Assembly: GCA_012513605.1 (NCBI GenBank)
Contig: JAAZBV010000011.1
Span: 80 to 64,079 of the forward strand
Length of the DNA: 64,000 nt
DNA from: Desulfatiglans sp.
Lineage (GTDB): Bacteria > Desulfobacterota > DSM-4660 > Desulfatiglandales > HGW-15
Reading direction: 5' to 3'
In this document: positions 1 through 64,000 of the stretch, piece after piece
How the letters are laid out: every line of letters starts with the position of its first letter
Position numbering within the stretch: the first letter of the stretch is position 1
Made by a program: the position numbers and the translations under genes
Notes under the pieces: model-generated
Seen by the model: only the letters and a program-made list of their open reading frames with translations
What the model was told of the DNA's origin: nothing
Database searches by the model: none

Positions 1-1035
1 AGGCAGCACTTGCCCTGCGAGGTAATGTAAATGTTCAATACCATCTTCTCGTGTAAAAATGAACACACTCTGATCAACTGTGCCTCCACCTGCATCTGAA
101 AACAGATAAACACCAGGGCTTGAAACACGGGAGCGGATAAAACCTTGAACATTTGCACTTACTTCCGGATAAATAAAACATCCATTGTTGGATGAATTTT
201 TATTTTCTGATCTGTAATTTTTTATTAATGATACTAGTTTAGTAATATCCATATATGAAAGCCCTGATAGCTCGCCAGATAGTCCCCATGCCTCACAAAG
301 GACAATATTAAATAATCTACTGATCCTCCTGTCCTGAGCATTATCAACAGGAATTGCCATGTTGATAGCGATATAATCTTCTGGAAGCTCCCCAAATCCT
401 TTGAAACGTAACTTTATCTGGCTTTTTATTTCTCCAATTACTCCAGCTAAGTAGTAAACAGCACAAGTAGCTATAAAAGAAGGTAATTGATCTTTGTTTT
501 TCAATTTAATAGCATTCCTGTAAGTGAAAAGCTGCGGATTATCTATATCTCCATTAGCTGCCAATACCAACGCATTTTTTAAATGAAATAATCCGTTTAA
601 AGGATAATGACTTTTTGTATCTTCCGCATGAAAAATTTTATTTTCTTTAACAATAACCAGGCTAGGTATAAGGAATGGTCTTTCTTTATCTATTGACCTT
701 GAGTAATGATGGACCCAGGCCTTATTGGTCATGATATCCCTGCAAATACATTTTGTATAAGAAGTCCCAAAATCGAGCCCTATTTGTAAAAAATATGGAT
801 CTCTGCCTGTTTTTTTTACAGGTGTTACTTCTACTTTAGTCTCTTTTATAGGTGTATCAGAGCGTGTTTGTTCTACCAGAATTTTATCAATCTTTTTCTG
901 GTCACTTATCAGTTGGGCAGAAGCTTTTTCTTGGGGTTTATTTGAAGGTTTTAGCTGTTTTTTTTCACTTATATCCTGAGCTTTACCAAAAAGACTTTCT
1001 TTAATCGATTTTACAAAATTTGAAAAAATGCCCAT
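1..1035 (-). CDS. Hsp70/actin-fold (ASKHA) ATPase, N-terminal 345 codons only (runs off the left edge of the window)
   Basis: Absent from the supplied track because there is no stop in the window. My own reverse-complement translation starts at ATG (complement of 1033-1035, GGAG 8-9 nt upstream) and is open for all 345 codons to position 1 (MGIFSNFVKSIKE...). It has a Lys-rich N-terminus, then the phosphate-1 motif 'IGLDFGTSYTKC', 'YPEVSANVQGF' (cf. Hsp70 'NEPTAAALAY') and the phosphate-2 motif 'FSDAGGGTVDQS'. It starts 24 nt after the SNF2 stop. Confidence 0.8.
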   Translation of the reverse strand, partial: MGIFSNFVKSIKESLFGKAQDISEKKQLKPSNKPQEKASAQLISDQKKIDKILVEQTRSDTPIKETKVEVTPVKKTGRDPYFLQIGLDFGTSYTKCICRDIMTNKAWVHHYSRSIDKERPFLIPSLVIVKENKIFHAEDTKSHYPLNGLFHLKNALVLAANGDIDNPQLFTYRNAIKLKNKDQLPSFIATCAVYYLAGVIGEIKSQIKLRFKGFGELPEDYIAINMAIPVDNAQDRRISRLFNIVLCEAWGLSGELSGLSYMDITKLVSLIKNYRSENKNSSNNGCFIYPEVSANVQGFIRSRVSSPGVYLFSDAGGGTVDQSVFIFTREDGIEHLHYLAGQVLP

Positions 1036-1059
1036 TGGATATACTCCAAATCCGATATG

Positions 1060-4000
1060 CTAGTTCATTACTCTAAATATCCCCGCTGCTACCTGCGCCT
1101 GCTCTATATCAGTTTTTGCCTTTTCACTCAACTCAAGGAGCCTTTGTTCCTTATTTTTAATGCCTGTATTAAGTCGTCCTTCTGTCATCCTTATTATCCT
1201 TGGATCACGATTTGCTTCTCGCAATGTTTTTAAGCGTTGTTTATCTTGTTCAATACGACGATCAAAGATTCCTTTCACTCGTTGAACCTTAATCTGGTAT
1301 GAAGTATCATTCTCCGCCTCAAAGTCTACTACTGCATCATTAAAACGTAATTCCAAGTCATTTACCACCCTGTTATGGGCCTCAAGCAGTGCTTCGGTAT
1401 CACAATCAACATAATCCCAATCTTTTCCATCACGCAGAAGTTTTTGAATAATCTTTTCTGATACATCTTCCGGATAAATTGTCCCTCCGTATACTCTTGC
1501 AACACCATAAGCCAACATTTCCCGGTTTAATAGGCCTTTAAGCTTCCATCTTTCGATTCTGTAACAATAATCTCCAGGAGGTAAAAATGTGTCATTGATT
1601 TTCAGAGCAGCAACATCATAAAAATTATGCGCTCCTTCTGCGTTTATTTTTGTAATCCAACGTATTAGCGGCGAAAGGTGATTGATAAAATTAATAGACT
1701 TTTGCTGGCCAAAAGATAGTCTTTGAAGCACTTCGCGCCTAAAAGTAATATTAAACTCTTTTCTGCGTAAAGGGCGGGCAGTAAGAGATTTATCATCACC
1801 AATAAAGGCAGATAAGGATGACTGGGCCTCATTACTGAGTCTTACTCGAAGACATCCATCCACTGGAGTATTGTAATTTATTTCTGAACCTTGAAATTCG
1901 CGTTCGAAAAAATCACTTAAATAATCCTCCAGTTCACCAGGTTGAATATACCTTCCTTTTTCACGACCTTCTTCTATTTTTTGCTGTACATAGTCAGAAA
2001 GAGCGATAAGAGCGTCTCCCTCAGTCTCCAAAGCTTGAATCTGGAGTAAACGCTCTTCTATGACACGTTCAGACTGATCCATCAGTCTTTGCTCTTCCTC
2101 TATAGATAATTCCTTACTTAACAGGTCAACAGTAAGGCTTTGAACTTCATTACCAATAATTGCTTCAAGGTCACCAAGACTGTTAGCAAATTTTTCAAGT
2201 TTATAATGAAGCCGGTCATAAAGTCTTTCTTCAATAGTCCCACTGACTTTAAAATTTATAATAGAAAGCCGTTTTGCCTGTTGACCAACTCTATCAATAC
2301 GCCCTATTCTCTGCTCAACTCTCATTGGATTCCATGGTAAATCATAATTTGTCATTACACGACAGAATTGCAAATCAATACCTTCGCTTCCAACCTCTGA
2401 TGAAAGAAGAACACGCGGGCCTCTAGGGTCTTTAAAACGATCAATCTCCTCCCAACGCCGGTCATTTGGTATGCCACCGTGTATCACAGTAACTGTAATA
2501 CCATTTGCTATTAATCTGCGTTGCAAGTATGCAAGAGTTTGGCGATAATAGGCGAATATTATCACTTTTTCATCCGGGATATGCTCAGTAAGCATATTTC
2601 GGAGTTGACAATATTTACTGTCATTTTTTTCAAAATCATATTCAAGTAACCTAGAAAAAGATTCCTTATCTAATTCTTCATCAGTAATATTGTCATCAAA
2701 ATCATTTAATGTTTCTTCGCCCAGGGCCTCCGATAAAAGCTCTTCCGGATCACCTAGCCGACCATCGCGAATTTCTGCAGCGATGGCTGGCAAACAACTT
2801 GCAGCTCTAAGCTGTAACCCAATGACTCTAAATACATGAAAAAGTCTATTATCTTTGCGACATCGTGCGCGCACGAGTTGTAGAATAGTACAGTAGAGCT
2901 GCATTTCTTCTTTCGAGTACTCAACCTGAATAACTTTTGGGACGCGAATAGGTCTATTTTCTTTTACCTGGACCCTGCGAGTTCTATTAACATAGTTCCC
3001 TAAAAGATTTAATTTTTCAGCCAACTCCTGACACTTTGCAATTTTACTCTTATCTGCAGGGCTTATGCTCTCAAGGATTTCAAGGAATTGCTTAAAAAGT
3101 GGTGATTGTTTTATAAAAGGGCTTGAGCTCATACCCTCTACCGCTGTCATCAGAAGTTGAGTATCTACAGGAAATTTTGATAATGCATTTGACGCCTGCA
3201 CAGTAGGTCTATTCACTTCTAAAAGTTCTTCGAACATGCCCTGTGTTTCAAAAAAATCTTCATCTGTCAGACGTAGTAAGCTGTGCAAATCAACATTGCT
3301 ATTATTCACTGGAGTTGCGGACACACAAAGAACGCCTCCGGCAGTCTGTGCCAAACTTGATCCAAGATTAAATGTTGTTGTTGCCGGATTCCTCATATAA
3401 TGGGCTTCATCAAATATTACTAAATCAAATGGGTCAAAATCCAAATCCCAGTGTCGTATTTCTTGTAAAAAAGCTGTTTTTGATGAAACTTTGAGTTGTT
3501 CATCCTGTGGTTCCTTTAAGTATTGCAGTTCAGATTTAGGGGGCCTTATACCAGTATAAGCCGCAATCAAGGCAAAAGAGTGTCCCGGCCCCTCTGATTT
3601 AAGGTGTTTTATTTCCTGGCTCAACCCTGAAAAATTAACTACTCGTGCATCAATGAGAAACTTACTTCGTAATTCATCACACCACTTATCTGCCAGCAAC
3701 TTTGGACACACTACTAGCAGTCGTTTTGCCTGCCGCCTGGCCTGAAGTTCTATCCAAATGAGTGCAGCTTCAATTGTTTTTCCTAAACCTACTTCGTCAG
3801 CGATGATAAGCCGTTCGGTTGGTGAGTTTATAAATTTTAAAACAGGTTTGAACTGATAAGGGTAGAAATCTATCTGGGCTGCCTCCATTGAATATATTAC
3901 TTCATAAAGGACTCCTTTGAGTTTTTCATAGGTAATCAGTCTTTGAAGATCGCGGATCTTGCCAAAGTGTCCTTCCTTTAAACGATCTTCAATTGTACCT

Positions 4001-4200
4001 TTGGTATTTTTAATAAGCTTAAGGCAAGTAATGGGCCTGTAAACTGAGCCTCCTCCAGGAAAAATCAATTGGACCATAGTGTGAGGTCCAGCTTTACGAC
4101 AGTTTCCAGTATATTGTCCAGGCTGACCTGGATTGCTCTTATCTATAAGCCAATCACCAGGTTTAAAAGGTACAGTATTATTTGATGATTCGTTTTTCAT
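1060..4200 (-). CDS. SNF2/RAD54-family helicase-ATPase (1046 aa) with a small N-terminal domain and a ~350-aa coiled-coil-rich C-terminal extension
   Basis: Walker A 'ADEVGLGKTIEA', DEAH box 'VIFDEAHYMRN', C-terminal helicase motifs 'LLSSEVGSEGIDLQ' and 'YDLPWNPMRVEQRIGRIDRVGQ'. Long uninterrupted ORF. Confidence 0.92.
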   Translation of the reverse strand: MKNESSNNTVPFKPGDWLIDKSNPGQPGQYTGNCRKAGPHTMVQLIFPGGGSVYRPITCLKLIKNTKGTIEDRLKEGHFGKIRDLQRLITYEKLKGVLYEVIYSMEAAQIDFYPYQFKPVLKFINSPTERLIIADEVGLGKTIEAALIWIELQARRQAKRLLVVCPKLLADKWCDELRSKFLIDARVVNFSGLSQEIKHLKSEGPGHSFALIAAYTGIRPPKSELQYLKEPQDEQLKVSSKTAFLQEIRHWDLDFDPFDLVIFDEAHYMRNPATTTFNLGSSLAQTAGGVLCVSATPVNNSNVDLHSLLRLTDEDFFETQGMFEELLEVNRPTVQASNALSKFPVDTQLLMTAVEGMSSSPFIKQSPLFKQFLEILESISPADKSKIAKCQELAEKLNLLGNYVNRTRRVQVKENRPIRVPKVIQVEYSKEEMQLYCTILQLVRARCRKDNRLFHVFRVIGLQLRAASCLPAIAAEIRDGRLGDPEELLSEALGEETLNDFDDNITDEELDKESFSRLLEYDFEKNDSKYCQLRNMLTEHIPDEKVIIFAYYRQTLAYLQRRLIANGITVTVIHGGIPNDRRWEEIDRFKDPRGPRVLLSSEVGSEGIDLQFCRVMTNYDLPWNPMRVEQRIGRIDRVGQQAKRLSIINFKVSGTIEERLYDRLHYKLEKFANSLGDLEAIIGNEVQSLTVDLLSKELSIEEEQRLMDQSERVIEERLLQIQALETEGDALIALSDYVQQKIEEGREKGRYIQPGELEDYLSDFFEREFQGSEINYNTPVDGCLRVRLSNEAQSSLSAFIGDDKSLTARPLRRKEFNITFRREVLQRLSFGQQKSINFINHLSPLIRWITKINAEGAHNFYDVAALKINDTFLPPGDYCYRIERWKLKGLLNREMLAYGVARVYGGTIYPEDVSEKIIQKLLRDGKDWDYVDCDTEALLEAHNRVVNDLELRFNDAVVDFEAENDTSYQIKVQRVKGIFDRRIEQDKQRLKTLREANRDPRIIRMTEGRLNTGIKNKEQRLLELSEKAKTDIEQAQVAAGIFRVMN

Positions 4201-4216
4201 AATTATTTATTTTCCC

Positions 4217-4242
4217 ACTTTAAATTTCTATTAATTTAAAGT
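4217..4242. promoter_or_regulatory. Perfect 9-bp inverted repeat (actttaaat-N8-atttaaagt) in the 5' leader of the SNF2 gene
   Basis: Read directly. It lies 17 nt upstream of the SNF2 start codon, inside the 133-bp A+T-rich spacer separating it from the R-M genes. Function (operator or leader hairpin) not established. Confidence 0.25.
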
Positions 4243-4333
4243 TCCTGTATATTTAAGAATGTCCAAAGTTGGATTCTAAAAAGTTATATAGAAAAAATAA
4301 CCTTTAAATAAGCATATTTTATATATTCGGAAA

Positions 4334-5281
4334 TCAGTATGGTCCTAAAAATCTTTCCCCATTGAAATGGATTAAATGCGAAGGGGCTTCAGCTACCCAC
4401 ACCTCTGTTTCCCAGGCTATTTCATTCAAATATCTTGCCATAATTGAACGGTTTGGAAAGGCAGTTACGTAGACAAGACCATGCTTGGCGTTTTTAAATA
4501 GTTTAGCCAGTTCAGAATGTCGTTTCGCATCCATTGGCCCATGACTGGTGACTGATTCCACAAGCAAAAGCCAGTTACGCTTAGCATAATAAAGTACTAC
4601 GTCCGGCATTTTCCCGTGGGCATCAACCTCGATGCCAAGTTCAGTGAGTAAGGCAGCATCAAAATAACCCCATTTATCCCCTGTGTCTCCTGCATAAACA
4701 AGGATGCTGTCAGGCGCGAACCGAGGTCCGAAATCCTCAATAATTGCCTTGATTAGTTCGCTATGCTCTCCGGGGCTGAGTGTAATTTTCTTTCCTTTTT
4801 TAATCTGAACAGGAACACGGTTTTGTTCACGTTCGTTTGCATATCTTTTTGCAAGTGTCTCACGATGCGATAGAAATTCTACAAGGTTATCATGCCATTT
4901 TTTCGTTCCAAAACTGCGTAGCAACTTTAAAGTCTGTGGTTCAATTTGATAAACAGCCTTTGGGCTGTTTACAGGACGGTCCGGCGTATCTGGGTTATAT
5001 AATACAACCCCTGCATCAACAAATTGATGCATTGTCTGCCTTCGAACTGTTTCACGGCTATTTGGTGCATATGTCTTCTTATAATGCGCCTGCATCCAGT
5101 CCATTATTGGTGTTATACCCATAAGCGGATTTTCTGCCTCAGACCATTGTTTGTTCGGGGAAAGGTTGAGTAAGGCAAGCAGAGAAAGGGCAGAGCGTTC
5201 ATTCTGCTGAGCTTTTGGTAAGCCCAGAGATAGAAGTACATTTAATGCTTCGTCTATTCGTTTTTTGACTTTTTTATTCAT
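4334..5281 (-). CDS. Type II restriction endonuclease, BsuBI/PstI family (315 aa)
   Basis: Size and sequence resemble my recollection of the BsuBI/PstI family: 'QQNERSAL', 'GITPIMDW', 'YAPNSRETVRRQT', 'VESVTSHGPMD' and a C-terminal 'IHFNGERFLGPY'. The start codon overlaps the methylase stop (TAATG at 5279-5283). Confidence 0.75.
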   Translation of the reverse strand: MNKKVKKRIDEALNVLLSLGLPKAQQNERSALSLLALLNLSPNKQWSEAENPLMGITPIMDWMQAHYKKTYAPNSRETVRRQTMHQFVDAGVVLYNPDTPDRPVNSPKAVYQIEPQTLKLLRSFGTKKWHDNLVEFLSHRETLAKRYANEREQNRVPVQIKKGKKITLSPGEHSELIKAIIEDFGPRFAPDSILVYAGDTGDKWGYFDAALLTELGIEVDAHGKMPDVVLYYAKRNWLLLVESVTSHGPMDAKRHSELAKLFKNAKHGLVYVTAFPNRSIMARYLNEIAWETEVWVAEAPSHLIHFNGERFLGPY

Positions 5282-6777
5282 TATTCGAGATCCCTAAGTT
5301 TATTATCAATCTCATCCTGTGTCGGTATTCCCTGTTCAAGCATCCACTCACCCAATGAAATCAAGGCGTTTCGGCTGGGGTATTTTAGCGTCATCAGATC
5401 AGTTGCATTAACCTGGGTGTGACCATTGAACAGCCTGAATCTTTCATCAACTGATGCGCTGTTAAGATATCCGGCAAGGCCATAGGCCAGGGATTCAGGC
5501 AATCCCTTTTTTTCTTCATGAAATACATTTAAATGGTTTTCAAACCCAAGCATATTATATTCTTTGAACACATCGGAGCGAACAACCCCTGCGGTTACAC
5601 GTCGTTTCTCTTCTTTGGATGAAAACCTTCGCACAACACAATAAAAGCCATTGGGGTAGAGCCATTTTTCTGTCTCTTTGTTATGAACAATCGCATTTGG
5701 TTTTTTAAAATTGGCCTTTGGCCAGTTGATATTATAGCCATTAAAATGCCCCGGATAAAGGAGCGGGACAGTCCCCTTTTCAGGCATCTCTCTTAAATAA
5801 CTTTTCATCCGAAAATCCACCACCGGGCCGGTGGAAATACCTATATCTAACTCTTTAGGGCTATATCGGATAAAAGGATTAAGGTGCAGGATTTTCCTTT
5901 TTTGTGAGGTCGGGATATGAATAAAATGGTTAATATCATCAGGAGTAACAATATCATCAAATGGATATTCAAAGGTTTTTAAGCCAGAGAAGGTTGAGTC
6001 TGTGGAGGTTGTAATAATCACATCTTCCTGTTTTGCCCCACGCTCCATCATGATTATTACATTTTCCTGCAGTACATCATCATCCTTGAATGCCCTTGTC
6101 CTGGAACCAAACAAGTGTATGTGCTTGAACGCTGCATGATCGAGAAGGAACTTTCTGAAGGGAAGATAATATGGCCCATTGCAGAAACTCCTTGGTATGA
6201 TTGCGACTATCTGGCCGCCTTTTTCAAGCAAGGCAACAGCCAGCGCTACAAAGGCCGAATATAGATTGACTGTTTCAATCCCTGCTTTTCTTAGTGCTAT
6301 CCTGTGTTCGGAATTACTTCTGATTTTTTTATATGGCGGATTAAGGATTGCATGGGTATATGCTGGTAGTGCTTTGCTGAAAAGGTCTCCGCACAGTGAA
6401 TTGGCTGCTGTAATTATAAAATCATTTTCCCTTATATTTAAGACAATATTTCTATGTTTTTTATAGACTTCAAGTGATTCTGCTAAATAGGGTAACAATG
6501 ACTGATCGATCTCAAAGGCATCTATTTCAACATTCTTAAAATAAAAATCATCCGAAATATATCGTTCAAGAAATGCGGCTGAAAGCGACCCTATCCCTGC
6601 CCCTGCATCAAGAAGCCGGCAATTGTCAACAGATGTCCGGGTAAACATATTCGCCATAAAGCAGGCAATACTGGCAGGCGTGAAAAACTGGCCATACAGG
6701 GACTTTTTCTTTTGTTCTGTGGTTCTTGAGATGTTTAATCTTGATTTTTCAACTATTGATAGCAAAAAGGGCTCCAT
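5281..6777 (-). CDS. N6-adenine DNA methyltransferase, Eco57I/PstI-type gamma class (498 aa)
   Basis: 'GQFFTP' motif, AdoMet motif I 'LLDAGAGIGSLS', catalytic motif IV 'ILNPPYKKI'. Translationally coupled to the downstream endonuclease. Confidence 0.9.
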   Translation of the reverse strand: MEPFLLSIVEKSRLNISRTTEQKKKSLYGQFFTPASIACFMANMFTRTSVDNCRLLDAGAGIGSLSAAFLERYISDDFYFKNVEIDAFEIDQSLLPYLAESLEVYKKHRNIVLNIRENDFIITAANSLCGDLFSKALPAYTHAILNPPYKKIRSNSEHRIALRKAGIETVNLYSAFVALAVALLEKGGQIVAIIPRSFCNGPYYLPFRKFLLDHAAFKHIHLFGSRTRAFKDDDVLQENVIIMMERGAKQEDVIITTSTDSTFSGLKTFEYPFDDIVTPDDINHFIHIPTSQKRKILHLNPFIRYSPKELDIGISTGPVVDFRMKSYLREMPEKGTVPLLYPGHFNGYNINWPKANFKKPNAIVHNKETEKWLYPNGFYCVVRRFSSKEEKRRVTAGVVRSDVFKEYNMLGFENHLNVFHEEKKGLPESLAYGLAGYLNSASVDERFRLFNGHTQVNATDLMTLKYPSRNALISLGEWMLEQGIPTQDEIDNKLRDLE

Positions 6778-7467
6778 AAAATGGAATTGATATATTTTAG
6801 GTTAAGTAAAAACTATGTATCAGCTTTTACCCCATAACCTCTCTTTTTTCAATATCCTATATTACACAAATATGATTAACAATAGAATGATTTTATCTTG
6901 CTATATTTATTGGTTATTTGCGGCTTGATGAAATGGGTTTACTGCTAATGGATTGGAAAATTAAGGGAAAAATCATTTATCAGTGAACAATGATCAATGA
7001 TCAGTTATCAGATAGCAGAACCGAAAGCTTCATAAAATAAAAAATTGAATCTTGCACATAATAATGTGCATTTATCATCTTTTTATTAAATAGTAGAGCC
7101 TCCCAACAAAACCACTTCAAAGACCATAATGCAATTGAAAGCCTTGATATTAGTGCCTTCCAGCTTTTTAGCTCCCAAACAATAAACAAATATAATGATA
7201 TGGCATGATGTTTGTAGTTAGAAGCAGGCTGAAGGGGTTTCGGCTGAAGGCTGTTAGGAAAAGCAAACTGCCGCCGTCGCTGAAGGCTTCCACTTTCTTT
7301 AAAAAAACTATGGCGGAGAAAAATAAATTACCCTGAAAAAGGCATAATGCATAACATAAAGAAAATGGATTCTCCGATCCAGTCATCACTAAAGTTATGG
7401 TCTGGCAGGAGAGTTTGTAATTACAATCCTGGCTGGTTTCCATGGTGCCGCTTACTGCACTAATTAT

Positions 7468-8370
7468 TTATGTTATTATTCCTATCTCATTCAACAACTC
7501 AATCGCCGATGTATCCAGCTTACTAAAGGCAAACCATTTTTTCCCTAAATCCTTCAGTGATGCGCCAAAATGATATATCGTCTTATCATCAAGTATTAAA
7601 AACCGGTCATGGGCTTTATCGAAAGGCTTTAATGCTATCGGCGGATATTGTTCATTATGTTTCAGCACATCAAGTTCCAGCTTTCTTGATGGATTCCTTG
7701 TAAGGATGGTAAGTGGAATCCCCTTCTTTCGTTTCGTGAATAATACCAGAACAGTTTCATCTATATAGTTATCTATAAGGAGGATGGATTTTTTAGCTGA
7801 TTTAACAAGATCATTGATAAAGACATAGGCATCAAAAACCTGCCCATCAAAAAATATTCCCTGGCTTGGCTTAATTTCCTTGCTATCAATAACTTCCAGA
7901 ACCTGATTAAGTTTTTTATCCGTTTCAATCTGCTTAATTTCGAGATTGTCCAGGCGATGGAAAATCTGGGCATTGTTAATAATAAACCGTCGCATTGCTA
8001 TAAAGGCTTTGATAATACTGATACTTATCTTAATAGCTGCATCACTTTTCAAGACAGCAGAAAGCATTGCAACGCCCTGTTCAGTAAATGCATAAGGCGC
8101 TTTCCTGAGCCCCATTTTTTCTTTATTGGATATCACAATTTGTGATTTCCAATCATGAAATTCCTTTTCAGTTAAATGAAAACAAAATTCCTCTGGAAAT
8201 CTTACTATATTCCTTTTTACAGCCTGGTTTAATACTCTTGTCTCCACATCATAGAAAGCAGCTATATCCCGGTCAATAATTACAGGTTGATTGCGGATTA
8301 CTATTATCTTGCTCTGTATGATTGGTTCTAATGCAACATTGTTTTTCATAATATTTTTTCCTGAACACAT
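7468..8370 (-). CDS. ORF6N/KilA-N-type DNA-binding protein with a C-terminal HKD-like domain
   Basis: The N-terminus 'IRNQPVIIDRDIAAFYDVETRVLNQAVKRNIVRFPEEFCF...APYAFTEQGVAMLSAVL' is typical of the ORF6N domain. The C-terminus has 'HDRFLILDDKTIYHFGASLKDLG', resembling a degenerate PLD HxK motif. The true start may be the internal Met at 8349. Confidence 0.8.
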   Translation of the reverse strand: MCSGKNIMKNNVALEPIIQSKIIVIRNQPVIIDRDIAAFYDVETRVLNQAVKRNIVRFPEEFCFHLTEKEFHDWKSQIVISNKEKMGLRKAPYAFTEQGVAMLSAVLKSDAAIKISISIIKAFIAMRRFIINNAQIFHRLDNLEIKQIETDKKLNQVLEVIDSKEIKPSQGIFFDGQVFDAYVFINDLVKSAKKSILLIDNYIDETVLVLFTKRKKGIPLTILTRNPSRKLELDVLKHNEQYPPIALKPFDKAHDRFLILDDKTIYHFGASLKDLGKKWFAFSKLDTSAIELLNEIGIIT

Positions 8371-8388
8371 ATTTATTCTGAAAGTCCT

Positions 8389-8487
8389 GAGAACAATAAG
8401 TGTCTACACAGTTGACAGACCCTCATAAAAGAGTTCAAGTCAGCCTTTGACTCTTAGCACCTTCAATCCACCCTAGGCGGACAAGTA
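8389..8487. repeat. Copy 1 of a ~99-nt non-coding direct repeat (partner at 16328-16436)
   Basis: By-eye alignment: 'gaacaataagtg.cta.acagttgacagaccctcataaaaga.ttcaagtcagcctttgactctt.g.accttcaatccacc.taggcggacaagta'. Six substitutions between copies and stops in all frames. Confidence 0.85.
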
Positions 8488-8541
8488 TTATAAATGCAAA
8501 ACCGACCATAAATAAGTAAATAACGCCTATCTTGATTCAAT

Positions 8542-8620
8542 ATTCAAGATTCCCCGTACACACCCGGGATCTTCAACAAAATTACCTGTACACAACACGG
8601 GATCTTCGACAAGATTCAAA
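8542..8620. repeat. Two adjacent ~30-nt direct repeats (gtacaca.c.cgggatcttc.acaa.att)
   Basis: 8555-8583 'cgtacacacccgggatcttcaacaaaatt' versus 8587-8616 'tgtacacaacacgggatcttcgacaagatt', flanked by 'ttcaagatt'/'caagattcaaaatt'. Confidence 0.7.
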
Positions 8621-8988
8621 ATTGTTTTCAATGAACAATGATCAGTAAACAGTTATCAGTCATTTCAGTGGTTAATTAACAATGAACAGTTATCAAAGAA
8701 AAGCTTAAAACGAAAAACTCTGTGAGACGGTTATTTGTTGTACCTGAAATGATTGAATGGGTTAGGTTTAAGACTTTTTGGTAATAAATGCAAGATGAAA
8801 AAGACAGGGTTCAAGGATTCATCCGCCGTCGCCAAGGCTAAGGCGGGACAAGAGGGGTCGAGGGTTCAAGTGAAAAGACAAATATTTATCCCCTTGGTCG
8901 AAATGACAGGATAAAGGATTCAAGATTCAAAATTGAAAAAATCCAGAAGTCAGCCGGCTTCGTATATCTACGCCGTGCCAGGCAGAGA

Positions 8989-9261
8989 TTAATCGTCAAC
9001 CAATCTTTTAAACTTCATCTCTAAATTATACTCGTTACTCACAACAATTGTTTCAATTGCTTGAAGTCTTTTTTCAATTCTATATTTCGTGTAGTTATCC
9101 AGTTCATCCATTTGTACTTTTATTTTTTCTATTTCTTTCTCAGCACTCTTTTTTGAAGCGTTGACCTGAGAGCTATGCAGAGTTTTTTTTACAACATCCC
9201 CGGCAACAATGATGATTACGATTAAGATAGCAAAAGTCCAGAAATCCATTACCGTCTCCAT
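8989..9261 (-). CDS. Small N-terminally membrane-anchored coiled-coil protein (PspB-like organisation)
   Basis: One N-terminal TM segment (FWTFAILIVIIIVAG) followed by a charged helix. 'RLQAIETIV' loosely resembles PspB. Annotation is tentative. Confidence 0.5.
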   Translation of the reverse strand: METVMDFWTFAILIVIIIVAGDVVKKTLHSSQVNASKKSAEKEIEKIKVQMDELDNYTKYRIEKRLQAIETIVVSNEYNLEMKFKRLVDD

Positions 9262-9594
9262 ATATATTGAGTAAAAAGTAAAGGGGTCTGCCCTTGACTC
9301 TTTATGGCTTCAATAATCACAAAACAAAAACAACTTGATTCCAGCCTGCGCGGGAATGACGGATTGGGGACTTGATGCCCCGGTACCCCAAAAAGGCATC
9401 GCCCTGTTATATAATGACCGCGTCCCCCATTACGGGTTGAAAAGGGTAAAAATGACGAAAAAAATATTTTATTTGAAAAAACGTAAATGGATTAGGGGAT
9501 GCAGGTAAAAAGGTAAATCAAATATTTATTTTTACCATTTTATCTACATTATCCCCATCTACTAAGTTGTTGCCCCTTTTACATAATTCTCTGA

Positions 9595-10395
9595 CTAATC
9601 CGCAACTATCGAAATACCTCCATTTACCGTAGACAAATCAATACTCGATCCTCCGCCATTTACCTTACCATCTATCTTTTTCCCGATAAATTTCCCGGTA
9701 ACAGTTACTGGAAAATCCGTGCTTATACCGCCGTTTACAGTTGATGCATGAATATCAGCAGCAACATCAGAAGGTAGAGAAAGTCTTACACTGCCGTTAA
9801 CACTTGATAGATGAATATCATCACTTTTATCAAGATGTGTTGACCTCGCTTTAATCGCACCATTAACTGTACTTGCTTCAATTGAACCGTTAATATCAGA
9901 CACATTAACTGATCCATTAACAGTTTTCAGAGAAATCTCACCTTTTAGATTTTCTGCTTTTACAGCACCGTTTACTGAATCTAAATTTAAATCTGTTTCA
10001 ACAGGTATTTTTATTGAATAATCCACAATTACAGTATACCTTTCATCATTATTGAAATTCCAGTCAGACACACCGTGCTTTTTATTCGGGTAATCGGCCT
10101 CTATCCTCAGCCTGTCACCGCTCTCATCAATTTCTATTTTTACTTTTTTGATTATCTCTTCCGCATCAACGCTGCTTCCCCATTCTGCTTTTACCCTGAT
10201 TTCAGCACCAATTTTTACCTGGTCTTTGTCCCATGATTCTGCATTAATGTAACCATTAATATTTCTCACAGAAACCTTCCCTCCGCTCTTAAAACTTATA
10301 GTTTTGTGGAACTCATCAGTTGCTGTTTGTGCAATTAAAGATAATGGCGAGATAAAAAGTAAAAACAGACTTATCATGATAGTTTTTTTTAACAT
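9595..10395 (-). CDS. Secreted DUF4097-type (LiaG/putative adhesin-like) beta-repeat protein
   Basis: Signal peptide (MLKKTIMISLFLLFISPLSLIAQ) and repeated 'SVNGSV / TVNGAI / TVNGGI' strands. Confidence 0.85.
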   Translation of the reverse strand: MLKKTIMISLFLLFISPLSLIAQTATDEFHKTISFKSGGKVSVRNINGYINAESWDKDQVKIGAEIRVKAEWGSSVDAEEIIKKVKIEIDESGDRLRIEADYPNKKHGVSDWNFNNDERYTVIVDYSIKIPVETDLNLDSVNGAVKAENLKGEISLKTVNGSVNVSDINGSIEASTVNGAIKARSTHLDKSDDIHLSSVNGSVRLSLPSDVAADIHASTVNGGISTDFPVTVTGKFIGKKIDGKVNGGGSSIDLSTVNGGISIVAD

Positions 10396-10560
10396 ACTTT
10401 GCCTCCTGGATAGTATTTTATTTATATATTGTTAAAACATTTTCTGCATAAAAAGATCCTGAAAAAATTATGCCCATTGTACTTGTTAAAGAGAAAACAA
10501 TAAGTGGCCCACGCTTCTGCACCCTTCACACAGAGTAAATTCCGGATTTTATTTTTATTG

Positions 10561-11016
10561 TTAATTGTTCATTGTTAATTGTTCATAAATAAACCTTGCA
10601 ATCCAGAAGCAAAAAAATGCACAAAAAAATAAAATTATACTTGTTTTTGTAATCCCGCAGTGGATCTTGAGTGTGATTTCTTTCCCTGTAACAATTTCAA
10701 TGGAAAATTTTATCAAAACAAATAAAAGAGCAGCGTAGATAATCGGTCCCAGTAGATGAAATCTGAAAGATTCCTGAAAGTTTAAATGAGAAACTGCATA
10801 AAAGGATCGGGTTAACCCGCAGGTAGGACAACTGTAACCTGTGAGTTGTTTAAATTGACATGTCAGGAACTCTGTTTCTTCAGGATTTATAAAGATCGAA
10901 ACCAGGAATACAGACAGTAAAGTTAATGCCATAACAGCTTTGGGGATAATTTTGTTTACAGGCATCGGGTTGTATGCGTAGATTTTTTCCATGGGTAAGT
11001 ACGTTCTATAACTCAT
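10561..11016 (-). CDS. DUF2752-family membrane protein
   Basis: 'CPTCGLTRSF' motif plus 3-4 TM segments. ATGA overlap with the upstream gene. The last residues (EQLTMNN*) are encoded by an intergenic-type repeat word. Confidence 0.8.
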   Translation of the reverse strand: MSYRTYLPMEKIYAYNPMPVNKIIPKAVMALTLLSVFLVSIFINPEETEFLTCQFKQLTGYSCPTCGLTRSFYAVSHLNFQESFRFHLLGPIIYAALLFVLIKFSIEIVTGKEITLKIHCGITKTSIILFFCAFFCFWIARFIYEQLTMNN

Positions 11017-11951
11017 ACAAATCCATTGAAGCCATCATCATACGGCTCCGGAAATGTCTTATACTCAAGGCCGAATTGTTCCAGAAACTCTACACTCATT
11101 GCCCTGAAGGTGTATTTGATTGGCAGCAGTATAATTGTTCCGATATAGGGAAAGGCTAATATTATAAAACCAATACAGCATGTAGATAATCCGATAATTA
11201 TGACACAGATGGCTATCAGGAGATGCAGTAAGAATATTATTATTCCATAAAAAATAAACTGCAGCATGTATCTGCTGAACAGGGGCATGAAGCGTCTCCA
11301 CGCCTCAACGGAGCCAATATTGTTTTTATACATGATCGGTACAACAAAATGGGTAAGGAATAAAGTAATGTATCCTGCAATAATACATATTGCTAATAAA
11401 CATAGAACCATTCCGGCAATAATCAGACCGGTGGCTAAACCTGGAAAATCGTTACTCTGGAAATAAAACACAACAAAAAGTATGGCAGCTAAAAACAGCA
11501 TAATAACTGCAAACATAATAATACTGAAACAGAGCCGCCACAGGAAGAGTGAGTCTCCCAGGGTTTTAAATTGATTCCAGGGCTTTGATACCAGTGCTCG
11601 ATCGTGAACAACATTATCCAGGAACATAAATTTCCCCCGTGAACTCAACCATAGCAAAAGTACGCCAAGCGCGATAAAAAATAATGTGCCCAGGCCAATA
11701 AGCATAAACCAAAAAGGGTTATTTAAAAGCCATTCCCATGCCATTCCGGGAAAATCTGAGATTTTTTCAATGTTCCAGTTATTTTGCCATGACTTATTAA
11801 AGGAACCGTTGCCTGAGTATCCATCTACCAGGCCCGCGAGAAAGGCAGTAAATCCGACTGTAAACCATTTACCCATATCAAAGGGATTGAAGAGGGCATT
11901 TTTCATCCGGCCCCAGCCATTGGACAACGGTTTTCCATAGTTAATATCCAT
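11013..11951 (-). CDS. Polytopic membrane protein, function unknown
   Basis: 312-aa ORF with several long hydrophobic segments, overlapping the downstream DUF2752 gene. Confidence 0.7.
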   Translation of the reverse strand: MDINYGKPLSNGWGRMKNALFNPFDMGKWFTVGFTAFLAGLVDGYSGNGSFNKSWQNNWNIEKISDFPGMAWEWLLNNPFWFMLIGLGTLFFIALGVLLLWLSSRGKFMFLDNVVHDRALVSKPWNQFKTLGDSLFLWRLCFSIIMFAVIMLFLAAILFVVFYFQSNDFPGLATGLIIAGMVLCLLAICIIAGYITLFLTHFVVPIMYKNNIGSVEAWRRFMPLFSRYMLQFIFYGIIIFLLHLLIAICVIIIGLSTCCIGFIILAFPYIGTIILLPIKYTFRAMSVEFLEQFGLEYKTFPEPYDDGFNGFV

Positions 11952-12225
11952 GATTCCTCCCCGAAATTATAGAGTGTCCTGCTTCAATGTATTGGTCCTG
12001 AATCCAATATCATCAAGCACAACCATTCCTTTATGCGTTTTGTCAAAGACAAAGGCGACCTTATATAACTTTTCCGGATCAAACGCCGGATTTGCCCTGG
12101 AAAAGTATGTAGGTTGGGTTAAGCGAAGCAACCCAACAAAGACACTAAAAGGATGTTGGGTTATTGACCCAACATGGCTACTGCAAAATCTGGGTTGAAA
12201 TGTATATTCCTTCGGAAAAATTTTT

Positions 12226-12852
12226 TTATACAAACTCAACCTCAGGTTCGGTCTCCGATTCTTTTAAGAAAATCATACCCAAAACTATTAACGCTACATT
12301 GAAAAATAGTATGCCGATGAACCACAGGATTATGGTGAAAAAACATACACCACCGATTATTTGCATTATTGCATAGATACGATACAGACCAGATGTCTGG
12401 TCCTTTAACTCTAGAAGCCTGACACCATAAATAAAATAGATGATCCCTCCCAGTAGACACAGTGGTATATAAGGCACAATACCAAGTAACATGAGGGCAC
12501 CCTGGTCCCTGGTAAATATCGGTAATATTGTGCTAAAAATTTCCATTGCTAACAAAATAATAAGCATAATAATAATGGATTTTATCATAATACGGATGTT
12601 GTCAAGGTGATACCTTTTGACAAGAAGCCTTTCAAGTTGTAGTAATATGTAAATGGCAAATACGGAATAGACAATTGTTAGAGGTATCCTGATAAAAATC
12701 ATCCAGATTGCTGATAATTTCAAGGCAGTAAGCATACCGAATATAAACATGGGTATTCCCAGGATCGCGGTAAAAAAACATATGAAGGCCGTTGTTTTAA
12801 AGCGCGAATCTACCATAAACGACTGAGAAGCCTCTGTATATGCTATAGCCAT
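12226..12852 (-). CDS. Polytopic membrane protein (DUF2975-like by context)
   Basis: Five or more TM segments. Sits directly downstream of a 70-aa YozG-type HTH gene, a commonly seen pairing. Confidence 0.65.
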   Translation of the reverse strand: MAIAYTEASQSFMVDSRFKTTAFICFFTAILGIPMFIFGMLTALKLSAIWMIFIRIPLTIVYSVFAIYILLQLERLLVKRYHLDNIRIMIKSIIIMLIILLAMEIFSTILPIFTRDQGALMLLGIVPYIPLCLLGGIIYFIYGVRLLELKDQTSGLYRIYAIMQIIGGVCFFTIILWFIGILFFNVALIVLGMIFLKESETEPEVEFV

Positions 12853-12888
12853 GTTGATTCCTCCGGAAAGGATTTTTAAATAATAGTT

Positions 12889-13101
12889 TCAGACAAATTC
12901 AACTAAATATTCAAGTATGTCCCCTGGCTGGCAATCCAGTTCGCGACATATTGCATCAAGTGTGCTGAACCGTATGCCCTTTACCTTTCCTGTTTTAAGA
13001 AGTGAAAGGTTGGTCATTGAAATGCCGATCTTCTCTGATAAATCGGTCAGAGACATTTTCTTTTTTGCCATCATTACATCTAGTCGTATTTCTATAGCCA
13101 T
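12889..13101 (-). CDS. XRE/Cro-family HTH transcriptional regulator (YozG-like, 70 aa)
   Basis: 'MSLTDLSEKIGISMTNLSLLKTGKVKGIRFSTLDAICRELDCQPGDILEY'. Confidence 0.9.
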   Translation of the reverse strand: MAIEIRLDVMMAKKKMSLTDLSEKIGISMTNLSLLKTGKVKGIRFSTLDAICRELDCQPGDILEYLVEFV

Positions 13102-13532
13102 GGAGTGATAATAATTGAGATATTTTAATTTGTCAATAAAGATTTTATGTTAAACATTAAATTATATCTGTTTAGAATAATATTTTATTGGTGAGGCAAA
13201 CTTTAACTTTTCCTGAATACAGGTCATTTCCCGAATTCGTTAATTTGAGTAGAGCGGGACAATCCTATAATCTCCAGACAAGGTAAAAAATAAAACAAGT
13301 GAATCCGGTTAGCCCAACTTCCGTAGTAAATAAAATTAACAGAAAATAAGAGAAACAGGCAGAAGAAGAGCTGGTAACCCATTGATATATCGAGCAGGGG
13401 TTATAGAGAAAGTGTGAAAGCTAATGTAGTTCCGGCCAGGTACATTGACTTGATGATGGAAGGCGATATAATTGTCGCATATATATAAGGAAGAAGACAT
13501 GGCTAAAAGGATAGAGGGATTTCAATTAACTT

Positions 13533-14321
13533 TTGTTTTATTGGAGTATCACTGAAGCCGTGAACATCGCAAGAAGCTATTCCAATCAAATTATTCACGC
13601 CAGGATAAGTAGCCTGATAAGGGAGCATTCCGAGAACAAAACGGACATACGCACTATCGCGAACGAAATGATCGACTGGGAAGGCGTACATCGCATGATA
13701 GATCTTGGCTGCGGTTACGGCTGGTTTGAAGAGGCGCTGAAAGATTCAATAACAAAAAATCTCGACCTTATTGCAGGCATCGATTATCTGAACGAAAATT
13801 ACGATCCGTTCCTGCAATGTGCAAAAAAAATCTCCAGGGAGGCTGTATTCAAAAAAGTCATCCTCCCTGCCCCCCTGGATTTCCCGTCAGATTATTTTGA
13901 CCTGGCAGTCTGCTCTTACTCGCTCTATTTTTTCCCTGACATTATCCGGGAGGTAAAACGGATTCTTCGCAGGGACGGTATTTTCCTGGTTATAACTCAC
14001 AGCGAGAGAATGCTCGAAGAAGGAATGCGCTTTTTTGACTTTAATAATTTACGGACTGTCATAGAAAATTTTTCCGCCGAGAACGGGGAATCGATACTAG
14101 GCCAGTATTTCAGTCGATTACGATCAATCGATTATCCCAATTCCCTTATTTTCCATGAAGGCGAAGATAAAGACCTTGCGGAATATATTAATTTCAAATA
14201 TGAGTTTATCAAAAAAGACGCGGACCCTGATCTTGTGCGGGATACAATGGTTAATGAACTGAAAAAAAACGGGATATTATCTCTGAATAAAAATGATAAA
14301 ATATTTTTGGTAAAGAAATGA
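13533..14321 (+). CDS. Class I SAM-dependent methyltransferase
   Basis: Motif I 'MIDLGCGYGWF' and 'RILRRDGIFLV'. TTG start in the track, so the start is uncertain. The stop overlaps the next start (ATGA). Confidence 0.8.
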   Translation: MFYWSITEAVNIARSYSNQIIHARISSLIREHSENKTDIRTIANEMIDWEGVHRMIDLGCGYGWFEEALKDSITKNLDLIAGIDYLNENYDPFLQCAKKISREAVFKKVILPAPLDFPSDYFDLAVCSYSLYFFPDIIREVKRILRRDGIFLVITHSERMLEEGMRFFDFNNLRTVIENFSAENGESILGQYFSRLRSIDYPNSLIFHEGEDKDLAEYINFKYEFIKKDADPDLVRDTMVNELKKNGILSLNKNDKIFLVKK

Positions 14322-15346
14322 AAAAAAAGAAATACTGTAATTTTTGCGGGAAAGAACTCGTATCGGAATTTATTGACGAGAAAGAAAGACAGGTATGCAA
14401 AAATTGCAGGGAGATTTATTACGAAAATCCGCTCCCCGTGGCTGCCGTGATTCTTCCAAATAAAGAAAGAGAAACCCTGCTCGTAAAAAGAGCGAATGAG
14501 CCGTTTAAAGGAATGTGGTGTCTGCCAGTCGGCTTCGCGGAAACAGGCGAAAGCATAGAAGAGGCAGCCTTGAGGGAGCTTAAAGAAGAAACGGGGATAA
14601 CAGGAAAGATCGTCCAGCTTGTAGATGTATGCTCGCATACAAATCCGCTTTACGGCGAGCTTCTGATAGTCACTTTTGAAGCGGAGAAACTGGGCGGCAC
14701 GGAAAAGGCCGGAGATGACGCGTCGGACTGCAGGTATTTCCCGATCATGAATCTTCCCAAGCTCGCATTCGACTCGCAGGAAAAAGCCGTGCAGAAATAT
14801 GTTGAACTGAAAAAAGACCTCTGGAACATACACGATTCAGTAGATACGTTCGTTAAAGCCGCCATAAAAGGGGAAACGCCCGGGAACAAAAACCTTCTCT
14901 CGGACGACCTGTTAACTATCGCAAGCGAAAATTCAAAAAAAATCATAAATTTATGGATCGATGACATAACGACCAATCCATCAACAACATCCTATCGCAG
15001 TCTGGACAGAAATGACCTTTTTGAAAGGGCAGCGTTCATTATAGACAGATTCGAGTTATGGCTGAAAGGCACGAAAACAGAAGAAGAGTTGAAAGATTTT
15101 TATTATAACCTTGCTAAAAAACGGAAAGAAGACAACGTCGTTCTTAAAGACCTGATAAGCTCTCTCAGCCTTCTTAAAAAACATACCTGGATGTTTATTT
15201 ATTCCTACGGCGTGTGGGAGAAAGCCGTCGACATATACCGCATGTTTGAACTCGGGGAAAGACTCGTTTATTTCTTTGACAGGGCGGCGTATTATACAGT
15301 CATGGGATACATGGAACTTTCAGGCAGCAATAAGAAGAAACAATAA
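14318..15346 (+). CDS. Zinc-ribbon + NUDIX hydrolase + ~170-aa helical C-terminal domain
   Basis: 'CNFCGKE...CKNCRE' ribbon and Nudix box 'GFAETGESIEEAALRELKEETGI'. The C-terminal half has no motif I can name. Confidence 0.85.
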   Translation: MKKKKYCNFCGKELVSEFIDEKERQVCKNCREIYYENPLPVAAVILPNKERETLLVKRANEPFKGMWCLPVGFAETGESIEEAALRELKEETGITGKIVQLVDVCSHTNPLYGELLIVTFEAEKLGGTEKAGDDASDCRYFPIMNLPKLAFDSQEKAVQKYVELKKDLWNIHDSVDTFVKAAIKGETPGNKNLLSDDLLTIASENSKKIINLWIDDITTNPSTTSYRSLDRNDLFERAAFIIDRFELWLKGTKTEEELKDFYYNLAKKRKEDNVVLKDLISSLSLLKKHTWMFIYSYGVWEKAVDIYRMFELGERLVYFFDRAAYYTVMGYMELSGSNKKKQ

Positions 15347-15559
15347 AATATTTTACGATATTACCTTCATCCAGGGGTGTAAAGGGGGACTCTGTAAGTT
15401 TATAAGGTTGGTGCGATTTAACCTAATAACCTTACAGTGAGAGGGAACGTTGTTAGCTTACTAAGTATAAATCATATCAATAAGCTAAACCCCTATCGTC
15501 TACTGGCTGCAAAATTGGACCAGCATAACTGGTAAAATTCTGTTTGTTTAAGTGGTGGC

Positions 15560-15895
15560 CTAAGGCGGAATTATTATATTAAGCTCAATAATTAAAGGGG
15601 GTAGATCATCTGTCAGTGTCTTCCATAAGATATCAAGATTTATCTCAAAGTAGGCGTGAATTAACCGATTTCTCATCCCTATTATGTCACTCCAGGGAAT
15701 TTGAGGGAATTCATCCCTGCATTCTTTTGAAACACTACTTGCTGCTTCACCAATTATTTCTACACATTTAACAAGGGCAAGTTCCAATTTCCTGTCATTG
15801 CTAATATCGTTTCTATCTTTTTCACTTATGAACCCTTCCGCTTCTATTGCAGCATCCAGCATATGACGAAGACGAATAATGTCATTCTTCAACAT
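15560..15895 (-). CDS. hepT: HepT-family (DUF86) toxin
   Basis: '[11 protein letters not shown]' (Rx4HxY motif). Overlaps the upstream MNT gene. Confidence 0.9.
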
Positions 15896-16190
15896 ATTTC
15901 ACCTCTGCTGATTCTAATACATCATTTCTGAAATAACGACTAAGATCCTCTGCAGTTCGCATATCCACTTTTCGCCCCAGTACTGAACTTAATTCGTTTT
16001 CCATACCAGCGAGGCGTATCAGTCCTGGAATATGATCAGGAAAAAACTCAACCAGCATATCGATATCGCTATCATCATTAAAATCGTCCCGCAAAAAAGA
16101 ACCAAAGACTGATAATTTACGTATATGGTTTCGTCGGCAGAATTCTCTAATTTTTCTATATGAAAGATCAATGCCCGATTTTCCCATCAT
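15882..16190 (-). CDS. mntA: MNT-family nucleotidyltransferase antitoxin
   Basis: '[21 protein letters not shown]' (GS...DxD nucleotidyltransferase motif). Confidence 0.9.
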
Positions 16191-16327
16191 CTCTACCTCA
16201 AAATCTTAAGAAAGATTTGTCTTATACACAAAACAGATTATATATTTTATCACATGAATGTCAAACCATCAGCTATAAGCATCATATGCCTGACCGTTAC
16301 ATGATTATCTTCTGTAAAAAGGGGTCA

Positions 16328-16436
16328 GAGAACAATAAGGAACAATAAGTGCCTATACAGTTGACAGACCCTCATAAAAGATTTCAAGTCAGCCTTTGAC
16401 TCTTGGTACCTTCAATCCACCTTAGGCGGACAAGTA
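16328..16436. repeat. Copy 2 of the ~99-nt direct repeat (partner at 8389-8487), with an extra 'gaacaataag' duplication at its start
   Basis: See copy 1. Same orientation. It is immediately followed by the 'gcaggctgaag...ttcggctgaaggctattag' word that also occurs at 7223-7258. Confidence 0.85.
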
Positions 16437-16809
16437 GCAGGCTGAAGCTTTTTCGGCTGAAGGCTATTAGTATTTTCCGATCTTCTCTTCAGACTACAGT
16501 CTAAACACCTTTGGGCTATCTTTCATTACCCATTGTAATTCATGGCATTTACCGAGGTCATCTTTCCCATCAAGTTTGACTGCCCACACCAGAGATTCAG
16601 ACCAGTTGTGTTTTTCAGCAACTTGTGGGACAGTAAAGCCTTTCTTTAGATCGTCATTTACAACTTTTAGCAAGATTGCCAAAAGTTGTAAATGCTTTGA
16701 GATTGATTGCTGTAGAAGGCCAAATCGGCTATATACATATCCACTGTTCTTCGTGCCCTGCCTATTGCCTTTCCAATAGATGATAAAAATTCATGATTGC
16801 ATTCAATTA

Positions 16810-17943
16810 TCAATCAAGTTTGATGTTAATGTCCCAGTGTTTTGCTATAGCTTTTAATTCGTCCTGGGTCAGATATGTTACTGCACCATGTTTCGGGCGT
16901 TCAAAATTTGTTCCCTTCATCACTCCTTCATTAAAATGCCCTATATCCTTGTAACTGACAAAGTCCTTGGTTTCACTGAATCCCATATTGTTGGGTCTGG
17001 CGCCATAGACATCATACATCAGAACATATGTGTCGGTTCCCAAACGTTTAAACAGGTTGGGAGCCTCTGTGTTTACAGTCTCCGGATCAATCCGTTTTGG
17101 CTCCGGTTTGTATCCCCTGTTTATCCTGTCTGAGACGGCATGAAGGATTTTTGCCTGTGATACATAGTACATATGAAATTTGTCATCAACCCTTGTTATA
17201 TCACCGTCAATACCTTCGATGTTTTCTATGGGTTTGGGCGTTGTTTCGAGCCTGGTAAAATCATCGTTCGTATATGAATAGTACATGTGGCAGTCACCAT
17301 TATCTACACGGATGGTGAAATATATCATCATCTTTCCCTTTATTTCATCGTAGACAGTCTCAGGCGCCCAGGAACATCCTATGTCTCCCAGCTCCGGGAA
17401 TTCCCTGTCTATCCTGATATCCGAATGAGTCCAGTGGATAAGGTCGAATGATTTCATAAGGACTATGGCCCGATTGTTCCCCCATCCGTATTTTTCGTCA
17501 GATCTTTCCCATTTTGTATCACGGAATCCAGCCATTTTACCGAAGATGTGAAGGTCTGTCATGGCCAGGTAAAATGCTCCGTCAGGACCCCGCGTAATAT
17601 GCGGATCGCGAACTCCTTTTTGTTCAGCCAGTATCTCACCATTAAAAATCGGTTTGCCATTGTTAAGGTCAGTGAACATATATCCGTCACTGCTTACGGC
17701 CATATATGCGCATTGGGTTTCATCTTTAAAATAAACCATTAAATATCCGCCAAAGTCATTTTCTTTCAACTGGTGGATACTCCGGTAGTTATCAAGAGTG
17801 GGCACAATTACAATACCTCCGGATTCAACTCCTGCCGGAGGCGCTTGAGCTAAGGTATACGTAGAAATACAGAAGAATAAAACACCCAGAAGAAAAATAA
17901 TATAAATCTTACATTTATTGTCCTTTATACTGTAGCAGTTCAT
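16810..17943 (-). CDS. Secreted glycoside hydrolase, family 43-like
   Basis: Signal peptide, plus 'GVRDPHITRGPDGAFYL' and 'CSWAPETVYD', typical of the GH43 five-bladed propeller. Confidence 0.8.
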   Translation of the reverse strand: MNCYSIKDNKCKIYIIFLLGVLFFCISTYTLAQAPPAGVESGGIVIVPTLDNYRSIHQLKENDFGGYLMVYFKDETQCAYMAVSSDGYMFTDLNNGKPIFNGEILAEQKGVRDPHITRGPDGAFYLAMTDLHIFGKMAGFRDTKWERSDEKYGWGNNRAIVLMKSFDLIHWTHSDIRIDREFPELGDIGCSWAPETVYDEIKGKMMIYFTIRVDNGDCHMYYSYTNDDFTRLETTPKPIENIEGIDGDITRVDDKFHMYYVSQAKILHAVSDRINRGYKPEPKRIDPETVNTEAPNLFKRLGTDTYVLMYDVYGARPNNMGFSETKDFVSYKDIGHFNEGVMKGTNFERPKHGAVTYLTQDELKAIAKHWDINIKLD

Positions 17944-17955
17944 AGATCTTCCTTT

Positions 17956-18453
17956 TTAATTTCCCGGATTCACATCACGGATACGGATAAGCCACTGGCC
18001 GTTTACTTTAACAAGTTCATTCACCTCGCGACCAGCAGTTACTATATCTCCGCCGGTTTCAAGTACACCCATCCAGTATGCATGGAAGCGTGCATGATTA
18101 TCATCTATAAACTCAATATGCGGATTTGTTACTATGTGATACATGTGGGGCCTTTTTTTGCCATCCTCATTATTTGCATCCATCTTCTGCCATGCATCTA
18201 CCACCATCTTTTTAAGGGCATCCCTGCCTTTTGCTGTGGTCTCTTTGCTCCTGAACTCACCATCAGGAGTGAACATGGTGATGAATGCCTCTCCATTGTG
18301 GGAATCGAGCGCCTGGATGTACTCCCACATCAACTGTTCGATCTCCACCCTGTCCTGTGCCCGAAGCTGGACCTTTTCCGAGGCATATAAGGCTGAAGTA
18401 CCTGCCAGCAGTAATACAGACATTGTTAAAACTGCAAGTTTTCTGATAGTCAT
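17956..18453 (-). CDS. Secreted SnoaL-like/NTF2-fold protein
   Basis: Signal peptide and 'EQLMWEYIQALDSHNGEAFITMFTPDGEF'. Confidence 0.75.
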   Translation of the reverse strand: MTIRKLAVLTMSVLLLAGTSALYASEKVQLRAQDRVEIEQLMWEYIQALDSHNGEAFITMFTPDGEFRSKETTAKGRDALKKMVVDAWQKMDANNEDGKKRPHMYHIVTNPHIEFIDDNHARFHAYWMGVLETGGDIVTAGREVNELVKVNGQWLIRIRDVNPGN

Positions 18454-18829
18454 ATTTATATCTCCTTAATTAATAAAAATGGTTCAAGGGTTCGAGTGAA
18501 AGACATGGACACAATAAAAACAGAAACCATATATCTCGCCCGTTCGCTTCGGTCACTGGAGACGCAGAGCACACAGAGAAAAGAATTTTTATTTTCCTAA
18601 AACACAAAACAGTTTTTGCTTTTGTTTTTTTCTGTGGCCTTTGCGCCTCTGTGTGAGACATGTTTTAGGCTTTTGTTTTTTTCGTAGTTAATACTATTCC
18701 ATGTCATCTCACAATATTTAAATTGACGCCAATGCCCCTTTGCGGGTCCTTGATCCCGATTTATCGTGGAATGACAAACAAAATTCCACGATTCTCAAAA
18801 TCGTTGAATAACGCGTCATTATTGCCTTA

Positions 18830-20722
18830 CTATTTTGATCCTGTATGCCGCTCAACAAACCTTATTGCCTGTTCAGGCCAATCTTTTACGGTCTTATCAT
18901 TCAGACTTGCCCCTACCCCGAAACCATGCATTGGTGTATCAAGAAGATGCATCTCCACTGGAACTTTTTCTTTAATGCATGCCTCGTAAAACAGGAGCGA
19001 ATTCTTTACAGGCACCAAAAAATCATAAGTACCGTGCACAATAAATGCAGGAGGGGTATCAGGTGTAACATGTTTCCATGGTGACAGCGCTTCATATAGA
19101 TCGTGATTTTCCTGTGTCAGGTTTGTTCGTGAACCTTTATGAGTAATTGAATCATCAGTCAGGTCAATCACCGGATAGAGCAAAAGCGCAAAGGCCGGCC
19201 TGGCGCTGAGGCTATCAATCCGGTCGGGCGCATATGGCGCTTCAGGCAAGAGTTTATTATTGTAAAGCGTAGCGAGCATGGCAGCAAGATGCCCTCCTGC
19301 TGACCCTCCGAAAACCCCAACCTTATCCGGATCCACATTGTATTCTTTTGCATGGGCCTTAATGTGCCTGAGTGCGCGCCGGGCATCCAGCAGTGTTGTG
19401 GGGTAGTGGTATTGAGGGCCATGCCTGTAACGCACCACAAAGGCGGCAATATTATGTGCCTTAAAGATCTCCGCGATCGTGCCTCCTTCCCCGGGCACTG
19501 TCAGCATCTCGTAACCACCACCCGGACAGACCAGCACGCCTGCCCCTGTTGCCTTGCCGGCATCAGGGATATATAAATCCAGAGTGGGCTCCATTGGATT
19601 GAGTTCATTTTCGGAGAACTCTATTTTACCAGGTGTTTTTTCATAGAGTTTGATTCGTTTGACATTGGCAGGAGGTGTAAGGCTTACCATCACATTTTCA
19701 CCCCTGGCATTGGCAGGGAAAACACCAGGAGGAGACTTTCTTCCTGTCACCTCATTACTATACCGATTGAAAAAATCAAACACATCCGGCATGCTGCCCC
19801 CTATGATCTCACCGTGATCCAGTCCGGGCAAAGACTTGTACTCCACCCTGAAGCCAAGCCCTTTGAGCTCTCCTGCTGCCTGTTCCGACCCCTTGACCAG
19901 TGTGTCATCCTCTCCCACAATAATCATAAGAGGTATATTTTTAAGCTTCATCTCCGCATTCCATTCAAACCCGAAAGTAGCCGGGGCCACACCGGCAACC
20001 GCAGCCCAGATATCTGAATACTTCTCTCCTATATGCAATGCACCGCCTCCGCCCATTGAATGGCCCATCAGGTATATCCTGTTTGTATCTATGTTGAATT
20101 CCTTAAGGGCCATATTAAGTACATTCATGGTATCCTTTTCACTCAGTTCGGTAACCTTGGCCGGGTCCTTCTCTTTTTTACCGCCGACATCACCACCCAT
20201 GTACATAGTTTTGGGCTTTTGCCTGGCTGAGGAAGCGGGGGCATTTGGGTCACCGGGTGCTTCGGCATCTGGTTTCGGCGGACCAGGCATGCGCATCTGC
20301 ATACCGAATGGGCCAGTCGGGCTATAGCCCATAGGGCCGACCATAATGTAGCCATTCTTTTCTGCCTCCTCCACGCACTGCCTCCTCATAAAGGTACCGT
20401 GATTCCCGCTGAACCCGTGCAGAGCCAGAACCAGTGGGGCCTTTACATCCTTTTTAACCTTTGAAGATACAAACACCGCATATGGAAGCATCTCACCAGT
20501 ATCAGTAAAGAGGTACTCCCTCAGTTCCACACGGTCATCAACCGGGTCCATGCCTGTTCGCCTGCTCTCTCCGGCTGTTTTACCAACCGGCGGGCTCGTG
20601 ACCTTTGAAGTAGCCAGGTTGTCATCAGCCTTCTCTGCATATAAATTCTGTGCCACTGCTGATAACATCATTAGACTGCCAGTAATTACACAACCATATA
20701 ATAGCTTTTTTGTTCTAAGCAT
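18830..20722 (-). CDS. Secreted tandem alpha/beta-hydrolase (two esterase domains in one 630-aa protein)
   Basis: The N-terminal half has 'LMGHSMGGGGAL' and is paralogous to 34105-35013. The C-terminal half has 'VLVCPGGGY' and 'VFGGSAGGHLA' (Abhydrolase_3-type). Confidence 0.88.
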   Translation of the reverse strand: MLRTKKLLYGCVITGSLMMLSAVAQNLYAEKADDNLATSKVTSPPVGKTAGESRRTGMDPVDDRVELREYLFTDTGEMLPYAVFVSSKVKKDVKAPLVLALHGFSGNHGTFMRRQCVEEAEKNGYIMVGPMGYSPTGPFGMQMRMPGPPKPDAEAPGDPNAPASSARQKPKTMYMGGDVGGKKEKDPAKVTELSEKDTMNVLNMALKEFNIDTNRIYLMGHSMGGGGALHIGEKYSDIWAAVAGVAPATFGFEWNAEMKLKNIPLMIIVGEDDTLVKGSEQAAGELKGLGFRVEYKSLPGLDHGEIIGGSMPDVFDFFNRYSNEVTGRKSPPGVFPANARGENVMVSLTPPANVKRIKLYEKTPGKIEFSENELNPMEPTLDLYIPDAGKATGAGVLVCPGGGYEMLTVPGEGGTIAEIFKAHNIAAFVVRYRHGPQYHYPTTLLDARRALRHIKAHAKEYNVDPDKVGVFGGSAGGHLAAMLATLYNNKLLPEAPYAPDRIDSLSARPAFALLLYPVIDLTDDSITHKGSRTNLTQENHDLYEALSPWKHVTPDTPPAFIVHGTYDFLVPVKNSLLFYEACIKEKVPVEMHLLDTPMHGFGVGASLNDKTVKDWPEQAIRFVERHTGSK

Positions 20723-20760
20723 TTAAAACCTCCATTAATAAAAAATGTACAACGATATAT

Positions 20761-22368
20761 CTATTCTTTATGCGGTTCATCCGGCCCACCGCCTTCTATT
20801 GGAACCTCCGGTATGGTAATTATAAACAGGAAAGCGATAAACAGGGCAACAGCGCCAATGAGAAAAAGTATTTTGAGACCTGTCTGCAGTGAATCTCTTA
20901 CCGCCTGTACTGTCTCATCAAACAGCGCTGGATTTATCGCTTCATTTTCACCAAAGGCATCCTTGAGTTCGTCCATTGCCTCCTTTGACATCAGGACACG
21001 GGGATCAGCAAGGGATTCAAGTGTCGCTGTATCAATATGCAGGTTAAGGTCCTGGGGAAGCAGACTGTTGAGACTTTTATTATAGGTGGCATTCATGGCT
21101 GGGCCAAGGATGGCAGGGGCGGCAGCAGTTCCAAGCGCCACAATGAAAAAGATGGCCGCTACAGAAACCCCTCTGAATTTTTTGGGCAGTGCAAACTGTA
21201 CAACCAGGATATTGGTTGTTGGTATGGCCCCCACACCGAACCCGCCAAATATCATGACCACTACACCAAGCCATATTGGTGTTTTCTGATTGAACAAAAA
21301 GAGCATAAACATGGCCGCGGTGAGCACACCATAACTCATGATAAAATTCCATTTATAGCGTTTTGTTCTGGCAATCAACAGACCTGCTGGAACCCCTGTA
21401 AAGGCCATGAGCACTGTAAACGGGGTCAGCATTGCACCGCTCAGTTTGGCGCTTGCCCCCTGTACCCCCTGGATAAACAGCGGGTAATAATTCATGATAC
21501 CGATAAACCCGAAAAATGAAAGAAAGGCTGCCACTGCCGCAGTTAAAAAGGTGCGGTTGGTAAAGACCTGCGGATCAAGAATAGGCTCTTCTGCCTTTAA
21601 TTCTACCAGTATGAAGAGGCACCAGAAGACAATGGATATAATGAGGAGCCCCATAACATAAAAGGAGACCCAGGGATGCCTGTCAGTAAAGGAGACACCC
21701 AGGATCATGGCCGAAGAGGCAATTGCAAGTATAAATGCCCCTGTATAATCAATCTGGTGTCCTGTCCGCCCGGTTTGTCCCGGGACACCTATAATCACAA
21801 GTAATATGCATATAATGGCTATAGGGACAACAGCCCAGAAAAAATAACGCCAGCTAAGATTATCGGTTATAATTCCAACCAGTACAGGGCCAAAGATTGC
21901 AGCGACACCGGCAGCCAGATTCAACAGCCCGGTCCATTTGCTTTTTTCAGCAGGGGCGGTAAAAAGATCTCCAATTACAGAGAAACAGAGGGCTGACAGT
22001 GCCCCCAGCCCCAGGCCTATTATTACACGGGCAATAATGTTGAACACAAATGTCGGACTCACGGCCGCGAGTATTGATCCTGCTGCGAAAAAAAACAGGG
22101 AGATCAGAAGCATAGTTCTGCGACCGTACATGTCGGATAGTTTTCCAAAAAGCATGGTTGAAAAGGCCATTGCGAGCGCCGGTATGGATATGGCCCATGA
22201 AAACAGGGCCATGCCCTTCAGGTCTGCCGCAATCATGGGTGATGCAATGCTCTGACCCAGGGTCATGCAAAATGTCAGAAAATAGGTGAGAAATACCGCT
22301 GCGAGACTGAACACAAGCGATCTGGTGTAAAAACCCTGAGAGCCATCTTTGGTGAGTGCCTGATTCAT
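20761..22368 (-). CDS. MFS transporter, 14-TMS DHA2-like
   Basis: 535 aa with about 14 hydrophobic segments and 'GKLSDMYGRR'. Confidence 0.88.
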   Translation of the reverse strand: MNQALTKDGSQGFYTRSLVFSLAAVFLTYFLTFCMTLGQSIASPMIAADLKGMALFSWAISIPALAMAFSTMLFGKLSDMYGRRTMLLISLFFFAAGSILAAVSPTFVFNIIARVIIGLGLGALSALCFSVIGDLFTAPAEKSKWTGLLNLAAGVAAIFGPVLVGIITDNLSWRYFFWAVVPIAIICILLVIIGVPGQTGRTGHQIDYTGAFILAIASSAMILGVSFTDRHPWVSFYVMGLLIISIVFWCLFILVELKAEEPILDPQVFTNRTFLTAAVAAFLSFFGFIGIMNYYPLFIQGVQGASAKLSGAMLTPFTVLMAFTGVPAGLLIARTKRYKWNFIMSYGVLTAAMFMLFLFNQKTPIWLGVVVMIFGGFGVGAIPTTNILVVQFALPKKFRGVSVAAIFFIVALGTAAAPAILGPAMNATYNKSLNSLLPQDLNLHIDTATLESLADPRVLMSKEAMDELKDAFGENEAINPALFDETVQAVRDSLQTGLKILFLIGAVALFIAFLFIITIPEVPIEGGGPDEPHKE

Positions 22369-22469
22369 AGTTTCCTCCCGTTAGTGTCTGCAAGATATAA
22401 ATAAAAACAGAATATATGATTGAACCTGTTAACGCTCTTTTCTCTCTTTCATAACCTTTAATCACCAGA

Positions 22470-23378
22470 TCAGTCAATGATCCTGGCAACACGGATGCCC
22501 AGGAAGCTTCTGCCCCTTGCATCAGGTGAATATACAAAGGCACGGTTGGCGGACCGCAGTGTCTTTATATCGCTCATAAATGAATTGCCCCTGAATCCGC
22601 GGACATTACAGTTGCCGCTCTTTACCGTTGATCCATCAGCCGGGAGCTTTATCCCGTCAGCCTCATAGCAATCCTCAACCCATTGATAAACATTACCTGC
22701 CATATCGCATAATCCAAATCCGTTTACAGGAAATGAGCATACAGGAGATGTGTTAATCCATAGATCCCTGCCCCCGACAGCGCCTCCCAGTTCATTGTTA
22801 ACCTCTGTGCCAAAATTGGCATATTCGCGGCTGGCTTCATCCCCCCACAGGTATACGGTTGAGGTGCCGGCACGGGCTGCATATTCGTATTCTGCCTCTG
22901 TTAAAAGCCTGTACTGATCCTTGCCTGTTTTTTTATTAAGCCAGCCCACAAACACCTGTGCGTCCCACCAGCTTACGCCTACTACCGGCCTGTTTCCGCG
23001 GCCATAATCAATATACTCCTCTTTTTCAGTTTTGCCCTGTTTTTCTTTCCTGAGCGCTGTCTCCACAGCCTGTCCATCGCACATGGCATCCCGTGCACAT
23101 GCCTCCCATTGATCCCAGGTGATAGGGGCCTTGCTGACAGCAAATGAGTAATTAATGATAACCCGGTGCTGGCCTTCATCCTTTTCGCGGTATTTTTCAC
23201 TCTCAGGAGAGCCCATGATGAATGTGCCAGGAGGAATTATAACCATCTCGGGACACATATCGCAATCCTTAAAGTTTTTTTCGGTTCGACCCTTATCATC
23301 AGATGAGATTGTAAATCCGGTTACAAAGCTCATCACAATCGTCGCTAGTATTATAGCTCCTCTCTTTTGCATCTTCAT
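22470..23378 (-). CDS. Formylglycine-generating-enzyme (SUMF1/EgtB/PvdO) family protein, exported or anchored
   Basis: 'PVVGVSWWDAQVFVGWLNKKTG..YRLLTEAEYEYAARAG', 'GLCDMAGNVYQWVEDCY', 'RGNSF'. Confidence 0.88.
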   Translation of the reverse strand: MKMQKRGAIILATIVMSFVTGFTISSDDKGRTEKNFKDCDMCPEMVIIPPGTFIMGSPESEKYREKDEGQHRVIINYSFAVSKAPITWDQWEACARDAMCDGQAVETALRKEKQGKTEKEEYIDYGRGNRPVVGVSWWDAQVFVGWLNKKTGKDQYRLLTEAEYEYAARAGTSTVYLWGDEASREYANFGTEVNNELGGAVGGRDLWINTSPVCSFPVNGFGLCDMAGNVYQWVEDCYEADGIKLPADGSTVKSGNCNVRGFRGNSFMSDIKTLRSANRAFVYSPDARGRSFLGIRVARIID

Positions 23379-23399
23379 ACCTCCTTTATCCGGCTATAT

Positions 23400-24578
<1,179 letters not shown>

Positions 24579-24708
24579 TTATGGTTTAAAATTGATTAAA
24601 AGATTATTTTTCCCATAGAATTATATTATTGACTCTGTTTTGGCTTTTGTATACCTATATACATTATCTGAAATGAATTGCCTAATAATATATTAAAGGA
24701 ATGATAAA

Positions 24709-26034
24709 ATGCCCAATAATTCAGTAAGTATAAAAGAGGTCCTTGATTCAGGTAAATTTACTTTATATCAGATATGGATATGCACACTGTGTTTTTTGCT
24801 TGCCTTTTTTGACGGGTTTGATCTGTCACTGGTTGGTGTGGCGCTTCCTGATATCAGCGAGTATCTAAATTCAACATCCGCCGCCCTTGGGGTGGCAATG
24901 AGCGCCGGCAATGTTGGAGCGCTTATCGGGGCATTTATCCTGGGCATGATGGCCGATCGTTTTGGCCGCAAAAATATGCTCCTGGTCTCAGCCTTCACAT
25001 TTGGTATTTTTACACTGGCTATCGCCTTTATCCAATCAGTTGAGCAACTGATCTTTCTCCGCTTTATAGCAGGTCTGGGACTGGGAGGAGCCGTTCCAAA
25101 TGCGCTTGCCTTTGGATCAGAGTATGCACCAAGTAAGAAACGGGCAACACTTGCCACTACAATGTATGCCGGGGTTGCCATTGGAGCTACATTTGCCGGT
25201 CTATTTGCCTCTTACTTTCTTCCCAGATTTGGATGGCAGTCTTTATTTTTAGCAGGCGGCACAGTAGCATGCCTCATAGGGATCATTGCATTAATATCCC
25301 TGCCTGAGTCGCTGGAATTTCTGGTCAAAAGAAATACAAACATAGATAAGAGTCGCATACGCAAAATAGTCTCAAGAATCGCCCCATTATATGGAACTGA
25401 TAACAATATTGATTTCGTTTCATCAGAAAAAAGACTTGCCGGTGTACCCTTTAAGCATCTGTTCAAAGACGGGCGTACTGCCAATACAATATTATTATGG
25501 ATGGCCTTTATCTTAAGCTATTATCTGCTCTGGCTGATTCTTTCATGGACACCTACATTGCTCAAAAAAAGCGGGGCCTCCTCCCAGGAATTCAGCCTTG
25601 CCTTTGCGTGCGTTAATATGGGGGCTGTCTTTGCAACGGTATTGATAGGCATTTTGATGGATAAATTCAACCCGTTAAAAATATTAAAAATAGGCTTTTT
25701 TCTTGCATTTATAAGTGTTTTTATTTTTGGATATTTTGCATCCAGCTCATTTATTATAGTTGCTGTTTTCTCGGCCATCATGGGATTCTTTGTAATCGGA
25801 AGCAACTCCGGACTCATGGGGCTCGCTGCTATTTCATACCCGGCAGATATCAGGGGCACAGGGCTCGGGTGGGCCACAGGGGTCGGGAGAGCCGGCTCAC
25901 TGCTGGCGCCTGTTGCAGGAGGTCTTATGCTCACAGGAAACTGGAGCGTTAACTATATCTGTACTACCAATGCCATTCTTGCGCTGGTGGTCATATTGAT
26001 AATTTTTATAATGCAGAAGGTAAATTCAAAATAA
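24709..26034 (+). CDS. MFS transporter, aromatic-acid:H+ symporter (AAHS)-like
   Basis: 12 TMS, 'GMMADRFGRK', and overall resemblance to PcaK/BenK-type carriers. Confidence 0.8.
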   Translation: MPNNSVSIKEVLDSGKFTLYQIWICTLCFLLAFFDGFDLSLVGVALPDISEYLNSTSAALGVAMSAGNVGALIGAFILGMMADRFGRKNMLLVSAFTFGIFTLAIAFIQSVEQLIFLRFIAGLGLGGAVPNALAFGSEYAPSKKRATLATTMYAGVAIGATFAGLFASYFLPRFGWQSLFLAGGTVACLIGIIALISLPESLEFLVKRNTNIDKSRIRKIVSRIAPLYGTDNNIDFVSSEKRLAGVPFKHLFKDGRTANTILLWMAFILSYYLLWLILSWTPTLLKKSGASSQEFSLAFACVNMGAVFATVLIGILMDKFNPLKILKIGFFLAFISVFIFGYFASSSFIIVAVFSAIMGFFVIGSNSGLMGLAAISYPADIRGTGLGWATGVGRAGSLLAPVAGGLMLTGNWSVNYICTTNAILALVVILIIFIMQKVNSK

Positions 26035-26062
26035 ATTTAGTAATTACGTAGGGAGTCAAATA

Positions 26063-27646
26063 ATGAATCATTGTGGTAGCAACAAAAAAGATTTATCGAG
26101 GAGAGATTTTATAAAAACAACTTCAGTCGGCATAGGGGCTGCTGCAATAGCAGGTCTCAATGCTGCCCCTGCAAAAGGTCAGGGTTACGAGAATAAGGTG
26201 AAGTGGGATAAAGAGACCGATGTGCTGATTGCGGGGAGCGGGTTTGCCGGGCTTGCATCTGCAATAACTGCCCATGATGCCGGTGCAAAGGTCATTATTC
26301 TGGAAAAGGCCCCTGAGGAGTATGAGGGCGGCAACAGCAAGGTATCGGGCAACATGTGGTGGACCCCTGAGGATGTGAATGAGGGAATAAAATATATTAC
26401 TGCCCTATGTTACGGCCTCACAGACCAGAAAAGCATAAAGGCACTGGCACAGGGGATGTTTGAAAACAATGAATGGCTCAAAAAACTGGGGGTTGAACCC
26501 ACGCCCCTGGGGATGTTTCAGCCGGAGTACCCGGAACTTCCTGGAGGCGAGACAGTAAGGACATGGGGTAATGGCAGGGGTGTTTTTGGAGGCGCCCTTT
26601 ATCTGCCCGTCAGGAAACAGGTTAAAGACAGGGGTATACCTGTCATGTATCAGACAGCAGCAAAGGAGCTGATTAAAAACGAGAAGGGTGAAATCACTGG
26701 CATAAAGGCAGAGTCATCAGGAATGATAATCAACATTAAGGCAAAGCGCGGCGTTATCCTTGCCTGCGGCGGTTTTGAATTTGCACATGATATGCAGCAG
26801 CAGTTTCTTCCCGGATGGCCCATGTATGGCAGGGGCACCACATACAATACAGGTGATGGTATCAGAATGGCCCAGCAGGCAGGGGCAGACCTCTGGCATA
26901 TGAACAACGCTTTGGCCGGGGTCGGCGCTATCCTGGTGGATGATGAGACGCTTGGAAAAGTCCCGGTTACAGTATCTATGTTCGGAACCCCCTATATACT
27001 TATAGACAGTCAGGGAAAACGCTTTATGAATGAATCTGTCCAGGGCCGCCATGGATTGGGTGAGAAGGAGCACCTTATCTTTTTTGATACCCTGAACACA
27101 CAGAGCTTCACCCGCATACCATGTTATGCAATAATGGATTCAAGGGCGCTTAAAAGAGCTCTTGTGACCACCGGTATGAAATTCGGCTGGTATAACTGGT
27201 ACTCAAAATACAAGTGGAGCCAGGATAACAGCGCTGAAGTAGAAAAAGGGTGGATTATTAAGGGAGATACACTGCAGGAGCTTTCAGGCAAACTCGGTAT
27301 AAAATCCGAGGCACTTGAAAAGACCCTTTCAGCATACAATCAATTCTGCGACGCCGGTGTAGATACAGACTTTGACAGGCCGAAAATGGGGCTGACCAAA
27401 ATTGATCAATCTCCTTATGTTGCGCTCAAGATATATCCTGTTATGTATAACACCCAGGGCGGGCCAAGACGTAATGCATCATGCCAGATTGTTGACCCGT
27501 TTGATACGCCCATACCGAGACTGTTTAGCGCTGGTGAACTGGGGTCATTCTGGGGCTGGATGTACAATGGTGGGGGGAATAATTCAGAGTGTCTCGCAAC
27601 CGGCAGGATCGCGGGGGCAAATGCAGCAGCGCTTAAACCCTGGTAA
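26063..27646 (+). CDS. Tat-exported FAD-dependent oxidoreductase (fumarate-reductase/KstD-type FAD_binding_2 fold)
   Basis: Twin-arginine signal 'SRRDFIKTTSVGIGAAAIAG', dinucleotide fold 'DVLIAGSGFAGLASA', C-terminal 'RLFSAGELG'. Confidence 0.88.
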   Translation: MNHCGSNKKDLSRRDFIKTTSVGIGAAAIAGLNAAPAKGQGYENKVKWDKETDVLIAGSGFAGLASAITAHDAGAKVIILEKAPEEYEGGNSKVSGNMWWTPEDVNEGIKYITALCYGLTDQKSIKALAQGMFENNEWLKKLGVEPTPLGMFQPEYPELPGGETVRTWGNGRGVFGGALYLPVRKQVKDRGIPVMYQTAAKELIKNEKGEITGIKAESSGMIINIKAKRGVILACGGFEFAHDMQQQFLPGWPMYGRGTTYNTGDGIRMAQQAGADLWHMNNALAGVGAILVDDETLGKVPVTVSMFGTPYILIDSQGKRFMNESVQGRHGLGEKEHLIFFDTLNTQSFTRIPCYAIMDSRALKRALVTTGMKFGWYNWYSKYKWSQDNSAEVEKGWIIKGDTLQELSGKLGIKSEALEKTLSAYNQFCDAGVDTDFDRPKMGLTKIDQSPYVALKIYPVMYNTQGGPRRNASCQIVDPFDTPIPRLFSAGELGSFWGWMYNGGGNNSECLATGRIAGANAAALKPW

Positions 27647-27658
27647 CTGAGGTAGTGT

Positions 27659-27687
27659 CCATCCAGAAAGAGATAAATTCTGGATGG
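27659..27687 (+). terminator. Stem-loop after the flavoprotein gene (ccatccagaa-N9-ttctggatgg)
   Basis: 10-bp perfect stem read directly. The trailing T-run is weak. Confidence 0.35.
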
Positions 27688-27892
27688 GGCTTTCAGCAGT
27701 CAGCGATCAGCTGTCAGCTCATTCTTTGGTTTGAAAGTCTTTTGCTAAAAGCTGAACGCTAAGGGATGACCGTTTGAATCAAAAAACGACATTTTTTGGA
27801 TGGACACTGGGTAAGACTTTAAAACACTGTTAATCCGGGATGGTTCACAGTCTGGGAATGCAGATGTATGAATAATCATGTGAGGATCTTTT

Positions 27893-28612
27893 ATGAAAAT
27901 ACGCCGTAATTTTTTTATATTGCCGTCAGGTCTTCTTGTTATAACAACATTTCTCCTGTTTTTTATTACTCCTGCTGGCGCTGACAGTAACGCAAAGAAA
28001 AGTGATACCATAAGTATAGCGCCATACTTTATCCAGGCCACACCAGCCCCAAAGTCCCCTGATCCGGATGGCTTTATACAGCGCTGGCTTCTTCTGGAGC
28101 CGATCATTAAACCGAACAGGAGCAATACTGTATTTACAGACAGCTATGTGAGAGGGGCATTTTACAAGGAGTACTTTCCTAATCAGTTCACTGTGGTTCC
28201 GAAGGGAGAAGAAAGCGTTACAGTTGAAGGCCAGGAGCTTAAATGGCATGCACTTGATTCCACAAACTTCAATGTAAAACTCTTTCGGTTTGCATATGGC
28301 CTTGATAAGCCCCATTACGGGGTCATCTTCTGGGCGGTTACTGTCGTTAACAGCCCCAGGGAGATAAAGAATGTCCGCCTGGCTGTGGGTTCAAATTCCG
28401 CATCCATGTGGTGGCTTAATGGGAAGGAGGCTGTCATCCTGTCCGGTGACAGGCGCATGGTCATGGATGACAGTGTATCAAAGCGGGTTACACTTAATAA
28501 AGGTAAAAACATAATCCGGGGCGCTGTTATCAATGGCCCCGGTATGAGTGATTTCTGCGTGAGATTCATTGATGAAAATGGAGACCCTGTAAAAGACCTT
28601 ACAAGTTTTTAA
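27893..28612 (+). CDS. Secreted protein of unknown function (predicted beta-sandwich)
   Basis: Signal peptide, GAGGA ribosome-binding site, and co-directional with and 17 nt upstream of the GH43 gene. No nameable motif. Confidence 0.7.
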   Translation: MKIRRNFFILPSGLLVITTFLLFFITPAGADSNAKKSDTISIAPYFIQATPAPKSPDPDGFIQRWLLLEPIIKPNRSNTVFTDSYVRGAFYKEYFPNQFTVVPKGEESVTVEGQELKWHALDSTNFNVKLFRFAYGLDKPHYGVIFWAVTVVNSPREIKNVRLAVGSNSASMWWLNGKEAVILSGDRRMVMDDSVSKRVTLNKGKNIIRGAVINGPGMSDFCVRFIDENGDPVKDLTSF

Positions 28613-28628
28613 TTATAGCGGAGATATT

Positions 28629-30080
28629 ATGAAATCCCGAATTCTATCAGCAGTCTTTTCTTTACTATTTTTCCAGATCTTTTCCGGTTCAATATCAGCA
28701 CAGGTGGGAGAACCCTATATTCACGATCCATCCACAATCACAGAGTGTGATGGAAAATACTATACCTTTGGTACAGGCAGCGGAGGCCTGATCTCTGAGG
28801 ATGGATGGATATGGCGCAGGGGGGCAGTGCGTCCGGGCGGGGGTGTAGCACCTGATGTTATACGCATCAATGACCGCTATTATGTGACATATGCAAAAGG
28901 TGGAGGGGGGCTTTCAGGCGGTCACGCCAGCAATGTATATGTAATGTGGTCAAAGACCCTTGATCCGAACTCCCCTGACTTCGAATTCAGGGATGAAACA
29001 ATAGTCGCATCATCTGATGGTGTTGAAGACTGTGACGCCATAGACTCCGCATTCCTTCTTGACCCCACTGACGGCAGGCTCTGGCTTACCTATGGGACAT
29101 ACTTCGGCTTTATCAGAATAATCGAGCTTGATCCAAAAACCGGAAAACGTATGCCAGGTAATGAGCCTGTTAATATTGCAATCGACTGCGAGGCAACAGC
29201 CATGATGTACCGTGACGGCTGGTATTATCTGCTGGGCACACACGGCACCTGCTGCGATGGGCCTAACTCCACATACAACATCCGTGTGGGGCGTTCAAAA
29301 AAGGTAACCGGTCCCTATGTGGATCATATGGGTGTACCAATGCTCAGGGGCGGAGGGAAGCTTGTTGCTGATGCCAGTGAGCCCTATGTTGGGCCTGGTC
29401 ACTTTGGCCTTATAGACCTTGGTGATGGTGTTAATAAATTCTCCTGCCATTATGAGGCGGATCTTATGCGTAGCGGTCACAGTGTGCTGGCTATTCGTCC
29501 CCTTCTATGGAAAGATGGGTGGCCTGTTGAAGGTGAAAATTTGAAGGAGAGCACCTATGAGATACAATCCGAGCGAAGCGGCTATGCGCTTGAACTGGCT
29601 GTGGATTTTGTAAGGATGCCAGGCGGTATGCGTTTTTTTGGGGCTAAAACTGAAGAACCTGCTGCCCCGGTCCCTATCCAGAAACTTACAGATGTGGAAA
29701 AGGGGTGGCCGGATGGCAACATCGAAGTAAGGATGAGTGACTACATGTTCAGACCGCACCAGAAATGGACTGTTACACCTGTACCTGAGGCTGGTGGATA
29801 TTTTGGCTCACCCTATTTCAAAATAACAATCGAAGGCACCAATAGAGCACTGGCAGCAACCGCAGAAAAAGAGGTTGTGACAGTCCCTGAATTTACAGGC
29901 GCACCTGAACAGCTCTGGCAGATTGACCAGTTGACTGATGGTACATATCGAATAATGCCAAAACTTGTACCCGGTTCAGATGAACAGGTGGCGCTCACAG
30001 CAGTGGGAAGGAGTATGCCGTCTCTTGTAAAATTCAACCCGGAGAGCTACATAGGACGCTGGTCTTTTAAAAAATCATGA
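28629..30080 (+). CDS. Secreted GH43-like arabinanase/xylosidase with a C-terminal ricin-type (QxW) lectin-like domain
   Basis: 'IHDPSTITECDGKYYTFGTG' and C-terminal 'EQLWQIDQLTDGTYRI'. Confidence 0.85.
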   Translation: MKSRILSAVFSLLFFQIFSGSISAQVGEPYIHDPSTITECDGKYYTFGTGSGGLISEDGWIWRRGAVRPGGGVAPDVIRINDRYYVTYAKGGGGLSGGHASNVYVMWSKTLDPNSPDFEFRDETIVASSDGVEDCDAIDSAFLLDPTDGRLWLTYGTYFGFIRIIELDPKTGKRMPGNEPVNIAIDCEATAMMYRDGWYYLLGTHGTCCDGPNSTYNIRVGRSKKVTGPYVDHMGVPMLRGGGKLVADASEPYVGPGHFGLIDLGDGVNKFSCHYEADLMRSGHSVLAIRPLLWKDGWPVEGENLKESTYEIQSERSGYALELAVDFVRMPGGMRFFGAKTEEPAAPVPIQKLTDVEKGWPDGNIEVRMSDYMFRPHQKWTVTPVPEAGGYFGSPYFKITIEGTNRALAATAEKEVVTVPEFTGAPEQLWQIDQLTDGTYRIMPKLVPGSDEQVALTAVGRSMPSLVKFNPESYIGRWSFKKS

Positions 30081-30106
30081 TAAAGGATACTCAAGGTCTG
30101 CAATAG

Positions 30107-30988
30107 ATGGAAAATAAAACACTAAAAGAGGACTATTATAAAACAGAAAGGTTATTCGAAAGGGTGTATCGAATCAGCAGCCTTGAAGGAACATTTCTAT
30201 TCCTTTTTCTGGGTGACAGGAAGGCGTTGCTGATGGATACGGCATATGGTTTTGGTAATCTTAAGAAAGCAGTCCGTAAAATTACCGATCTCCCCCTCAT
30301 TATAGTTAACAGTCATGGTCATCTGGATCATGTCTGCGGAAATTTTCAGTTTGATGAGGATATTTATATCCATGCGAGCGACATAGAGCTATGCAAATCG
30401 CATAACTCTACTGAATCCCGCCAAAAAATAGTATTGGGCGCAAAAAGGCTTATGGACTTTTCAAGTGGAAAGACAAGAAATGCTCTTCCTGAGGATTTTT
30501 CAAAGGATCATTATATTCACCAGGGGCATGGTAAACTGGTTCCTCTCACACCTGACCATGTGTTTGATCTGGGAGGTGCGACAATAGCAATGCATGAACT
30601 ACCGGGCCACACCAGAGGAAGCGTTGGGCTGGAATACCGTGAAGAGAGGGCATTATTTCCTTCAGATGCCATTAACCCATTGATGTTTTTGTTCCTGCCT
30701 GAGTCAACTGACCTTGCAACATATAAAAAAACCCTTGGAAAGGCCAACAGCCTCAACATAAACCATATAGTCTTTTCCCATAGTCCGGAGATTACCCCAA
30801 AATCAATACTTGAGGACTTTATAGATTGTGCAGAGCAGGTTGATTATGACAGGGGAGTCCCCTTTGAAGCAAAGGAATTCAGGGAGTTTGCGCCAAGGAT
30901 TTGCACCCGCAGCGGATTTGGGCCGAATGATACAATGAAGCCCGGATTTGCAGCCATTATTATAGATCGATTAAGGTGTAATCATTAG
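30107..30988 (+). CDS. MBL-fold metallo-hydrolase
   Basis: 'NSHGHLDHVCGN' (HxHxDH) and 'LPGHTRGS'. Confidence 0.88.
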   Translation: MENKTLKEDYYKTERLFERVYRISSLEGTFLFLFLGDRKALLMDTAYGFGNLKKAVRKITDLPLIIVNSHGHLDHVCGNFQFDEDIYIHASDIELCKSHNSTESRQKIVLGAKRLMDFSSGKTRNALPEDFSKDHYIHQGHGKLVPLTPDHVFDLGGATIAMHELPGHTRGSVGLEYREERALFPSDAINPLMFLFLPESTDLATYKKTLGKANSLNINHIVFSHSPEITPKSILEDFIDCAEQVDYDRGVPFEAKEFREFAPRICTRSGFGPNDTMKPGFAAIIIDRLRCNH

Positions 30989-31044
30989 ATGCTTATTCAG
31001 TTATTAAACTAAATTGCAGGGAATATATATGGGAGGATGTTCGC

Positions 31045-32688
31045 ATGAATTTTAAATCGTTTTTTGCGAGAAAATTGTATAGCAGAATTACAATTCCATT
31101 TGGGTTAATCTGTCTTATGCTGCTCTTTGTATTTCCTGTTAAAAACAGCCTTGCTGCAGATATAAAAACAAACCTTTCGCAATGTTCGGATATCGCAAAG
31201 CTCGCAGGGCATAACTTTGTAGTTGAAAAGGCGGAGATTGTTCCGGCAGGTCCAATCCCCGGACCGGGAGGCAATGGAGATAAGTTGCCTGAACACTGCC
31301 TTATCCAGGGTATGCTAAATCCCCGGACAGGTGTAAAAGGGCAGAAGTTTGGGATAGGTTTTGAATTGCGTATGCCTGCAAACTGGAACAAGCGGTTCTT
31401 TTTCCAGGGAGGAGGCGGGCTTGATGGTGTACTCTCCCCTGCTACAGGCAGTCATATGGGCGCAATAAAGCCCTCTGCCCTTGCCCGCGGTTTTGCAGTG
31501 GTTTCAACGGACGGGGGACATCGCAGCAGCATGCTCGATGGCACCTTTGGCCTGGATCAGCAGGCGCGTATTGATTACGGCTATAATGCACTGGACAAGG
31601 TCACGCTCAAGGCAAAGGAGCTGATAGAAAAGTATTATGGCGCTGCACCTACCTATTCTTATTTTGTAGGCTGTTCCAATGGCGGCAGGCAGGCACTGAT
31701 GGCATCTCAGCGTTTTCCCCTTTATTTTGACGGGATTGTAGCTGGAGACCCTGCAATAAAATTCTCAGGCATAGCAATGGATCAGATATGGAACGTTCAG
31801 GTGGCAGCCCGGATTGCACCCAAAGATGACAATGGCCGGCCCATAATCTCAAAGGCATTTTCTGATGAAGACTTGCGACTCGTCGCGAACAACCTGCTTA
31901 ATCGTTGTGATGCCCTGGATGGGCTGGCTGACGGTTTTATCAATGACTGGCAGGGCTGCGACTTTGACCCCGGAATCCTCACATGCAAATCGGTTAAAAC
32001 AGGGACATGTCTTACGAAGGCACAGGTAGATGCATTAAGGGATATGTTTAACGGGCCGCGCACGAGTGATGGAAAATCCATATACGGCCCTTTCAACTAT
32101 GATACCGGCATTGGAGGATCAGAATGGAGGGGCATGCATATCGGTTCTTCAGGCACCGGGAAATGGGATTCTGCTGACGCCACACTGGGATTAGTAAATT
32201 TAAGTTATCTTCAATTAACCCCTCCTGATCCTGATCTTGATCCCCTTGAGTTTGATTTTGACCGTGATGCTGTTCGGACTCGCCATACTGCTGCCAATAC
32301 AGATGCTGACTCGACCTTTCTTTCGACCTTTGCAGACCATGGGAAGATGATCGTTTATAACGGACTTTCTGATCAGGGCATGGCATCAGGCGTTCTTTCC
32401 GCCTGGTACGATGAAGTAGTTAAAGTCAATGGCCCGGCTATCCGTGATTCTATAAGGCTCTTCTTTATCCCGGGCATGTGCCACTGCAGCGGGGGAAAAG
32501 CAACAGACCAGTTCAACATGCTTGACGCAATAACAGGCTGGGTGGAAAATGGTAAGGCGCCGGATCGAATCATTGCAACAGGCAAGGCATTTCCCGGTGT
32601 ATCAAGGCCACTTTGCCCCTACCCTCTTGTTGCACGTTATAAGGATGGAGATGTAAACAGCGCAGACAGTTTTGTCTGTTCAAAGTAG
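31045..32688 (+). CDS. Tannase/feruloyl-esterase family alpha/beta hydrolase, secreted
   Basis: Signal peptide and 'YFVGCSNGGRQALM' (G-C-S-x-G-G nucleophile motif of this family). About 550 aa. Confidence 0.88.
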   Translation: MNFKSFFARKLYSRITIPFGLICLMLLFVFPVKNSLAADIKTNLSQCSDIAKLAGHNFVVEKAEIVPAGPIPGPGGNGDKLPEHCLIQGMLNPRTGVKGQKFGIGFELRMPANWNKRFFFQGGGGLDGVLSPATGSHMGAIKPSALARGFAVVSTDGGHRSSMLDGTFGLDQQARIDYGYNALDKVTLKAKELIEKYYGAAPTYSYFVGCSNGGRQALMASQRFPLYFDGIVAGDPAIKFSGIAMDQIWNVQVAARIAPKDDNGRPIISKAFSDEDLRLVANNLLNRCDALDGLADGFINDWQGCDFDPGILTCKSVKTGTCLTKAQVDALRDMFNGPRTSDGKSIYGPFNYDTGIGGSEWRGMHIGSSGTGKWDSADATLGLVNLSYLQLTPPDPDLDPLEFDFDRDAVRTRHTAANTDADSTFLSTFADHGKMIVYNGLSDQGMASGVLSAWYDEVVKVNGPAIRDSIRLFFIPGMCHCSGGKATDQFNMLDAITGWVENGKAPDRIIATGKAFPGVSRPLCPYPLVARYKDGDVNSADSFVCSK

Positions 32689-32714
32689 CGGCAAAATTTA
32701 AGGAGAATTAGAAC

Positions 32715-34073
32715 GTGGAAAAAAAAATACCCGGCCTGCTTGTACACACTTACGGTTTTTCACACCTGACCTTTTCATTGATGATGAGCTTTGCGCTTCA
32801 GTATTACACCATTTTTTTAACCGATGTGGCCCTGATTAAATTATCAATTATCCCTGTTATCTTTTTTATAACCCATGTTGTTGATGCCATTTCAATCCCT
32901 GTTTCGGGCGCCCTGATACAGAGCACCCAGTTTCGTTGGGGCCAGTACCGGTCATGGCTGCTGTTTATGCCTCTCGCAACCTCGGTTTTTTTTACACTTA
33001 CATTTACAAATCTGCCGGTGATCTATGGAATTAAAATAGTCTATCTGAGCCTGGCATATATGATAGCCCATGTGAGTCTTAATTTTGCATATAATGCCCA
33101 GCTTGGCCTGATATCAGTAGTGGCGAAAAGTGTTAAAGACAGGATGCGGATGTCAGCCAGGAATGTACAGTATGGCATGTCCAGCCAGATTATCTACAGC
33201 TATTTTGTTTTAAGTATGTTTTATCGCTTCACTGAAAAAAGCGAATCATGGGGATACTTCTACACTGTTGGAATCCTGGCTGTTATTCAGGTATTCGGCT
33301 ACTGGTTTCTTTTTTACCAGATAAAAGATTACGATAAATATAATCCGGCAAAAATCCTGTCAACCAGGATGTCTCTTAAAGAGATGGTGCAGCAGGTTAT
33401 TGGAAATAAGCACCTTCGGACTTTAATGTCTGCGGATATTGTATCCTATCTGGGTATCTTCAGCCTCCAGACAGTTGCAGTGTACTATTTCAAATATGTA
33501 ATAGAAAATGAACAGTATATGAAACCCTATTCTCTCTCACTCGCCATTGCAAGTTTTACCAGCACGCTGATTGGGCCGGCGGTATTAAGGGTATTAGGCA
33601 AGAAAAACACATACCTTTTTGCCTCAATCTGGGGAACAGCAGGCTATATAGTTCTGCGTCTTTTTGGCCTGTCAGGCCCATATGTTTATATTGCAATTAT
33701 AGTTATATCGGCACTTGGCGCCGGAACCAACGGCCCTATACGCCAGGCAATGTATATGGATGCTGCTGAATATGGTTTTTATAAAACGGGTAAGGATGCG
33801 AGCGCCTTCATAATGTCGATGTTTACTCTGCCTATAAAAATTGCTATAGCAATTGCCGGGACTATTGTAACCGCGGGGCTGGATTTTATCGGTTTTGTCC
33901 CGAATACTGCACAAACCGAACAATTTATAAGTAACCTGATGAATCTCATATGCTATCTTCCGGCCGGTGCATGTCTTATGGCCTTTGTGATAATCTCTTT
34001 TTATTCACTTTCTGATAATAAAGTTACTGAGATTATGGAGATAAATGCGGTAAAAAGGGCCGAAGCCAGATAA
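32715..34073 (+). CDS. MFS/GPH-family glycoside-pentoside-hexuronide:cation symporter-like transporter
   Basis: 12 TMS. GTG start with AAGGAGA 8 nt upstream. Confidence 0.8.
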   Translation: MEKKIPGLLVHTYGFSHLTFSLMMSFALQYYTIFLTDVALIKLSIIPVIFFITHVVDAISIPVSGALIQSTQFRWGQYRSWLLFMPLATSVFFTLTFTNLPVIYGIKIVYLSLAYMIAHVSLNFAYNAQLGLISVVAKSVKDRMRMSARNVQYGMSSQIIYSYFVLSMFYRFTEKSESWGYFYTVGILAVIQVFGYWFLFYQIKDYDKYNPAKILSTRMSLKEMVQQVIGNKHLRTLMSADIVSYLGIFSLQTVAVYYFKYVIENEQYMKPYSLSLAIASFTSTLIGPAVLRVLGKKNTYLFASIWGTAGYIVLRLFGLSGPYVYIAIIVISALGAGTNGPIRQAMYMDAAEYGFYKTGKDASAFIMSMFTLPIKIAIAIAGTIVTAGLDFIGFVPNTAQTEQFISNLMNLICYLPAGACLMAFVIISFYSLSDNKVTEIMEINAVKRAEAR

Positions 34074-34104
34074 TTTTTTTTAATAGTACAAAGGAGATGA
34101 TCTC

Positions 34105-35013
34105 ATGAGAAAAAACACTAACCGAATCTTAACTTTAACATTAACCATTTTACTGGCTATTATTCTTACTCATCCTGCCTATACGCAGGATGCTGCGCCA
34201 CAACCCAAACCCAAAATGGAGTTTAATCCATTCCAGATGGATTCACGCGCAAAGGAGATCGCCTATAACTTCAAGGATGCCAATAAAGAACTCAAATACT
34301 GCCTGTTTGTTTCATCAAAGGTAGATAAAGAGAAAAAGGCCCCTCTCATTGTTACGCTTCATGGTCTAGGCGCAGGCCCATCAATCATGATGAATAAACA
34401 GGCTGTTGACCTGGCAGAGGAAGGGGGCTACATCCTTGTGGCGCCCATGGGATATAATGAAAGGGGTTGGTACGGTGTACCTTTCAGCATCCCCGCGGGC
34501 AAGACTCCGCCAAAACCCGCCCCTTCAAATGAGGGTGCAACTGCCAAACCGGCACCAAAGCCCTCTCTGTTTTTTGATCCGAATGATCCGCCAAACCTGC
34601 ATGAGTTGAGTGAAAAGGATGTAATGAATGTTCTGGATATGGTACGTAAAGAGTATAAAATTGATGAGAACCGGATTTACCTGATGGGCCATTCCATGGG
34701 CGGGGCCGGGACACTTTACCTTGGGAGCAAGTATGCGGATATCTGGGCTGCAATAGCGCCCATTGCCCCGGCAGCCTTTGGCATTGAGCCTGATATACTG
34801 GAAAAAATAAAAAGCATGCCGGTAATTTTTGTACACGGCGCTACTGATGAAGTAGTACCAATAGACATCTCCAGGAGATGGGTTGAAAAGGCAAAGTCAT
34901 TGAACATGACATATGAATTCAAGGAAATGGAGGGTGTAACCCACGGGCCGGTTATAACCGCTGCACTTCCGGCTGTATATGAGTTTTTTGGTAAACACTC
35001 AAAATCGAAATAA
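34105..35013 (+). CDS. Secreted alpha/beta esterase (paralogue of the N-terminal half of 18830-20722)
   Basis: 'LMGHSMGGAGTL' and 'KAPLIVTLHG'. The Pro/Ala/Lys-rich insert 'PAGKTPPKPAPSNEGATAKPAPKPS' sits at the same position as in the paralogue. Confidence 0.88.
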   Translation: MRKNTNRILTLTLTILLAIILTHPAYTQDAAPQPKPKMEFNPFQMDSRAKEIAYNFKDANKELKYCLFVSSKVDKEKKAPLIVTLHGLGAGPSIMMNKQAVDLAEEGGYILVAPMGYNERGWYGVPFSIPAGKTPPKPAPSNEGATAKPAPKPSLFFDPNDPPNLHELSEKDVMNVLDMVRKEYKIDENRIYLMGHSMGGAGTLYLGSKYADIWAAIAPIAPAAFGIEPDILEKIKSMPVIFVHGATDEVVPIDISRRWVEKAKSLNMTYEFKEMEGVTHGPVITAALPAVYEFFGKHSKSK

Positions 35014-35183
35014 TCTATTTTTAAAGGTAATGTTTATGCAGGGTGTAATCAGTTATCATAATACCGCCTGCATAAACGGTCTCTTTTAACTATACAATCT
35101 ACAGGATACAGGTATATAATCTTTTTTATTTTTTGAGTAATGTTACTCATTTTTTTGTTCACCTGTCTGAATAGGAGTAGCAA

Positions 35184-36959
35184 ATGAAACACCGATTAAT
35201 TTATACTATCTTAACAATTTTATTTTCATTCATGATTACATCTTCTCTAATCTACGCTGAAGAAGGAAAGATAGTAGTAATGAACCCGAGGGGCATCCAG
35301 CCTGAGATCCGCAAGATCCCCATGGCAAAACGGCCTGCAACACTGGACAACAAAACAGTTTATATTGTGGATACAAAATATCCCAACACAAAGCCCTTTG
35401 TTGAAGAACTCTATACTGCATTAAAAACAAAATACCCAAAAACCACATGGGTACTTAAGGAAAAGTTCGGCGGGTACATGGATGATGACCCTGCTTTATG
35501 GAAGGAGATCAAGGCAAAAGCCCAGGGGGCCATTGTACTTGTCGGGCATTGAAGCAGCTGCTCTCCGGCAGTTGTCGGTCATGCAGTAACCATTGAAAGA
35601 ACAGGCGTGCCAGCAATCCCCATGATTACCAGCCGGTTTCAGGAGTTGGCATCCACTACAGCATTTAAAAAAGGCATACCAAACCTGCGTATAGTCTATA
35701 CACCTCACCCCATAACAGACCGGCCTGCGGAATTATGCAGGGAATATATTGCGGGTAATAACCCTTTATCAAATAAACCCATGCTAGATGAGATATACTC
35801 AGGCCTTGTTACCCCCCTTTCAGCTATCGATGCCAAAGCTGGTTTTCTTGAGAGAGAGGCCAGGCCAAGGCTGTTTCCTGCGGATACAGCTGAAAACCTT
35901 ATGGAGTTTTTCTACAATCAGGGTTACACAGATGGAAACCCGATCATCCTTCCAACTGAAGATAAGGTTAAGGAGATGCTCAGCGCAACAAGCCATCAGC
36001 CAGATGAATGGGTTGGCCAGATGAGGCCTTCTCCTCCTCATGAGGCATGGTACTATACAGTTGAGATGGTTGCAGTCAATGCGGTAATGGCAGGCGCTAA
36101 ACCTGAATACTTCCCGGTTATTTTGGCAATAGCCTCTAAAGGCGCAACATCAATGATCAGCTCCACATCATCCTTTGCCAGGATGGTGGTGGTAAACGGC
36201 CCTGTTGTGAAAGAGATAGGCATGAATTCGGGGATAGGCGCTATGGGGCCTTTTAACAGGGCTAACTCAACAATAGGAAGAAGCTGGACACTTATCTCAA
36301 AAAATCTTGGAAATTCCGGAAAGCCGGGCGAGACATACCTGGGCAGCCAGGGGAACCAGCTTAATTTTAATAATATCTGTTTCCCGGAAAATGAAGAAGG
36401 ACTTCCAAAAGGATGGGAACCGCTGCATGTACAGAAAGGGTTTGAAAAATCAGAGAGCGTTGTAAGCCTCTTCAGCGGATGGAGTTTAAATGACATAGCA
36501 TGGTATTCACCCCTTCCCCAGCATGAGGTCATAAGGGGATGGCTTGAGCATTTCTTTTCTTTTGGCGTTACCCAGGCGACACTTATCCTTGACCCCATTG
36601 TTGCAGCCGATGTAGCCTCAAAGGGATATAATACCAAAACGGTCTTTGCAAAATACCTTGCAGAAAAAACAGGAACCCCTGGCTGGCTCTACTGGTCAGA
36701 AAACAGGGACAACCTTAAAAAGGCTCAGGATGGCATAGAACCCTTTGCCGGGTGGCTTAAAAGGGGAGAGGATGCAGTTGTGCCTGTTTCACGCTATATG
36801 GGCAGGAGAATGGGCGGGTCTGGCCTGCTTGCCACAACTGAAAACAATGAATCCATAACTTCCATACATATAGTGGTCACTGGCGGCGGGACAAATACCT
36901 TCTGGTCTGGCGGTGATTTTGGCTATATAGGAAGCTCATCAGTGGATTTCTGGAGATAG
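35184..36959 (+). CDS. Candidate selenoprotein. It consists of a signal peptide, a UxxC (UGSC-like) redox module and a ~400-aa uncharacterised domain, read through TGA 35550-35552.
   Basis: Track ORFs 35184..35552 and 35607..36959 are in the same frame. Codon-by-codon reading shows the only stop between them is TGA at 35550-35552: ...AIVLVGH-TGA-SSCSPAVVGHAVTIERTGVPAIP... A stem-loop lies at 35555-35574. AGGAG ribosome-binding site upstream of 35184. Confidence 0.6.
35555..35574 (+). promoter_or_regulatory. Candidate SECIS-like hairpin immediately 3' of the in-frame TGA
   Basis: cagctgc (35555-35561) pairs with gcagttg (35568-35574) for 7 bp including one G-U, with loop tctccg. It starts 3 nt after the TGA, which is closer than in the E. 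coli fdhF model. Confidence 0.35.
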
Positions 36960-36968
36960 GAGGCAAAA

Positions 36969-37544
36969 ATGAAAATCAAAATATCTACAATATTAGCTGT
37001 CTCTGTTTTATTGGGGCTGATAGTTGCGCCAGGGAGCGCCCTTGCACAGTTTAATTCATCAAAAAACCCTGCCCCCATTGGGTCGCCGGTAAAAGACATG
37101 GTTGAGCTGGGGTCTGTATATTCAAACATATATGACATTACCATCACGGTTCTTGAAACTGTGAGGGGTAATGGTGCGATGGTACTCCTTAAAAAGGCTG
37201 ACTCAAATGTTAAACAACCATCCAAAGGATTTGAGTATATTCTTGCGAAGGTAAGGTTTGAGATGAAGGCAAGGGCTGTATCAGACAAATTAACCATTAA
37301 CATAGGCGACTCACCTCTTCAGTGGATTGCCCTGACATCGGAGCTGCTCGAATACACCGGTATTTCAGTAACAGTACCTGATCCTGCATTAAAGGGCACT
37401 GTGAAACCCGGTGAAAAACTTGAAGGTTGGGTGGCATTTGCTGTAGATAAAAAAGACAAGGGGCCAATAATGGTGTTTGACCCTGATACTGGTGGCGCAA
37501 CAGGCCGTGGAAAGACCGTGTTCTTTAAGCTCTTTAAGGATTGA
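36969..37544 (+). CDS. Secreted DUF4352-like (Ig-like) protein
   Basis: Signal peptide and GGAGG ribosome-binding site, 9 nt after the preceding stop. 'GEKLEGWVAFAVDKK' is typical of the DUF4352 C-terminal strands. Confidence 0.75.
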   Translation: MKIKISTILAVSVLLGLIVAPGSALAQFNSSKNPAPIGSPVKDMVELGSVYSNIYDITITVLETVRGNGAMVLLKKADSNVKQPSKGFEYILAKVRFEMKARAVSDKLTINIGDSPLQWIALTSELLEYTGISVTVPDPALKGTVKPGEKLEGWVAFAVDKKDKGPIMVFDPDTGGATGRGKTVFFKLFKD

Positions 37545-37548
37545 TAAA

Positions 37549-37727
37549 TGCAGGGGCAGACCTGCTGGCCGCGCCAAAGCTTCTCCGGCCATCATAGCCT
37601 TAGGGAAGGTGGTTAGCGACGGCGGGCGTGTCTACCCTGATTCATGTTTTATTAATGTAGGGGCAACCCCCTGTGGTTGCCCTGGCTCATTTATATTAAT
37701 GTAGAGGCGGACCGGCGTGTCCGCCCT
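37549..37727. repeat. Cluster of GC-rich hairpin repeats (gtaggggcRRac...gtYYgccc family)
   Basis: 37549-37575 'tgcaggggcagacctgctggccgcgcc', 37618-37639, 37657-37683 'gtaggggcaaccccctgtggttgccct', 37701-37727 'gtagaggcggaccggcgtgtccgccct'. Confidence 0.8.
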
Positions 37728-37957
37728 GTTTTTTGATTTTCTCTTGTTCCCATGGTCCCCGTGGGAACATTATTTTTAACGCTCTGCGTTAACTTTCAAA
37801 GTTGATATCCCGTAATCTTGTCACATTGTAGTCTTTGAATATTGAGGGATAAGTCGGGGAATCCACCACGACAACTTCATTCCCACACATGTGGTAATCC
37901 AAACGCAGACGTCATTCCCTCGAAGGAGGGAATCCATTTTCATCTTCGTCGATTTCT

Positions 37958-38359
37958 CTACTTTGCCCAGTTTTCAACCTTTAATGATTTAATCCTTAGA
38001 AATTCTTTTTCATTATTTGTGACCAATATCAAATCCTTACTTAGAGCATGTGCAGCAATAAGCATATCAAGAGGGCCAATTATTTTACCCTGTGATTCAA
38101 GCTCAGTGCGAATTATTCCATAATATTTTGATGCAGCCTCGTCATATGGCAGGATTTCAAATGGGGTGAGAAATTCTTCAAGTCGTTGAGCATTCTGTTT
38201 TTTGTTATTGCTTTTTGCAACACCATAATTTAGTTCGGATACAGTGATAGTCGATATACCGATTTTCCCAACTTCTGTATTTTTAAATTTTTGAATTACT
38301 TTAAAGGGTTTTTGATTCATTAGATAAATACAGATATTGGTATCAATCAAATAGATCAT
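37958..38359 (-). CDS. vapC: PIN-domain toxin VapC
   Basis: '[12 protein letters not shown]', 'LVTNNEKEF'. Overlaps vapB. Confidence 0.92.
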
Positions 38360-38603
38360 TTAAACCATCCCTTTCCTGTTGAGAATGAGGTTGATTCCTG
38401 TCAGTCATAAATGGCTCATCATATTTTTTTAAATTTTCTTCCCAGTCATCCCATACTGATTTATCTTTAGGTATTATTAAAATTCCTTGAGAGACTTTTT
38501 TAATATATACCTCCTTCCCTTCGAATCGATAACTCTTGGGTAAACGCACTGCCTGACTTCGCCCGTTAATAAATAATTTTGCAGTATCCATTTTATCCTC
38601 CAA
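38343..38603 (-). CDS. vapB: AbrB/SpoVT-type antitoxin VapB
   Basis: '[29 protein letters not shown]'. The true start is possibly the Met at residue 5. Confidence 0.9.
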
Positions 38604-38727
38604 ATCAGTGAGCTATACCACAAAGTATATACCACTGAATTTGAATGTCAAGAGCACAGAGAGCGGGGAGCAAAAATCAAGAGAAATTAGTATTGCAGAT
38701 ATCCAGGCAAAAAATCATTATACAATT

Positions 38728-38920
38728 GTAGGGGCAGACAAATGTGTCTGCCCTATTCCTTGATTTTGATGTAGAGACGGGTTCCTGTCCCGACATAGCC
38801 GTACGGCGACAGCGGATGAAACCCGTCTCTACTTGATTGGTATCCGGTACAAAATTCGGGTATAAATCCAAGCAGATTAAAATTTATTTTTTTCGGGCGG
38901 ACACGCAGGTCCGCCCCTAC
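38728..38920. repeat. Second cluster of the same hairpin repeat family
   Basis: 38728-38753 'gtaggggcagacaaatgtgtctgccc'. 38771-38832 is a 12-bp perfect stem gtagagacgggt/acccgtctctac with a 38-nt loop. 38895-38920 'gggcggacacgcaggtccgcccctac' is in opposite orientation. Confidence 0.8.
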
Positions 38921-39306
38921 GGATTCTGTTTCAGAGAAGCAATCTGCAGCTCCAGTTTCTTGAGCTCTCTCAAGACCCTGTTGGTATGCAGATGGAGGCC
39001 AAACCATATCTTGCTTACCCATATCCCACATATGCAGAATGCAGTGAGCCCTCCCCATTTTAACATGTCTGCGATAACAGGGGAGACACTGAAGAACCGG
39101 ATAAGAGCAAATGCCGCAACTATCAGCAGCGCAATATTAACGATAGTAGCGAACCAGCTTATGAAGCCCAGGCTGCCCTTGTAAATCCCCAAAGCCTGTG
39201 CAGTATACTTTGGTTCTTCATTAAGCCGACCCAAAAAATCCTGATCTTCCTGTGTTAAGGTTTGATGAATGGCCTTATCCAGATTACTTGTCTCTTTATT
39301 ACTCAT
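38917..39306 (-). CDS. Small membrane protein (2-3 TM + C-terminal coiled coil) co-transcribed with the ECF sigma factor, possibly an anti-sigma or partner protein
   Basis: Overlaps the sigma-factor gene stop. Hydrophobic segments 'FISWFATIVNIALLIVAAFALI' and 'WGGLTAFCICGIWV'. Its stop codon lies inside a hairpin repeat. Confidence 0.7.
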   Translation of the reverse strand: MSNKETSNLDKAIHQTLTQEDQDFLGRLNEEPKYTAQALGIYKGSLGFISWFATIVNIALLIVAAFALIRFFSVSPVIADMLKWGGLTAFCICGIWVSKIWFGLHLHTNRVLRELKKLELQIASLKQNP

Positions 39307-39862
39307 GATCTTTTCCTCCTGTGTTCTCTTCGTTATTTTTAAAAAATGCCTTTAATTTGTTCCTCGCATGAAAGATCCTGGTTTTTACCGTGCCTGCGGG
39401 TATGTGAAGGGCGGTTGCTATTTCATTAACATTAAATCCCTCAATATAGAACAGCGCAAGTGCTGCCCTTTGTTCGCCAGGGAGCTGTTTCAGTGCCTTC
39501 TCCATATCCATCTTCAGACTCTCATCTGCCTCTCTCTCGCCTATTTGTTCATTATCGACTGTTTCATTTTGTCTGCTAGTTTTTCTTCTCCTGATCAGGT
39601 CATAACAGCGCCTGGAGACAATGGAATATGACCAGGCCGGAAACCGCGATACATCATTCAGTTTTCTAAGCCCGGCTATGATCTGGCTCCAGGCATCCTG
39701 TACCACATCCGCTGCACCTTCATGATGACCCAGGAACCTGCATGCATGGGCATAGTGGCGCGGCCACCAGCGCCTGGCCAGTTTATCAAGCGCCTGCCTG
39801 TCGCCATCCAGTGCCATTAGCACTAAAATATCGTTAAAGACCTGTTCTACTTTTCCTGACAT
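39299..39862 (-). CDS. ECF-type RNA polymerase sigma-70 factor
   Basis: Region 2 'ADVVQDAWSQI' and region 4 'NVNEIATALHIPAGTVKTRIFHARNKL'. Confidence 0.9.
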   Translation of the reverse strand: MSGKVEQVFNDILVLMALDGDRQALDKLARRWWPRHYAHACRFLGHHEGAADVVQDAWSQIIAGLRKLNDVSRFPAWSYSIVSRRCYDLIRRRKTSRQNETVDNEQIGEREADESLKMDMEKALKQLPGEQRAALALFYIEGFNVNEIATALHIPAGTVKTRIFHARNKLKAFFKNNEENTGGKDHE

Positions 39863-40441
39863 GTCAGATAATTGTCCTTTTTAACCATACAGTCGTTTGA
39901 ACGACTCAAATGGTTCAAATATTAAATGATATATTGCACCAAGTATACATTGGAGTAAATAAAACATCCTGTATTTTCACCACGGAGAGCATCCGCCTTC
40001 GCTGAAGCTATGGCGGGACAGGCGGAGAACACAGCAAAAAACAAGGGAAATTATACATAATTCAAAATTCAAGGTTCGAAAATAAAGTTTTTCATTTTTC
40101 CATCCTATGTATTCATACCCAGTCGTAATGAAGCATAGGCGCTAAAGTCCAATGTTTTTGAATTAAAATGCAACTTAAGCTCCTCTCCCTTGATGGGAGA
40201 GGTCGGGAGAGGGTGGAAAAAATAGGTAATAAAATGGTTTCGTTTATTAATCCTGGTTTCCCCCTCCCCCAGCCCCTCCCACAAGTGGAGGGAAGAGTTA
40301 AGGCTAGAGTTAAATAATCAAGAAAGATAATTTGACCCTTAATAAAAGATGGTTTAAAAAGGATGAAAAATTCGCATCTAAAGAATAAAGATATATTTTT
40401 CCGGATAACATAAAAATAGGCTTACGATAAGGAGGTCATGC

Positions 40442-41938
40442 ATGAATCAGATACTCATAGGAAAAGGCGAGCAGCAGGTACACCTTTTATCAAAGTATGG
40501 TAACCGCCACGGGCTTATTGCAGGGGCCACAGGCACGGGTAAGACTATCTCTCTTCTTCTTCTTGCCGAAGGGTTTTCACGCATGGGTGTGCCTGTATTT
40601 ATCTCTGATGTTAAAGGCGATGTAGCTGGCATTGCAGCGCCAGGCGCCATGAACGATAAGATACAGCAGAGGATCACCCAGATAGGCATTGAGGGGTATG
40701 TAAACGAACCATCCCCCTCTGTATTCTGGGATATTTATGGCAAATTGGGCCATCCTGTGCGTGTAACCATAAGTGAGATGGGGCCTGCCCTCTTAAGCCG
40801 GATACTTGAGCTGAACGATACCCAATCCGGAACCCTGGAGGTTGTCTTTAAGCTTGCAGATGAACAGGGGCTGCTTCTGCTTGACCTTAATGATTTCAGG
40901 GCCATCCTTGGCTTTATTTCCGAGAAGAGCAAGGAGGTGTCAGCGCAGTATGGCCTTGTGAGTAAACAGTCGATTGCAGCCATACAGCGTTCCCTGCTCG
41001 CCTTTGAGCGGGAAGGTGGCAACCAGATGTTCGGTGAGCCTGCACTTGATTTGACTGACATTATGCGGACTGATCTTTCGGGCAAAGGTATTATAAACAT
41101 ACTTGCCGCTGATCAGCTCATCCTGAAACCAAGGCTTTACTCCAGTTTTCTTTTGTGGCTTTTATCCGAGTTATTCGAGAATCTGCCAGAGGTGGGTGAT
41201 CTTGATAAACCCAGGCTTGTATTTTTCTTTGATGAGGCGCACCTACTGTTTGATGATGCACCTACAATTCTCCGCCAGCGTGTGGAACAGGTTGTAAGGC
41301 TTATCCGCTCAAAGGGTGTTGGCATCTACTTCTGTTCACAGCTCCCTGATGACCTGCCGGGTGAGATACTTGGCCAGATGGGTAACCGCATTCAGCATGC
41401 GCTTCGCGCCTTTACACCACGCGACCAGAAGGCAGTGAAAACCGCAGCAGAGACCTTTGCAGTTAATCCCAAGCTGGATGTAGCCTCAGTAATATCAACA
41501 CTTGGTGTGGGCGAGGCACTGGTATCTACCCTTCAGGAAAAAGGTGTACCCATGCCTGTAGAGAAAACAATCATATGTCCGCCACGATGCAGGATGGGGA
41601 CTATAACACCTGATGAGCGGGCTGCAATACGCATGAGAAGCCCTATCGGGATGAAATATGATACCCCCCTGGATCGTGAATCAGCCTATGAGATACTGAA
41701 TAGGCGGGCGCTTGAAAAGACCGAAAAATCAGAGATCAGAAAAAAAGAGGCCAAGTCGGAGAAACCGGCTGAGAAGGGGCAGGGGATGCTCGGCAATATC
41801 CTGTGGGGCACAGGCAGGCGGCAGGGCATGGTTGAAACAATGGCCAAACAGACCGTACGCACTGTAGGGAGCCAGCTAGGAAGGCAGATCGTGCGGGGCA
41901 TACTTGGAGGGATATTCGGGGGAAAAGTGGGCAGGTAA
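40442..41938 (+). CDS. DUF853/HerA-like P-loop ATPase (E. coli YjgR-type, 498 aa)
   Basis: Walker A 'IAGATGTGKT', Walker B 'LVFFFDEAHLL', basic Gly-rich C-terminal tail. AAGGAGG ribosome-binding site. Confidence 0.85.
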   Translation: MNQILIGKGEQQVHLLSKYGNRHGLIAGATGTGKTISLLLLAEGFSRMGVPVFISDVKGDVAGIAAPGAMNDKIQQRITQIGIEGYVNEPSPSVFWDIYGKLGHPVRVTISEMGPALLSRILELNDTQSGTLEVVFKLADEQGLLLLDLNDFRAILGFISEKSKEVSAQYGLVSKQSIAAIQRSLLAFEREGGNQMFGEPALDLTDIMRTDLSGKGIINILAADQLILKPRLYSSFLLWLLSELFENLPEVGDLDKPRLVFFFDEAHLLFDDAPTILRQRVEQVVRLIRSKGVGIYFCSQLPDDLPGEILGQMGNRIQHALRAFTPRDQKAVKTAAETFAVNPKLDVASVISTLGVGEALVSTLQEKGVPMPVEKTIICPPRCRMGTITPDERAAIRMRSPIGMKYDTPLDRESAYEILNRRALEKTEKSEIRKKEAKSEKPAEKGQGMLGNILWGTGRRQGMVETMAKQTVRTVGSQLGRQIVRGILGGIFGGKVGR

Positions 41939-42144
41939 CTTGATTCAGCAGAAAATATTTATAAATGGAGATATCCACCTCAGGCATCATTACCGCAAAA
42001 GCGAATTGGATGTGAGCGGACCGGTGATAGATTCATAAAGTCAGACTGACCGAAATCCATTTCATTATTATCGGCCTGGAATGTCAGTCTGAAAATTCTT
42101 TATGAACGCATAAAAATCAAATTTAACAGGCGAACATCCTTATT

Positions 42145-42660
42145 TTACGGAACCTTGTATTCCAGACCATGACAGCCACCGCAATAATTTTCCGATTTTT
42201 TATGCTGATGATGGCACTTGTTGCAGTCAGGAATCTTTCCGTCATGGGGAGAGTAATGGGGATTTATCGGGAGCCCTTTTGTTGCTTCAAGCAGGGCCTG
42301 AGGATCATTATGACATGTCTGGCACATACTTGAGTCCACAATCGTTTTGGGCTCAGTGTTTTCATGACAATCTTTGCATGTCAACCCGTTGAGCTGATGC
42401 TTATGGCTCAAAGGCATTTTCGTGCTCAGGCTTAGCTGCCCTTTAGAATGACATGAATCACAACCCTTTCCGGTCATTTTAGCTGTATCAACATGCCCCT
42501 GGGGTAAAACATCCTTTTCCTTATGGCAGACTTTACAATCACCAGGTCCAGGTTTAGCAGGAGCCTTTACAGCTACAGCGTTATCCAGCTCCTTTACGCC
42601 GCAGGAAAGAAAAAACAACAGACACAGGCCGGTAAGACATAATATGGTGTATTTGTGCAT
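42145..42660 (-). CDS. Exported hexahaem c-type cytochrome
   Basis: Six CxxCH motifs (CKVCH, CDSCH, CKDCH, CQTCH, CNKCH, CGGCH) in 171 aa. N-terminal signal, possibly a lipoprotein ('FFLSC'). Confidence 0.9.
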   Translation of the reverse strand: MHKYTILCLTGLCLLFFLSCGVKELDNAVAVKAPAKPGPGDCKVCHKEKDVLPQGHVDTAKMTGKGCDSCHSKGQLSLSTKMPLSHKHQLNGLTCKDCHENTEPKTIVDSSMCQTCHNDPQALLEATKGLPINPHYSPHDGKIPDCNKCHHQHKKSENYCGGCHGLEYKVP

Positions 42661-43015
42661 TTATTTACCCTTTAATATTGATAATGTTGATTGTAATTTT
42701 GCTTACAGTACTCACCCAGTTAATTAAAAGCTCCTGATTCGTGAGCACTATAAAGGTGATGCCCCTTTGTGTCAATTCTAAAAACTGCCGGTTCAGAAAC
42801 TGACCCTCTTCATGATTCATATCTTCAAATGTGACTTTATCCCATTCAACCGCTTCGGGGTTTTCTGACAACATTTACAGCGGTTACGATTATTTATTTT
42901 CGCCGGAAATATCATTACCAAGCTCCATTTTAGGCACCAATAACCAATTATTAGATGACCCGATCCATCTTTTCTGCTAGTATAACTCTTCTAATACTAT
43001 AAGGGTAATTTACAA

Positions 43016-43744
43016 ATGATTCGATATCTATTTATATTCATCTGGACTATCATCAGCACCATTACCCTGAGCCTTGTGGCCATATGTACTGCCTTTTTCT
43101 CCAGGAACGGAAATGGCCCCCATGAAATTGGCAGGCGGTGGGGAAAGTCTATACTATGGGTATCAGGCATCAGGATTCAGGTTAAAGGCATTGAAAACCT
43201 TGACCTATCAAAGCCCAGTGTTTTTATGTGCAATCACCAGAGCAATTTTGATATCCCCGTGCTCTTTTCTGCACTTCCTGCGCAGTTCAGGTGGATAGCC
43301 AAGGCAGAGCTTTTTAAAATACCCCTTTTCGGGCGTGCCATGCGAGGCGCTGGTTACATAAGCATAGAAAGAAAAGAGAGGAGAAAGGCCATACAGAGCC
43401 TGAGAGAGGCGGCTGAAAAGATTCGGTCAGGCGTCTCAGTAATGATATTTCCGGAGGGCACCCGAAGCCTGGATGGCAATATAGGCGAATTCAAAAAGGG
43501 GGGCTTTTTTCTTGCTTATGACGCGGGGGCGCAGATTGTTCCTATCGTGCTGAACGGGACATGGTCTATCATGTCAAAGGATTCATTAGCCATAAGACCT
43601 GGTAATGTAACCCTCTCCATACTTCCGTCTGTAAATGTTACTGATTATTCAAAGGCAGATAAATCAAGACTTATTGTGGATGTGAGAGAAAGAATAGTGA
43701 AAGAGTTTGAATCCAACAAAGCGCTCAAAGAAGGTAATCAATGA
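43016..43744 (+). CDS. plsC: 1-acyl-sn-glycerol-3-phosphate acyltransferase
   Basis: 'NHQSNFD' (HX4D) and 'FPEGTRS'. Confidence 0.9.
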   Translation: MIRYLFIFIWTIISTITLSLVAICTAFFSRNGNGPHEIGRRWGKSILWVSGIRIQVKGIENLDLSKPSVFMCNHQSNFDIPVLFSALPAQFRWIAKAELFKIPLFGRAMRGAGYISIERKERRKAIQSLREAAEKIRSGVSVMIFPEGTRSLDGNIGEFKKGGFFLAYDAGAQIVPIVLNGTWSIMSKDSLAIRPGNVTLSILPSVNVTDYSKADKSRLIVDVRERIVKEFESNKALKEGNQ

Positions 43745-44538
43745 CAAATAAAAACCCTCAGTACAGATTAATAATTGTCCTGTTATCTTTAATATTATTT
43801 ACACCCATCTCAGGCTGCAAGGCGTCTGAAAATATCAAAATAGAAAAAAGCAGTATGGTGCTTGATGTATATCCACATGACAAAAATTCACAGACAGAGG
43901 GGCTTGAACTCCATAATGGTTTTATTTATGAAGGCACAGGCCCATGCAAGGATGGCCCCTCAAGCCTGCGGAAAATCGATCTTGAGACCGGCAAGATTCT
44001 TAAATACATCTCTCTCCCCCGCCCCATTTTTGGCGAGGGAATAACAATATTTAATAACAGGATCATACAGCTTACCTACAGGTCAAAAAAAGGTTATGTC
44101 TATGACCTTGAGAGCTTCAAGCAGATAAGAACATTCAGCTATGACACTGAGGGATGGGGTCTTACCAATGATGGTAAAAATCTGATCATGAGCGACGGGA
44201 CATCCACCCTTCAGTTTCTGGACCCTGATACCTTTGAGGTGGTAAAAAGGGTGCAGGTGCATGATAAAAATGGTGAGGTGAGGGCGATTAATGAGCTTGA
44301 ATATATTAAGGGGTATATCTATGCAAATATCTTTCTGACCTCTGATATAAAAAAGATTGACCCTGAAACAGGGACAGTAGTAGACACCTTTAGCCTTAGA
44401 AGCATACTTAAAGGCCATCACAAATTCAGGGTTGATGACCCTGCAAACGGTATCGCCTATGACGCAGAAAACGATACACTGCTTGTTACAGGCAAATACT
44501 GGCCCTGTATTTACAGGATAAGGCTTTCAAGCAATTAA
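43741..44538 (+). CDS. Glutaminyl-peptide cyclotransferase (beta-propeller, plant/bacterial type), lipoprotein-like signal
   Basis: 'HDKNSQTEGLELHNGFIYEGTG', 'GEGITIFNNRIIQLTY', 'EGWGLTNDG'. Confidence 0.75.
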   Translation: MTNKNPQYRLIIVLLSLILFTPISGCKASENIKIEKSSMVLDVYPHDKNSQTEGLELHNGFIYEGTGPCKDGPSSLRKIDLETGKILKYISLPRPIFGEGITIFNNRIIQLTYRSKKGYVYDLESFKQIRTFSYDTEGWGLTNDGKNLIMSDGTSTLQFLDPDTFEVVKRVQVHDKNGEVRAINELEYIKGYIYANIFLTSDIKKIDPETGTVVDTFSLRSILKGHHKFRVDDPANGIAYDAENDTLLVTGKYWPCIYRIRLSSN

Positions 44539-44563
44539 AACCGGATCGGAAAGGAAACATATA

Positions 44564-44986
44564 ATGATTGAAAACGGCTGGCATACCACCCAGATACGGG
44601 TCAGGTACAAGGATACTGACCGCATGGGTGTGGTATATTATGGCAATTATCTTACCTTCTTTGAGGTCGGAAGGGCCGAATACATGAGGGCAGTGGGCTA
44701 CCCATATTCGGAACTGGAGGTCAAGGGATCAGCACTAGCGGTTATAGAGGCCTCTGCAAAATATATGGCAAATGTGGGTTATGATGAGGTGATCCATGTA
44801 AAGACCTGTATCGCTGAGATAGGAAGGGTAAGACTCAGGTTCAATTATGAGATTTATTCAGAGACCAATACACTTCTTGTAACAGGCTTTACTGTGCATG
44901 CGTGTATCAAAAATGATAAAAAACCGGTGCGAATACCGGATACGCTTATAAGTGCTGTAAAAAAAATTACAAATAATCAGAATTAG
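44564..44986 (+). CDS. YbgC/FadM-type acyl-CoA thioesterase (hotdog fold)
   Basis: 'IRVRYKDTDRMGVVYYGNYLTFFEVGRAEYM'. Confidence 0.88.
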   Translation: MIENGWHTTQIRVRYKDTDRMGVVYYGNYLTFFEVGRAEYMRAVGYPYSELEVKGSALAVIEASAKYMANVGYDEVIHVKTCIAEIGRVRLRFNYEIYSETNTLLVTGFTVHACIKNDKKPVRIPDTLISAVKKITNNQN

Positions 44987-45012
44987 AATATTTTGACTGG
45001 AGAAAACAGTAT

Positions 45013-45825
45013 ATGAATTTCATGGAAAAGCTAAAAACAAGGTGGCGATCATCGAACTCGCTTCTATGTGTCGGTCTTGACCCTGATATAGAAAAGATAC
45101 CGGATCATATAAGAGGCATAAATAACCCCGTATTTGAATTCAATAAGGGGGTAATTGACTCCACCCATGACCTTGTCTGCGCCTATAAACCCCAGATAGC
45201 CTATTACTCTGCATTCGGTTTAGAGGATGAGCTTACACTCACCATTGAACATGTTCATAACTACTACCCTGACATACCTGTTATACTTGATGCAAAAAGG
45301 GGAGATATCGGCGCAACTGCAAAGATGTATGCAATAGAGGCATTTGACAGGTACAGGGCAGATGCGGTTACTGTTAACCCCTACATGGGAGGCGATACCC
45401 TTGCCCCATTTATCGACAGGAAGGATAAGGGGGTTATAATACTCTGCAGGACATCAAATCCGGGTGCGATTGATCTTCAGGACATTGAGTCTGGTAATGA
45501 AAAGATATACAGTATAATAGCAAAACGCGCATCAAAGGAATGGAACTATAACAATAATATAATGCTTGTTGTGGGCGCAACATATCCTAACGAACTCGCC
45601 GAGATAAGGGCGATTGCAGGAGACATACCTTTACTTGTGCCAGGGATCGGCGCACAGGGAGGAGATGTGGAAAAGGCTGTAAAAAATGGCATTACCAATG
45701 ATAAAACCGGAATGGTGATCAATTCATCACGCGGGATCATATTTGCCGGAAGCGGTAAAAACTATACAGATGCGGTACGTAAAGCGGCAATCACACTCCG
45801 TGATGAGATAAACCTATACAGATAA
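45013..45825 (+). CDS. pyrF: Orotidine-5'-phosphate decarboxylase (type 2)
   Basis: 'LCVGLDPD', 'ILDAKRGDIGATA', 'PGIGAQGG'. Confidence 0.92.
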   Translation: MNFMEKLKTRWRSSNSLLCVGLDPDIEKIPDHIRGINNPVFEFNKGVIDSTHDLVCAYKPQIAYYSAFGLEDELTLTIEHVHNYYPDIPVILDAKRGDIGATAKMYAIEAFDRYRADAVTVNPYMGGDTLAPFIDRKDKGVIILCRTSNPGAIDLQDIESGNEKIYSIIAKRASKEWNYNNNIMLVVGATYPNELAEIRAIAGDIPLLVPGIGAQGGDVEKAVKNGITNDKTGMVINSSRGIIFAGSGKNYTDAVRKAAITLRDEINLYR

Positions 45826-45859
45826 TCATATTAACAGATGGAACATTTTAGAAAATAAA

Positions 45860-46474
45860 TTGTCAAACCTGACGAATATAAAAACTGTCGATGCAGGCAG
45901 TGCTGAAAATGATAATGACCTTATAAATGCCTTTATTAAAGGGGATCATTCAGCCTTTGAAAAGTTGGTGCTCAAATATCAGGATCGTGTATTTAACCTG
46001 TGCTGTCGCCTGCTGGGAGATAGAGATGAGGCAGAAGACTCTGCCCAGGAGGTCTTTATTAAGGTATACAGGGCATTGAAAGGATTCAGGTTTAAATCCT
46101 CCTTTTATACCTGGCTCTATAGAATTGTTATCAACACCTGTAAAAACAGGATAAAATCTGTTGAATACAGGAGTATAAAATCAAGGGTCTCCATTGACAG
46201 CGACCAGGAAAACAGAGGCAATACAATCGTTGACATAGTTGACCAGAGGCCAATGCAGGATAAGACCCTTGAACAAAAGGAAAAGATGAAAAGGGTACAG
46301 GAGGCATTAAACAGCCTGCCGCCTGATCAAAAAACAGTTATTGTGCTCTGTGATATTGAGGGGCTCTCATATGATGAGATTGCAGGTATTACAAAAACCA
46401 GGCTGGGGACAGTAAAATCAAAGATTTCAAGGGCAAGGCTTGGCTTAAGAAACAAACTTGAGGGGATAATATAA
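45860..46474 (+). CDS. ECF sigma factor (sigmaE/sigma-24-like)
   Basis: 'AEDSAQEVFIKVY' and 'SYDEIAGITKTRLGTVKSKISRARLGL'. TTG start in the track. Confidence 0.9.
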   Translation: MSNLTNIKTVDAGSAENDNDLINAFIKGDHSAFEKLVLKYQDRVFNLCCRLLGDRDEAEDSAQEVFIKVYRALKGFRFKSSFYTWLYRIVINTCKNRIKSVEYRSIKSRVSIDSDQENRGNTIVDIVDQRPMQDKTLEQKEKMKRVQEALNSLPPDQKTVIVLCDIEGLSYDEIAGITKTRLGTVKSKISRARLGLRNKLEGII

Positions 46475-46475
46475 A

Positions 46476-47306
46476 ATGGAATGCGCAAAGATAAAATCTC
46501 TTCTATCAGAATATATGGATAAGGCATTTGATAATGATACTGTTAAAGAGGTCAAGGAGCACCTGCTTTCATGCAAGGATTGCAGCCGTGAATATTTCAA
46601 ACTTAAATCCATTACAGAAGAGTTGAGCTCCATGGAAAGGTACAGGGCTCCTTCAAATCTCCTCAATAAAGTCAACATTGCTATCCAGAAGAGGCCCTGG
46701 TATTTAAGGCTCCCTGACTATATTCCGGGTTCAGGAGGATTCAGGTTACCAATGGAGTATGTAACCCTTGCTGCAACGGCTGTGCTTGTTGTTTTTATCT
46801 TTACCAGCATCTACATTGACAATGAAAAGGATAATATGATTGCAGGTTCAGGCGGCAACAGACAATTTTTAGGGTCAAATACCGGCCCCAGCGCTGTATC
46901 AGTTGAACCTTTAGAGCTTCAATTTATCCCTGTAAGCCGAAAGGGGTCTGGTACGGTTTCAGCAGATAATCTGTTTTCAGTTTCATCAGGCAAGCCATCC
47001 CGCGACTTGCAGCTCCCTGATATTCTTAAAATGATGGATATGGACTCCCCTATCCTGAAAAATCAAAAAATTATATCAAGCCTTAATGAGTTGATCACGA
47101 AAGCAGGAGGGGATATAGTATTAAAGGAGCATAAGGGTGCAGCCGAAAACATAGATGCAATTACAGTAAGCATCCCTAAAAAAAGTTATGATTCTTTTAT
47201 ACAGGGGGCAGAAGAGATAGGGAGATTTCACCCCCCCGCCCCTGCATTGACTGGCAAGAGCGCTGATCAGGTTCTTGTGCGCATAAGATTTAATGTCAAT
47301 GAATAG
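46476..47306 (+). CDS. Anti-sigma factor (zf-HC2, single TM)
   Basis: 'EHLLSCKDC' (Hx3Cx2C), a central TM segment, and it sits immediately after the sigma-factor gene. Confidence 0.85.
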   Translation: MECAKIKSLLSEYMDKAFDNDTVKEVKEHLLSCKDCSREYFKLKSITEELSSMERYRAPSNLLNKVNIAIQKRPWYLRLPDYIPGSGGFRLPMEYVTLAATAVLVVFIFTSIYIDNEKDNMIAGSGGNRQFLGSNTGPSAVSVEPLELQFIPVSRKGSGTVSADNLFSVSSGKPSRDLQLPDILKMMDMDSPILKNQKIISSLNELITKAGGDIVLKEHKGAAENIDAITVSIPKKSYDSFIQGAEEIGRFHPPAPALTGKSADQVLVRIRFNVNE

Positions 47307-47390
47307 GATTATTTTAAGGAACATTTATATAAGTCTTTATGTCTAAGGCACCAGTATCAAGATGATATTAACCTAGAAAAGGAGCATCAA

Positions 47391-48836
47391 ATGAAAAATA
47401 GATATATAACACAATACATAAGTACATGCCTTAAAAGAAGTGTAATAGCCTCTGGCATTGCCATTCTGTTTACCATTTTTATTCTACCGGTCGGGACAAG
47501 TGTATCGGCTAAACCCGCTCCGGATAGCTTTTCCGGCCTGGTAAAGGAGGCCAGCCCATCTGTAGTCTATATCAGCACTAAGAAGACAATAAAGCAGAGG
47601 TTCCTCTCCCCATTCGGTCAGAACGACCCCTTAAGGGAGTTCTTTGAAAAATTCTATGGTGACCGTTTTCCAAGAGACAGGCCTCAAAGCGGACTTGGAA
47701 CAGGCTTTATCATAGATAAAGAGGGTTATATACTTACCAATAATCATGTTGTTGAAATGGCTGACGAGATCAAGGTGACCCTTGAAGACAAAAGTGAATT
47801 TGAGGCAAAGATAGTTGGCCGTGACCCTGAGACTGACATTGCACTTATCAGGATAGAGGGTGCAAAAAATTTGAAGGCATTGAAACTGGGTGACTCTGAC
47901 CTGATGGATGTAGGAGACTGGGTTGTAGCAATAGGAAACCCATACGGACTTGGAAACACGGTAACAGCAGGTATTGTAAGCGCAAAACACAGGAATAATG
48001 TGGGCATAGGCACATTTGATAATTTTTTACAGACAGATGCATCTATTAATCCCGGTAACAGCGGCGGCCCTTTGATTAATATTAATGGTGATGTTATAGG
48101 CATAAATTCAGCTATCTATTCACAGACAGGTGGAAGCGTTGGTATAGGTTTTGCCATCCCGATCAATATGGCAAAGGACCTGCTTCCCATGCTTAAAACA
48201 GGCAAGATAGTGAGAGGCTATCTTGGTGTAGGGGTGCAGGACATAACTCCTGATCTGAAGGAACAATTCAAACTTGAGAGCGAAAATGGCGCCCTTATTA
48301 CGCAGATATATCCTGACGGCCCGTCTGAAAAGGCAGGACTGAAAAGAGATGATGTTATAATATCCTTCATGGGCAAGGAGATCAAAGACTCAAAAAGGCT
48401 ACCCTATCTTGTCTCTGCAACCCCTGTCGGTACAGAGGCAGAGGTAGTTGTAATAAGAAAGGGAGAGAGAAAGACCTTCAGTGTAAAGCTGGGAGAGAGG
48501 CCGCCATCCGATGAGGAGGGAGTTGTAAAAGAGTCATCAAGCATGAACCTTGGGATGTCAATAGAGGCACTTACAGAAGAAAAGGCAAGAAGATATGGAA
48601 TAGCTGACAGCGAAGGTATACTTGTGCTGGATGTTGAATATAACTCACCTGCCGCAGAGGCGGGTTTAAGGCAGGGCGACATCATACTGGAGGTTGACCG
48701 CATAAAGATAAAGACTGAGAATGATTTTGAGGCAAAACTCAAGTCATACAGACCTGGAGACAAATTGCTGCTTCTTGTAAAACGCGGGAAATCACAAATA
48801 TATACAACTCTGAGGGTCTCGAAGGATAAACAATAA
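47391..48836 (+). CDS. Do/DegP/HtrA-family periplasmic serine protease with two PDZ domains
   Basis: 'TNNHVV', 'DIALIRI', 'GNSGGPL'. Signal or anchor sequence. Confidence 0.93.
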   Translation: MKNRYITQYISTCLKRSVIASGIAILFTIFILPVGTSVSAKPAPDSFSGLVKEASPSVVYISTKKTIKQRFLSPFGQNDPLREFFEKFYGDRFPRDRPQSGLGTGFIIDKEGYILTNNHVVEMADEIKVTLEDKSEFEAKIVGRDPETDIALIRIEGAKNLKALKLGDSDLMDVGDWVVAIGNPYGLGNTVTAGIVSAKHRNNVGIGTFDNFLQTDASINPGNSGGPLININGDVIGINSAIYSQTGGSVGIGFAIPINMAKDLLPMLKTGKIVRGYLGVGVQDITPDLKEQFKLESENGALITQIYPDGPSEKAGLKRDDVIISFMGKEIKDSKRLPYLVSATPVGTEAEVVVIRKGERKTFSVKLGERPPSDEEGVVKESSSMNLGMSIEALTEEKARRYGIADSEGILVLDVEYNSPAAEAGLRQGDIILEVDRIKIKTENDFEAKLKSYRPGDKLLLLVKRGKSQIYTTLRVSKDKQ

Positions 48837-48854
48837 CCTGATTAGAAAAACAAA

Positions 48855-48892
48855 AGCCCCTTTGCCTGTGCAATGGTAAAGGGGCTTTTTTT
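48855..48892. terminator. Bidirectional rho-independent terminator between degP-like and aspS
   Basis: 'aaaagcccctttgcc-tgtgcaat-ggtaaaggggcttttttt', a GC-rich stem flanked by A- and T-runs between convergent genes. Confidence 0.8.
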
Positions 48893-48903
48893 ATGGGAAA
48901 AAA

Positions 48904-50685
48904 TTATCTTACTGAAAGGCCCAGCTCCTTAAGCTGTGCGTCATCCACTCCTGAGGGTGCATTTGTCATAAGACAAGACGCGCTTGATGTCTTCGGGAAG
49001 GCAATAACCTCCCTTATGGAATCAGCCCCGGACATAATGGCAGCAAGCCTGTCAAACCCTATTGCCATTCCGCCATGCGGAGGTGCCCCGTATTTTAAGG
49101 CCTCAAGCAGGAAGCCGAACTTCATCTCAGCCTCTGCCTTTGAAATTCCGAGCAGATTAAATATCATCTCCTGCATCATGGTATCATGGATACGGATGCT
49201 CCCGCCCCCTATCTCAACCCCGTTCAATATCAGGTCATAGGCCCTTGCCCTTACCCTGCCCGGATCACTTTCCAGCGCTGACAGGTCTTCATGCAGAGGC
49301 GAAGTAAAGGGATGATGCATAGCCTGAAAACGCCCTTCCTCCTCATTATATTCCAGGAGCGGAAACTTTGTTACCCAGAGGAAGCTGAATTCATCCTTCC
49401 CTATAAGGTTTAATCTTGATGCAATATTGAGCCTTAGTGCGCTTAATGCCTGATTCACAATACTCTTTTTATCTGCCACAAGCAGAATAAGGTCGCCAGG
49501 CGCCGCATCAAATGCAGTTTCAACAGCCTTTTGTTCATGCTCCTTTAAAAATTTTGCAATGGGCGACTGCCACGGCCCGTCTGTTATCTTTATCCATGCT
49601 AACCCCTTTGCGCCGAAATCTGCGGCGTAGGCAGCAAGTTCATCTATAACCTTTCTGGAAAAGTCACTGGCTGCACCCTTTACATTGATACCCCTTACCA
49701 CGCCGCCCCTTTCGACTGTCTCCTTGAATACTTTGAATTCACACTCTTTTACCATATCAGAGATATTTTTCAGCTCAAGGCCAAACCTTGTATCAGGCTT
49801 GTCATTACCGAATCTGTCAATAGCCTCGGCATATTCCATGCGGGGTATCGGGTTAACAATATCTATGTCAAGGATCTCCTTGAAAAGCCTCCTCACCATA
49901 CCCTCAAATATTCCCATTACATCATCTTCATTCACAAATGACATCTCAAGATCCACCTGGGTAAATTCAGGCTGCCTGTCAGCGCGCAGGTCTTCATCCC
50001 TGAAACAACGCACGATCTGGTAATATTTTTCAAAACCTGCCACCATAAGAAGCTGCTTAAATAGCTGTGGCGACTGTGGGAGCGCAAAAAACATACCCTT
50101 GTTTATCCTGCTGGGCACAAGGTAATCCCTGGCCCCTTCAGGGGTGCTCTTTGTAAGTATTGGCGTTTCAACCTCTAGAAAACCCATTTTATTGAGATAA
50201 TCTCTTATACTAACTGCCATAAGATGCCGTCTCTTGAAGTTCTGGAATATCTTTGGCCTCCTGAGTTCAAGATACCTGTACTTGAGCCTGAGTGTCTCTG
50301 ATGCATCAACAGTGCCGTCTATCTGGAATGGCGGCACCTCTGTCCTGTTGAGTATCTTCAGTTCTGTTGCAACAAGCTCAATATCGCCTGTTGGCATGTT
50401 TTTGTTTTCCTGGCCCTTAAGCCTCTTTACAACCTTTCCCTTTACGGCTATGACCCATTCACTCCTTAAAATACGGGCCTTTTCATGGCATTCACTATTT
50501 TTCTGAGGGTCAAATACTATCTGGGTTATGCCATCCCTGTCTCGCAGATCAATAAAAATAAGGTTGCCCAGGTCACGTCTCACATTCACCCAGCCCATTA
50601 AAATGGCCTCTTTACCCTCATCCTCAGCCCTTAAGCCGCCACAGTCATGGCTCCTTTTCCAGTCATTAAGTGTATCTATGTTCAT
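48904..50685 (-). CDS. aspS: Aspartate--tRNA ligase
   Basis: Class II motifs 'FRDEDLRADRQPEFTQVD' and 'GGMAIGFDRL'. 593 aa. Confidence 0.96.
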   Translation of the reverse strand: MNIDTLNDWKRSHDCGGLRAEDEGKEAILMGWVNVRRDLGNLIFIDLRDRDGITQIVFDPQKNSECHEKARILRSEWVIAVKGKVVKRLKGQENKNMPTGDIELVATELKILNRTEVPPFQIDGTVDASETLRLKYRYLELRRPKIFQNFKRRHLMAVSIRDYLNKMGFLEVETPILTKSTPEGARDYLVPSRINKGMFFALPQSPQLFKQLLMVAGFEKYYQIVRCFRDEDLRADRQPEFTQVDLEMSFVNEDDVMGIFEGMVRRLFKEILDIDIVNPIPRMEYAEAIDRFGNDKPDTRFGLELKNISDMVKECEFKVFKETVERGGVVRGINVKGAASDFSRKVIDELAAYAADFGAKGLAWIKITDGPWQSPIAKFLKEHEQKAVETAFDAAPGDLILLVADKKSIVNQALSALRLNIASRLNLIGKDEFSFLWVTKFPLLEYNEEEGRFQAMHHPFTSPLHEDLSALESDPGRVRARAYDLILNGVEIGGGSIRIHDTMMQEMIFNLLGISKAEAEMKFGFLLEALKYGAPPHGGMAIGFDRLAAIMSGADSIREVIAFPKTSSASCLMTNAPSGVDDAQLKELGLSVR

Positions 50686-50700
50686 ATATTCTTCCTGTTT

Positions 50701-51957
50701 CTATTTTAATATTTTTACCAGGTTCTGGATGAGATCAGTGATGGGAATCTCCTCCTGCGCCTTTGTTACCATGTCCCTTAACACCAACTTACCCTTTGAG
50801 AGCTCATCTTCACCGGCAATGAGTACCCTCTTTGCATTGAGTTTATCCGCCTTTTTCATCTGCGCCTTTAGCCCCTTTGCCTCATACTCCATTTCCACTG
50901 AAATATCTTTCTTGCGCAGGGTGTCGGCCCATATAAAACCCTTTCTAAACGCCTCGTCTCCCAGGGCAATGATAAAGAGATCAGGCACATCACTTAAAGG
51001 CTTTTTCTCCTCTTCAAGTAATGCTGCAAGCCTTTCAAAACCGATAGCAAACCCCATCCCCGAATGGGGAGGGCCATCGAGCTGGCTTATAAGGCCATCA
51101 TACCTGCCACCGCCAGCCACTGCGCTCTGTGCGCCTAATCTATCGGTCTGTATCTCAAATGTGGTGCGTGAATAGTAATCAAGCCCTCTCACCAGAAGCT
51201 TATTAACAATATAGGTTATACCCAGCTCATCAAGGTGCCTCTTAACAGCCTCAAAATGGTTTTTGCACTCATCACATATGTTGTCCAGCATCACTGGCGC
51301 CCCTGTCATGGCCTCTTTGCATGAATCGATCTTGCAGTCAAAGACCCTTAATGGATTAAGCTCAGACCTCCTCTGACATTCGCCGCACAACTCTCCTGCC
51401 CTGTCAGATAGAAAGCCCTTTAACCTGTTTTTGAACTCACCCCGGCATGATGAACACCCCAGGGAATTTATGTTAAGCGTCACATCCGTTAACCCTACCC
51501 TCTCAAAGATACGGATTGCCATTGTAATCAGCTCTGCATCTGACCTGGGGCCCGGGTCGCCGAAGAGCTCGGCGTTAATCTGGTGAAACTGCCTGAATCT
51601 CCCCTTCTGTGGCCTCTCATGCCTGAACATAGGGCCTATGGAAAAGAGCTTCTGTACCGGATTTAACTGGTAAAGCCTGTGCTCTATGTATGCCCTTACA
51701 ACCGATGCTGTTGCCTCTGGCCTTAAGGTCTGGTTCCTGCCCTTGCTGTCAGGAATGGTGTACATCTCCTTTGAAACGATATCTGTCTCCTCCCCTATTC
51801 CCCTGGTAAACAGCTCTGTCCACTCAAGGAGAGGTGTTCTTATCTCCTTAAAACCAAACACTCTGAAAACATCCCGTGCGTTCTTTTCTATCCATTGCCA
51901 GAGCGGTGTCTCGTGAGGCAAAATATCCTTGAAACCTTTTATTGTAGCGATACTCAA
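50701..51957 (-). CDS. hisS: Histidine--tRNA ligase
   Basis: 'MFRHERPQKGRFRQFHQ', 'AVAGGGRYDGL', 'GFAIGFERL'. TTG start with AAGGAGA upstream. Confidence 0.95.
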   Translation of the reverse strand: MSIATIKGFKDILPHETPLWQWIEKNARDVFRVFGFKEIRTPLLEWTELFTRGIGEETDIVSKEMYTIPDSKGRNQTLRPEATASVVRAYIEHRLYQLNPVQKLFSIGPMFRHERPQKGRFRQFHQINAELFGDPGPRSDAELITMAIRIFERVGLTDVTLNINSLGCSSCRGEFKNRLKGFLSDRAGELCGECQRRSELNPLRVFDCKIDSCKEAMTGAPVMLDNICDECKNHFEAVKRHLDELGITYIVNKLLVRGLDYYSRTTFEIQTDRLGAQSAVAGGGRYDGLISQLDGPPHSGMGFAIGFERLAALLEEEKKPLSDVPDLFIIALGDEAFRKGFIWADTLRKKDISVEMEYEAKGLKAQMKKADKLNAKRVLIAGEDELSKGKLVLRDMVTKAQEEIPITDLIQNLVKILK

Positions 51958-52012
51958 ATTATATTCTCCTTAATTGATACTAAAAATGCTTTCAACTTTC
52001 AGCCTTCAGCTA

Positions 52013-53389
52013 TTAGATACGTTTCAATGGACCTTTTCCTATTGAAAAGACATTAAAGCCTGTCTCATAAAGTTTTTTATGATCCAGGATATTCCTTCCG
52101 TCAAATAAAAAGGCGGGTTTTTCCATTGAATCATATATGCGTTTGTAATCAAGCCCTTTATACACTCCCCATTCAGTAAGGATGGCTATGGCGTGACTGC
52201 CCTCAGCTGCCCTGTAAGGGTCTTCCTCATAGGTTATGTATTCCTTTATATCAGCAAGCTCCTTTTTAGCATTGATAATAGCCTTCGGGTCTGAGATAAC
52301 CACATTGGCCCGCTCCTCAACAAGCCCCCTTGTTACATATATTGCAGGGGACTCCCTTGTATCTCCAGTATCCGCCTTGAATGCAAAACCAAACAGGGCA
52401 ATCTTTTTACCTGCTATCGTATTGAACATGTTAACAAGGATATTCTGCACAAATCTCTTCTCCTGCCACTCATTGATCTTTACCACTGATTCCCAGTAGT
52501 CAGCCACCTCTATCAGGCCGTAACTCCGGCATATATAGACAAGGTTCAGTATATCCTTTTTAAAGCAGGATCCGCCAAAGCCTACACTCGGCTTTAAGAA
52601 TTTACTGCCAATACGGGAATCAGTGCCTATTGCATAGGCCACTTCATTTATATCCGCCTCTGTCTTTTCACAGAGTGCGGAAAGGGAGTTTATGGATGAA
52701 ATGCGCTGGGCAAGGAAGGCATTAGCCGTAAGTTTTGAGAGCTCTGCACTCCAGACGTTTGACTCTATGATCCTTTCACGTGGTATCCAGTTGGCATAGA
52801 TATCCACAAGCTCTTTTCTGGCCCTTATACCAGACTCTGTCTCTCTTGAACCGATAAGTACCCTGTCAGGGGCCTCAAGGTCTTTTATTGCTGTGCCTTC
52901 AGCTAAAAATTCCGGATTTGAGAGCACCTCAAAGCTTATGCCACTGTCATTACTGTTCAGTATCCTCTCCATTGCCCTGGCGGTTCTTATGGGAAGGGTG
53001 GATTTTTCAACTACTATTTTATCACTGTCAGAGTTGGCAAGTATCTGCCTTGCGGTCTTTTCCCAGTACTGGAGGTCAGCTGCCATGCCTGCCCCCTGTC
53101 CAAAGCTCTTGGTCGGGGTATTTACAGAGACAAAGATGATATCTGCCTCTTTTATGTTCCTGTCTATCTCTGTGGAAAAGAACAGGTTCCTGTCTCTTGC
53201 CTCCTTTACAACGGGAAGAAGTCCTGGTTCATATATAGGGAGATTATCCGACTGCCACTCCCTGATTCGCTGCTCATTTATATCAACAACTGTAACCCTG
53301 TACTGAGGGCACTTGAGCGCAATCATGGCCATTGTAGGCCCCCCCACATATCCTGCGCCTATGCAGAGTATTTTCCTTTTGAAATTCAT
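52013..53389 (-). CDS. ugd: UDP-glucose 6-dehydrogenase
   Basis: 'ILCIGAGYVGGPT' and catalytic 'GFGGSCFKKD'. Confidence 0.92.
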   Translation of the reverse strand: MNFKRKILCIGAGYVGGPTMAMIALKCPQYRVTVVDINEQRIREWQSDNLPIYEPGLLPVVKEARDRNLFFSTEIDRNIKEADIIFVSVNTPTKSFGQGAGMAADLQYWEKTARQILANSDSDKIVVEKSTLPIRTARAMERILNSNDSGISFEVLSNPEFLAEGTAIKDLEAPDRVLIGSRETESGIRARKELVDIYANWIPRERIIESNVWSAELSKLTANAFLAQRISSINSLSALCEKTEADINEVAYAIGTDSRIGSKFLKPSVGFGGSCFKKDILNLVYICRSYGLIEVADYWESVVKINEWQEKRFVQNILVNMFNTIAGKKIALFGFAFKADTGDTRESPAIYVTRGLVEERANVVISDPKAIINAKKELADIKEYITYEEDPYRAAEGSHAIAILTEWGVYKGLDYKRIYDSMEKPAFLFDGRNILDHKKLYETGFNVFSIGKGPLKRI

Positions 53390-53424
53390 GATATCTCCTT
53401 TATGCGGTTGGTTAAAAGGCTTTA

Positions 53425-54480
53425 TTATTTTACTTTAAAAAAATCAATATACCACTTTACAAACCTCTCAACGCCATCTACCACATTTACACTGGGTGCA
53501 TAACCCAGATCCTTTACAAGGTCATCCACATCAGCCCATGTTGCAGGCACATCACCTGCCTGCATGGGCATAAAATTCTTCTTTGCCTCTTTTCCCAGGG
53601 CCTTTTCAATGGCCTTTATAAAATCCATGAGGTTGACTGGCGAATTATTCCCGATATTGTACACCTTGTATGGCGCAGGAGAAGAAGATGGATCAGGCTC
53701 CTTTCCGCTCCATTCGCTATTACCCCCGGGAGGATGATCCAGCACCTTTACTATACCGGTAACAATATCATCAATATATGTGAAATCCCTTTTCATATTG
53801 CCATTATTAAATACATCTATGGGGCTCCCCTCGATGATCGCCTTTGTGAAAAGGAAAAGGGCCATATCAGGCCTCCCCCAGGGGCCATACACAGTAAAAA
53901 ACCTGAGCCCGGTAGTAGGTATGCGGTATAAATGGCTGTATGTATGGGCCATCAACTCATTTGCCTTTTTAGTGGCCGCATAGAGTGAAATAGGGTGATC
54001 AACATTATCATGTGTGGAAAATGGGTAATTTTCATTCAGGCCATAAACTGAGCTTGAAGAAGCATAAGCAAGGTGCTTTACACTGTTATACCTGCAGCAC
54101 TCAAGAATATTTATAAACCCTGCAATGTTTGAATCTATATAGGCATAAGGGTTTGTGAGAGAATACCTGACTCCTGCCTGTGCAGCAAGGTGGCAGACCA
54201 TATCATATTTTTCTGCCAGAAAGATACTTTCAATCCCTTTTCTATCCTCAAGGTTCATCTTTATAAAGCCGTAACCGGAATATTTTTTACTGTATGTCAT
54301 TTTTCCGGGCACAATATCCTGCCTGTCGATACCGGCCCGCTCCAGCCTACCATACTTAACATTAACATCATAATAGTCATTTATGCTGTCCAGACCTGTT
54401 ACCTTATCTCCCCTGTCAAGAAGCCTTATGGCCACATGAGAACCAATAAAACCCGCAGTACCTGTAACAAGTATCTTCAT
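53425..54480 (-). CDS. NAD-dependent epimerase, UDP-glucuronate 4-epimerase-like
   Basis: 'MKILVTGTAGFIGSH' and 'YAATKKANE' (YxxxK). I place the start at the second ATG (54480, AAGGGAG ribosome-binding site) rather than the track start at 54504. Confidence 0.9.
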   Translation of the reverse strand: MKILVTGTAGFIGSHVAIRLLDRGDKVTGLDSINDYYDVNVKYGRLERAGIDRQDIVPGKMTYSKKYSGYGFIKMNLEDRKGIESIFLAEKYDMVCHLAAQAGVRYSLTNPYAYIDSNIAGFINILECCRYNSVKHLAYASSSSVYGLNENYPFSTHDNVDHPISLYAATKKANELMAHTYSHLYRIPTTGLRFFTVYGPWGRPDMALFLFTKAIIEGSPIDVFNNGNMKRDFTYIDDIVTGIVKVLDHPPGGNSEWSGKEPDPSSSPAPYKVYNIGNNSPVNLMDFIKAIEKALGKEAKKNFMPMQAGDVPATWADVDDLVKDLGYAPSVNVVDGVERFVKWYIDFFKVK

Positions 54481-54736
54481 TTTATCTCCCTTAAAATAGA
54501 TCATTTAAAATAAGTTTTGGAAGCTTATCAGATAAGATAAATCATGTCTAATTATTTCAGATATTAAAAGGGTTTAAGCATGCCTATGGCAATTTCCTTC
54601 TGTTTTAAAACCTGTTATTTTATTCATTAGAGGATAAAACAGAGATTAGCTAAAAAATGATTGAAAAAAAAAGTCTGTACAGGTAAAAGACTATCCGTCT
54701 TTATTTTTCTATACAGGATGAACAAGGGGCAAAAGA

Positions 54737-54973
54737 ATGGATGTAATCAATGAATTTTTTGAATGTAAAGAGTGTGGCGGCAGGGATTTTCTCAGGATCT
54801 ATCACTTCTCACTCCGTTTTCACAGTGTCAACTTTTCAGATTCACTGGTATATGATCGCCTGGTCGATGAGGTCTACCAGTGTAACGACTGTAAAAAAAC
54901 ATACAGCATTGATCAGATTGATGAGGTACTGGAAGCCATAAAGGCAAGGCATAAAAACACGGATCTGGAATAG
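54737..54973 (+). CDS. Small zinc-ribbon protein (78 aa)
   Basis: 'CKECGG ... CNDCKK' pair of CxxC knuckles. Plausible ribosome-binding site. Confidence 0.55.
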   Translation: MDVINEFFECKECGGRDFLRIYHFSLRFHSVNFSDSLVYDRLVDEVYQCNDCKKTYSIDQIDEVLEAIKARHKNTDLE

Positions 54974-54974
54974 C

Positions 54975-55010
54975 AAAAAAAGCGGGGTTCTTACAAATGA
55001 ACCCCGCCAT
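54975..55010. terminator. Terminator hairpin at the end of the minus-strand signalling operon
   Basis: 'aaaaaaagcggggttc-ttacaaat-gaaccccgc', a 9-bp stem that gives a U-run on the minus-strand transcript. Confidence 0.75.
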
Positions 55011-55040
55011 CAAATAATATCTTCACAGATATCTGACGGG

Positions 55041-55769
55041 TTATTTCTCACCGCTCTTATAATAGAATTGAAATTTATATTTTCCTATTTCTATATTATC
55101 AAACTCGTTCAGTTGAAGGCTCTCTTTAATGATCTTGCCATTTACCTTGAGCTTTCCTTCCATTGATGTAATTACATAGCCTGTCGGTCGTTTACTTATA
55201 GTCGCAGCGGTGGCCGGCATAAAAAAACCTGTAAGTTGTATTTCAGATGTTTCTGCCTTTCCGATCTTTGTGAGTTTTTTACTCAACTCGATTTCACCCA
55301 TTTCAGCATGGCCGATAAAACTGATCATTCCTGTCTTCTGGGCTGTTGCCGCAGCGACCTGAACACCCGGCTGTTTGGCAAGAAGCTCCTTCTGCTTTGC
55401 AGTGTCAAGCATCATTGTCTTATCCATGTCTATCTTGGTCTCAGGTGTGGCTATTTTAACGGCCTGGCCATCACCCACAAAAAGGATACGATGCTTGCCA
55501 ATAATGATATTATCTCCATGTGCAAGTTTATGGGATACTATCTTCTTGTCATTTACAAATGTGCCGTTGGTGCTCTGAAGATCAGTAAGGATATATTCCT
55601 TTCCTGCGACATCTATCCTTGCGTGGTAACCTGAAACAGCAAGGTTATCCACTGTAATTACATTGTCCTCATTACGACCTATTGTGATGCTCTCTTTCTT
55701 TAGAGGATATTCTTTAACTACCTGATTATTAAACATCAAGATAAGTCTGGCCATTATTATCTCCCTCAA
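55041..55769 (-). CDS. Double FHA-domain protein
   Basis: N-terminal canonical FHA 'ITIGRNEDN...SGYHARI...STNGTFVND'. The C-terminal half has a second, more divergent FHA-like unit: 'TKIGKAETSEIQL...KVNGKII...IEIGKYKF'. Confidence 0.9.
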   Translation of the reverse strand: MREIIMARLILMFNNQVVKEYPLKKESITIGRNEDNVITVDNLAVSGYHARIDVAGKEYILTDLQSTNGTFVNDKKIVSHKLAHGDNIIIGKHRILFVGDGQAVKIATPETKIDMDKTMMLDTAKQKELLAKQPGVQVAAATAQKTGMISFIGHAEMGEIELSKKLTKIGKAETSEIQLTGFFMPATAATISKRPTGYVITSMEGKLKVNGKIIKESLQLNEFDNIEIGKYKFQFYYKSGEK

Positions 55770-55818
55770 TATGAATTGTTATATATTATTCTTATTTTAA
55801 TATAAATAGCAATAACTA

Positions 55819-56688
55819 TTATTTAAACAGCATTATTTTTTTACCCGCCTTATGTACCACCACTGAAATATCAGAGAGTATATAGGAAATCCTGCTCATA
55901 AGACCACGCCTGGGCTTTGCCAGATCAGACAGGAAAACCGATACAATAGTTGTATTGTCATGGGCTCCCCTGTCAAGTACTGTACGTATAAAATTCCTGC
56001 ATAAATTCTCCGGGTCAATTGAGTCTTCTATCATCTCCCGGATTTCTTCATCATTCATCAGGTCTGTTAACCCGTCAGAACAGATTACAAAACGGTCATT
56101 ACCTGACGGGTCTATCTCGTAAATCTCCGGTTCAACACTTTCAGATGACCCCAGGTTCCTGGTAAGGATATGTTTCATGGATGAAAGTGAGGCATCTTCC
56201 TCGGTCATCATCCCCAGCGCAACCTGCTCTGCGACAATAGTGTGATCCTTTGAAAGCATTTCAATTTCACCATCCCTTAACATATATATACGGCTGTCAC
56301 CCACATTTGCAGCTATGATCATGGATGGGGTGACAAGGAGCACAACAACTGTGGTACCCATACCCTGATATTGCTTCTTTTCAAGGGCCATCTCATAAAC
56401 AACCCTGTTTGCAAGGCGTATCCCCCCAAGGATATAATTTCCCTCCCTTGAAAGCGAATCATCAGGTCCGCCGTAAATATCATCTGCGCTGGCATCCTCC
56501 TCCAGCCATCTTTTGTAACTTCTGTTTATTATATCTACAGAAATATGGCTTGCTATCTCTCCTGCCAGATGCCCTCCCATGCCATCAGCCACAATATAGA
56601 GGCCAAGAGAATCATCAACAGAAAAGGAATCCTCATTACCTTCTCTTTTAAGGCCTACATCGGTTATGCCTGATGATTTTATCAGCAA
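55819..56688 (-). CDS. PP2C-family Ser/Thr phosphatase
   Basis: 'GLKREGNEDSF', 'VADGMGGHLAGE', 'ICSDGLTD', 'GAHDNTT'. TTG start in the track, so the start is uncertain. Confidence 0.9.
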   Translation of the reverse strand: MLIKSSGITDVGLKREGNEDSFSVDDSLGLYIVADGMGGHLAGEIASHISVDIINRSYKRWLEEDASADDIYGGPDDSLSREGNYILGGIRLANRVVYEMALEKKQYQGMGTTVVVLLVTPSMIIAANVGDSRIYMLRDGEIEMLSKDHTIVAEQVALGMMTEEDASLSSMKHILTRNLGSSESVEPEIYEIDPSGNDRFVICSDGLTDLMNDEEIREMIEDSIDPENLCRNFIRTVLDRGAHDNTTIVSVFLSDLAKPRRGLMSRISYILSDISVVVHKAGKKIMLFK

Positions 56689-56799
56689 GTTTGAAAAACC
56701 CCGAAATCAATTATAAATACATTCAGGCCCTGAATTCTTTTATCCATACAAATAAACACAGGAAGGGCTTGTAATTCCGGCATACCATGGCAGACAGTT

Positions 56800-59313
56800 T
56801 TAAACCTGTTTTTCATCACCATTTACCTGCCCCTCCTTTTGCGTTTTCAGTTGATCCATCTTTTCGCCAAGCAATCTAAGTATGCGAGCCATCTGCCCGG
56901 CTGTCCTGAATCGTTTTGCAGGATTTTTTGCAAGCGCGCTGTCAAGTATCTGCTCGCATGCCTTAGGGATCCTGTTATTATATTCTCTGCATGATGTGTG
57001 CTGCACCTGGGTGATCTGATAAAGGAGACCGCTCAGGTTGTCACCATGAAAGGGTAATTCACCTGTGAGAAGCTGATAAAAAAGAACGCCAAGAGAGAAA
57101 ATGTCAGATTTCAGATCTATTTTCTGCCCCATAATCTGTTCAGGGGACATATAATTGGGTGTGCCCAGTATAACCCCTGTTTTGGTCTTTGATGATGATA
57201 TAGCCTTTGCTATCCCGAAGTCTGTAACCTTGACCTGCCCGTTCTTCAGAAGCATGACATTGGCCGGTTTGATGTCCCTGTGTATCACCCCATCCCTGTG
57301 GGCATAATCAAGGGCCTCTGCTATCTGTGCCACAATATTAAGCACAGTCCTGACAGGAAGCAGATTCCCCTTTTTTATAAATTTATCCAGGTCCTCCCCT
57401 TCCAGATATTCCATTGCCATGTAGGTAAGATCGCCGTCATCCCCGACATCATGTATTGTCACAATGGACTGATGGGATAATTTTCCGGCTATCTCCGCCT
57501 CCATGAAAAACCTTTCCTTTATCTCCTTGATTACATCCTCTTCAAATTCATCAGAGAACCGTATGGTTTTTATGGCCACAAGGCGGTTTATCTTAGGGTC
57601 CTGCGCCTTGTAAACAAGGCCCATTGATCCTTTTCCTATCTGGCCTATTATCTTGTACCTGCCGACCATGGTGCGTGCATTTACACTTGAATCACTGAGC
57701 ACGCTTGAGGGTTCTTTTATACCCCTGTAACTCCCCATGGTTGAGGCATAATCAGATGCCTTCAGCATTGGAATCCTCTCATCAAGGTCCCTGAAGCCCC
57801 CGCTCTTATTGATGTAAGTGTAGAGCTCAATTGCCTTTACAGGCATGTTCTTCTTTTCATATTCAAGCCCGAGATTGTAGATAAGATCCTTTGTCTCCTT
57901 ATCAAGGGGGAGTGACCTGAATTCTTCAAATGCCTCATCAAGTTCGCCCTGGCTCTGGAGATTAAGTCCCAGGATCCTGCTTGTCTCACAGGATCTTACA
58001 TTTACTGATTTGGAAGGGTCATATTTTACTGCAAGTAATAAAGAGAGCAGCACTGTCCCAAAAATCATATTGCCTGTCTTTACCCACACACCTGCAAATA
58101 AAAAGGATGCAAATACTGCCAATATCATAACCAGTATAATGGTAATAAATAATATTAGCCTTGTGGAATGCCCCTTTGATGAAGCAAGGCGGATATAGGC
58201 AAATGTGAACAAAACAAAAAAGAGTATCTCAACATAAACAAGGTATGAGGGCCTAGCTGCGGAACGGCCATTCATCATATCGAAAAACTGGTCAGCTATA
58301 AGGGCTGTACTCTTCAAAGAGAGGTCAGAGTTCTCAATACCTGAGCCAGCCAATTCAATTAAAAAAACCTTATCCTTTGTATCATGCCTCTTTTCCATGT
58401 TACCGGTAAATTTTTCATAGCCGACAGTACTGTAGCTGGTCGGCTCACCCCTGTAAGGGGTATATATCCTGCCATTAATAAGGGGAATACCCAGATCCCT
58501 TATCATTATCATTGATTCATCAGGCTTTACCTGCGCAGGTTTCAAGCCGTGATATGATATTGCCATCCTCAGGGCAATTGTCGGCACAAGTGACCCTTTA
58601 TACCCTGCATAAACAGGAAATGAGATATCATCCTGAACAGCCTTCCCATATTTACCTATAAACCCTGCCCCTGCCCTGCCAGCAATTTGCATGTGGTTAA
58701 AGGATGCAAGGGTCTCAACAGAGATAGAGTCAAGAAATGACCCATCCATCCCTGATGCATCAAGAAAATCAGGGTTTTTAATTGGGGTTGTGCCCGCGGG
58801 CATAACAGTCAAAGGTACGATTACAGGGCCTTTCAGGGCAGGTAAACCTGGTATTTGCCCCTCTTTTGCAAGCGCTCCTTCAAGCCTGTTAATGGATTCA
58901 AAAATAAAATCCCTGAACTCGGCAGGCTTTTTTTCATGAGGATACACTTTTACCTCACCAGCAAATGCCCTCACAGCCTCTATGGTTTGAACCGGCTCAT
59001 CTGTTTTTGATAGAGATACAAAGGCAATAACCTTTGCCCCCCCCTCTGAAAGGGAGTCTATCAGCTTGATACAGAGCTGACTGAAGGAATCTCCTTTATT
59101 GGCCTGTTTGTCAAAGCCTTTTGTATCAAGGCGGACAATGACCAGATCTTCACTTTTAAAAGAGCTGTTTCCACTTATTAACCCTGAACCTGCCCTGTAT
59201 AAGAAGCTGTCCACATGATCAATAAGGGGCCAGCTAAAAAAGGTGAGAATAACAAAAAGCAGCAGGATAAGTATGCCTGTAAGATAACCCGGCTTTGTTT
59301 TATTAATTGCCAT
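56800..59313 (-). CDS. CHASE2 sensor - 3 TM - TPR - Hanks-type Ser/Thr kinase (837 aa)
   Basis: N-terminal TM, an extracytoplasmic ~330-aa domain, then three TM segments (CHASE2 topology). The kinase has 'GKGSMGLVYKA', 'HRDIKPANVML', 'DFGIAK', 'GTPNYMSPE'. Confidence 0.88.
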   Translation of the reverse strand: MAINKTKPGYLTGILILLLFVILTFFSWPLIDHVDSFLYRAGSGLISGNSSFKSEDLVIVRLDTKGFDKQANKGDSFSQLCIKLIDSLSEGGAKVIAFVSLSKTDEPVQTIEAVRAFAGEVKVYPHEKKPAEFRDFIFESINRLEGALAKEGQIPGLPALKGPVIVPLTVMPAGTTPIKNPDFLDASGMDGSFLDSISVETLASFNHMQIAGRAGAGFIGKYGKAVQDDISFPVYAGYKGSLVPTIALRMAISYHGLKPAQVKPDESMIMIRDLGIPLINGRIYTPYRGEPTSYSTVGYEKFTGNMEKRHDTKDKVFLIELAGSGIENSDLSLKSTALIADQFFDMMNGRSAARPSYLVYVEILFFVLFTFAYIRLASSKGHSTRLILFITIILVMILAVFASFLFAGVWVKTGNMIFGTVLLSLLLAVKYDPSKSVNVRSCETSRILGLNLQSQGELDEAFEEFRSLPLDKETKDLIYNLGLEYEKKNMPVKAIELYTYINKSGGFRDLDERIPMLKASDYASTMGSYRGIKEPSSVLSDSSVNARTMVGRYKIIGQIGKGSMGLVYKAQDPKINRLVAIKTIRFSDEFEEDVIKEIKERFFMEAEIAGKLSHQSIVTIHDVGDDGDLTYMAMEYLEGEDLDKFIKKGNLLPVRTVLNIVAQIAEALDYAHRDGVIHRDIKPANVMLLKNGQVKVTDFGIAKAISSSKTKTGVILGTPNYMSPEQIMGQKIDLKSDIFSLGVLFYQLLTGELPFHGDNLSGLLYQITQVQHTSCREYNNRIPKACEQILDSALAKNPAKRFRTAGQMARILRLLGEKMDQLKTQKEGQVNGDEKQV

Positions 59314-59437
59314 ATCAAACTTAAATAGAGGTTACTATTCTTGAGTTAGCCTTATTAATTTCCAATTATTTAAAAGATGTATCAAAACAACAAGTTATTG
59401 TCAAAAAAAAACATTTTTATTAAGATCAGCAGAATCC

Positions 59438-60397
59438 CTAGATATTTAAACCTTCCCTTATGCAACCCTTTATAGTCCCCAGAAAGGTCTTCTTATAGGC
59501 CTTCTCACACCTGCTCAAATGGGGCAGAGCCTTACTCAGATCATATGCCAGCTCCCTGCATGACTGGTACCTCTCTTCAACATTTTTGGCTGTTGCCTTT
59601 TTTATAATAGGCTGAAAAATGGCCTGCACAGGCGGTGACTGCGTGGATAAAGGCGCAGGTTTTTCATTAATTACCTTATAGAGTGTGGTATAAGGATTTT
59701 CCCCTTCAAAGGCCTTTCTACCCTCGATAAGTTCATAAAGAACGCACCCCAGTGAAAAGACATCGCTTGCCTTGGTTGCAGCAAAACCTTTAAGCTGCTC
59801 AGGCGACATATAGCTTGGCGTTCCCCAGAACCCCATAGGCTGGGTGCCATCTATCATGAGTGAAAGCCCTAAATCGGTTATCTTTGGAATTCCCTGTTTG
59901 TTCAGAATAATGTTTGAGGGCTTTATATCCCTGTGAATGACGCTGTTTTCATGAGCAAAATGTATCCCCTTGCATATATCTATCATTACCTCGCTTACCC
60001 TTGTTAAGGGCAGTAAATTTTTTATATCACAGAAGACATCAAGTGTATCGCCTTCTATATATTCCATAATGATATAAGCAAATTCAGGGCCTGCGTTCGA
60101 ATCATAGATAAAAACAATATTGTCATGCATAAGTTTCCCAACAAGTCTCGCCTCTGAGACAAATCTGTCTACCCCTTTATTTGAAACCTTAACAGCTACA
60201 TATCTCTTTTCAACCTTATCCCATGCCTTATAAACGAGCCCTGTGGCCCCTCGCCCCAGTATCTTGTTAAATTTGTACCTGTCATCACCTGTAGGATTAA
60301 GGCATATATCATCCGAATTTTTCATGACCATCTTTTTAAAAAGATCAAATACCGTTCTATTATGTTCTTCAAAATCATTACCGTTTGAGAAGGTCAT
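59438..60397 (-). CDS. Soluble Hanks-type Ser/Thr protein kinase (319 aa)
   Basis: 'GRGATGLVYKA', 'HRDIKPSNIIL', 'DLGLS', 'GTPSYMSPE'. Confidence 0.92.
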   Translation of the reverse strand: MTFSNGNDFEEHNRTVFDLFKKMVMKNSDDICLNPTGDDRYKFNKILGRGATGLVYKAWDKVEKRYVAVKVSNKGVDRFVSEARLVGKLMHDNIVFIYDSNAGPEFAYIIMEYIEGDTLDVFCDIKNLLPLTRVSEVMIDICKGIHFAHENSVIHRDIKPSNIILNKQGIPKITDLGLSLMIDGTQPMGFWGTPSYMSPEQLKGFAATKASDVFSLGCVLYELIEGRKAFEGENPYTTLYKVINEKPAPLSTQSPPVQAIFQPIIKKATAKNVEERYQSCRELAYDLSKALPHLSRCEKAYKKTFLGTIKGCIREGLNI

Positions 60398-60486
60398 TTC
60401 AACTCCGGCATAAAGAATTTCTAATACAATTAATGTCTGTTTCGAATATGCAATTATTCATATATTTTAAACCTTACTGTGTCGAT

Positions 60487-62304
60487 CTATCTTTTTATCC
60501 TGAATATTAAAGTCGCATTTTTTAATTTTTGAAATTTTGCTGCCTTTGATTTTAAAGACTTCAGCAGTTTCACCAGCCCCTGATAATCCTGGAATCTGTT
60601 ATCCGGTTCTTTGGCCATCATTTTTTCAATAACCTTTCCAAGTGCTGTTGATATTGCAGGATTTTTCTTTCTTAAAGGTGTAAGCTCCTCATTCAGGTGT
60701 TTGAGAAGCACCTCTTCTGCTGATTCACCCTCAAATGGCGCAAACCCTGTAAAGGCATGATAAAAAGATGCGCCCAGCGAATATATATCACTCCTGTGAT
60801 CCATGGGAAGCCCCTGAATAGCTTCAGGTGATATGTAGAATGGAGAACCCACAATGCCCTCTTTATTTTTCTCACCCACATCAGCGGTTATTGCGACACC
60901 AAAATCGACCAGTTTTACAATATCCTGGCTGTTTATCATTATGTTCGCAGGTTTCAGATCCCTGTGAATTATATTTTTCTGACTTACCAGATCAAGCGCT
61001 TCACAGATTGTTATCAAATAATCTAGACCCTTTATTGAATAGAGTTTATCCCCTTTCCTGATCAACTCTGCAAGTGAAGCGCCTTCAATATACTCCATTG
61101 CAAAGTAGAGGATCTGATTCTCGTTGCCAATATGGAATATTGAAGCTATGTTCGGGTGATAAAGCTGAGAAATAAACCTCGCCTCTTTAATAAACATCTC
61201 CCTGAACTTTTCCTGAGCAGCAAGTTCAAAGGCTATTACTTTAAGCGCTACAGTCCTTTCCAGTGCAATATCCCAGCCTTTAAATACGCCCCCCATAGCG
61301 CCCGCGCCTATAAATGAAACAACCTTATAGTTATTCAGCTGCTTGCCAATAAGGCTCTGGTAAAACCTCTTTTCAAGAGATGCCCCTTTATTATTTTCCA
61401 CATTATTCTCTTCTTCTGAATCATCACTACCGCGGGTAATAAATAGTGTTCGCTCAACATTTTTTATAGTCTGGGGCGCTTCCTGAGTCTTTTGCGGTAT
61501 AACCGGCGGGGTTCCTTTCTGTAAATGGGACTTGATATACTTGAGGTAATCAATCCATTCGGCGCTTTTCTCCATCTCTACGCCTATCCCGGCATCTTCC
61601 GAAACATTAAGATTCTTAAAGGTAATGTGTTTTATAATGCCCTTAACAACCGATATCCCGGATGGCAATGAGATCCTTACATAGAGTTCAACCCCGGCCT
61701 TGCCAAGCATTGAGGTCTTGATAAACATCCCTTTGGCGCTGATATTCTTGATCTGACCAGGTATCCAGAGTATGCCATTCCTTGATATCTCTATCTTCAG
61801 GATGCGAAGCAGGGCCGCCCTTTTTGCCTCACGTTTCTCATCATCATTATCCGTTATTTTCACCATCTGTGTGGCGCTGTAGTCTATCTCCTGGTCAGAC
61901 TGAGGTGTACTTTCATTATTATCCTTCTCAGGCGGAGGGCATATCTCGCTAATGCGCGCAGCCATATCCACAGGCTCCATGGGATATACGATAAAATCTG
62001 TTGCCCCGTCCTGAAATGCCCTTTTTGCACTTCCCTGATCATTGAGTGGGACACAGAAAATAAATGGAATCTTATCCCTCAGAGGGTCATTCTTAAGAAA
62101 ACGCAGCAGGTCGTAACCGCTGACATCGCTTAATTTATTGTCACACAGAATAAGCTCGATAACATCAGACGACAGTGAAGATAGCACTCCCCGCATGTCC
62201 ATTGCTGTTGATACAGAATAGCCGTAATTGAAGAGAGAATCAGATACTTCCTTCAAAAATTTCTCATCTCTGTTTATAAAGAGTATTTTTTTTCTATTGT
62301 TCAT
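60487..62304 (-). CDS. Receiver (REC) - PilZ - Hanks Ser/Thr kinase fusion (605 aa)
   Basis: REC: 'KILFINRDE ... ELILCDNKL'. PilZ: 'REAKR' (RxxxR) followed about 25 aa later by 'NISAKG' (NxSxxG). Kinase: 'GAGAMGGVFKG', 'HRDLKPANIMI', 'DFGVA', 'GSPFYISPE'. Confidence 0.88.
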   Translation of the reverse strand: MNNRKKILFINRDEKFLKEVSDSLFNYGYSVSTAMDMRGVLSSLSSDVIELILCDNKLSDVSGYDLLRFLKNDPLRDKIPFIFCVPLNDQGSAKRAFQDGATDFIVYPMEPVDMAARISEICPPPEKDNNESTPQSDQEIDYSATQMVKITDNDDEKREAKRAALLRILKIEISRNGILWIPGQIKNISAKGMFIKTSMLGKAGVELYVRISLPSGISVVKGIIKHITFKNLNVSEDAGIGVEMEKSAEWIDYLKYIKSHLQKGTPPVIPQKTQEAPQTIKNVERTLFITRGSDDSEEENNVENNKGASLEKRFYQSLIGKQLNNYKVVSFIGAGAMGGVFKGWDIALERTVALKVIAFELAAQEKFREMFIKEARFISQLYHPNIASIFHIGNENQILYFAMEYIEGASLAELIRKGDKLYSIKGLDYLITICEALDLVSQKNIIHRDLKPANIMINSQDIVKLVDFGVAITADVGEKNKEGIVGSPFYISPEAIQGLPMDHRSDIYSLGASFYHAFTGFAPFEGESAEEVLLKHLNEELTPLRKKNPAISTALGKVIEKMMAKEPDNRFQDYQGLVKLLKSLKSKAAKFQKLKNATLIFRIKR

Positions 62305-62383
62305 CGCCGTATGGATTAAACCCTTAAAATGAACTCCGTGAGTATCAAATTTTTCTAATCAAGACATAAGGTCATCATCTGAT

Positions 62384-63244
62384 TCAGCTTCCATTAGCTT
62401 TCCCATTGGTGTCTGGTTTCAGGCATATCTGGACCGCGAAATATTGAGAACCTGCCCTGAAAATAAGCACCGCAATAGGCATCTTATCTGAGTGGCCCAG
62501 CTGGTGCCCGCTGCCTACTATTACTGATGGGAGTGATATCTCAAAGTGATAGGGCTGCCCGACAAAATCCTTTTTAGTAGAGCCTCCAATCATATTTACA
62601 ATCTCAGCCACACCATCATGGATAAATTCAGCATTTATCTTATCTTCATCTGTGCCCATCATTCTTGCTATTATGGTCTGGGCCAGAGGCCAGTAGAAGG
62701 TTATACCCAGGATACCTTCTGCCCTGCCGGTAAGGGCTATCAACCCAGAAACATCGCCAAATATCTTAAAATCATTATCAAAATATACCTCTTCAAAAGA
62801 CACATCCAGAGAAGCAACTGTTTTGAGCACCGTGCATGTATTTTTTACAAATGAATTGATATATTCTGTTTCTTCCTTTAGCGGCTGCCGGTTGGGAATA
62901 AGGTGACCACTTAATATCTGTCTTATCGCAGCAGGAGGATCCTGTAAAGATATCACCTCAGTGGCGCCGGCAGTAATAAATGATTCTATTGAGCCTTTAT
63001 TATCCATAACCCTGAAAACGATAATCGGGATGTTCCTGAAATGGCATGCATACCTTAATTTGCGTATCTGTTTTGACAGTTCAGGGTTTTCATCCCCTTC
63101 CTGTAATATGATCATCCTGTAGTCTTTGAGTTCCCTGATGTTTTTAAAGGAGAGGCTCTCCAGGGTTATGGTATCACCAAGAAGATCATTTAAAAAATTT
63201 ATGATCGGGGGACTGCAATCAATAGCAATTATTTTGTTTGGCAT
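62384..63244 (-). CDS. Degenerate receiver domain fused to a CheX-like (CheC-superfamily) phosphatase domain
   Basis: CheX-like: 'GDVSGLIALTGRAEGILGITF', 'DGVAEIVNMIGGSTKKDF', 'ISLPSVIVGSG'. The N-terminal REC-like fold has Gln where the phospho-acceptor Asp is expected ('RMIILQEGD'). Confidence 0.8.
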   Translation of the reverse strand: MPNKIIAIDCSPPIINFLNDLLGDTITLESLSFKNIRELKDYRMIILQEGDENPELSKQIRKLRYACHFRNIPIIVFRVMDNKGSIESFITAGATEVISLQDPPAAIRQILSGHLIPNRQPLKEETEYINSFVKNTCTVLKTVASLDVSFEEVYFDNDFKIFGDVSGLIALTGRAEGILGITFYWPLAQTIIARMMGTDEDKINAEFIHDGVAEIVNMIGGSTKKDFVGQPYHFEISLPSVIVGSGHQLGHSDKMPIAVLIFRAGSQYFAVQICLKPDTNGKANGS

Positions 63245-63330
63245 TTATTAATCTCCATCATTTCATATTCTGTCAAAATTCCTTGAATATGTGTTTTGAA
63301 AAGGCAAAACACATATAATCCTTTCAAAGA

Positions 63331-63693
63331 TCAGATAGAACTATTTATGAATTTAATAAGCTCTTCGTTAGTAAAAGGTTTAGTGAGATATCCTTTTGCG
63401 CCCGCCTTCTTTGCGATGCTAACCTTGTCATCTTCAGATTCTGTTGAGATCATCAATACCGGAATATCTTTATACTTTTCATTTTTTTTTAATAATTTCA
63501 AGCAGTCCAGCCCTGTCATGCCTGGCATATTCCAGTCCATGAAAATAGCCCCTATTTTACCATCATGGTTTTCAAGCTGTTCAAACACCTCCTGCCCGCT
63601 GCCGGCCTGGATTATCTCTGTACCCATTGGCCGCATGGCATTCTGTATTATGTTTCTCATAACTTTTGAATCGTCTGCTATAATTACTTTCAT
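63331..63693 (-). CDS. Single-domain CheY-like response regulator
   Basis: 'KVIIADDS', 'AIFMDWNMPGMTG', 'VLMISTE', 'GYLTKPF'. All canonical receiver residues are present. Confidence 0.93.
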   Translation of the reverse strand: MKVIIADDSKVMRNIIQNAMRPMGTEIIQAGSGQEVFEQLENHDGKIGAIFMDWNMPGMTGLDCLKLLKKNEKYKDIPVLMISTESEDDKVSIAKKAGAKGYLTKPFTNEELIKFINSSI

Positions 63694-63889
63694 ACTATAC
63701 CCTCACAATATGTAGTTTATTAGACCTGTGATTTCAGCATCTAAAACTGGAAAAAATATTTTGTAACTACCATATATCGACACATAGTAACAATTTCTTA
63801 AATATACAGGCTATTTTTCTTTACTTGACCTTATTTTTTTTAATTCCCAAAAAAAACATCAATCAGTGACTGGATTGAAAGAGGTGTAT

Positions 63890-64000
63890 CATGTGCCAGG
63901 GAGAAAGACAGGATAAAGCACAAAAAACAGAAAATGGGGTTACATTACATTATAGTATTCGGCAAAAACATCTTTTACACACTATGCGGAATCATTTTAA
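63890..64000 (+). CDS. Possible 5' end of a CDS running off the right edge
   Basis: ATG at 63890 with AGAGG 7 nt upstream, open to the window end (MCQGERQDKAQKTENGVTLHYSIRQKHLL...). No recognisable motif. Confidence 0.25.

What the first reader, a model, noticed from the sequence alone, without database searches (positions are those of the whole stretch)
1..4200. SNF2 helicase + Hsp70/actin-fold ATPase two-gene module beside an R-M system: candidate uncharacterised defence system
A 1046-aa SNF2 ATPase has a small N-terminal domain and a ~350-aa coiled-coil C-terminal extension, with no nuclease or methylase motif that I can see. After 24 nt it is followed by a gene I found by hand that is absent from the track. 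Its product has clear ASKHA motifs (DFGTSYTK ... YPEVSANVQGF ... DAGGGTVD) and a Lys-rich N-terminus. The pair sits in a visibly A+T-richer block directly downstream of a PstI/BsuBI-type R-M operon and near an ORF6N/KilA-N gene. That is classic defence-island context. I cannot match an SNF2 + Hsp70-like pairing to any named system I know (DISARM, BREX, Druantia, Zorya, Hachiman, Hma, etc.). The module may continue beyond the left edge of the window.
Basis: partly seen in the sequence, partly recalled or inferred. Interest (0 to 1): 0.75.

Follow-up and report, generated by a model that had tools for sequence, protein, structure and literature searches.

The report
SNF2 motor plus Hsp70-like ATPase pair
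A RapA/DrmD-like SNF2 DNA motor and a previously unnamed Hsp70-like ATPase form a strictly conserved two-gene unit that sits at the tail of restriction-modification and other defence operons in many bacterial phyla, which makes it a credible but untested new anti-phage/anti-plasmid system.

Summary
On the minus strand, a 1046-aa SNF2 gene (1060-4200) is followed 24 nt later by a gene starting at 1035 that runs off the window. Its full product is 519 aa in a 99.98%-identical contig.

- **Second protein:** it has no Pfam, NCBIfam, PADLOC or PDB sequence match. Its model matches Hsp70 nucleotide-binding domains, and the ATP-binding motifs are invariant.
- **SNF2:** it has full-length RapA architecture and hits one PADLOC "DrmD" model end to end. 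It fails NCBI's DrmD cut-off, and no DrmA/B/C genes were seen nearby.
- **Pairing:** the two genes are adjacent in 43 of 43 non-redundant loci across about 10 phyla. They are also adjacent in eight loci of remote relatives (19-29% identity), three of them in reversed order. Their divergence is correlated (r=0.94).
- **Context:** the pair usually ends co-directional defence arrays (type I, II and IIG R-M, PglZ, McrB-like, GmrSD, short pAgo). In seven species it sits between hsdS and hsdR.
- **Module end:** the module ends with the ASKHA gene.
- **Literature:** I found no published description.
- **Effector:** neither protein has a recognisable effector domain, so the mechanism is inferred.

Verdict: a real, well-supported candidate defence module and a new variant of SNF2-based systems. 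Function is untested.

The parts
1060..4200 (-). SNF2 ATPase, 1046 aa, of the RapA/DrmD type
   Evidence: ORF. Pfam SNF2-rel_dom and Helicase_C. PADLOC DrmD model PDLC02623, 684 bits, end to end. NCBIfam DrmD 359.5 bits, below the 610 cut-off. Foldseek top 5 hits are E. coli RapA over the full length, E 2e-30 to 7e-21.
3916..4170 (-). SNF2 N-terminal small beta-rich domain plus helices (aa 11-95)
   Evidence: The AF2 model has strands at aa 17-62, pLDDT about 80. The region is conserved in 28 homologues. It falls within the full-length structural alignment to RapA.
2251..3876 (-). SNF2 two-lobe ATPase core (aa 109-650), with Walker A GLGKT (3775-3789) and DEAH (3400-3411)
   Evidence: Translation. 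These motifs are invariant in alignment A3. Pfam.
1063..2235 (-). SNF2 C-terminal RapA-like spacer/C-terminal region (aa 656-1046): long helices plus an alpha/beta domain, with no nuclease fold
   Evidence: The NCBIfam RapA model aligns aa 521-998, and the DrmD model aligns aa 74-1035. AF2 secondary structure. Foldseek aligns about 1030-1100 columns to RapA.
1036..1059 (.). 24-nt spacer between the SNF2 stop and the ASKHA start
   Evidence: Sequence. The median spacer across 43 loci is about 19 nt.
1..1035 (-). 5' two-thirds (codons 1-345 of 519) of the Hsp70-NBD-like (ASKHA) ATPase gene, cut by the window edge
   Evidence: Translation. The full 519-aa gene is in L002 and L058. AF2 plus Foldseek match Hsp70 nucleotide-binding domains. 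The family has 1007 clusters at E<=1e-10.
985..1032 (-). ASKHA N-terminal basic amphipathic helix (aa 2-17, GIFSNFVKSIKESLFG)
   Evidence: Conserved across the family. Hydrophobic moment 0.54-0.60. Modelled as a helix at low confidence.
799..984 (-). ASKHA variable Lys/Pro/Glu-rich linker (aa 18-79), predicted disordered
   Evidence: Length and sequence vary in alignment A1. pLDDT is below 50.
751..774 (-). ASKHA phosphate-1 motif DFGTSYTK (aa 88-95)
   Evidence: Sequence. D88, G90, T91 and K95 are invariant even in relatives of 19-32% identity.
73..171 (-). ASKHA YPEVSANVQGF (aa 289-299, catalytic-Glu strand) and phosphate-2 motif DAGGGTVD (aa 314-321)
   Evidence: Sequence. P290, E291, D314, G316 and T319 are invariant in remote relatives.
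4201..4333 (.). 133-nt A+T-rich gap between the REase and SNF2 genes. A possible internal promoter, not shown.
   Evidence: Sequence. The promoter scan found no more sites than in shuffles, 25 against 25.
4334..5281 (-). Context: BsuBI/PstI-type type II restriction endonuclease, 315 aa
   Evidence: Pfam 2.5e-64 and 7.9e-57. PADLOC REase_II 1.5e-153.
5281..6777 (-). Context: cognate N6-adenine DNA methyltransferase, 498 aa
   Evidence: Pfam Eco57I and N6_Mtase. PADLOC MTase_II 4.4e-201.
7468..8370 (-). Context: ORF6N-domain protein, 300 aa, matching the PADLOC candidate single-gene system PDC-S05
   Evidence: Pfam ORF6N 3.9e-32. PADLOC PDC-S05 3.4e-119.

Best explanation
This is a self-contained two-gene module. 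It pairs a RapA/DrmD-type SNF2 double-stranded-DNA translocase with a new family of Hsp70-nucleotide-binding-domain-like (ASKHA) ATPases. It most likely acts as an anti-phage/anti-plasmid system, or as a booster of such systems.

Shown by computation:
- The two genes are always adjacent and co-diverge.
- Both keep intact ATPase motifs.
- Neither carries a recognisable nuclease, methylase or other effector domain.
- The pair rides as the 3' unit of many different R-M and defence operons.

Inferred working model:
- The two proteins form a complex.
- The SNF2 motor loads on invading DNA and translocates, stalling or stripping polymerases and other proteins, as RapA does with RNA polymerase.
- The Hsp70-like ATPase acts as a nucleotide-gated clamp or switch that licenses or anchors the motor.
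- Anchoring may be at the membrane, through the ASKHA N-terminal amphipathic helix.
- Invader DNA is then either silenced directly or handed to the neighbouring restriction nuclease.

In this window the module is appended to a PstI-type R-M operon, but it is not specific to that operon.
For: Pair conservation:
- An SNF2 orthologue (42-77% identity, full length) lies immediately upstream of the ASKHA gene in every locus that has upstream sequence: 43 of 43 non-redundant loci.
- Spacers are mostly -4 to +45 nt.
- Pairwise distances of the two proteins correlate, r=0.94, Mantel 0/2000.

Remote relatives (19-29% identity) are still paired:
- Cyanobacterium HL-69 and Shinella.
- Sphingobium pSF1 and Aminobacter pAA03, hhalign probability 96.6% and 98.5%.
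- Leptolyngbya, P0389 and P0296, with the gene order reversed.
- All six plasmid SNF2 hits at >=31% identity and >=90% coverage have an ASKHA partner. Five were inspected; the Sphingobium CAP-1 hit has statistics identical to pSF1.

Protein features:
- ASKHA fold and invariant ATP-binding motifs.
- SNF2 motifs invariant, with RapA architecture.

Defence context:
- Upstream neighbours include Methylase_S (9), N6_Mtase (7), HsdR-type helicases (6), GmrSD (3), RT, TIR, short pAgo, PglZ, McrB-like AAA_5 and HEPN-DUF499.
- The upstream gene is co-directional in 34 of 40 loci.
- In seven species the pair lies between hsdMS and hsdR.
- In Aminobacter pAA03 it sits beside Hachiman and AbiEii.

Distribution:
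- It is patchy across about 10 phyla plus one archaeal MAG, and it occurs on plasmids.
- It is absent from the phage collections searched.
- The flank just past the ASKHA stop differs between relatives that are 96-99.98% identical.
Against: - There is no experimental evidence of protection.
- No effector domain was recognised, so the way an invader would be stopped is speculative.
- Physical interaction between the two proteins was not tested, because no multimer prediction was available.
- The membrane-tether idea rests on a short amphipathic helix (modelled at low confidence) and on a borderline hydrophobic hairpin in two reversed-order proteins.
- Most family members come from uncultured MAGs. 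ORF calls in the related loci were crude.
- Only about 7 kb upstream was available per locus.
- Defence-island location is suggestive, not proof.
- The distance correlation is also expected for any two co-inherited genes.
Confidence: 0.6

Rival explanations
1. The pair is an obligate accessory of the neighbouring restriction-modification system, not an independent system. For example, it could help restriction complexes load or translocate, remove stalled restriction motors from host DNA (restriction alleviation, protection from self-cutting), or act as a back-up when the R-M system is inhibited.
For: - In this window the pair is co-directional with M and R.PstI and 133 nt downstream of them.
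- The upstream gene is co-directional in 34 of 40 loci, with a gap of 150 nt or less in 28 of 40.
- In seven species the pair is wedged between hsdMS and hsdR.
- 16 of the 30 loci with at least 6 kb upstream have a methylase or specificity gene (my count).
- Neither protein has its own nuclease.
- RapA-like SNF2 proteins work with methylases in DISARM, ARMADA and BREX.
Against: - The partner system varies widely: type I, II and IIG R-M, GmrSD, McrB-like, PglZ, RT, pAgo.
- Several loci show no R-M gene within the sequence available (L007, L009, L015, L043, L044).
- In L036 a SPARTA-like pair is inserted at the same place. This suggests the type I operon is a landing site for independent cargo.
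Confidence: 0.22
2. The SNF2 is an orphan or degenerate DrmD, ArmA or BrxHII left over from a DISARM, ARMADA or BREX system, and the second gene is incidental.
For: - PADLOC DrmD model PDLC02623 matches end to end, 684 bits.
- NCBIfam DrmD is the best family hit.
- PglX-like methylases or PglZ lie upstream in L012, L013, L017, L024 and L029.
Against: - The NCBIfam DrmD score is 359.5 against a cut-off of 610.
- DUF1998 (DrmB, YprA-type helicases) and PLD (DrmC) domains were not among the families listed for the neighbours. Those lists show only the 25 most frequent of 68 and 86 families.
- The same PADLOC model scores even higher (978-1027 bits) on the SNF2 partners of remote ASKHA homologues, so that model in effect describes this pair's helicase.
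- The strict 43 of 43 adjacency argues against an incidental neighbour.
Confidence: 0.05
3. The pair has a housekeeping role: a RapA paralogue that recycles RNA polymerase, together with a chaperone-like ATPase, unrelated to defence.
For: RapA is the closest solved structure and the best PDB sequence hit. The partner has an Hsp70-like fold.
Against: - The pattern scan found the ASKHA family in only 41 of 185,579 species genomes (this is an undercount), spread patchily over many phyla.
- The pair occurs on plasmids.
- It is embedded in R-M operons.
- The NCBIfam RapA score is 164 against a cut-off of 576.
- The partner has no substrate-binding domain and no J-protein or GrpE neighbours.
Confidence: 0.05
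4. The pair serves a mobile element. It could be plasmid maintenance or partition (an actin-like ATPase), or anti-restriction protection of incoming plasmid DNA.
For: - Homologous pairs lie on conjugative or mobilisable plasmids, near parAB, relaxase and ssb genes in Sphingobium pSF1 and near parA in HL-69.
- ASKHA proteins include ParM-type segregation ATPases (established knowledge).
Against: - The top 50 fold matches are all Hsp70, not ParM or MreB.
- Most copies are chromosomal and co-transcribed with restriction genes. That is the wrong side of the conflict for an anti-restriction factor.
- There are no hits in the phage collections.
Confidence: 0.05

Closest known systems
DISARM class 1 helicase DrmD (with the related ARMADA ArmA and BREX BrxHII)
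   Same: It is a RapA-like SNF2 ATPase of about 1040 aa with the same end-to-end architecture. It is the best family hit in PADLOC and NCBIfam. It lies in defence islands, often next to N6-adenine or PglX-like methylases. Those helicases are described the same way in the ARMADA papers.
   Different: No DrmA/DrmB/DrmC, YprA-like helicase, PglZ or BrxC core accompanies it here. The score is below NCBI's DrmD cut-off. Its constant partner is an Hsp70-like ATPase that none of those systems contains.
E. coli RapA (HepA), the RNA-polymerase-recycling SNF2 ATPase
   Same: It is the closest solved structure. Foldseek gives E 2e-30 with about 1090 aligned columns, covering the N-terminal domain, both RecA lobes, the spacer and the C-terminal domain. 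It is also the best PDB sequence hit.
   Different: Identity is about 18%. The NCBIfam RapA score is 164 against a cut-off of 576. Distribution is patchy and island- or plasmid-borne rather than core. RNA polymerase binding was not tested.
Prokaryotic MORC/paraMORC GHKL ATPase + SWI2/SNF2 helicase operons in R-M contexts (Iyer, Abhiman and Aravind 2008, PMC2292703)
   Same: The logic is the same: a clamp-type chaperone-like ATPase encoded next to an SNF2 helicase, inside laterally mobile R-M neighbourhoods. More distant relatives of this very SNF2 (28-30% identity) are followed by a sacsin/Hsp90-like GHKL protein instead of the ASKHA protein.
   Different: The partner here has the ASKHA (Hsp70/actin) fold, not GHKL+S5. 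The MORC operons usually also encode an HNH, EcoRII-like or Vsr nuclease, and none is a constant part of this pair.
Hsp70/DnaK nucleotide-binding domain; Hsp70-like CnuD of CoCoNuT type IV restriction systems (PMC11090510)
   Same: It shares the Hsp70-NBD-like fold and has phosphate-1, phosphate-2 and adenosine motifs that resemble Hsp70 (DFGTS; DTGAGTVD compared with DLGGGTFD, the latter quoted from memory; GGGG). CoCoNuTs show that Hsp70-like proteins can be defence components.
   Different: There is no substrate-binding domain and no sequence-level match to Hsp70 models. No McrBC-type GTPase or nuclease partner is present. The ATPase motifs here are intact, whereas the CnuD motifs are reported as often degenerate.
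Zorya (membrane ZorAB sensor plus the SNF2-type ZorD)
   Same: This is a functional analogy only. An SNF2-family ATPase would be coupled to a possibly membrane-associated partner. ZorD appears among the structural matches of the SNF2 core (rank 37).
   Different: There is no ZorA/B homology. ZorD carries a nuclease and this SNF2 does not. Membrane association of the ASKHA protein is only inferred.

Membership tests
DISARM class 1 | SNF2 helicase that meets the curated DrmD model | tested here: not met
   NCBIfam NF038317 scores 359.5 bits against a cut-off of 610. PADLOC's uncurated DrmD sub-model PDLC02623 does match, at 684 bits. That same model scores 978-1027 bits on the SNF2 partners of remote ASKHA proteins.
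DISARM class 1 | Core genes drmA (helicase), drmB (DUF1998) and drmC (PLD) in the same locus | tested here: not met
   No such ORFs occur in window 1-20000 or in the 8.4 kb past the ASKHA gene in L058. DUF1998 and PLD are not among the families listed for 173 neighbours in 43 loci. Families matched by one neighbour, and some matched by two, fell outside the top 25 and were not listed.
DISARM class 1 | Associated adenine methyltransferase DrmMI | tested here: inconclusive
   An N6-adenine MTase is adjacent (5281-6777). However, it matches type II MTase models (4.4e-201) and is paired with a PstI-type REase. It is therefore explained as an ordinary type II R-M methylase.
ARMADA (types I/II) | YprA-like DExH helicase with DUF1998 (ArmC), together with a RapA-like SNF2 and a PglX-like methylase | tested here: not met
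   There is no YprA/DUF1998 gene in the window or in L058. System definition taken.
BREX | PglZ, PglX and BrxC core genes | tested here: not met
   These are absent from the window. A PglZ gene lies upstream of the pair in one related locus only, L029.
RapA/HepA orthologue | Meets the curated RapA model | tested here: not met
   NCBIfam NF003426 scores 164 bits against a cut-off of 576. The structural architecture is shared.
RapA/HepA orthologue | Binds RNA polymerase | not testable with these tools
   This needs pull-down or cryo-EM.
Hsp70 chaperone family | Nucleotide-binding domain of the ASKHA fold with phosphate-1, phosphate-2 and adenosine motifs | tested here: met
   The top 50 Foldseek hits are all Hsp70 NBDs, with best E 2e-9. 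The motifs are invariant across the family.
Hsp70 chaperone family | C-terminal substrate-binding domain, and a sequence match to Hsp70 models | tested here: not met
   The protein ends about 90 residues after the NBD core, and that tail is modelled at low confidence. There is no Pfam, NCBIfam or PDB sequence hit.
CoCoNuT (type IV restriction with Hsp70-like CnuD) | McrB-like GTPase and McrC-like partner (CnuB/CnuC) in the operon | tested here: not met
   None occurs in the window. System definition.
Type II R-M, BsuBI/PstI family (the neighbouring genes) | BsuBI_PstI REase N-terminal and catalytic domains, plus a cognate N6-adenine methylase | tested here: met
   Pfam 7.9e-57 and 2.5e-64 for the REase. 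The MTase gives PADLOC 4.4e-201. This R-M system needs no helicase, and the SNF2-ASKHA pair occurs with many other systems, so the pair is not a member of it.
MORC/paraMORC + SNF2 R-M-like operons | GHKL+S5 ATPase partner | tested here: not met
   The partner has the ASKHA fold. GHKL (sacsin-like) partners occur only with more distant SNF2 relatives.

The most novel reading that the evidence does not exclude
The SNF2-ASKHA pair is a previously undescribed, widespread two-protein immune system with no nuclease. A new family of Hsp70-like ATPases (about 1000 clusters at 50% identity) gates or anchors a RapA-like DNA motor that disables invading DNA by remodelling protein-DNA complexes, or by feeding the DNA to neighbouring restriction enzymes. 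The ASKHA partner may be tethered to the membrane. ASKHA and GHKL (Hsp90-like) partners would then be interchangeable 'clamp' modules for this motor.
Probability: 0.4. Interest if true: 0.85.

Novelty: new variant of a known kind. Interest (0 to 1): 0.68.

Why it matters
If the pair protects cells, it adds a defence system whose second component is a protein family with no name and no annotation. That component also has a fold (Hsp70 nucleotide-binding domain alone) not yet shown to act in DNA-level immunity.

- **Mechanism:** because neither protein has a nuclease, the pair could reveal a non-degradative way of stopping invaders. It could also reveal a general way in which restriction systems are boosted or kept safe.
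- **RapA-like helicases:** it would clarify what the RapA-like helicases in DISARM, ARMADA and BREX do, which is still unclear.
- **Annotation:** PADLOC labels this helicase "DrmD", so annotation pipelines currently leave an unexplained orphan DISARM gene wherever the pair occurs.
- **Tractability:** the homologues on plasmids of cultured Aminobacter, Sphingobium, Shinella and cyanobacteria make the question directly testable.

Tried and rejected
**Searches that found nothing**
- Sequence-level identification of the ASKHA protein found nothing: Pfam, NCBIfam, PADLOC and a PDB profile search. Only the fold search worked.
- Pfam scans of the N-terminal extensions of long-form ASKHA proteins, and of the SNF2 extension in L007, gave only weak coiled-coil hits or none. 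There were no fusion clues to an effector.
- No tRNA or Rfam element marks an integration site in the window.
- There were no homologues in GenBank phages or IMG/VR contigs.
- Nine of the ten permitted literature searches (SNF2/Hsp70/ASKHA/actin-like/DrmD/ARMADA/sacsin/MORC combinations) found no description of this pair. Subscription-only papers were not searched.

**Methods that were uninformative**
- A jackhmmer attempt to label methylases among the neighbours failed because the local database was too small. I replaced it with clustering plus Pfam scans.
- The PADLOC scan of upstream neighbours was swamped by redundant type I specificity models.
- The sigma-70 promoter scan of 1-8600 matched shuffles (25 against 25). 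It does not show whether the pair has its own promoter.

**Ideas rejected or left open**
- The idea that L004 shows a circular or excised form of the island is rejected. L004 continues into sequence absent from the window.
- ParM/MreB-type filament identity is rejected as the best fold match.

Full report
**1. What is in the window**

The minus strand carries, in order:
- an N6-adenine DNA methyltransferase (5281-6777);
- a BsuBI/PstI-type restriction endonuclease (4334-5281);
- a 133-nt A+T-rich gap;
- a 1046-aa SNF2 ATPase (1060-4200);
- a 24-nt spacer;
- a gene that starts at ATG 1035 and runs off the left edge after 345 codons.

The identical SNF2 protein is on other public contigs. One of these (L002) and a 99.98%-identical 21.9-kb contig (L058) carry the complete second gene of 519 aa. 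It is followed by a convergent S15 peptidase and then housekeeping genes. So the module ends with this gene.

The source is a Desulfatiglans sp. MAG whose deposited contig is cut at about the same place.

GC content is 39.0% for 1-6777 against 42.9% for the rest. The lower-GC zone reaches about 18 kb, so it is not specific to the module.

**2. The SNF2 protein**

Helicase motifs I, II, III and VI are intact and invariant among 28 homologues.

Family searches gave these results:
- PADLOC's DrmD sub-model PDLC02623 matches end to end (7e-206, 684 bits).
- NCBI's curated DrmD equivalog scores 359.5, below its 610 cut-off.
- RapA scores 164 against 576, and DpdE 183 against 500, so both also fail.

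RapA is the best PDB sequence hit. An AlphaFold model (pLDDT 72, pTM 0.47) finds RapA as its five best structural matches. These have E 2e-30 to 7e-21 and about 1030-1100 aligned columns. That is roughly seven or more orders of magnitude better than any other SNF2 protein, and those align only over the motor core.

The "coiled-coil extension" is therefore the RapA-type spacer and C-terminal region. No nuclease or methylase domain was detected by any method.

**3. The second protein**

It has no Pfam, NCBIfam or PADLOC match, and a profile of 20 homologues finds nothing in the PDB by sequence.

Its AlphaFold model (pLDDT 68, pTM 0.67) gives 296 structural matches at E<=1e-3. The top 50 are all Hsp70/DnaK nucleotide-binding domains, with best E 2e-9 and TM about 0.5.

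These motifs are invariant even in relatives of 19-32% identity:
- phosphate-1 (GxDFGT);
- the catalytic-Glu strand (YPE);
- phosphate-2 (DxGxGT);
- the adenosine motif (GGG).

There is no substrate-binding domain.

Other family hallmarks:
- a short basic amphipathic N-terminal helix (consensus FSKLIRxIKEKLFG, hydrophobic moment 0.54-0.60);
- a variable Pro/Ser/Lys-rich linker;
- in about 90% of members, a C-terminal ...AP[ST]KD[EQ]C ending;
- several conserved Cys and His residues.

An exhaustive profile search finds 1837 clusters (50% identity) at E<=1e-3, 1007 at E<=1e-10 and 176 at E<=1e-30.

**4. The pair is a unit**

A scan of 185,579 species genomes returned 41 loci. They come from Desulfobacterota, Syntrophales, Verrucomicrobiota, Planctomycetota, Bacteroidota, Acidobacteriota, Nitrospirota, Chloroflexota, Hydrogenedentota, Fibrobacterota and one Woesearchaeota MAG.

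Together with metagenome contigs, the results are:
- Every locus with upstream sequence has an orthologous SNF2 (42-77% identity, full length) directly before the ASKHA gene, 43 of 43 non-redundant loci.
- The median spacer is about 19 nt.
- Pairwise distances of the two proteins correlate at r=0.94, Mantel 0/2000.

Remote ASKHA relatives are also adjacent to an SNF2:
- Cyanobacterium HL-69, Shinella, Sphingobium and Aminobacter have the same gene order.
- Leptolyngbya and two long-form metagenomic proteins have the reversed order.

For the three of these SNF2 proteins that I scanned (HL-69, Shinella, Leptolyngbya), the same PADLOC model scores 978-1027 bits.

From the SNF2 side, all six plasmid hits at >=31% identity and >=90% coverage have the ASKHA partner. 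Adjacency that survives deep divergence and a swap in gene order is strong evidence of functional coupling.

**5. Where the pair lives**

Orientation of neighbours:
- The upstream gene is co-directional in 34 of 40 loci, with a gap of 150 nt or less in 28.
- Downstream genes are co-directional only 20 of 37 times.

Downstream genes are mostly housekeeping, except for seven type I HsdR genes.

Upstream neighbours are rich in R-M and defence families:
- type I HsdS (9), N6 methylases (7), HsdR (6), GmrSD (3), reverse transcriptases and UvrD/PD-(D/E)xK proteins;
- PglX-like type IIG enzymes;
- PglZ, a HEPN-DUF499 protein, a McrB-like AAA_5 protein, and an N6_N4 methylase with a UvrD helicase.

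In seven species the order is hsdM-hsdS-...-SNF2-ASKHA-hsdR. In one of them a TIR + short-pAgo (SPARTA-like) pair sits at the same spot.

By my count, 16 of the 30 loci with at least 6 kb upstream carry a methylase or specificity gene there.

On Aminobacter pAA03 the pair lies between restriction genes and a Hachiman system. No homologue was found in phage collections.

**6. Interpretation**

- The only constant is the pair itself. Its partners vary, so I read it as a self-contained module that prefers, or depends on, DNA-targeting defence operons.
- It is not DISARM, ARMADA or BREX. The curated DrmD cut-off is failed, and the defining DrmA/B/C, YprA and PglZ/BrxC genes are absent (definitions).
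- Both proteins look like active ATPases, and neither has an effector domain.
- My working model is a motor plus a nucleotide-gated clamp or switch. The RapA-like translocase acts on invader DNA, evicting or stalling polymerases or presenting DNA to a neighbouring nuclease. The Hsp70-like ATPase licenses or anchors it.
- Membrane tethering is suggested by the amphipathic N-terminal helix. It is also suggested by a hydrophobic hairpin plus coiled coil in two reversed-order proteins, but this evidence is weak.
- These mechanistic steps are inferences.

**7. A wider pattern**

SNF2 relatives at 28-30% identity on plasmids of Rhizobium sp. BT03 and Methanomethylovorans hollandica are followed by a 1041-1113-aa protein with a sacsin/Hsp90-like GHKL domain, not by an ASKHA protein.

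This echoes the MORC/paraMORC GHKL + SNF2 operons described in R-M contexts by Iyer et al. 2008 (PMC2292703). It suggests that two unrelated clamp-type ATPases can serve the same motor.

**8. Prior knowledge**

Full-text searches found no SNF2 + Hsp70-like pairing described, and nor did the papers I opened on CoCoNuTs, ARMADA, NTP-dependent conflict systems, HEPN proteins and two modularity screens. The library lacks most subscription papers, so this is absence of evidence within that limit.

**9. Verdict**

I class the module as a new variant of SNF2-based defence-island systems. It has an unnamed partner family, good experimental handles in cultured hosts, and an open mechanism.

Noticed in passing
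L064 8581-14917 (Rhizobium sp. BT03 plasmid); L065 8827-15311 (Methanomethylovorans hollandica pMETHO01): More distant RapA/DrmD-like SNF2 genes (28-30% identity) are followed within 1-5 nt by a 1041-1113 aa protein with a sacsin/Hsp90-like GHKL domain instead of the ASKHA protein. This looks like a displacement of one partner by another.
   Followed up: partly
L036 1110-14908 (Flavobacteriaceae MAG): A type I R-M operon is interrupted by two cargo units: hsdM, hsdS, a TIR protein plus a short pAgo (SPARTA-like), then SNF2-ASKHA, then hsdR.
   Followed up: partly
window 13526-15376; L004 8222-10073; L058 9567-11025: The SAM-methyltransferase + NUDIX gene pair lies 13.5 kb from the ASKHA gene in the window. 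In a 96%-identical relative (L004) it lies directly after the ASKHA gene. The 99.98%-identical L058 has an S15 peptidase there instead. Homology between the relatives ends about 190 nt past the ASKHA stop, so this flank is rearranged.
   Followed up: partly
window 7468-8370 (-): The ORF6N-domain protein matches the PADLOC candidate single-gene defence system PDC-S05 over its full length (3.4e-119). This would be a further defence element in the island, besides the R-M system and the SNF2-ASKHA pair.
   Followed up: no
window 15560-16190 (-): A HepT-like RNase (111 aa) and an MNT nucleotidyltransferase (102 aa) overlap by 14 nt. This is a HEPN/MNT toxin-antitoxin pair.
   Followed up: no
L007 5066-9981; L022 5012-9981: In two loci the SNF2 has an extra N-terminal extension of about 320 aa with no family match. 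It is preceded by an overlapping gene for a 273-291 aa alpha/beta-hydrolase-like protein (weak Pfam hits only). This may be a three-gene variant with a candidate effector.
   Followed up: partly
L043, L045, L046, L052 (Desulfovibrio-type ASKHA C-termini): A divergent subclade replaces the usual C-terminal KD[EQ]C ending with a CxxCxGxG motif, the signature of the DnaJ zinc finger.
   Followed up: no
ASKHA family; window codons for C96 and C98 at 742-750, C286 at 178-180: Cys96, Cys98, His151, Cys191, Cys286, His427, Cys428 and the very last residue Cys519 are 86-99% conserved. This hints at a metal or redox site near the nucleotide cleft. Proximity could not be checked without model coordinates.
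   Followed up: no
L055 8122-10356 (Leptolyngbya plasmid); P0389: Two reversed-order long-form ASKHA proteins begin with two hydrophobic segments (Kyte-Doolittle 19-residue maximum 1.61 for P0389) followed by about 250 aa of coiled coil. This may be a membrane anchor. The Leptolyngbya copy lies about 7 kb from type I-D cas1/cas2 genes.
   Followed up: partly
L015 6758-9903; L038 and L049 around 9889-11539: In a few MAGs the SNF2 or ASKHA reading frame is split (for example, the SNF2 as 761 + 287 aa). This could be decay, a frameshift or an assembly error.
   Followed up: no
L019 and L020: Loci binned as Chloroflexi and as Deltaproteobacteria gave identical match statistics in both searches and come from the same lake study. 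This suggests a binning error or very recent transfer.
   Followed up: no

Follow-up and report, generated by a model that had tools for sequence, protein, structure and literature searches.

Positions 35184-36959 of the window (the whole stretch of 64,000 nucleotides that was analysed) very probably form one gene, which would encode a 591-residue exported selenoprotein with the recoding proposed below. Two open reading frames, 35184..35552 and 35607..36959, share a frame, and the 592-codon translation of 35184-36959 contains one internal stop, the TGA at 35550-35552; a preliminary description of this DNA, made from the sequence alone, had reported as much, and translation of the window confirms it. 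The residues around the stop are ...KAQGAIVLVGH*SSCSPAVVGHAVTIERTGVPAIPMITSRF..., and across the predicted selenocysteine (Sec) the peptide reads AIVLVGH-U-SSCSPAVVGHAVTIER, in which the Sec-x-x-Cys arrangement noticed earlier takes the form U-S-S-C at a conserved position. The features of the locus are as follows:

35091..35120, + strand: candidate sigma-70-like promoter of the two-gene operon, TATACA-18-TATAAT, a consensus match only (10/12)
35134..35149, + strand: perfect palindrome TGAGTAA-TG-TTACTCA between the promoter-like site and the ribosome-binding site, a weak candidate operator
35173..35177, + strand: Shine-Dalgarno sequence AGGAG, 6 nt before the ATG at 35184, from sequence
35184..36959, + strand: predicted complete selenoprotein coding sequence, 591 residues plus stop, Sec at codon 123, from the single frame, a domain running across the TGA, the kept TGA and contiguous Cys homologues
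35184..35258, + strand: signal-peptide-like leader MKHRLIYTILTILFSFMITSSLIYA, its character conserved in ~40 loci
35277..35744, + strand: UGSC domain, residues 32-187, from PF24696 (E 1e-29; 104.3 bits against a cut-off of 25)
35550..35552, + strand: UGA, predicted selenocysteine codon, residue 123, with TGA in the same column of 46 close and 4 distant loci and Cys in homologues P0134, P0146, P0137 and P0156
35557..35587, + strand: conserved SECIS-like hairpin of two helices, from RNAalifold consensus, synonymous-site suppression and pairing
35559..35561, + strand: TGC, Cys126, presumed resolving cysteine of U-S-S-C, invariant in 44/44 of the close clade
35871..36956, + strand: uncharacterised C-terminal domain, ~residues 230-591, from alignments and AlphaFold
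36969..37544, + strand: partner gene for a 191-aa, predicted secreted, Cys-free DUF4352-like protein, with its own GGAGG, starting 9 nt past the selenoprotein stop
37706..37769, + strand: two terminator-like hairpins closing the operon (37706-37725 and 37745-37769), from sequence

The UGSC module, the C-terminal domain and their relatives

The prototype of the UGSC family, a cytoplasmic single-domain protein (~147 aa), has the motif U-G-S-C. The window protein shares with the UGSC-containing selenoprotein family (Zhang and Gladyshev; PF24696; NF041046) a homologous domain, Sec at the same position of U-x-x-C, and the ...GIP/GVP...V... segment after the motif; it is unlike the prototype in its 591 aa, in the second motif residue (Ser where the prototype has Gly, giving U-S-S-C), in its signal peptide and in an extra domain of ~360 aa. 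The resemblance to the UGSC family had been suggested in the preliminary description, and the PF24696 match now places it on firm ground: it covers profile positions 2-157 of 172, running across the TGA, and the same profile is matched by 42/47 diverse family members. The NCBIfam equivalog model NF041046 (UGSC_fam) gives 74.1 bits, below its cut-off of 125, and all fusion members tested also score under that cut-off, although RefSeq nonetheless names one of them, P0134, accordingly.

AlphaFold models were built for the window's downstream ORF and for a full-length Cys homologue. In the Cys form, the residues on either side of the motif make up one alpha/beta domain (pLDDT above 90), in which five strands and the helices between them follow a repeated beta-alpha order. 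Foldseek's 50 best matches to the UGSC model belong to the SIS, flavodoxin, periplasmic-binding or Rossmann-like alpha/beta classes, a statement of fold class only, since all of these matches are weak (E >= 0.005). A thioredoxin-like fold is suggested for UGSC in PMC2398784; there is no thioredoxin fold among the top 50 matches and the model does not support one. Homology of the UGSC domain to GrdB/PrdB was likewise discarded (TIGR01917 at E 0.049, 12.5 bits against a cut-off of 602, with 46/47 family members giving no match and 1/47 giving any), and a PDB sequence search with the UGSC half returned only noise.

The remainder of the protein had been described as a domain of ~400 aa that could not be assigned. 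It comprises ~360 residues modelled with confidence by AlphaFold (pLDDT 90.5 and 93.0), and it does resist assignment: there is no match in Pfam or NCBIfam, nor to its profile among PDB sequences, and a Foldseek search of the PDB with the C-terminal ORF model gave a best E of 0.17 and TM <=0.18, to fumarate hydratase and 'Toblerone-fold' hydrolases, which we treat as noise. The conserved motifs are TDG.PI.LPTE, VE.VAVNAVMAG, VNGP, AN..IGR, ENEE, HV..G and a C-terminal D.WR. The domain is widespread, with 3,731 clusters at 50% identity, and it also follows AhpC/TSA and thioredoxin-like CxxC modules, a pattern suggestive of redox chemistry on thiols or selenols. The recurrence of such fusions with redox modules yields a concrete hypothesis for the chemistry of the C-terminal family.

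The exported, fused architecture that had been called unusual is indeed present, but it is less unusual than implied, because the literature has had a UGSC fusion since 2008 (PMC2398784) and a Cys form of 560 aa already bears the RefSeq name 'UGSC family (seleno)protein'. The 2008 paper (PMC2398784, Fig. S1A) describes UGSC selenoproteins together with a 'UGSC/Unknown_1 fusion' from the GOS metagenome, which like the window protein joins a UGSC selenoprotein module and a conserved uncharacterised domain in one chain. PMC2398784 lays stress on a conserved Cys in that fused domain; at the candidate Cys position (NAVMAG-C in distant relatives) the window clade has Ala. The RefSeq-named Cys form is WP_358488424.1 (P0134, Pseudonocardia sp., 560 aa), which has the same two-domain architecture, a C-terminal domain ~40% identical, and GH-C-STC aligned to GH-U-SSC. 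It is unlike the window protein in being a Cys form without signal peptide or DUF4352-like partner, and in sitting in an Opp-type ABC transporter operon, flanked by two thioredoxin-reductase (TrxR)-like flavoprotein genes. With UGSC selenoproteins and a fusion known since 2008, and with the RefSeq name for the Cys form, the window gene would therefore be a mis-annotated exported variant.

The fusions of the C-terminal domain to CxxC modules and the TrxR-like flanks in Pseudonocardia support a predicted thiol-redox coupling. The most likely function would be that of a periplasmic selenol/thiol oxidoreductase, which we propose with low confidence. In the UGSC-family alpha/beta domain, Sec123-x-x-Cys126 would form the redox pair, placed where a strand passes into a helix; with Sec123 as nucleophile, the intermediate would be resolved by Cys126 as a selenenylsulfide and reduced again afterwards. 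The C-terminal domain, in which invariant acidic, His, Asn and Arg residues cluster, may bind or act on the substrate.

An unlikely reading is that the C-terminal domain is the real enzyme and U-x-x-C is non-catalytic, the UGSC module being a regulatory redox switch or a structural remnant. The invariant C-terminal residues are those just listed and not Cys, and several relatives (P0122, P0124, P0129 and P0140) keep a UGSC-like fold without any Cys or Sec at the motif; since Chloroflexi Sec forms in addition lack the resolving Cys, the redox pair is not essential in every member. Set against this, costly Sec decoding kept across two phyla argues that the residue is needed, and the same C-terminal domain recruits unrelated CxxC modules and has TrxR-like flanks in an actinomycete. 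The oxidoreductase reading is the one we carry forward. The UGSC family has been without an assigned function since 2005-2008.

Conservation of the TGA and of the two halves

The TGA lies at an identical column, GH-U-SSCSP, in 46/46 close loci from two phyla (Desulfatiglans-like bacteria and Acidobacteriota), with both halves conserved in frame, and TGA in the same column was also found in four distant loci, making 50 independent loci from different studies and phyla. This conservation (100% of the 46 close loci, plus the 4 distant ones) is, on the sequences compared, far beyond chance. Comparison thus shows UGA codon 123 to be a codon for predicted selenocysteine. In both halves amino acids are kept while synonymous sites vary freely (44 sequences), from which we infer that both are translated. 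Contiguous homologues of 545-570 aa with Cys at the Sec column do exist, as the hypothesis of a single polypeptide had anticipated: P0134 and P0146 have GHCSTC, P0137 GSCPGC and P0156 GGCSTC. Cys is aligned to the UGA also in P0253.

The alternative that these are two separate genes, in which the TGA is a true stop that ends a 122-aa fragment and an independent gene starts from the GTG at 35607 or a nearby ATG, is how the best 240 database entries listed for the clade are all annotated, and some bacterial selenoprotein mRNAs do also give a truncated product. We nevertheless consider it very improbable. A single Pfam domain crosses the stop, and contiguous Cys homologues join what the TGA separates; in the AlphaFold model of the Cys form, both sides of the motif fall in one domain with pLDDT above 90. 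The TGA is separated from the GTG 'start' by 54 nt, described earlier as open and coding-looking; these are conserved as coding sequence, their translation being near-invariant across 46 related loci. Downstream-half ORFs in the database begin at varying M/V codons, so that there is no conserved independent start, and no ribosome-binding site precedes 35607 in the window. The ATG equivalent to that at 35184 is preceded by GGAG-type motifs in most related loci.

One gene read through the TGA thus remains our reading, and the prediction that gene callers would split it agrees with the databases: the best 120 matches for each half are all split 'hypothetical proteins' (among 734 matches to the N-terminal half; the full-length query gave 6,736), so that the best 240 matches to the halves are truncated without exception. 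An annotation rule that asks for a UGSC N-terminal half, TGA, SSC and the hairpin would repair such split entries, and the repair would add to the selenoproteins known from Desulfatiglans-like bacteria and Acidobacteriota.

The hairpin 3' of the TGA

Synonymous variation collapses for ~11 codons after the TGA, over a conserved hairpin: the codon entropy of 4- and 6-fold codons is 0.54 bits at codons +1 to +11 versus 1.72 elsewhere (MWU p = 2e-6). The hairpin has a lower stem (35557-35561/35583-35587) and an upper stem (35565-35569/35574-35578), which close a tetraloop at 35570-35573 that is AGUU in the window and GGUC in most homologues. The tetraloop consensus is RGUY at +21 to +24, with its G-U 22-23 nt from the UGA. 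In the consensus hairpin 96% of cells are paired. Covariation is weak (two pairs with double changes), because the stems barely vary within the close clade, and the fold energy of the window sequence does not surpass that of shuffled versions (z = 0.07), so it is conservation, and not thermodynamics, that supports an RNA element. In the four distant loci the stems differ in sequence, yet a loop containing G-U lies at +21 to +26 in every one. What defines a bacterial SECIS is a hairpin right after the UGA whose apical loop, at a distance of ~16-37 nt, has a conserved G or G-U, and the predicted element has all of these.

The preliminary description had placed a stem-loop at 35555-35574. This is the minimum-energy fold of the window, but it is not the conserved element, which overlaps it and differs: 33/42 homologues have an A.C mismatch in the earlier hairpin (~35554-35575), and its loop lies only ~14-17 nt from the UGA and lacks a G. 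Where related loci have a second paralogue in tandem, a SECIS in that copy was also considered and proved inconsistent. Rfam gave no match over the whole window at gathering thresholds, and nothing relevant around the TGA at E up to 10; Rfam appears to lack a general model of the bacterial SECIS.

The E. coli fdhF SECIS has the tetraloop GGUC, with its G-U 22-24 nt from the U of the UGA. The window element resembles it in being a hairpin directly 3' of the UGA, and its homologues mostly have the loop GGUC with G-U at +22/+23; it is unlike fdhF in its stems, which are unrelated in sequence, in the AGUU loop of the window itself, and in having no evident bulged U. As in other bacterial selenoprotein mRNAs, the hairpin, 7-38 nt downstream and with G-U in its tetraloop, would recruit SelB-GTP-Sec-tRNA(Sec) to the ribosome.

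Could the UGA instead specify one of the standard amino acids (Trp, Cys or Gly), whether because the code is reassigned or because decoding is near-cognate or suppressor-mediated? Sec insertion is deduced here by comparison, and the 64-kb window contains no tRNA genes and no selA/B/D genes that we could see. We hold this to be highly unlikely all the same, as TGA is the ordinary stop of ~10 other well-supported ORFs in the window (the GH43 and FGE-like genes among them); the local synonymous constraint accompanies a hairpin whose distance from the UGA is canonical for a SECIS; relatives have Cys at the aligned position, inside a CxxC motif; and UGSC is an established selenoprotein family (PMC2398784, PMC13188914). 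No other TGA-joined pair of ORFs in the window is credible. An erroneous base introduced at the TGA by sequencing or assembly, or a recent mutation of a Cys codon that made a pseudogene, is conceivable in that one base change turns TGC or TGT into TGA and that the window is probably from a metagenome assembly; it is effectively refuted, because the same TGA recurs in 50 independent loci and purifying selection acts on both sides of it.

Leader, partner gene and neighbourhood

The signal peptide that the preliminary description had seen at the N-terminus (MKHRLIYTILTILFSFMITSSLIYA/EE) has the expected character throughout: two basic residues, a hydrophobic core of 15-18 residues (mean KD 2.3-3.5) and small residues, variable in sequence and conserved in character (~40 loci), followed by an invariant mature start, ..KIVVMNPRG. 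The protein would on this basis be exported to the periplasm by way of a cleavable Sec-type signal peptide, with the predicted cut after ...IYA. Exported bacterial selenoproteins include periplasmic formate dehydrogenase and [NiFeSe] hydrogenase subunits, which are Tat-exported, cofactor-bearing metalloenzymes. The window protein would be like these in using selenocysteine outside the cytoplasm; it is unlike them in its Sec-type leader, which has no twin-arginine motif, and in having no recognisable cofactor domain. Predicted DsbA-like selenoproteins, listed in PMC2398784, also belong among the exported ones. Extracytoplasmic selenol/thiol proteins without metal cofactors are rare, and a strictly Sec-containing clade with signal peptides and a fixed partner would be a tractable entry to periplasmic selenium use in anaerobes.

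In the upstream region of the operon, the palindrome at 35134-35149 occurs as a single copy in the window (chance expectation 0.29 at <=2 mismatches). As a conserved operator it was rejected, since only the nearest relative, L005, shares it.

A co-operonic gene for a secreted DUF4352-like protein had also been pointed out. The gene is in place, immediately downstream in 44 loci (53-90% identity), but the domain name has to be loosened: the match to DUF4352 (PF11611) reaches 21.0 bits against a threshold of 25.9 and spans only residues 138-174, so that 'DUF4352-like' is a lead and not an assignment. The selenoprotein may work with, or be co-secreted with, this small, putatively beta-sandwich-like protein.

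A broader proposal, which we put forward as speculation and think rather improbable, is that the C-terminal domain represents a new enzyme fold obligatorily coupled to interchangeable modules (UGSC-Sec, UGSC-Cys and AhpC/Trx-like) and forms, with the invariant secreted partner, an unrecognised periplasmic selenoenzyme system of anaerobes. If this were true, the system might reductively transform plant-derived aromatic or hemicellulose breakdown products from the adjacent feruloyl/tannase esterases and GH43.

Gene contexts differ among lineages. In the window, the esterase and GH43 genes reported earlier are present upstream of the selenoprotein gene, and the adjacent esterases are of the feruloyl/tannase type.

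Reading frame and conservation of the TGA

The two ORFs that the preliminary description proposed to join into one selenoprotein gene are the following:

35184..35552, upstream ORF of 122 codons, ATG start preceded by AGGAG
35607..36959, downstream ORF of 450 codons, GTG 'start', same frame as 35184..35552

Translation of 35184-36959 gives 591 sense codons and one internal stop, the TGA at 35550-35552, confirming that the ORFs share a frame with no other stop between them; the product reads AIVLVGH before the TGA and SSCSPAVVGHAVTIERTGVPAIPMITSRF after it. A scan of the whole window turned up no second credible case of two long open segments linked by one TGA. About ten other window ORFs end in TGA, including the GH43 and FGE-sulfatase-like genes with complete Pfam domains, and so the organism's code does not use TGA as a sense codon. 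With the TGA replaced by Cys, the window protein matches PF24696 (UGSC) over residues 32-187, across codon 123 (E 1e-29, 104 bits, cut-off 25), which bears out the UGSC-family resemblance originally proposed. We conclude that 35184-36959 is very probably a single Sec-decoded gene.

A search of the full-length sequence against 5.8 billion proteins returned 6,736 matches, the best 120 of which are all 424-459 aa long and cover the post-TGA part only. The database starts of this downstream half vary in M/V codon (MGVPAIP, VTLERIGVPAIP, MITSRF, MRITYTP), as expected if the gene caller is forced to choose some start past a stop. The N-terminal ORF returned 734 matches; among the best 120 nearly every entry is 121-123 aa long (range 106-161), and those with a name are mostly called 'hypothetical protein'. 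Neither set of best 120 contains a read-through form: all are half-gene entries, and gene callers do split the gene, as had been anticipated.

For comparison we took 53 genomic loci encoding relatives. The nearest come from a Deltaproteobacteria MAG (93%) and from Desulfatiglans/Desulfatiglandales MAGs (85-92%). Many others, at 66-78%, come from Acidobacteriota MAGs, and chromosome OY761556.1 carries five copies. TGA occupies the identical column in 46/46 close loci (GH-TGA-SSCSP, rarely TGA-SRC or TGA-SSCA), and in all of these the open frame extends upstream through a conserved N-terminal half to a hydrophobic leader. Homologues that stop at 'VGH' ahead of a separate downstream gene were looked for and did not appear. 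Four distant loci also have TGA at this column:

Gammaproteobacterium, G-TGA-DGC
Acidobacterium, D-TGA-GSC
Two Chloroflexi, W-TGA-SNA and W-TGA-SGA

The two Chloroflexi MAGs (L050:9947 and L051:9947) have neither the resolving Cys nor a signal peptide and keep a clear AGUU-loop hairpin; theirs would be a Sec form in which no intramolecular selenenylsulfide could close at the usual spacing. In two Acidobacteriota MAGs (L045:9980-11360 and L046:10140-11361) the downstream part is split across two overlapping ORFs, and tblastn E values reach only 1e-99 to 1e-116; the splits are probably assembly indel errors and not real pseudogenes.

With the downstream ORF as query, HMMER was run exhaustively over 1.84 billion cluster representatives and gave 3,731 related clusters, some of them 545-570-aa proteins in which the match begins near residue 124. 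Cys-aligned homologues were sought and found; in each of the following the Sec column holds Cys as part of CxxC:

P0134, GHCSTCAP
P0146, GHCSTCSP
P0137, GSCPGCTP
P0156, GGCSTCCP

The redox motif is lost in the homologues P0122 (GHMDTLGP), P0124 (GHTVTSAS), P0129 and P0140.

A probable recoding signal

In a set of 44 non-identical homologous sequences both flanks of the TGA keep their amino acids and synonymous positions vary freely, except in a codon block from -1 to +11 around the TGA. Inside this block Pro+5 is CCG and Val+8 is GTC in 44/44, and the six-fold Ser+1 and Ser+2 are AGC or AGT only. For 4- and 6-fold codons whose amino acid is at least 90% conserved, codon entropy averages 0.54 bits in the block versus 1.72 outside it (Mann-Whitney p = 2e-6). 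RNAalifold on the block predicts a SECIS-like hairpin of two helices with an internal loop between the stems:

35557-35561 with 35583-35587, lower stem
35565-35569 with 35574-35578, upper stem
35570-35573, tetraloop, AGUU in the window and GGUC in most homologues

The G-U of the tetraloop never varies and sits 22-23 nt from the U of UGA. Standard pairs fill 96% of cells. The near-constant stems leave covariation weak (double changes at two pairs), and no Rfam family matches. The four distant loci have other stem sequences and a G-U-containing loop at +21 to +26 (CGUGA, AGUU, AGUU, GGU), which lends the predicted hairpin independent support. The E. coli fdhF SECIS carries a GGUC loop at +22 to +25, a position that folding its sequence reproduced.

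The stem-loop originally proposed at 35555-35574 is the window's own minimum-energy fold but not the conserved element: only 89.9% of cells are compatible with it, 33/42 sequences have an A.C mismatch, and its loop lacks a G and lies ~14-17 nt from UGA. Compared with shuffles, the window's fold has no energy advantage (z = 0.07). The observation in the preliminary description is confirmed and its interpretation supported; the SECIS model is corrected and the claim to novelty scaled down.

Leader, partner gene and surroundings

The proposed N-terminal signal peptide holds up in that its character is kept, with variable sequence, in ~40 loci: M-K-x-K/R, 15-18 hydrophobic residues, small residues and then the invariant mature start KIVVMNPRG, with a best 12-residue Kyte-Doolittle mean of 2.1-3.6. 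The leader has no twin-arginine motif and is absent from the Chloroflexi forms and the actinomycete Cys forms. From this signal-peptide-like leader we infer that the window protein would be exported.

The features of the operon and its surroundings are:

18830-35013, esterase-rich locus: BD-FAE/alpha-beta-hydrolase, PF00756 esterase, tannase/feruloyl esterase, another alpha/beta-hydrolase, GH43 with ricin-B lectin, metallo-beta-lactamase-fold protein, FGE-sulfatase-like protein, three MFS transporters
26063-27646, Tat-signal FAD_binding_2 flavoprotein within that locus
35091-35120, sigma-70-like site, 10/12 consensus match
36969..37544, partner gene, starting 9 nt past the selenoprotein stop
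37706-37769, two terminator-like hairpins
37958-38359, minus strand, PIN-domain gene directly downstream of the operon
38917-39306 and 39299-39862, minus strand, DUF6768 and ECF-sigma pair with an 8-nt overlap, downstream of the operon
40442-41938, HerA-like ATPase, past that pair
42145-42660, small multihaem cytochrome c3-like protein, past the ATPase

The sigma-70-like site and the putative terminators bracket a two-gene unit. The partner gene encodes a Cys-free protein of 191 aa with its own signal peptide and lies directly 3' of the selenoprotein gene in 44 related loci (53-90% identity); the claimed co-operonic secreted gene stands, but its match to DUF4352 stays below threshold (21 vs 25.9 bits). 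Past the promoter-like site and ahead of the operon RBS is a perfect palindrome, TGAGTAA-TG-TTACTCA (35134-35149), which is common to the nearest relative L005 only and so is a lineage-specific operator or chance.

Domain matches of the upstream genes bear out that the operon lies at the end of an esterase/GH43 locus, which it follows in the nearest relatives as well, and which probably deals with side chains of plant polymers. Genes for tannase, alpha/beta-hydrolase, MFS and GH43 are found again nearby in 5-10 loci, including some Acidobacteriota. Such an association is no more than suggestive, as the operon seems to own its promoter and terminator.

A second tandem paralogue sits just past the partner gene at L008:12051-13763 and also in L004, L007, L009, L010, L041, L044, L049 and L052; the window has none. 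It too is TGA-split (a ~135-aa ORF ending ALVGD, TGA, GSCTKYLVYNG, then a ~413-aa ORF) and carries a true U-G-S-C motif, with a canonical SECIS-type hairpin predicted in some copies only.

Domain architecture, novelty and possible function

UGSC selenoproteins came to light in the Sargasso Sea and GOS datasets, rank among the most abundant selenoprotein families of marine and fresh waters (255 Sec and 21 Cys forms in GOS) and have no assigned function (PMC2398784; PMC1976440; PMC13188914). A 'UGSC/Unknown_1 fusion' was described in 2008 as well (PMC2398784). In RefSeq the 560-aa Pseudonocardia Cys form P0134 (WP_358488424.1) is named 'UGSC family (seleno)protein', yet it scores below the NF041046 equivalog cut-off, as does the window protein. 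The domain family is therefore already known, and probably the two-domain architecture as well. New are a large, strictly Sec-containing U-S-S-C clade with a predicted signal peptide and a fixed, putatively secreted partner, which is uniformly mis-annotated, and a fused C-terminal domain with no detectable relative. The outcome is a solid, useful selenoprotein annotation and an intriguing orphan domain, and no surprise to a selenoprotein specialist.

AlphaFold models are confident for the window's downstream ORF (49-sequence alignment; pLDDT 90.5, pTM 0.90) and for full-length P0134 (pLDDT 93.0, pTM 0.92). In the latter the UGSC region is a repeated beta-alpha domain in which CxxC follows strand 100-106 and precedes helix 111-124. 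Searched with Foldseek against the PDB, this region gets weak, generic three-layer alpha/beta matches (SIS, flavodoxin, periplasmic-binding-like; E >= 0.005) and no thioredoxin-fold match, leaving the 'likely Trx-like fold' of 2008 unsupported. A GrdB relationship was dropped, as it came from one weak match not reproducible in relatives.

The ~360-residue C-terminal domain could not be assigned earlier, nor could we place it: Foldseek (best E 0.17, TM at most 0.18), a PDB sequence-profile search, and Pfam and NCBIfam searches of the window protein and 47 diverse relatives found no match. In alignments its near-invariant residues are of polar or acidic type and include no Cys (roughly D250, T258, E259, E294, N338, N361, R366, E402, E404, H415, numbered on the full-length protein). 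In the alignment of 35607-36956, the Cys of NAVMAGC(R/K)PEY is common in distant Cys-form, motif-less and Trx-fused members; the position is Ala throughout the Sec clade, including the window protein.

A selenol/thiol redox function for the window protein is a tentative proposal, and a doubtful one. The most economical reading would be a selenol/thiol-dependent oxidoreductase whose C-terminal domain handles the substrate and which, in the Sec clade, may work in the periplasm.

The C-terminal domain also stands behind AhpC/TSA-thioredoxin-like modules, in place of UGSC, in P0256 (CATC) and P0236 (CPTT), and is duplicated in P0184 and P0244. Tandem duplicates occur without a redox module, in one case inside a 1,226-aa secreted protein. 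The Pseudonocardia Cys form sits between two thioredoxin-reductase-like genes (~310 aa) in an Opp/Dpp-type ABC transporter operon, an acidobacterial Sec form adjoins hyp genes, and one motif-less form lies among glycyl-radical enzyme genes. On a JGI metagenome contig (L058:3571-13102) two glycyl-radical enzymes and a radical-SAM activase are interspersed with two motif-less members (566 and 582 aa), a context quite unlike that of the Sec clade.

Follow-up and report, generated by a model that had tools for sequence, protein, structure and literature searches.

Seven signalling genes lie side by side on the minus strand of a 64,000-nucleotide stretch of Desulfatiglans sp. DNA (the window), which raises the question of whether they form one system or several. 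The initial annotation had described them as a single seven-gene operon and compact hub. We examined their domains, conserved residues and predicted folds, and compared the gene neighbourhood across about 50 loci/genomes from two classes of Thermodesulfobacteriota. The reading we favour, with a probability of roughly 0.55, is that the cluster is a lineage-specific side-by-side placing of two signalling modules: Module A, a chemosensory-type output branch consisting of CheY, a pseudo-receiver-CheX protein and a pseudo-receiver-PilZ-kinase (the core), and Module B, an independent triad consisting of a membrane kinase, a PP2C phosphatase and an FHA protein. The core trio is conserved and apparently undescribed so far, while the triad is an ordinary membrane kinase/phosphatase/FHA trio.

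Table 1. Features of the signalling cluster, in window coordinates and in the order of the minus strand.
Feature	Position (nt)	Strand	Evidence or remarks
Single-domain CheY-like receiver, 120 aa, canonical (Module A, gene 1)	63331..63693	(-)	Pfam Response_reg E 2e-26
Aspartate-less pseudo-receiver fused to CheX phosphatase domain, 286 aa (Module A, gene 2)	62384..63244	(-)	CheX Pfam E 8e-18
Pseudo-receiver of CheX-family protein	about 62909-63244	(-)	receiver-like fold in model
CheX domain	about 62420-62878	(-)	Pfam CheX
Pseudo-receiver + PilZ + Hanks-type Ser/Thr kinase, 605 aa (first kinase; Module A, gene 3)	60487..62304	(-)	Pfam Response_reg, Pkinase
First-kinase pseudo-receiver	about 61942-62289	(-)	Pfam Response_reg E 4e-12, 46.8 bits vs cut-off 30.2
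PilZ domain	about 61519-61839	(-)	weak profile match, motifs, model topology
Hanks-type kinase domain	about 60517-61329	(-)	Pkinase E 1e-48
Accessory soluble Ser/Thr kinase, 319 aa (second kinase)	59438..60397	(-)	Pkinase E 2.5e-49; DLG for DFG
Promoter-like element for Module B	59377..59404	(-)	TTGACA, 17-nt spacer with extended TG, TACATC
Membrane Ser/Thr kinase, 837 aa (third kinase; Module B)	56800..59313	(-)	Pkinase E 7e-61
CHASE2-like extracytoplasmic domain, divergent	about 58243-59220	(-)	after TM1
Three TM segments	about 58027-58242	(-)	then TPR-like linker
Membrane-kinase kinase domain	about 56905-57657	(-)	Pkinase
PP2C-type Ser/Thr phosphatase, 289 aa (Module B)	55819..56688	(-)	PP2C E 6e-20
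FHA + degenerate FHA-like protein, 237 aa from ATG 55754 (Module B)	55041..55754	(-)	FHA E 1e-22
Canonical FHA domain	about 55497-55688	(-)	N-terminal, E 1e-22
Degenerate FHA-like domain	about 55059-55304	(-)	C-terminal, weak
Intrinsic terminator	54971..55008	(-)	10-bp stem at 54981-55008, 7 G-C pairs, 8-nt loop, then T7

That seven signalling genes occur in a row is borne out by the open reading frames, which are co-directional with gaps of 49-124 bp and no overlaps, and by most of the domain calls (Table 1). The clean terminator described earlier is also present, as a hairpin followed by T7 on the minus strand, separating the FHA gene from a convergent 78-aa ORF. By annotation, no gene for a histidine kinase, CheA, MCP or GGDEF/EAL protein is found in the cluster, nor among the other 30 large annotated ORFs of the window (a set that leaves out five at 30.1-35.0 kb and one at 36969-37544), in agreement with the earlier statement that there is no local histidine kinase or effector. 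The domain list of the initial annotation was mostly correct; it needs amending insofar as the first kinase bears a pseudo-receiver and not a canonical receiver, the second FHA domain is without pThr-binding residues, and the CHASE2 and TPR matches of the membrane kinase fall below cut-off.

The first gene of the core encodes a CheY-type single-domain response regulator, having the receiver fold and all five catalytic residues (DD, D, T/S, K). Its top NCBIfam match is CheY, although at 76 bits this is below the equivalog cut-off of 189. None of 50 orthologs departs from D7, D8, D53, S83, K105 or the DWNMP signature, and the protein is predicted to be competent because of this invariance; Y102 occupies the position of E. 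coli Y106. The gene adjoins the CheX-family gene in 49 of 50 loci. Judged by its residues, the stand-alone CheY is the only canonical receiver and Asp acceptor in the cluster, giving one predicted Asp-phosphate target in place of the three first proposed.

The second core protein has two halves, and its AlphaFold model has a pLDDT of 80.8. The C-terminal half matches CheX structures in Foldseek at TM 0.80-0.85 (3hm4, 6vpw, 1xko), with 0.81 against chain B of 3hzh, the B. burgdorferi CheX-CheY-BeF3 complex. The CheX active-site motif, D/S-x3-E-x2-N-x22-P, is found here as D210-x3-E214-x2-N217-x21-P239, with 21 residues between N and P; it is invariant in 21 sequences, and the stretch holding it aligns with its counterpart in solved CheX proteins. 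Since the fold matches at TM 0.85 and the catalytic motif is invariant, the domain is predicted to be a competent CheX. Its nearest solved relatives are the Vibrio/Shewanella/Desulfovibrio CheX group, whose V. cholerae member has been experimentally shown to be a CheY-3 phosphatase (PMC12799141). Residues 1-120 give no Pfam match even at E 10, and the N-terminal half of the model resembles the receivers KdpE (0.73) and MtrA (0.68). Receiver family PF00072 residues are replaced in this half: the acceptor position holds E, Q or W, IDCS stands in place of DD, and there is no Lys. Going by the model, this domain is an aspartate-less pseudo-receiver as defined in PMC12632262.

In the third core protein, the first kinase, four of the five PF00072 catalytic residues of the receiver domain are missing (N11-R12 for DD, V85 for T and Y107 for K). 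Only D55 is kept, in 47 of 50 orthologs, and the K position is Y or D, so we class this domain too as a pseudo-receiver. The PilZ match (PF07238) scores 20.5-20.8 bits in the window protein (E 5e-4), under the Pfam cut-off of 22.5; PilZ is the sole family matched in 11 of 20 orthologous regions, with a best E of 2e-6. A search of the PDB with a profile of this region found no solved PilZ structure. Both c-di-GMP-binding motifs, RxxxR and [D/N]xSxxG, are present, as R158-x3-R162 (R158 in 45 and R162 in 44 of 50 orthologs) and N187-x-S189-x2-G192 (N187 and G192 each in 46/50; S189 in 31/50, with Asn in 14). The model has the six-stranded beta-barrel and C-terminal helix of the PilZ fold as defined in 10.1101/814665 (strands 170-174, 181-188, 192-197, 206-213, 216-229 and 238-244; helix 248-262; pLDDT about 72-76). 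The kinase domain carries all Hanks motifs (GxGxxG, VAxK, HRDxKxxN, DFG, SPE), as does that of the membrane kinase, and in the first kinase they are conserved in 49-50 of 50 orthologs. Because the Hanks motifs are conserved and the PilZ motifs, topology and Pfam matches agree, we predict a competent kinase that would be gated by c-di-GMP. The protein belongs to a small family of its own: matches to its N-terminal region at E 1e-30 come from just 12 clusters at 50% identity.

The three core genes occur together in 48-50 of the about 50 loci, a range that takes in Desulfatiglandales, Desulfobacterales (Desulfatitalea) and Syntrophales and thus both classes. Median gaps within the trio are 90 and 77 bp, narrowing to 7-10 bp in some lineages. 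In most lineages the core occurs without the triad, and all seven genes are found together solely in relatives at at least 92% identity, so the neighbourhood as a whole is not a conserved unit. One related Desulfatiglandales genome carries both sets of genes on a single 6.48-Mb contig, where about 97 kb separate the triad from the core and the downstream context of the triad is that of the window. The triad is found without the core in four loci (L055-L058), which share with the window a downstream block comprising the 78-aa ORF, UDP-Glc dehydrogenase, HisRS and AspRS; L055 adds DegP, anti-sigma, ECF sigma and OMP decarboxylase. The triad belongs to this neighbouring conserved chromosomal block, distinct from the core. 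In Syntrophus, core and triad are adjacent and ordered as in the window, with the triad genes 3 bp apart. A functional link is therefore possible, and this adjacency is equally compatible with an ancestral six-gene unit and with convergence.

Within the triad, the membrane kinase has TM segments by hydropathy at residues 13-31, 358-376, 386-404 and 411-429, a 1+3 topology that fits CHASE2. The CHASE2 (PF05226) score of 19.9 bits is below the cut-off of 26.3, and the TPR_1 score of 22.4 bits is likewise below cut-off. The orthologs in L056 and L057 are annotated CHASE2, and the Syntrophus ortholog, with 39% identity over 599 aa, matches CHASE2 at E 1e-52; BLAST homology to this ortholog begins only at residue 231. 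The phosphatase is a PP2C family member (PF00481, 72.4 bits vs cut-off 20.3) with DGMGG35, GDSR130, SDGL204 and DN244 present, and scores 217.7 bits against NCBIfam Stp1/IreP, just below the cut-off of 230. The FHA gene probably starts at ATG 55754 and not at 55769, because of a GAGGGAG Shine-Dalgarno sequence and the ortholog alignment. The initial annotation took its product for a pThr reader with two FHA domains. One is clear, with both the profile match and the Arg, Ser, His and Asn residues; the C-terminal domain (Yop-YscD_cpl E 9e-5, FHA E 0.03) aligns with the N-terminal one with GR changed to GK, SxxH changed to PxxA and NG kept, and the pThr-binding Arg, Ser and His are missing. The top NCBIfam matches of Module B are the PknB, Stp1 and FhaB models, all under equivalog cut-offs.

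A sigma-70-like element, TTGACA-N14-TGATACAT, ends 64 nt upstream of the membrane-kinase ATG. The window holds no other match to it, against a chance expectation of 0, and it is found at the same position in L001, L002, L004, L005 and L007 as well as in two loci whose triad is not preceded by a core, L056 and L057. Since the element is conserved and also precedes core-less triads, we infer that the triad is likely to be transcribed separately, from its own promoter. The second kinase gene is not followed by a terminator ahead of the third, which leaves room for transcripts that run through all seven genes. With synteny limited to the core trio and a putative internal promoter, the single operon and hub proposed at first appears not to hold. 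The idea that three currencies, Asp~P, c-di-GMP and Ser/Thr~P, are integrated here survives for the core itself.

A candidate for the missing histidine kinase is found in ORM2a, which has a complete genome, and in two relatives. There the core lies within one co-directional che operon, ordered MCP-CheY-X-kinase-CheA-CheW-CheR-CheX-CheB-CheD, and the core CheY is the only single-domain CheY of the ORM2a operon. This placement inside a complete che operon points to a CheA as the missing histidine kinase for the core CheY. The embedding is confined to one lineage (3 closely related loci of the 38 with at least 3 kb downstream of the kinase) and may be secondary rather than ancestral. The other 35 of these 38 loci have no CheA near the core. 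Only 2 loci have MCP genes in the vicinity of the core, a single locus has an orphan CheW there, and no motor or pilus genes were found near it in any locus examined.

From the gene content, residue conservation, folds and synteny patterns we infer the following phosphotransfer and binding steps. An unlinked CheA-type histidine kinase would phosphorylate the stand-alone CheY, and the CheX domain of the second protein would reset CheY~P. The third protein would turn the signal into Ser/Thr phosphorylation, with c-di-GMP gating it through the PilZ domain and with CheY~P or the CheX protein docking on its non-phosphorylatable pseudo-receiver, probably gating the kinase too. Module B would work independently, from a promoter of its own, as a transmembrane triad of Ser/Thr writer, eraser and reader. 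The modules, adjacent in the window lineage and in Syntrophus, may share substrates, in which case the link would be optional and not constitutive. If this holds, the conserved trio is probably the means by which a Ser/Thr kinase is connected to a chemotaxis-type pathway and to c-di-GMP.

Several other readings of the locus were weighed. Were the seven genes one operon and one hub, with the kinases, PP2C and FHA protein acting on each other and on the receivers, the common direction, the short gaps, the single strong terminator at the end and the like order of core and triad in lineages as distant as the window clade and Syntrophus would follow. We consider this unlikely given that the core stands alone in most lineages, that a close relative keeps its triad about 97 kb off in the window's downstream context, that a promoter-like element is conserved before the triad, and that the double-FHA family, with more than 120 clusters at 69% identity or higher, greatly exceeds the core families in size (about 25 full-length clusters for the CheX-family protein). 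An anti-phage defence locus was also considered, since the PADLOC models PD-T4-6 and mad6 match all three kinases at E 1e-60 to 1e-94 and a restriction-modification cluster lies elsewhere in the window. However, the PADLOC matches cover the generic kinase domain only, the CheY, CheX-family and FHA proteins have no defence-model match, the restriction-modification genes are about 50 kb away, and the gene order of the core, unlike that of mobile defence islands, is stable across two classes; on these grounds we regard the defence reading as refuted.

Two further alternatives concern the core itself. The logic could run in reverse, with the PilZ-kinase as the input: on sensing c-di-GMP it would phosphorylate Ser/Thr residues of CheY or of the CheX-family protein and thereby retune a chemotaxis/motility pathway whose true output is CheY binding the motor or another target. 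Hanks kinases are known to cross-phosphorylate response regulators, and the core CheY is very CheY-like (DWNMP, Y102) and is the sole CheY of the ORM2a che operon. In addition, the action of V. cholerae PlzC on CheX shows that c-di-GMP proteins can act on CheX (PMC12799141). Such a scheme is nevertheless rather improbable, as it leaves unexplained the conserved pseudo-receiver on the kinase, pseudo-receivers being typically regulatory or docking input domains, and as motor and pilus genes are lacking near the core in all loci examined. Alternatively, the core may be an orphan two-component fragment outside chemosensory arrays, with an orphan histidine kinase or acetyl phosphate as the CheY donor and the ORM2a arrangement as a secondary insertion. 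The scarcity of CheA, MCP and CheW genes near the core agrees with this, but CheA/CheY pathways are where a dedicated CheX-type phosphatase is typically found, and the insertion would have had to fall exactly between MCP and CheA of an otherwise CheY-less operon, which makes the orphan origin doubtful.

The preferred two-module reading can be set beside several characterized systems. CheY/CheX pairs are known from Thermotoga maritima, Borrelia burgdorferi (CheX-CheY3) and Vibrio cholerae (CheX-CheY-3), and like these the core has a canonical CheY and an adjacent CheX domain; it differs in the conserved aspartate-less pseudo-receiver that precedes the CheX domain, and in that the pair is tied in most genomes to a Ser/Thr kinase gene and not to CheA/CheW. 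The Wsp system of Pseudomonas is an alternative-function chemosensory pathway running from the CheA-like WspE to the REC-GGDEF protein WspR. The ORM2a operon is Wsp-like in that, alongside MCP, CheA, CheW, CheR, CheB and CheD, it encodes an enzyme with a receiver-like domain as a non-motor output, whereas its output would be a Hanks-type Ser/Thr kinase reading c-di-GMP and not a cyclase making it. Because the receiver of the core kinase is a pseudo-receiver, the signal would also have to reach it through protein docking instead of phosphotransfer. Module B, with its transmembrane Hanks kinase, PP2C phosphatase and FHA protein, resembles the FHA/PP2C/PknB-type clusters (mycobacterial fhaA-fhaB-pstP...pknA-pknB; Stk1/Stp1), but its sensor is CHASE2-like with 1+3 TM segments and not PASTA, its FHA protein has a second, degenerate FHA-like domain, and no cell-division genes adjoin it in the window.

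Other parallels concern PilZ domains and c-di-GMP. In V. cholerae the PilZ protein PlzC controls CheX, regulating motility without a need for c-di-GMP binding (PMC12799141). In the core, too, a PilZ protein may be coupled to a CheX-type phosphatase of CheY, one from the same 6VPW-like structural subgroup, although here the PilZ domain is fused to a kinase and linked to CheX by gene neighbourhood. A Ser/Thr kinase-PilZ fusion has been described in Pkn1 (MXAN_1467) of Myxococcus xanthus (Galperin & Chou, bioRxiv 10.1101/814665), where, as in the window protein, a Hanks kinase is joined to a PilZ domain with a C-terminal helix; the window protein adds the N-terminal pseudo-receiver and the conserved CheY/CheX context. 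In Caulobacter ShkA, c-di-GMP activates the kinase through a pseudo-receiver (PMC7010744). Both ShkA and the first kinase contain a pseudo-receiver and the latter would also be under c-di-GMP control, but ShkA is a histidine kinase that c-di-GMP binds at the pseudo-receiver itself, whereas the window kinase is Hanks-type and has a separate PilZ domain with binding motifs.

The remaining gene of the cluster, the soluble kinase, consists of a kinase domain alone and follows the first kinase in only 10 loci (all window relatives except L015), and is thus a lineage-specific add-on. As regards L015, the clustering may have taken a fragment of a frameshifted first kinase for the soluble kinase.

The seven minus-strand signalling genes described in the initial annotation were recovered as seven ORFs at 55041-63693, with intergenic gaps of 49-124 bp, and the terminator placed after the last of them is present as well, a strong intrinsic one with a 10-bp stem containing 7 G-C pairs and followed by T7. 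The sequence upstream of the first gene is non-coding up to the end of the window; identical metagenome contigs reach further and show a CobA/CobO/BtuR fragment as the nearest upstream neighbour, at a distance of about 345 bp. The 30 other large ORFs annotated, a set that excludes the ORF at 36969-37544 and five more at 30.1-35.0 kb, include no gene for a histidine kinase, CheA, MCP, GGDEF/EAL, flagellar or pilus protein. An anti-phage defence role was considered and rejected, as the PADLOC matches reflect generic kinase-domain similarity only. A 78-aa ORF convergent on the FHA gene ends just past the terminator; it has two CxxC pairs, the look of a zinc ribbon and no Pfam match, and is found at 70-76% identity in the same place beside the FHA gene in every relative examined, with the core genes described below present or absent.

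Positions of the features discussed, in window coordinates unless a locus is named
Feature	Position	Strand	Basis
CheY: receiver	63331-63693	-	domain search
CheX-family protein: CheX, after 120 aa without a Pfam match	62384-63244	-	domain search
First kinase: receiver and kinase, sub-threshold PilZ match in between	60487-62304	-	domain search
Soluble kinase: kinase alone	59438-60397	-	domain search
Membrane kinase: kinase with sub-threshold CHASE2 and TPR matches	56800-59313	-	domain search
PP2C	55819-56688	-	domain search
FHA protein: FHA and a weak second FHA-like domain	55041-55769	-	domain search
Terminator stem-loop	54981-55008		
78-aa ORF	54737-54973	+	
Junction between modules	59314-59437		
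Candidate triad promoter	59377-59404		
Non-coding sequence upstream of CheY	63694-64000		
Conserved non-coding block	63750-63830	-	
OMP decarboxylase to DegP-like protease	45013-48836	+	
HerA-like helicase (+) and cytochrome c3/c7 (-)	40442-42660		
Restriction-modification cluster	1060-6777	-	
ORM2a (CP113000) che operon	L040 7708-18984		
674-aa protein upstream of that operon	L040 4248-6272	-	
Syntrophus buswellii L,D-transpeptidase	L029 17107-18864		
UDP-Glc dehydrogenase, HisRS, AspRS (MAG)	L019 2730-7316		

We fetched 51 genomic loci with 10-kb flanks via an alignment of the CheX-family protein. They came from Desulfatiglans and other Desulfatiglandales, Smithellaceae, Syntrophus (including cultured S. 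buswellii DM-2), Desulfatitalea and ORM2a, and span two classes of Thermodesulfobacteriota. The domains of the window were mapped on every ORF of these loci, and the neighbouring genes were also clustered without supervision. Of about 50 loci, 48-50 contain a three-gene core in the order CheY, CheX-family protein, REC-PilZ-kinase; no other gene broadly conserved around it was found in them. Among the complete genomes in which the core occurs are NZ_CP175563 (S. buswellii), CP113000 (ORM2a), OY820932, OY821638 and OY762510, listed together with the CAXXPR and CAXXJJ contigs. The soluble kinase follows the core in 10 loci, and the full seven-gene set is confined to relatives at 92% identity or more; what is kept broadly is the core and not the seven-gene neighbourhood that the initial annotation had treated as one operon. 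In Syntrophus the core is followed by CHASE2-kinase, PP2C and FHA genes, tightly packed and without the soluble kinase.

These last three genes (the triad) also occur on their own. The double-FHA protein belongs to a family much larger than the core families, and looking up its members revealed the triad without the core on several Desulfatiglandales-like contigs, always followed by the same block as in the window: the 78-aa ORF, an epimerase, UDP-Glc dehydrogenase, HisRS and AspRS, to which locus L055 adds DegP, anti-sigma, ECF sigma and OMP decarboxylase genes. On one 6.48-Mb contig about 97 kb separates the triad, at 4.32-4.34 Mb, from the core with its soluble kinase, at 4.42-4.44 Mb. Because core-less triads carry the window's downstream block, and because of this 97-kb separation, we read the seven-gene cluster as a juxtaposition of two modules, with a probability of roughly 0.85 for such a composite architecture. 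The compact seven-gene hub proposed earlier thus overstates the unity of the locus, and what survives of it is a smaller core that puts three chemistries, Asp phosphorylation, c-di-GMP and Ser/Thr phosphorylation, in one small unit. This core, though smaller than the hub, has remained stable in two classes of anaerobes in which genetic work is difficult, and it merits experimental follow-up. In genome annotation it is worth bearing in mind that a tidy co-directional cluster can have arisen recently from independent modules placed side by side.

Further along the window, an OMP decarboxylase, an ECF sigma factor, a zf-HC2 anti-sigma factor and a DegP-like protease with two PDZ domains are encoded together; the same genes stand in the same relative arrangement beside AspRS in L055, which makes 45-56 kb of the window a conserved syntenic block. 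In one MAG (L019) UDP-Glc dehydrogenase, HisRS and AspRS immediately precede the core and share its strand, the triad being absent, so the core and the housekeeping block are neighbours in more than one arrangement.

The module junction contains TTGACA-N14-TGATACAT, 64 nt before the membrane-kinase ATG. This element occurs once in the window and is found at the same position in every window-clade locus as well as in L056 and L057, two loci with a triad and no preceding core; we infer that the triad has retained a sigma-70-type promoter of its own. No terminator was found between the modules, so that read-through from upstream into the triad is possible. The intergenic gaps of the core are just 7-30 bp in several lineages, consistent with its co-transcription. 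A generic promoter/terminator scan of the region gave about as many hits as shuffled sequence (29 where 27.6 are expected, and 10 where 6.9 are expected), one strong terminator excepted. A sigma-54 promoter for CheY was rejected, the candidate TGGCAC about 190 nt upstream of the start having a mismatched -12 element. Some 60-100 nt before the CheY start, a non-coding block (…ATATTTAAGAAATT…TGTGTCGATATATGGTAGTTACA…) is conserved in relatives down to about 76% protein identity; it is probably the core promoter or operator.

The core CheY has D7, D8, D53, S83, K105 and a DWNMP signature, all invariant in 50 orthologs. In the AlphaFold model of the CheX-family protein (pLDDT 80.8), the C-terminal half superimposes on CheX structures (TM 0.80-0.85), with 31-34% identity to CheX of Desulfovibrio, Shewanella and Vibrio, and the N-terminal half superimposes on receiver domains (KdpE, TM 0.73; MtrA, TM 0.68). 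The CheX catalytic motif, D210-x3-E214-x2-N217-x21-P239, is invariant and aligns with the same segment in solved CheX proteins. The N-terminal domain reads IDCS for DD, carries E/Q/W where the acceptor would be and lacks the Lys; it is an aspartate-less pseudo-receiver, a class whose definitions we take from PMC12632262. The receiver of the first kinase is a pseudo-receiver too: D55 is kept, with invariant N11-R12 for DD, V85 for T/S, and Y or D for K. The cluster therefore offers one Asp~P target, CheY alone, and not three.

Between its pseudo-receiver and a kinase domain with all Hanks motifs conserved, the first kinase matches PF07238 (PilZ) at E 5e-4. In 11 of 20 orthologous regions PilZ is the one family that scores (best E 2e-6), the PilZ motifs RxxxR and NxSxxG are conserved in the orthologs, and the modelled region has six strands and a C-terminal helix, the canonical PilZ topology (10.1101/814665). 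A profile of the region run against PDB sequences retrieved no solved PilZ structure and only chance matches (E above 0.1), so the PilZ call rests on Pfam, motifs and model topology. The N-terminal REC-PilZ module is rare: an exhaustive search of 1.8 billion representatives found only 12 clusters (50% identity) at E 1e-30 or better, matches below about E 1e-22 being mostly generic receivers, and a homolog search with the N-terminal 320 aa of the first kinase gave just 9 matches, mostly truncated. A sister subfamily of about 670-713 aa (P0132, P0136-P0141; alignment A3, columns 200-470) has a receiver, two tandem PilZ-like barrels and a kinase, and RxxxR is not evident in the alignment before either barrel.

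The soluble kinase has DLG where DFG is expected. The membrane kinase places an extracytoplasmic domain of about 325 aa between one TM segment and a further three (1+3 topology); CHASE2 is clearly recognised in its orthologs, and the window protein has diverged over its first 230 residues. The FHA protein probably starts at ATG 55754. Its second domain is a weak FHA-like one in which the pThr-binding Arg, Ser and His are missing. The triad is an ordinary kinase/PP2C/FHA set. In Syntrophus buswellii (L029) an L,D-transpeptidase gene (Scaffold, PG_binding_1, YkuD) lies 73 bp after the FHA gene on the same strand, which hints at a cell-wall connection of the triad in Syntrophus; the same locus also encodes, about 1.1 kb upstream of CheY, another stand-alone receiver.

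The core sits within one co-directional chemosensory operon in three loci (L040, L015, L020), those of the complete ORM2a genome and two relatives, in the order Cache-MCP, CheY, CheX-family protein, REC-PilZ-kinase, CheA, CheW, CheR, single-domain CheX, CheB, CheD. The CheA, with Hpt, dimerisation, HATPase and CheW domains, starts 69 bp past the kinase gene, and the operon encodes no CheY besides that of the core. From this context the phosphodonor of the core CheY is most likely a CheA; the che embedding, seen in one lineage out of many, is suggestive and falls short of proof. Around the core in other lineages MCP or CheW genes occur only sporadically: in L047 an orphan CheW and a ParA-like ATPase are present with no che cluster, and chemoreceptor adjacency was rejected as a general feature, with MCP genes near the core in L010 and L040 only. 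The ORM2a-type operon encodes two CheX-type phosphatases, and L015 has two CheW copies and a REC-PilZ-kinase apparently frameshifted into 3 ORFs. The opposite strand upstream of the L040 operon encodes a 674-aa protein that combines MshEN, HD-GYP-like (HD_5), receiver and DUF4388 domains and is possibly a c-di-GMP binding and degrading enzyme near the PilZ-kinase; L015 has a receiver-similar protein at the matching place.

In the mechanism we propose, CheA would phosphorylate the core CheY, and CheY~P would be reset by the tethered CheX domain. The Hanks kinase would be the effector, controlled by c-di-GMP via PilZ and probably also by CheY~P docking on its pseudo-receiver, where the pseudo-receiver of the CheX protein is an alternative partner. 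Its substrates in this lineage may include components of the adjacent triad, with the FHA protein reading pThr and PP2C erasing it. We give even odds to the core being a CheA-fed branch, and regard it as about equally balanced whether the kinase is output rather than input. The wider proposal is tentative, the chances lying somewhat against it: the trio would be a new chemosensory output class in which a Ser/Thr kinase combines c-di-GMP with a CheA-driven CheY~P signal, the latter timed by a dedicated tethered CheX, through pseudo-receiver docking, not phosphotransfer. If true, it would convert His-Asp and cyclic-dinucleotide signals into Ser/Thr phosphorylation in syntrophic and aromatic-degrading Thermodesulfobacteriota. 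Precedents for its parts are PlzC, which acts on CheX in V. cholerae (PMC12799141), ShkA, activated by c-di-GMP through a pseudo-receiver (PMC7010744), and Pkn1, a PilZ-kinase fusion (10.1101/814665).

All domains and pairwise combinations are already known, among them CheY with CheX, the PilZ-kinase fusion and kinase/PP2C/FHA clusters, and fusions of PilZ to REC or CheC domains are listed in the original PilZ description. In the freely accessible literature that was searched we found no description of the conserved trio, of a chemosensory operon with a Hanks kinase, or of the CHASE2 + FHA + PP2C and PilZ + kinase + CheX arrangements. If the ORM2a che context reflects the general wiring, this would be the first chemosensory pathway to use a Hanks kinase as its output and a clean case of pseudo-receivers as docking modules, bearing on the on/off switching of pseudo-receivers asked about in PMC12632262. 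Cultured Syntrophus buswellii DM-2 has the core adjoining the triad, which makes the idea directly testable.

Elsewhere in the window, a HerA-like helicase (HerA_C, 718 bits) and a multihaem cytochrome c3/c7 are unrelated to the signalling cluster. GC is low over 1-17 kb (0.37-0.40) compared with 0.45-0.48 over 18-33 kb. The low-GC region carries ORF6N and DUF-only genes and a restriction-modification cluster, comprising a SNF2/helicase protein (1046 aa), a BsuBI/PstI-type restriction endonuclease and an Eco57I-like N6 methylase, and may be a genomic island.
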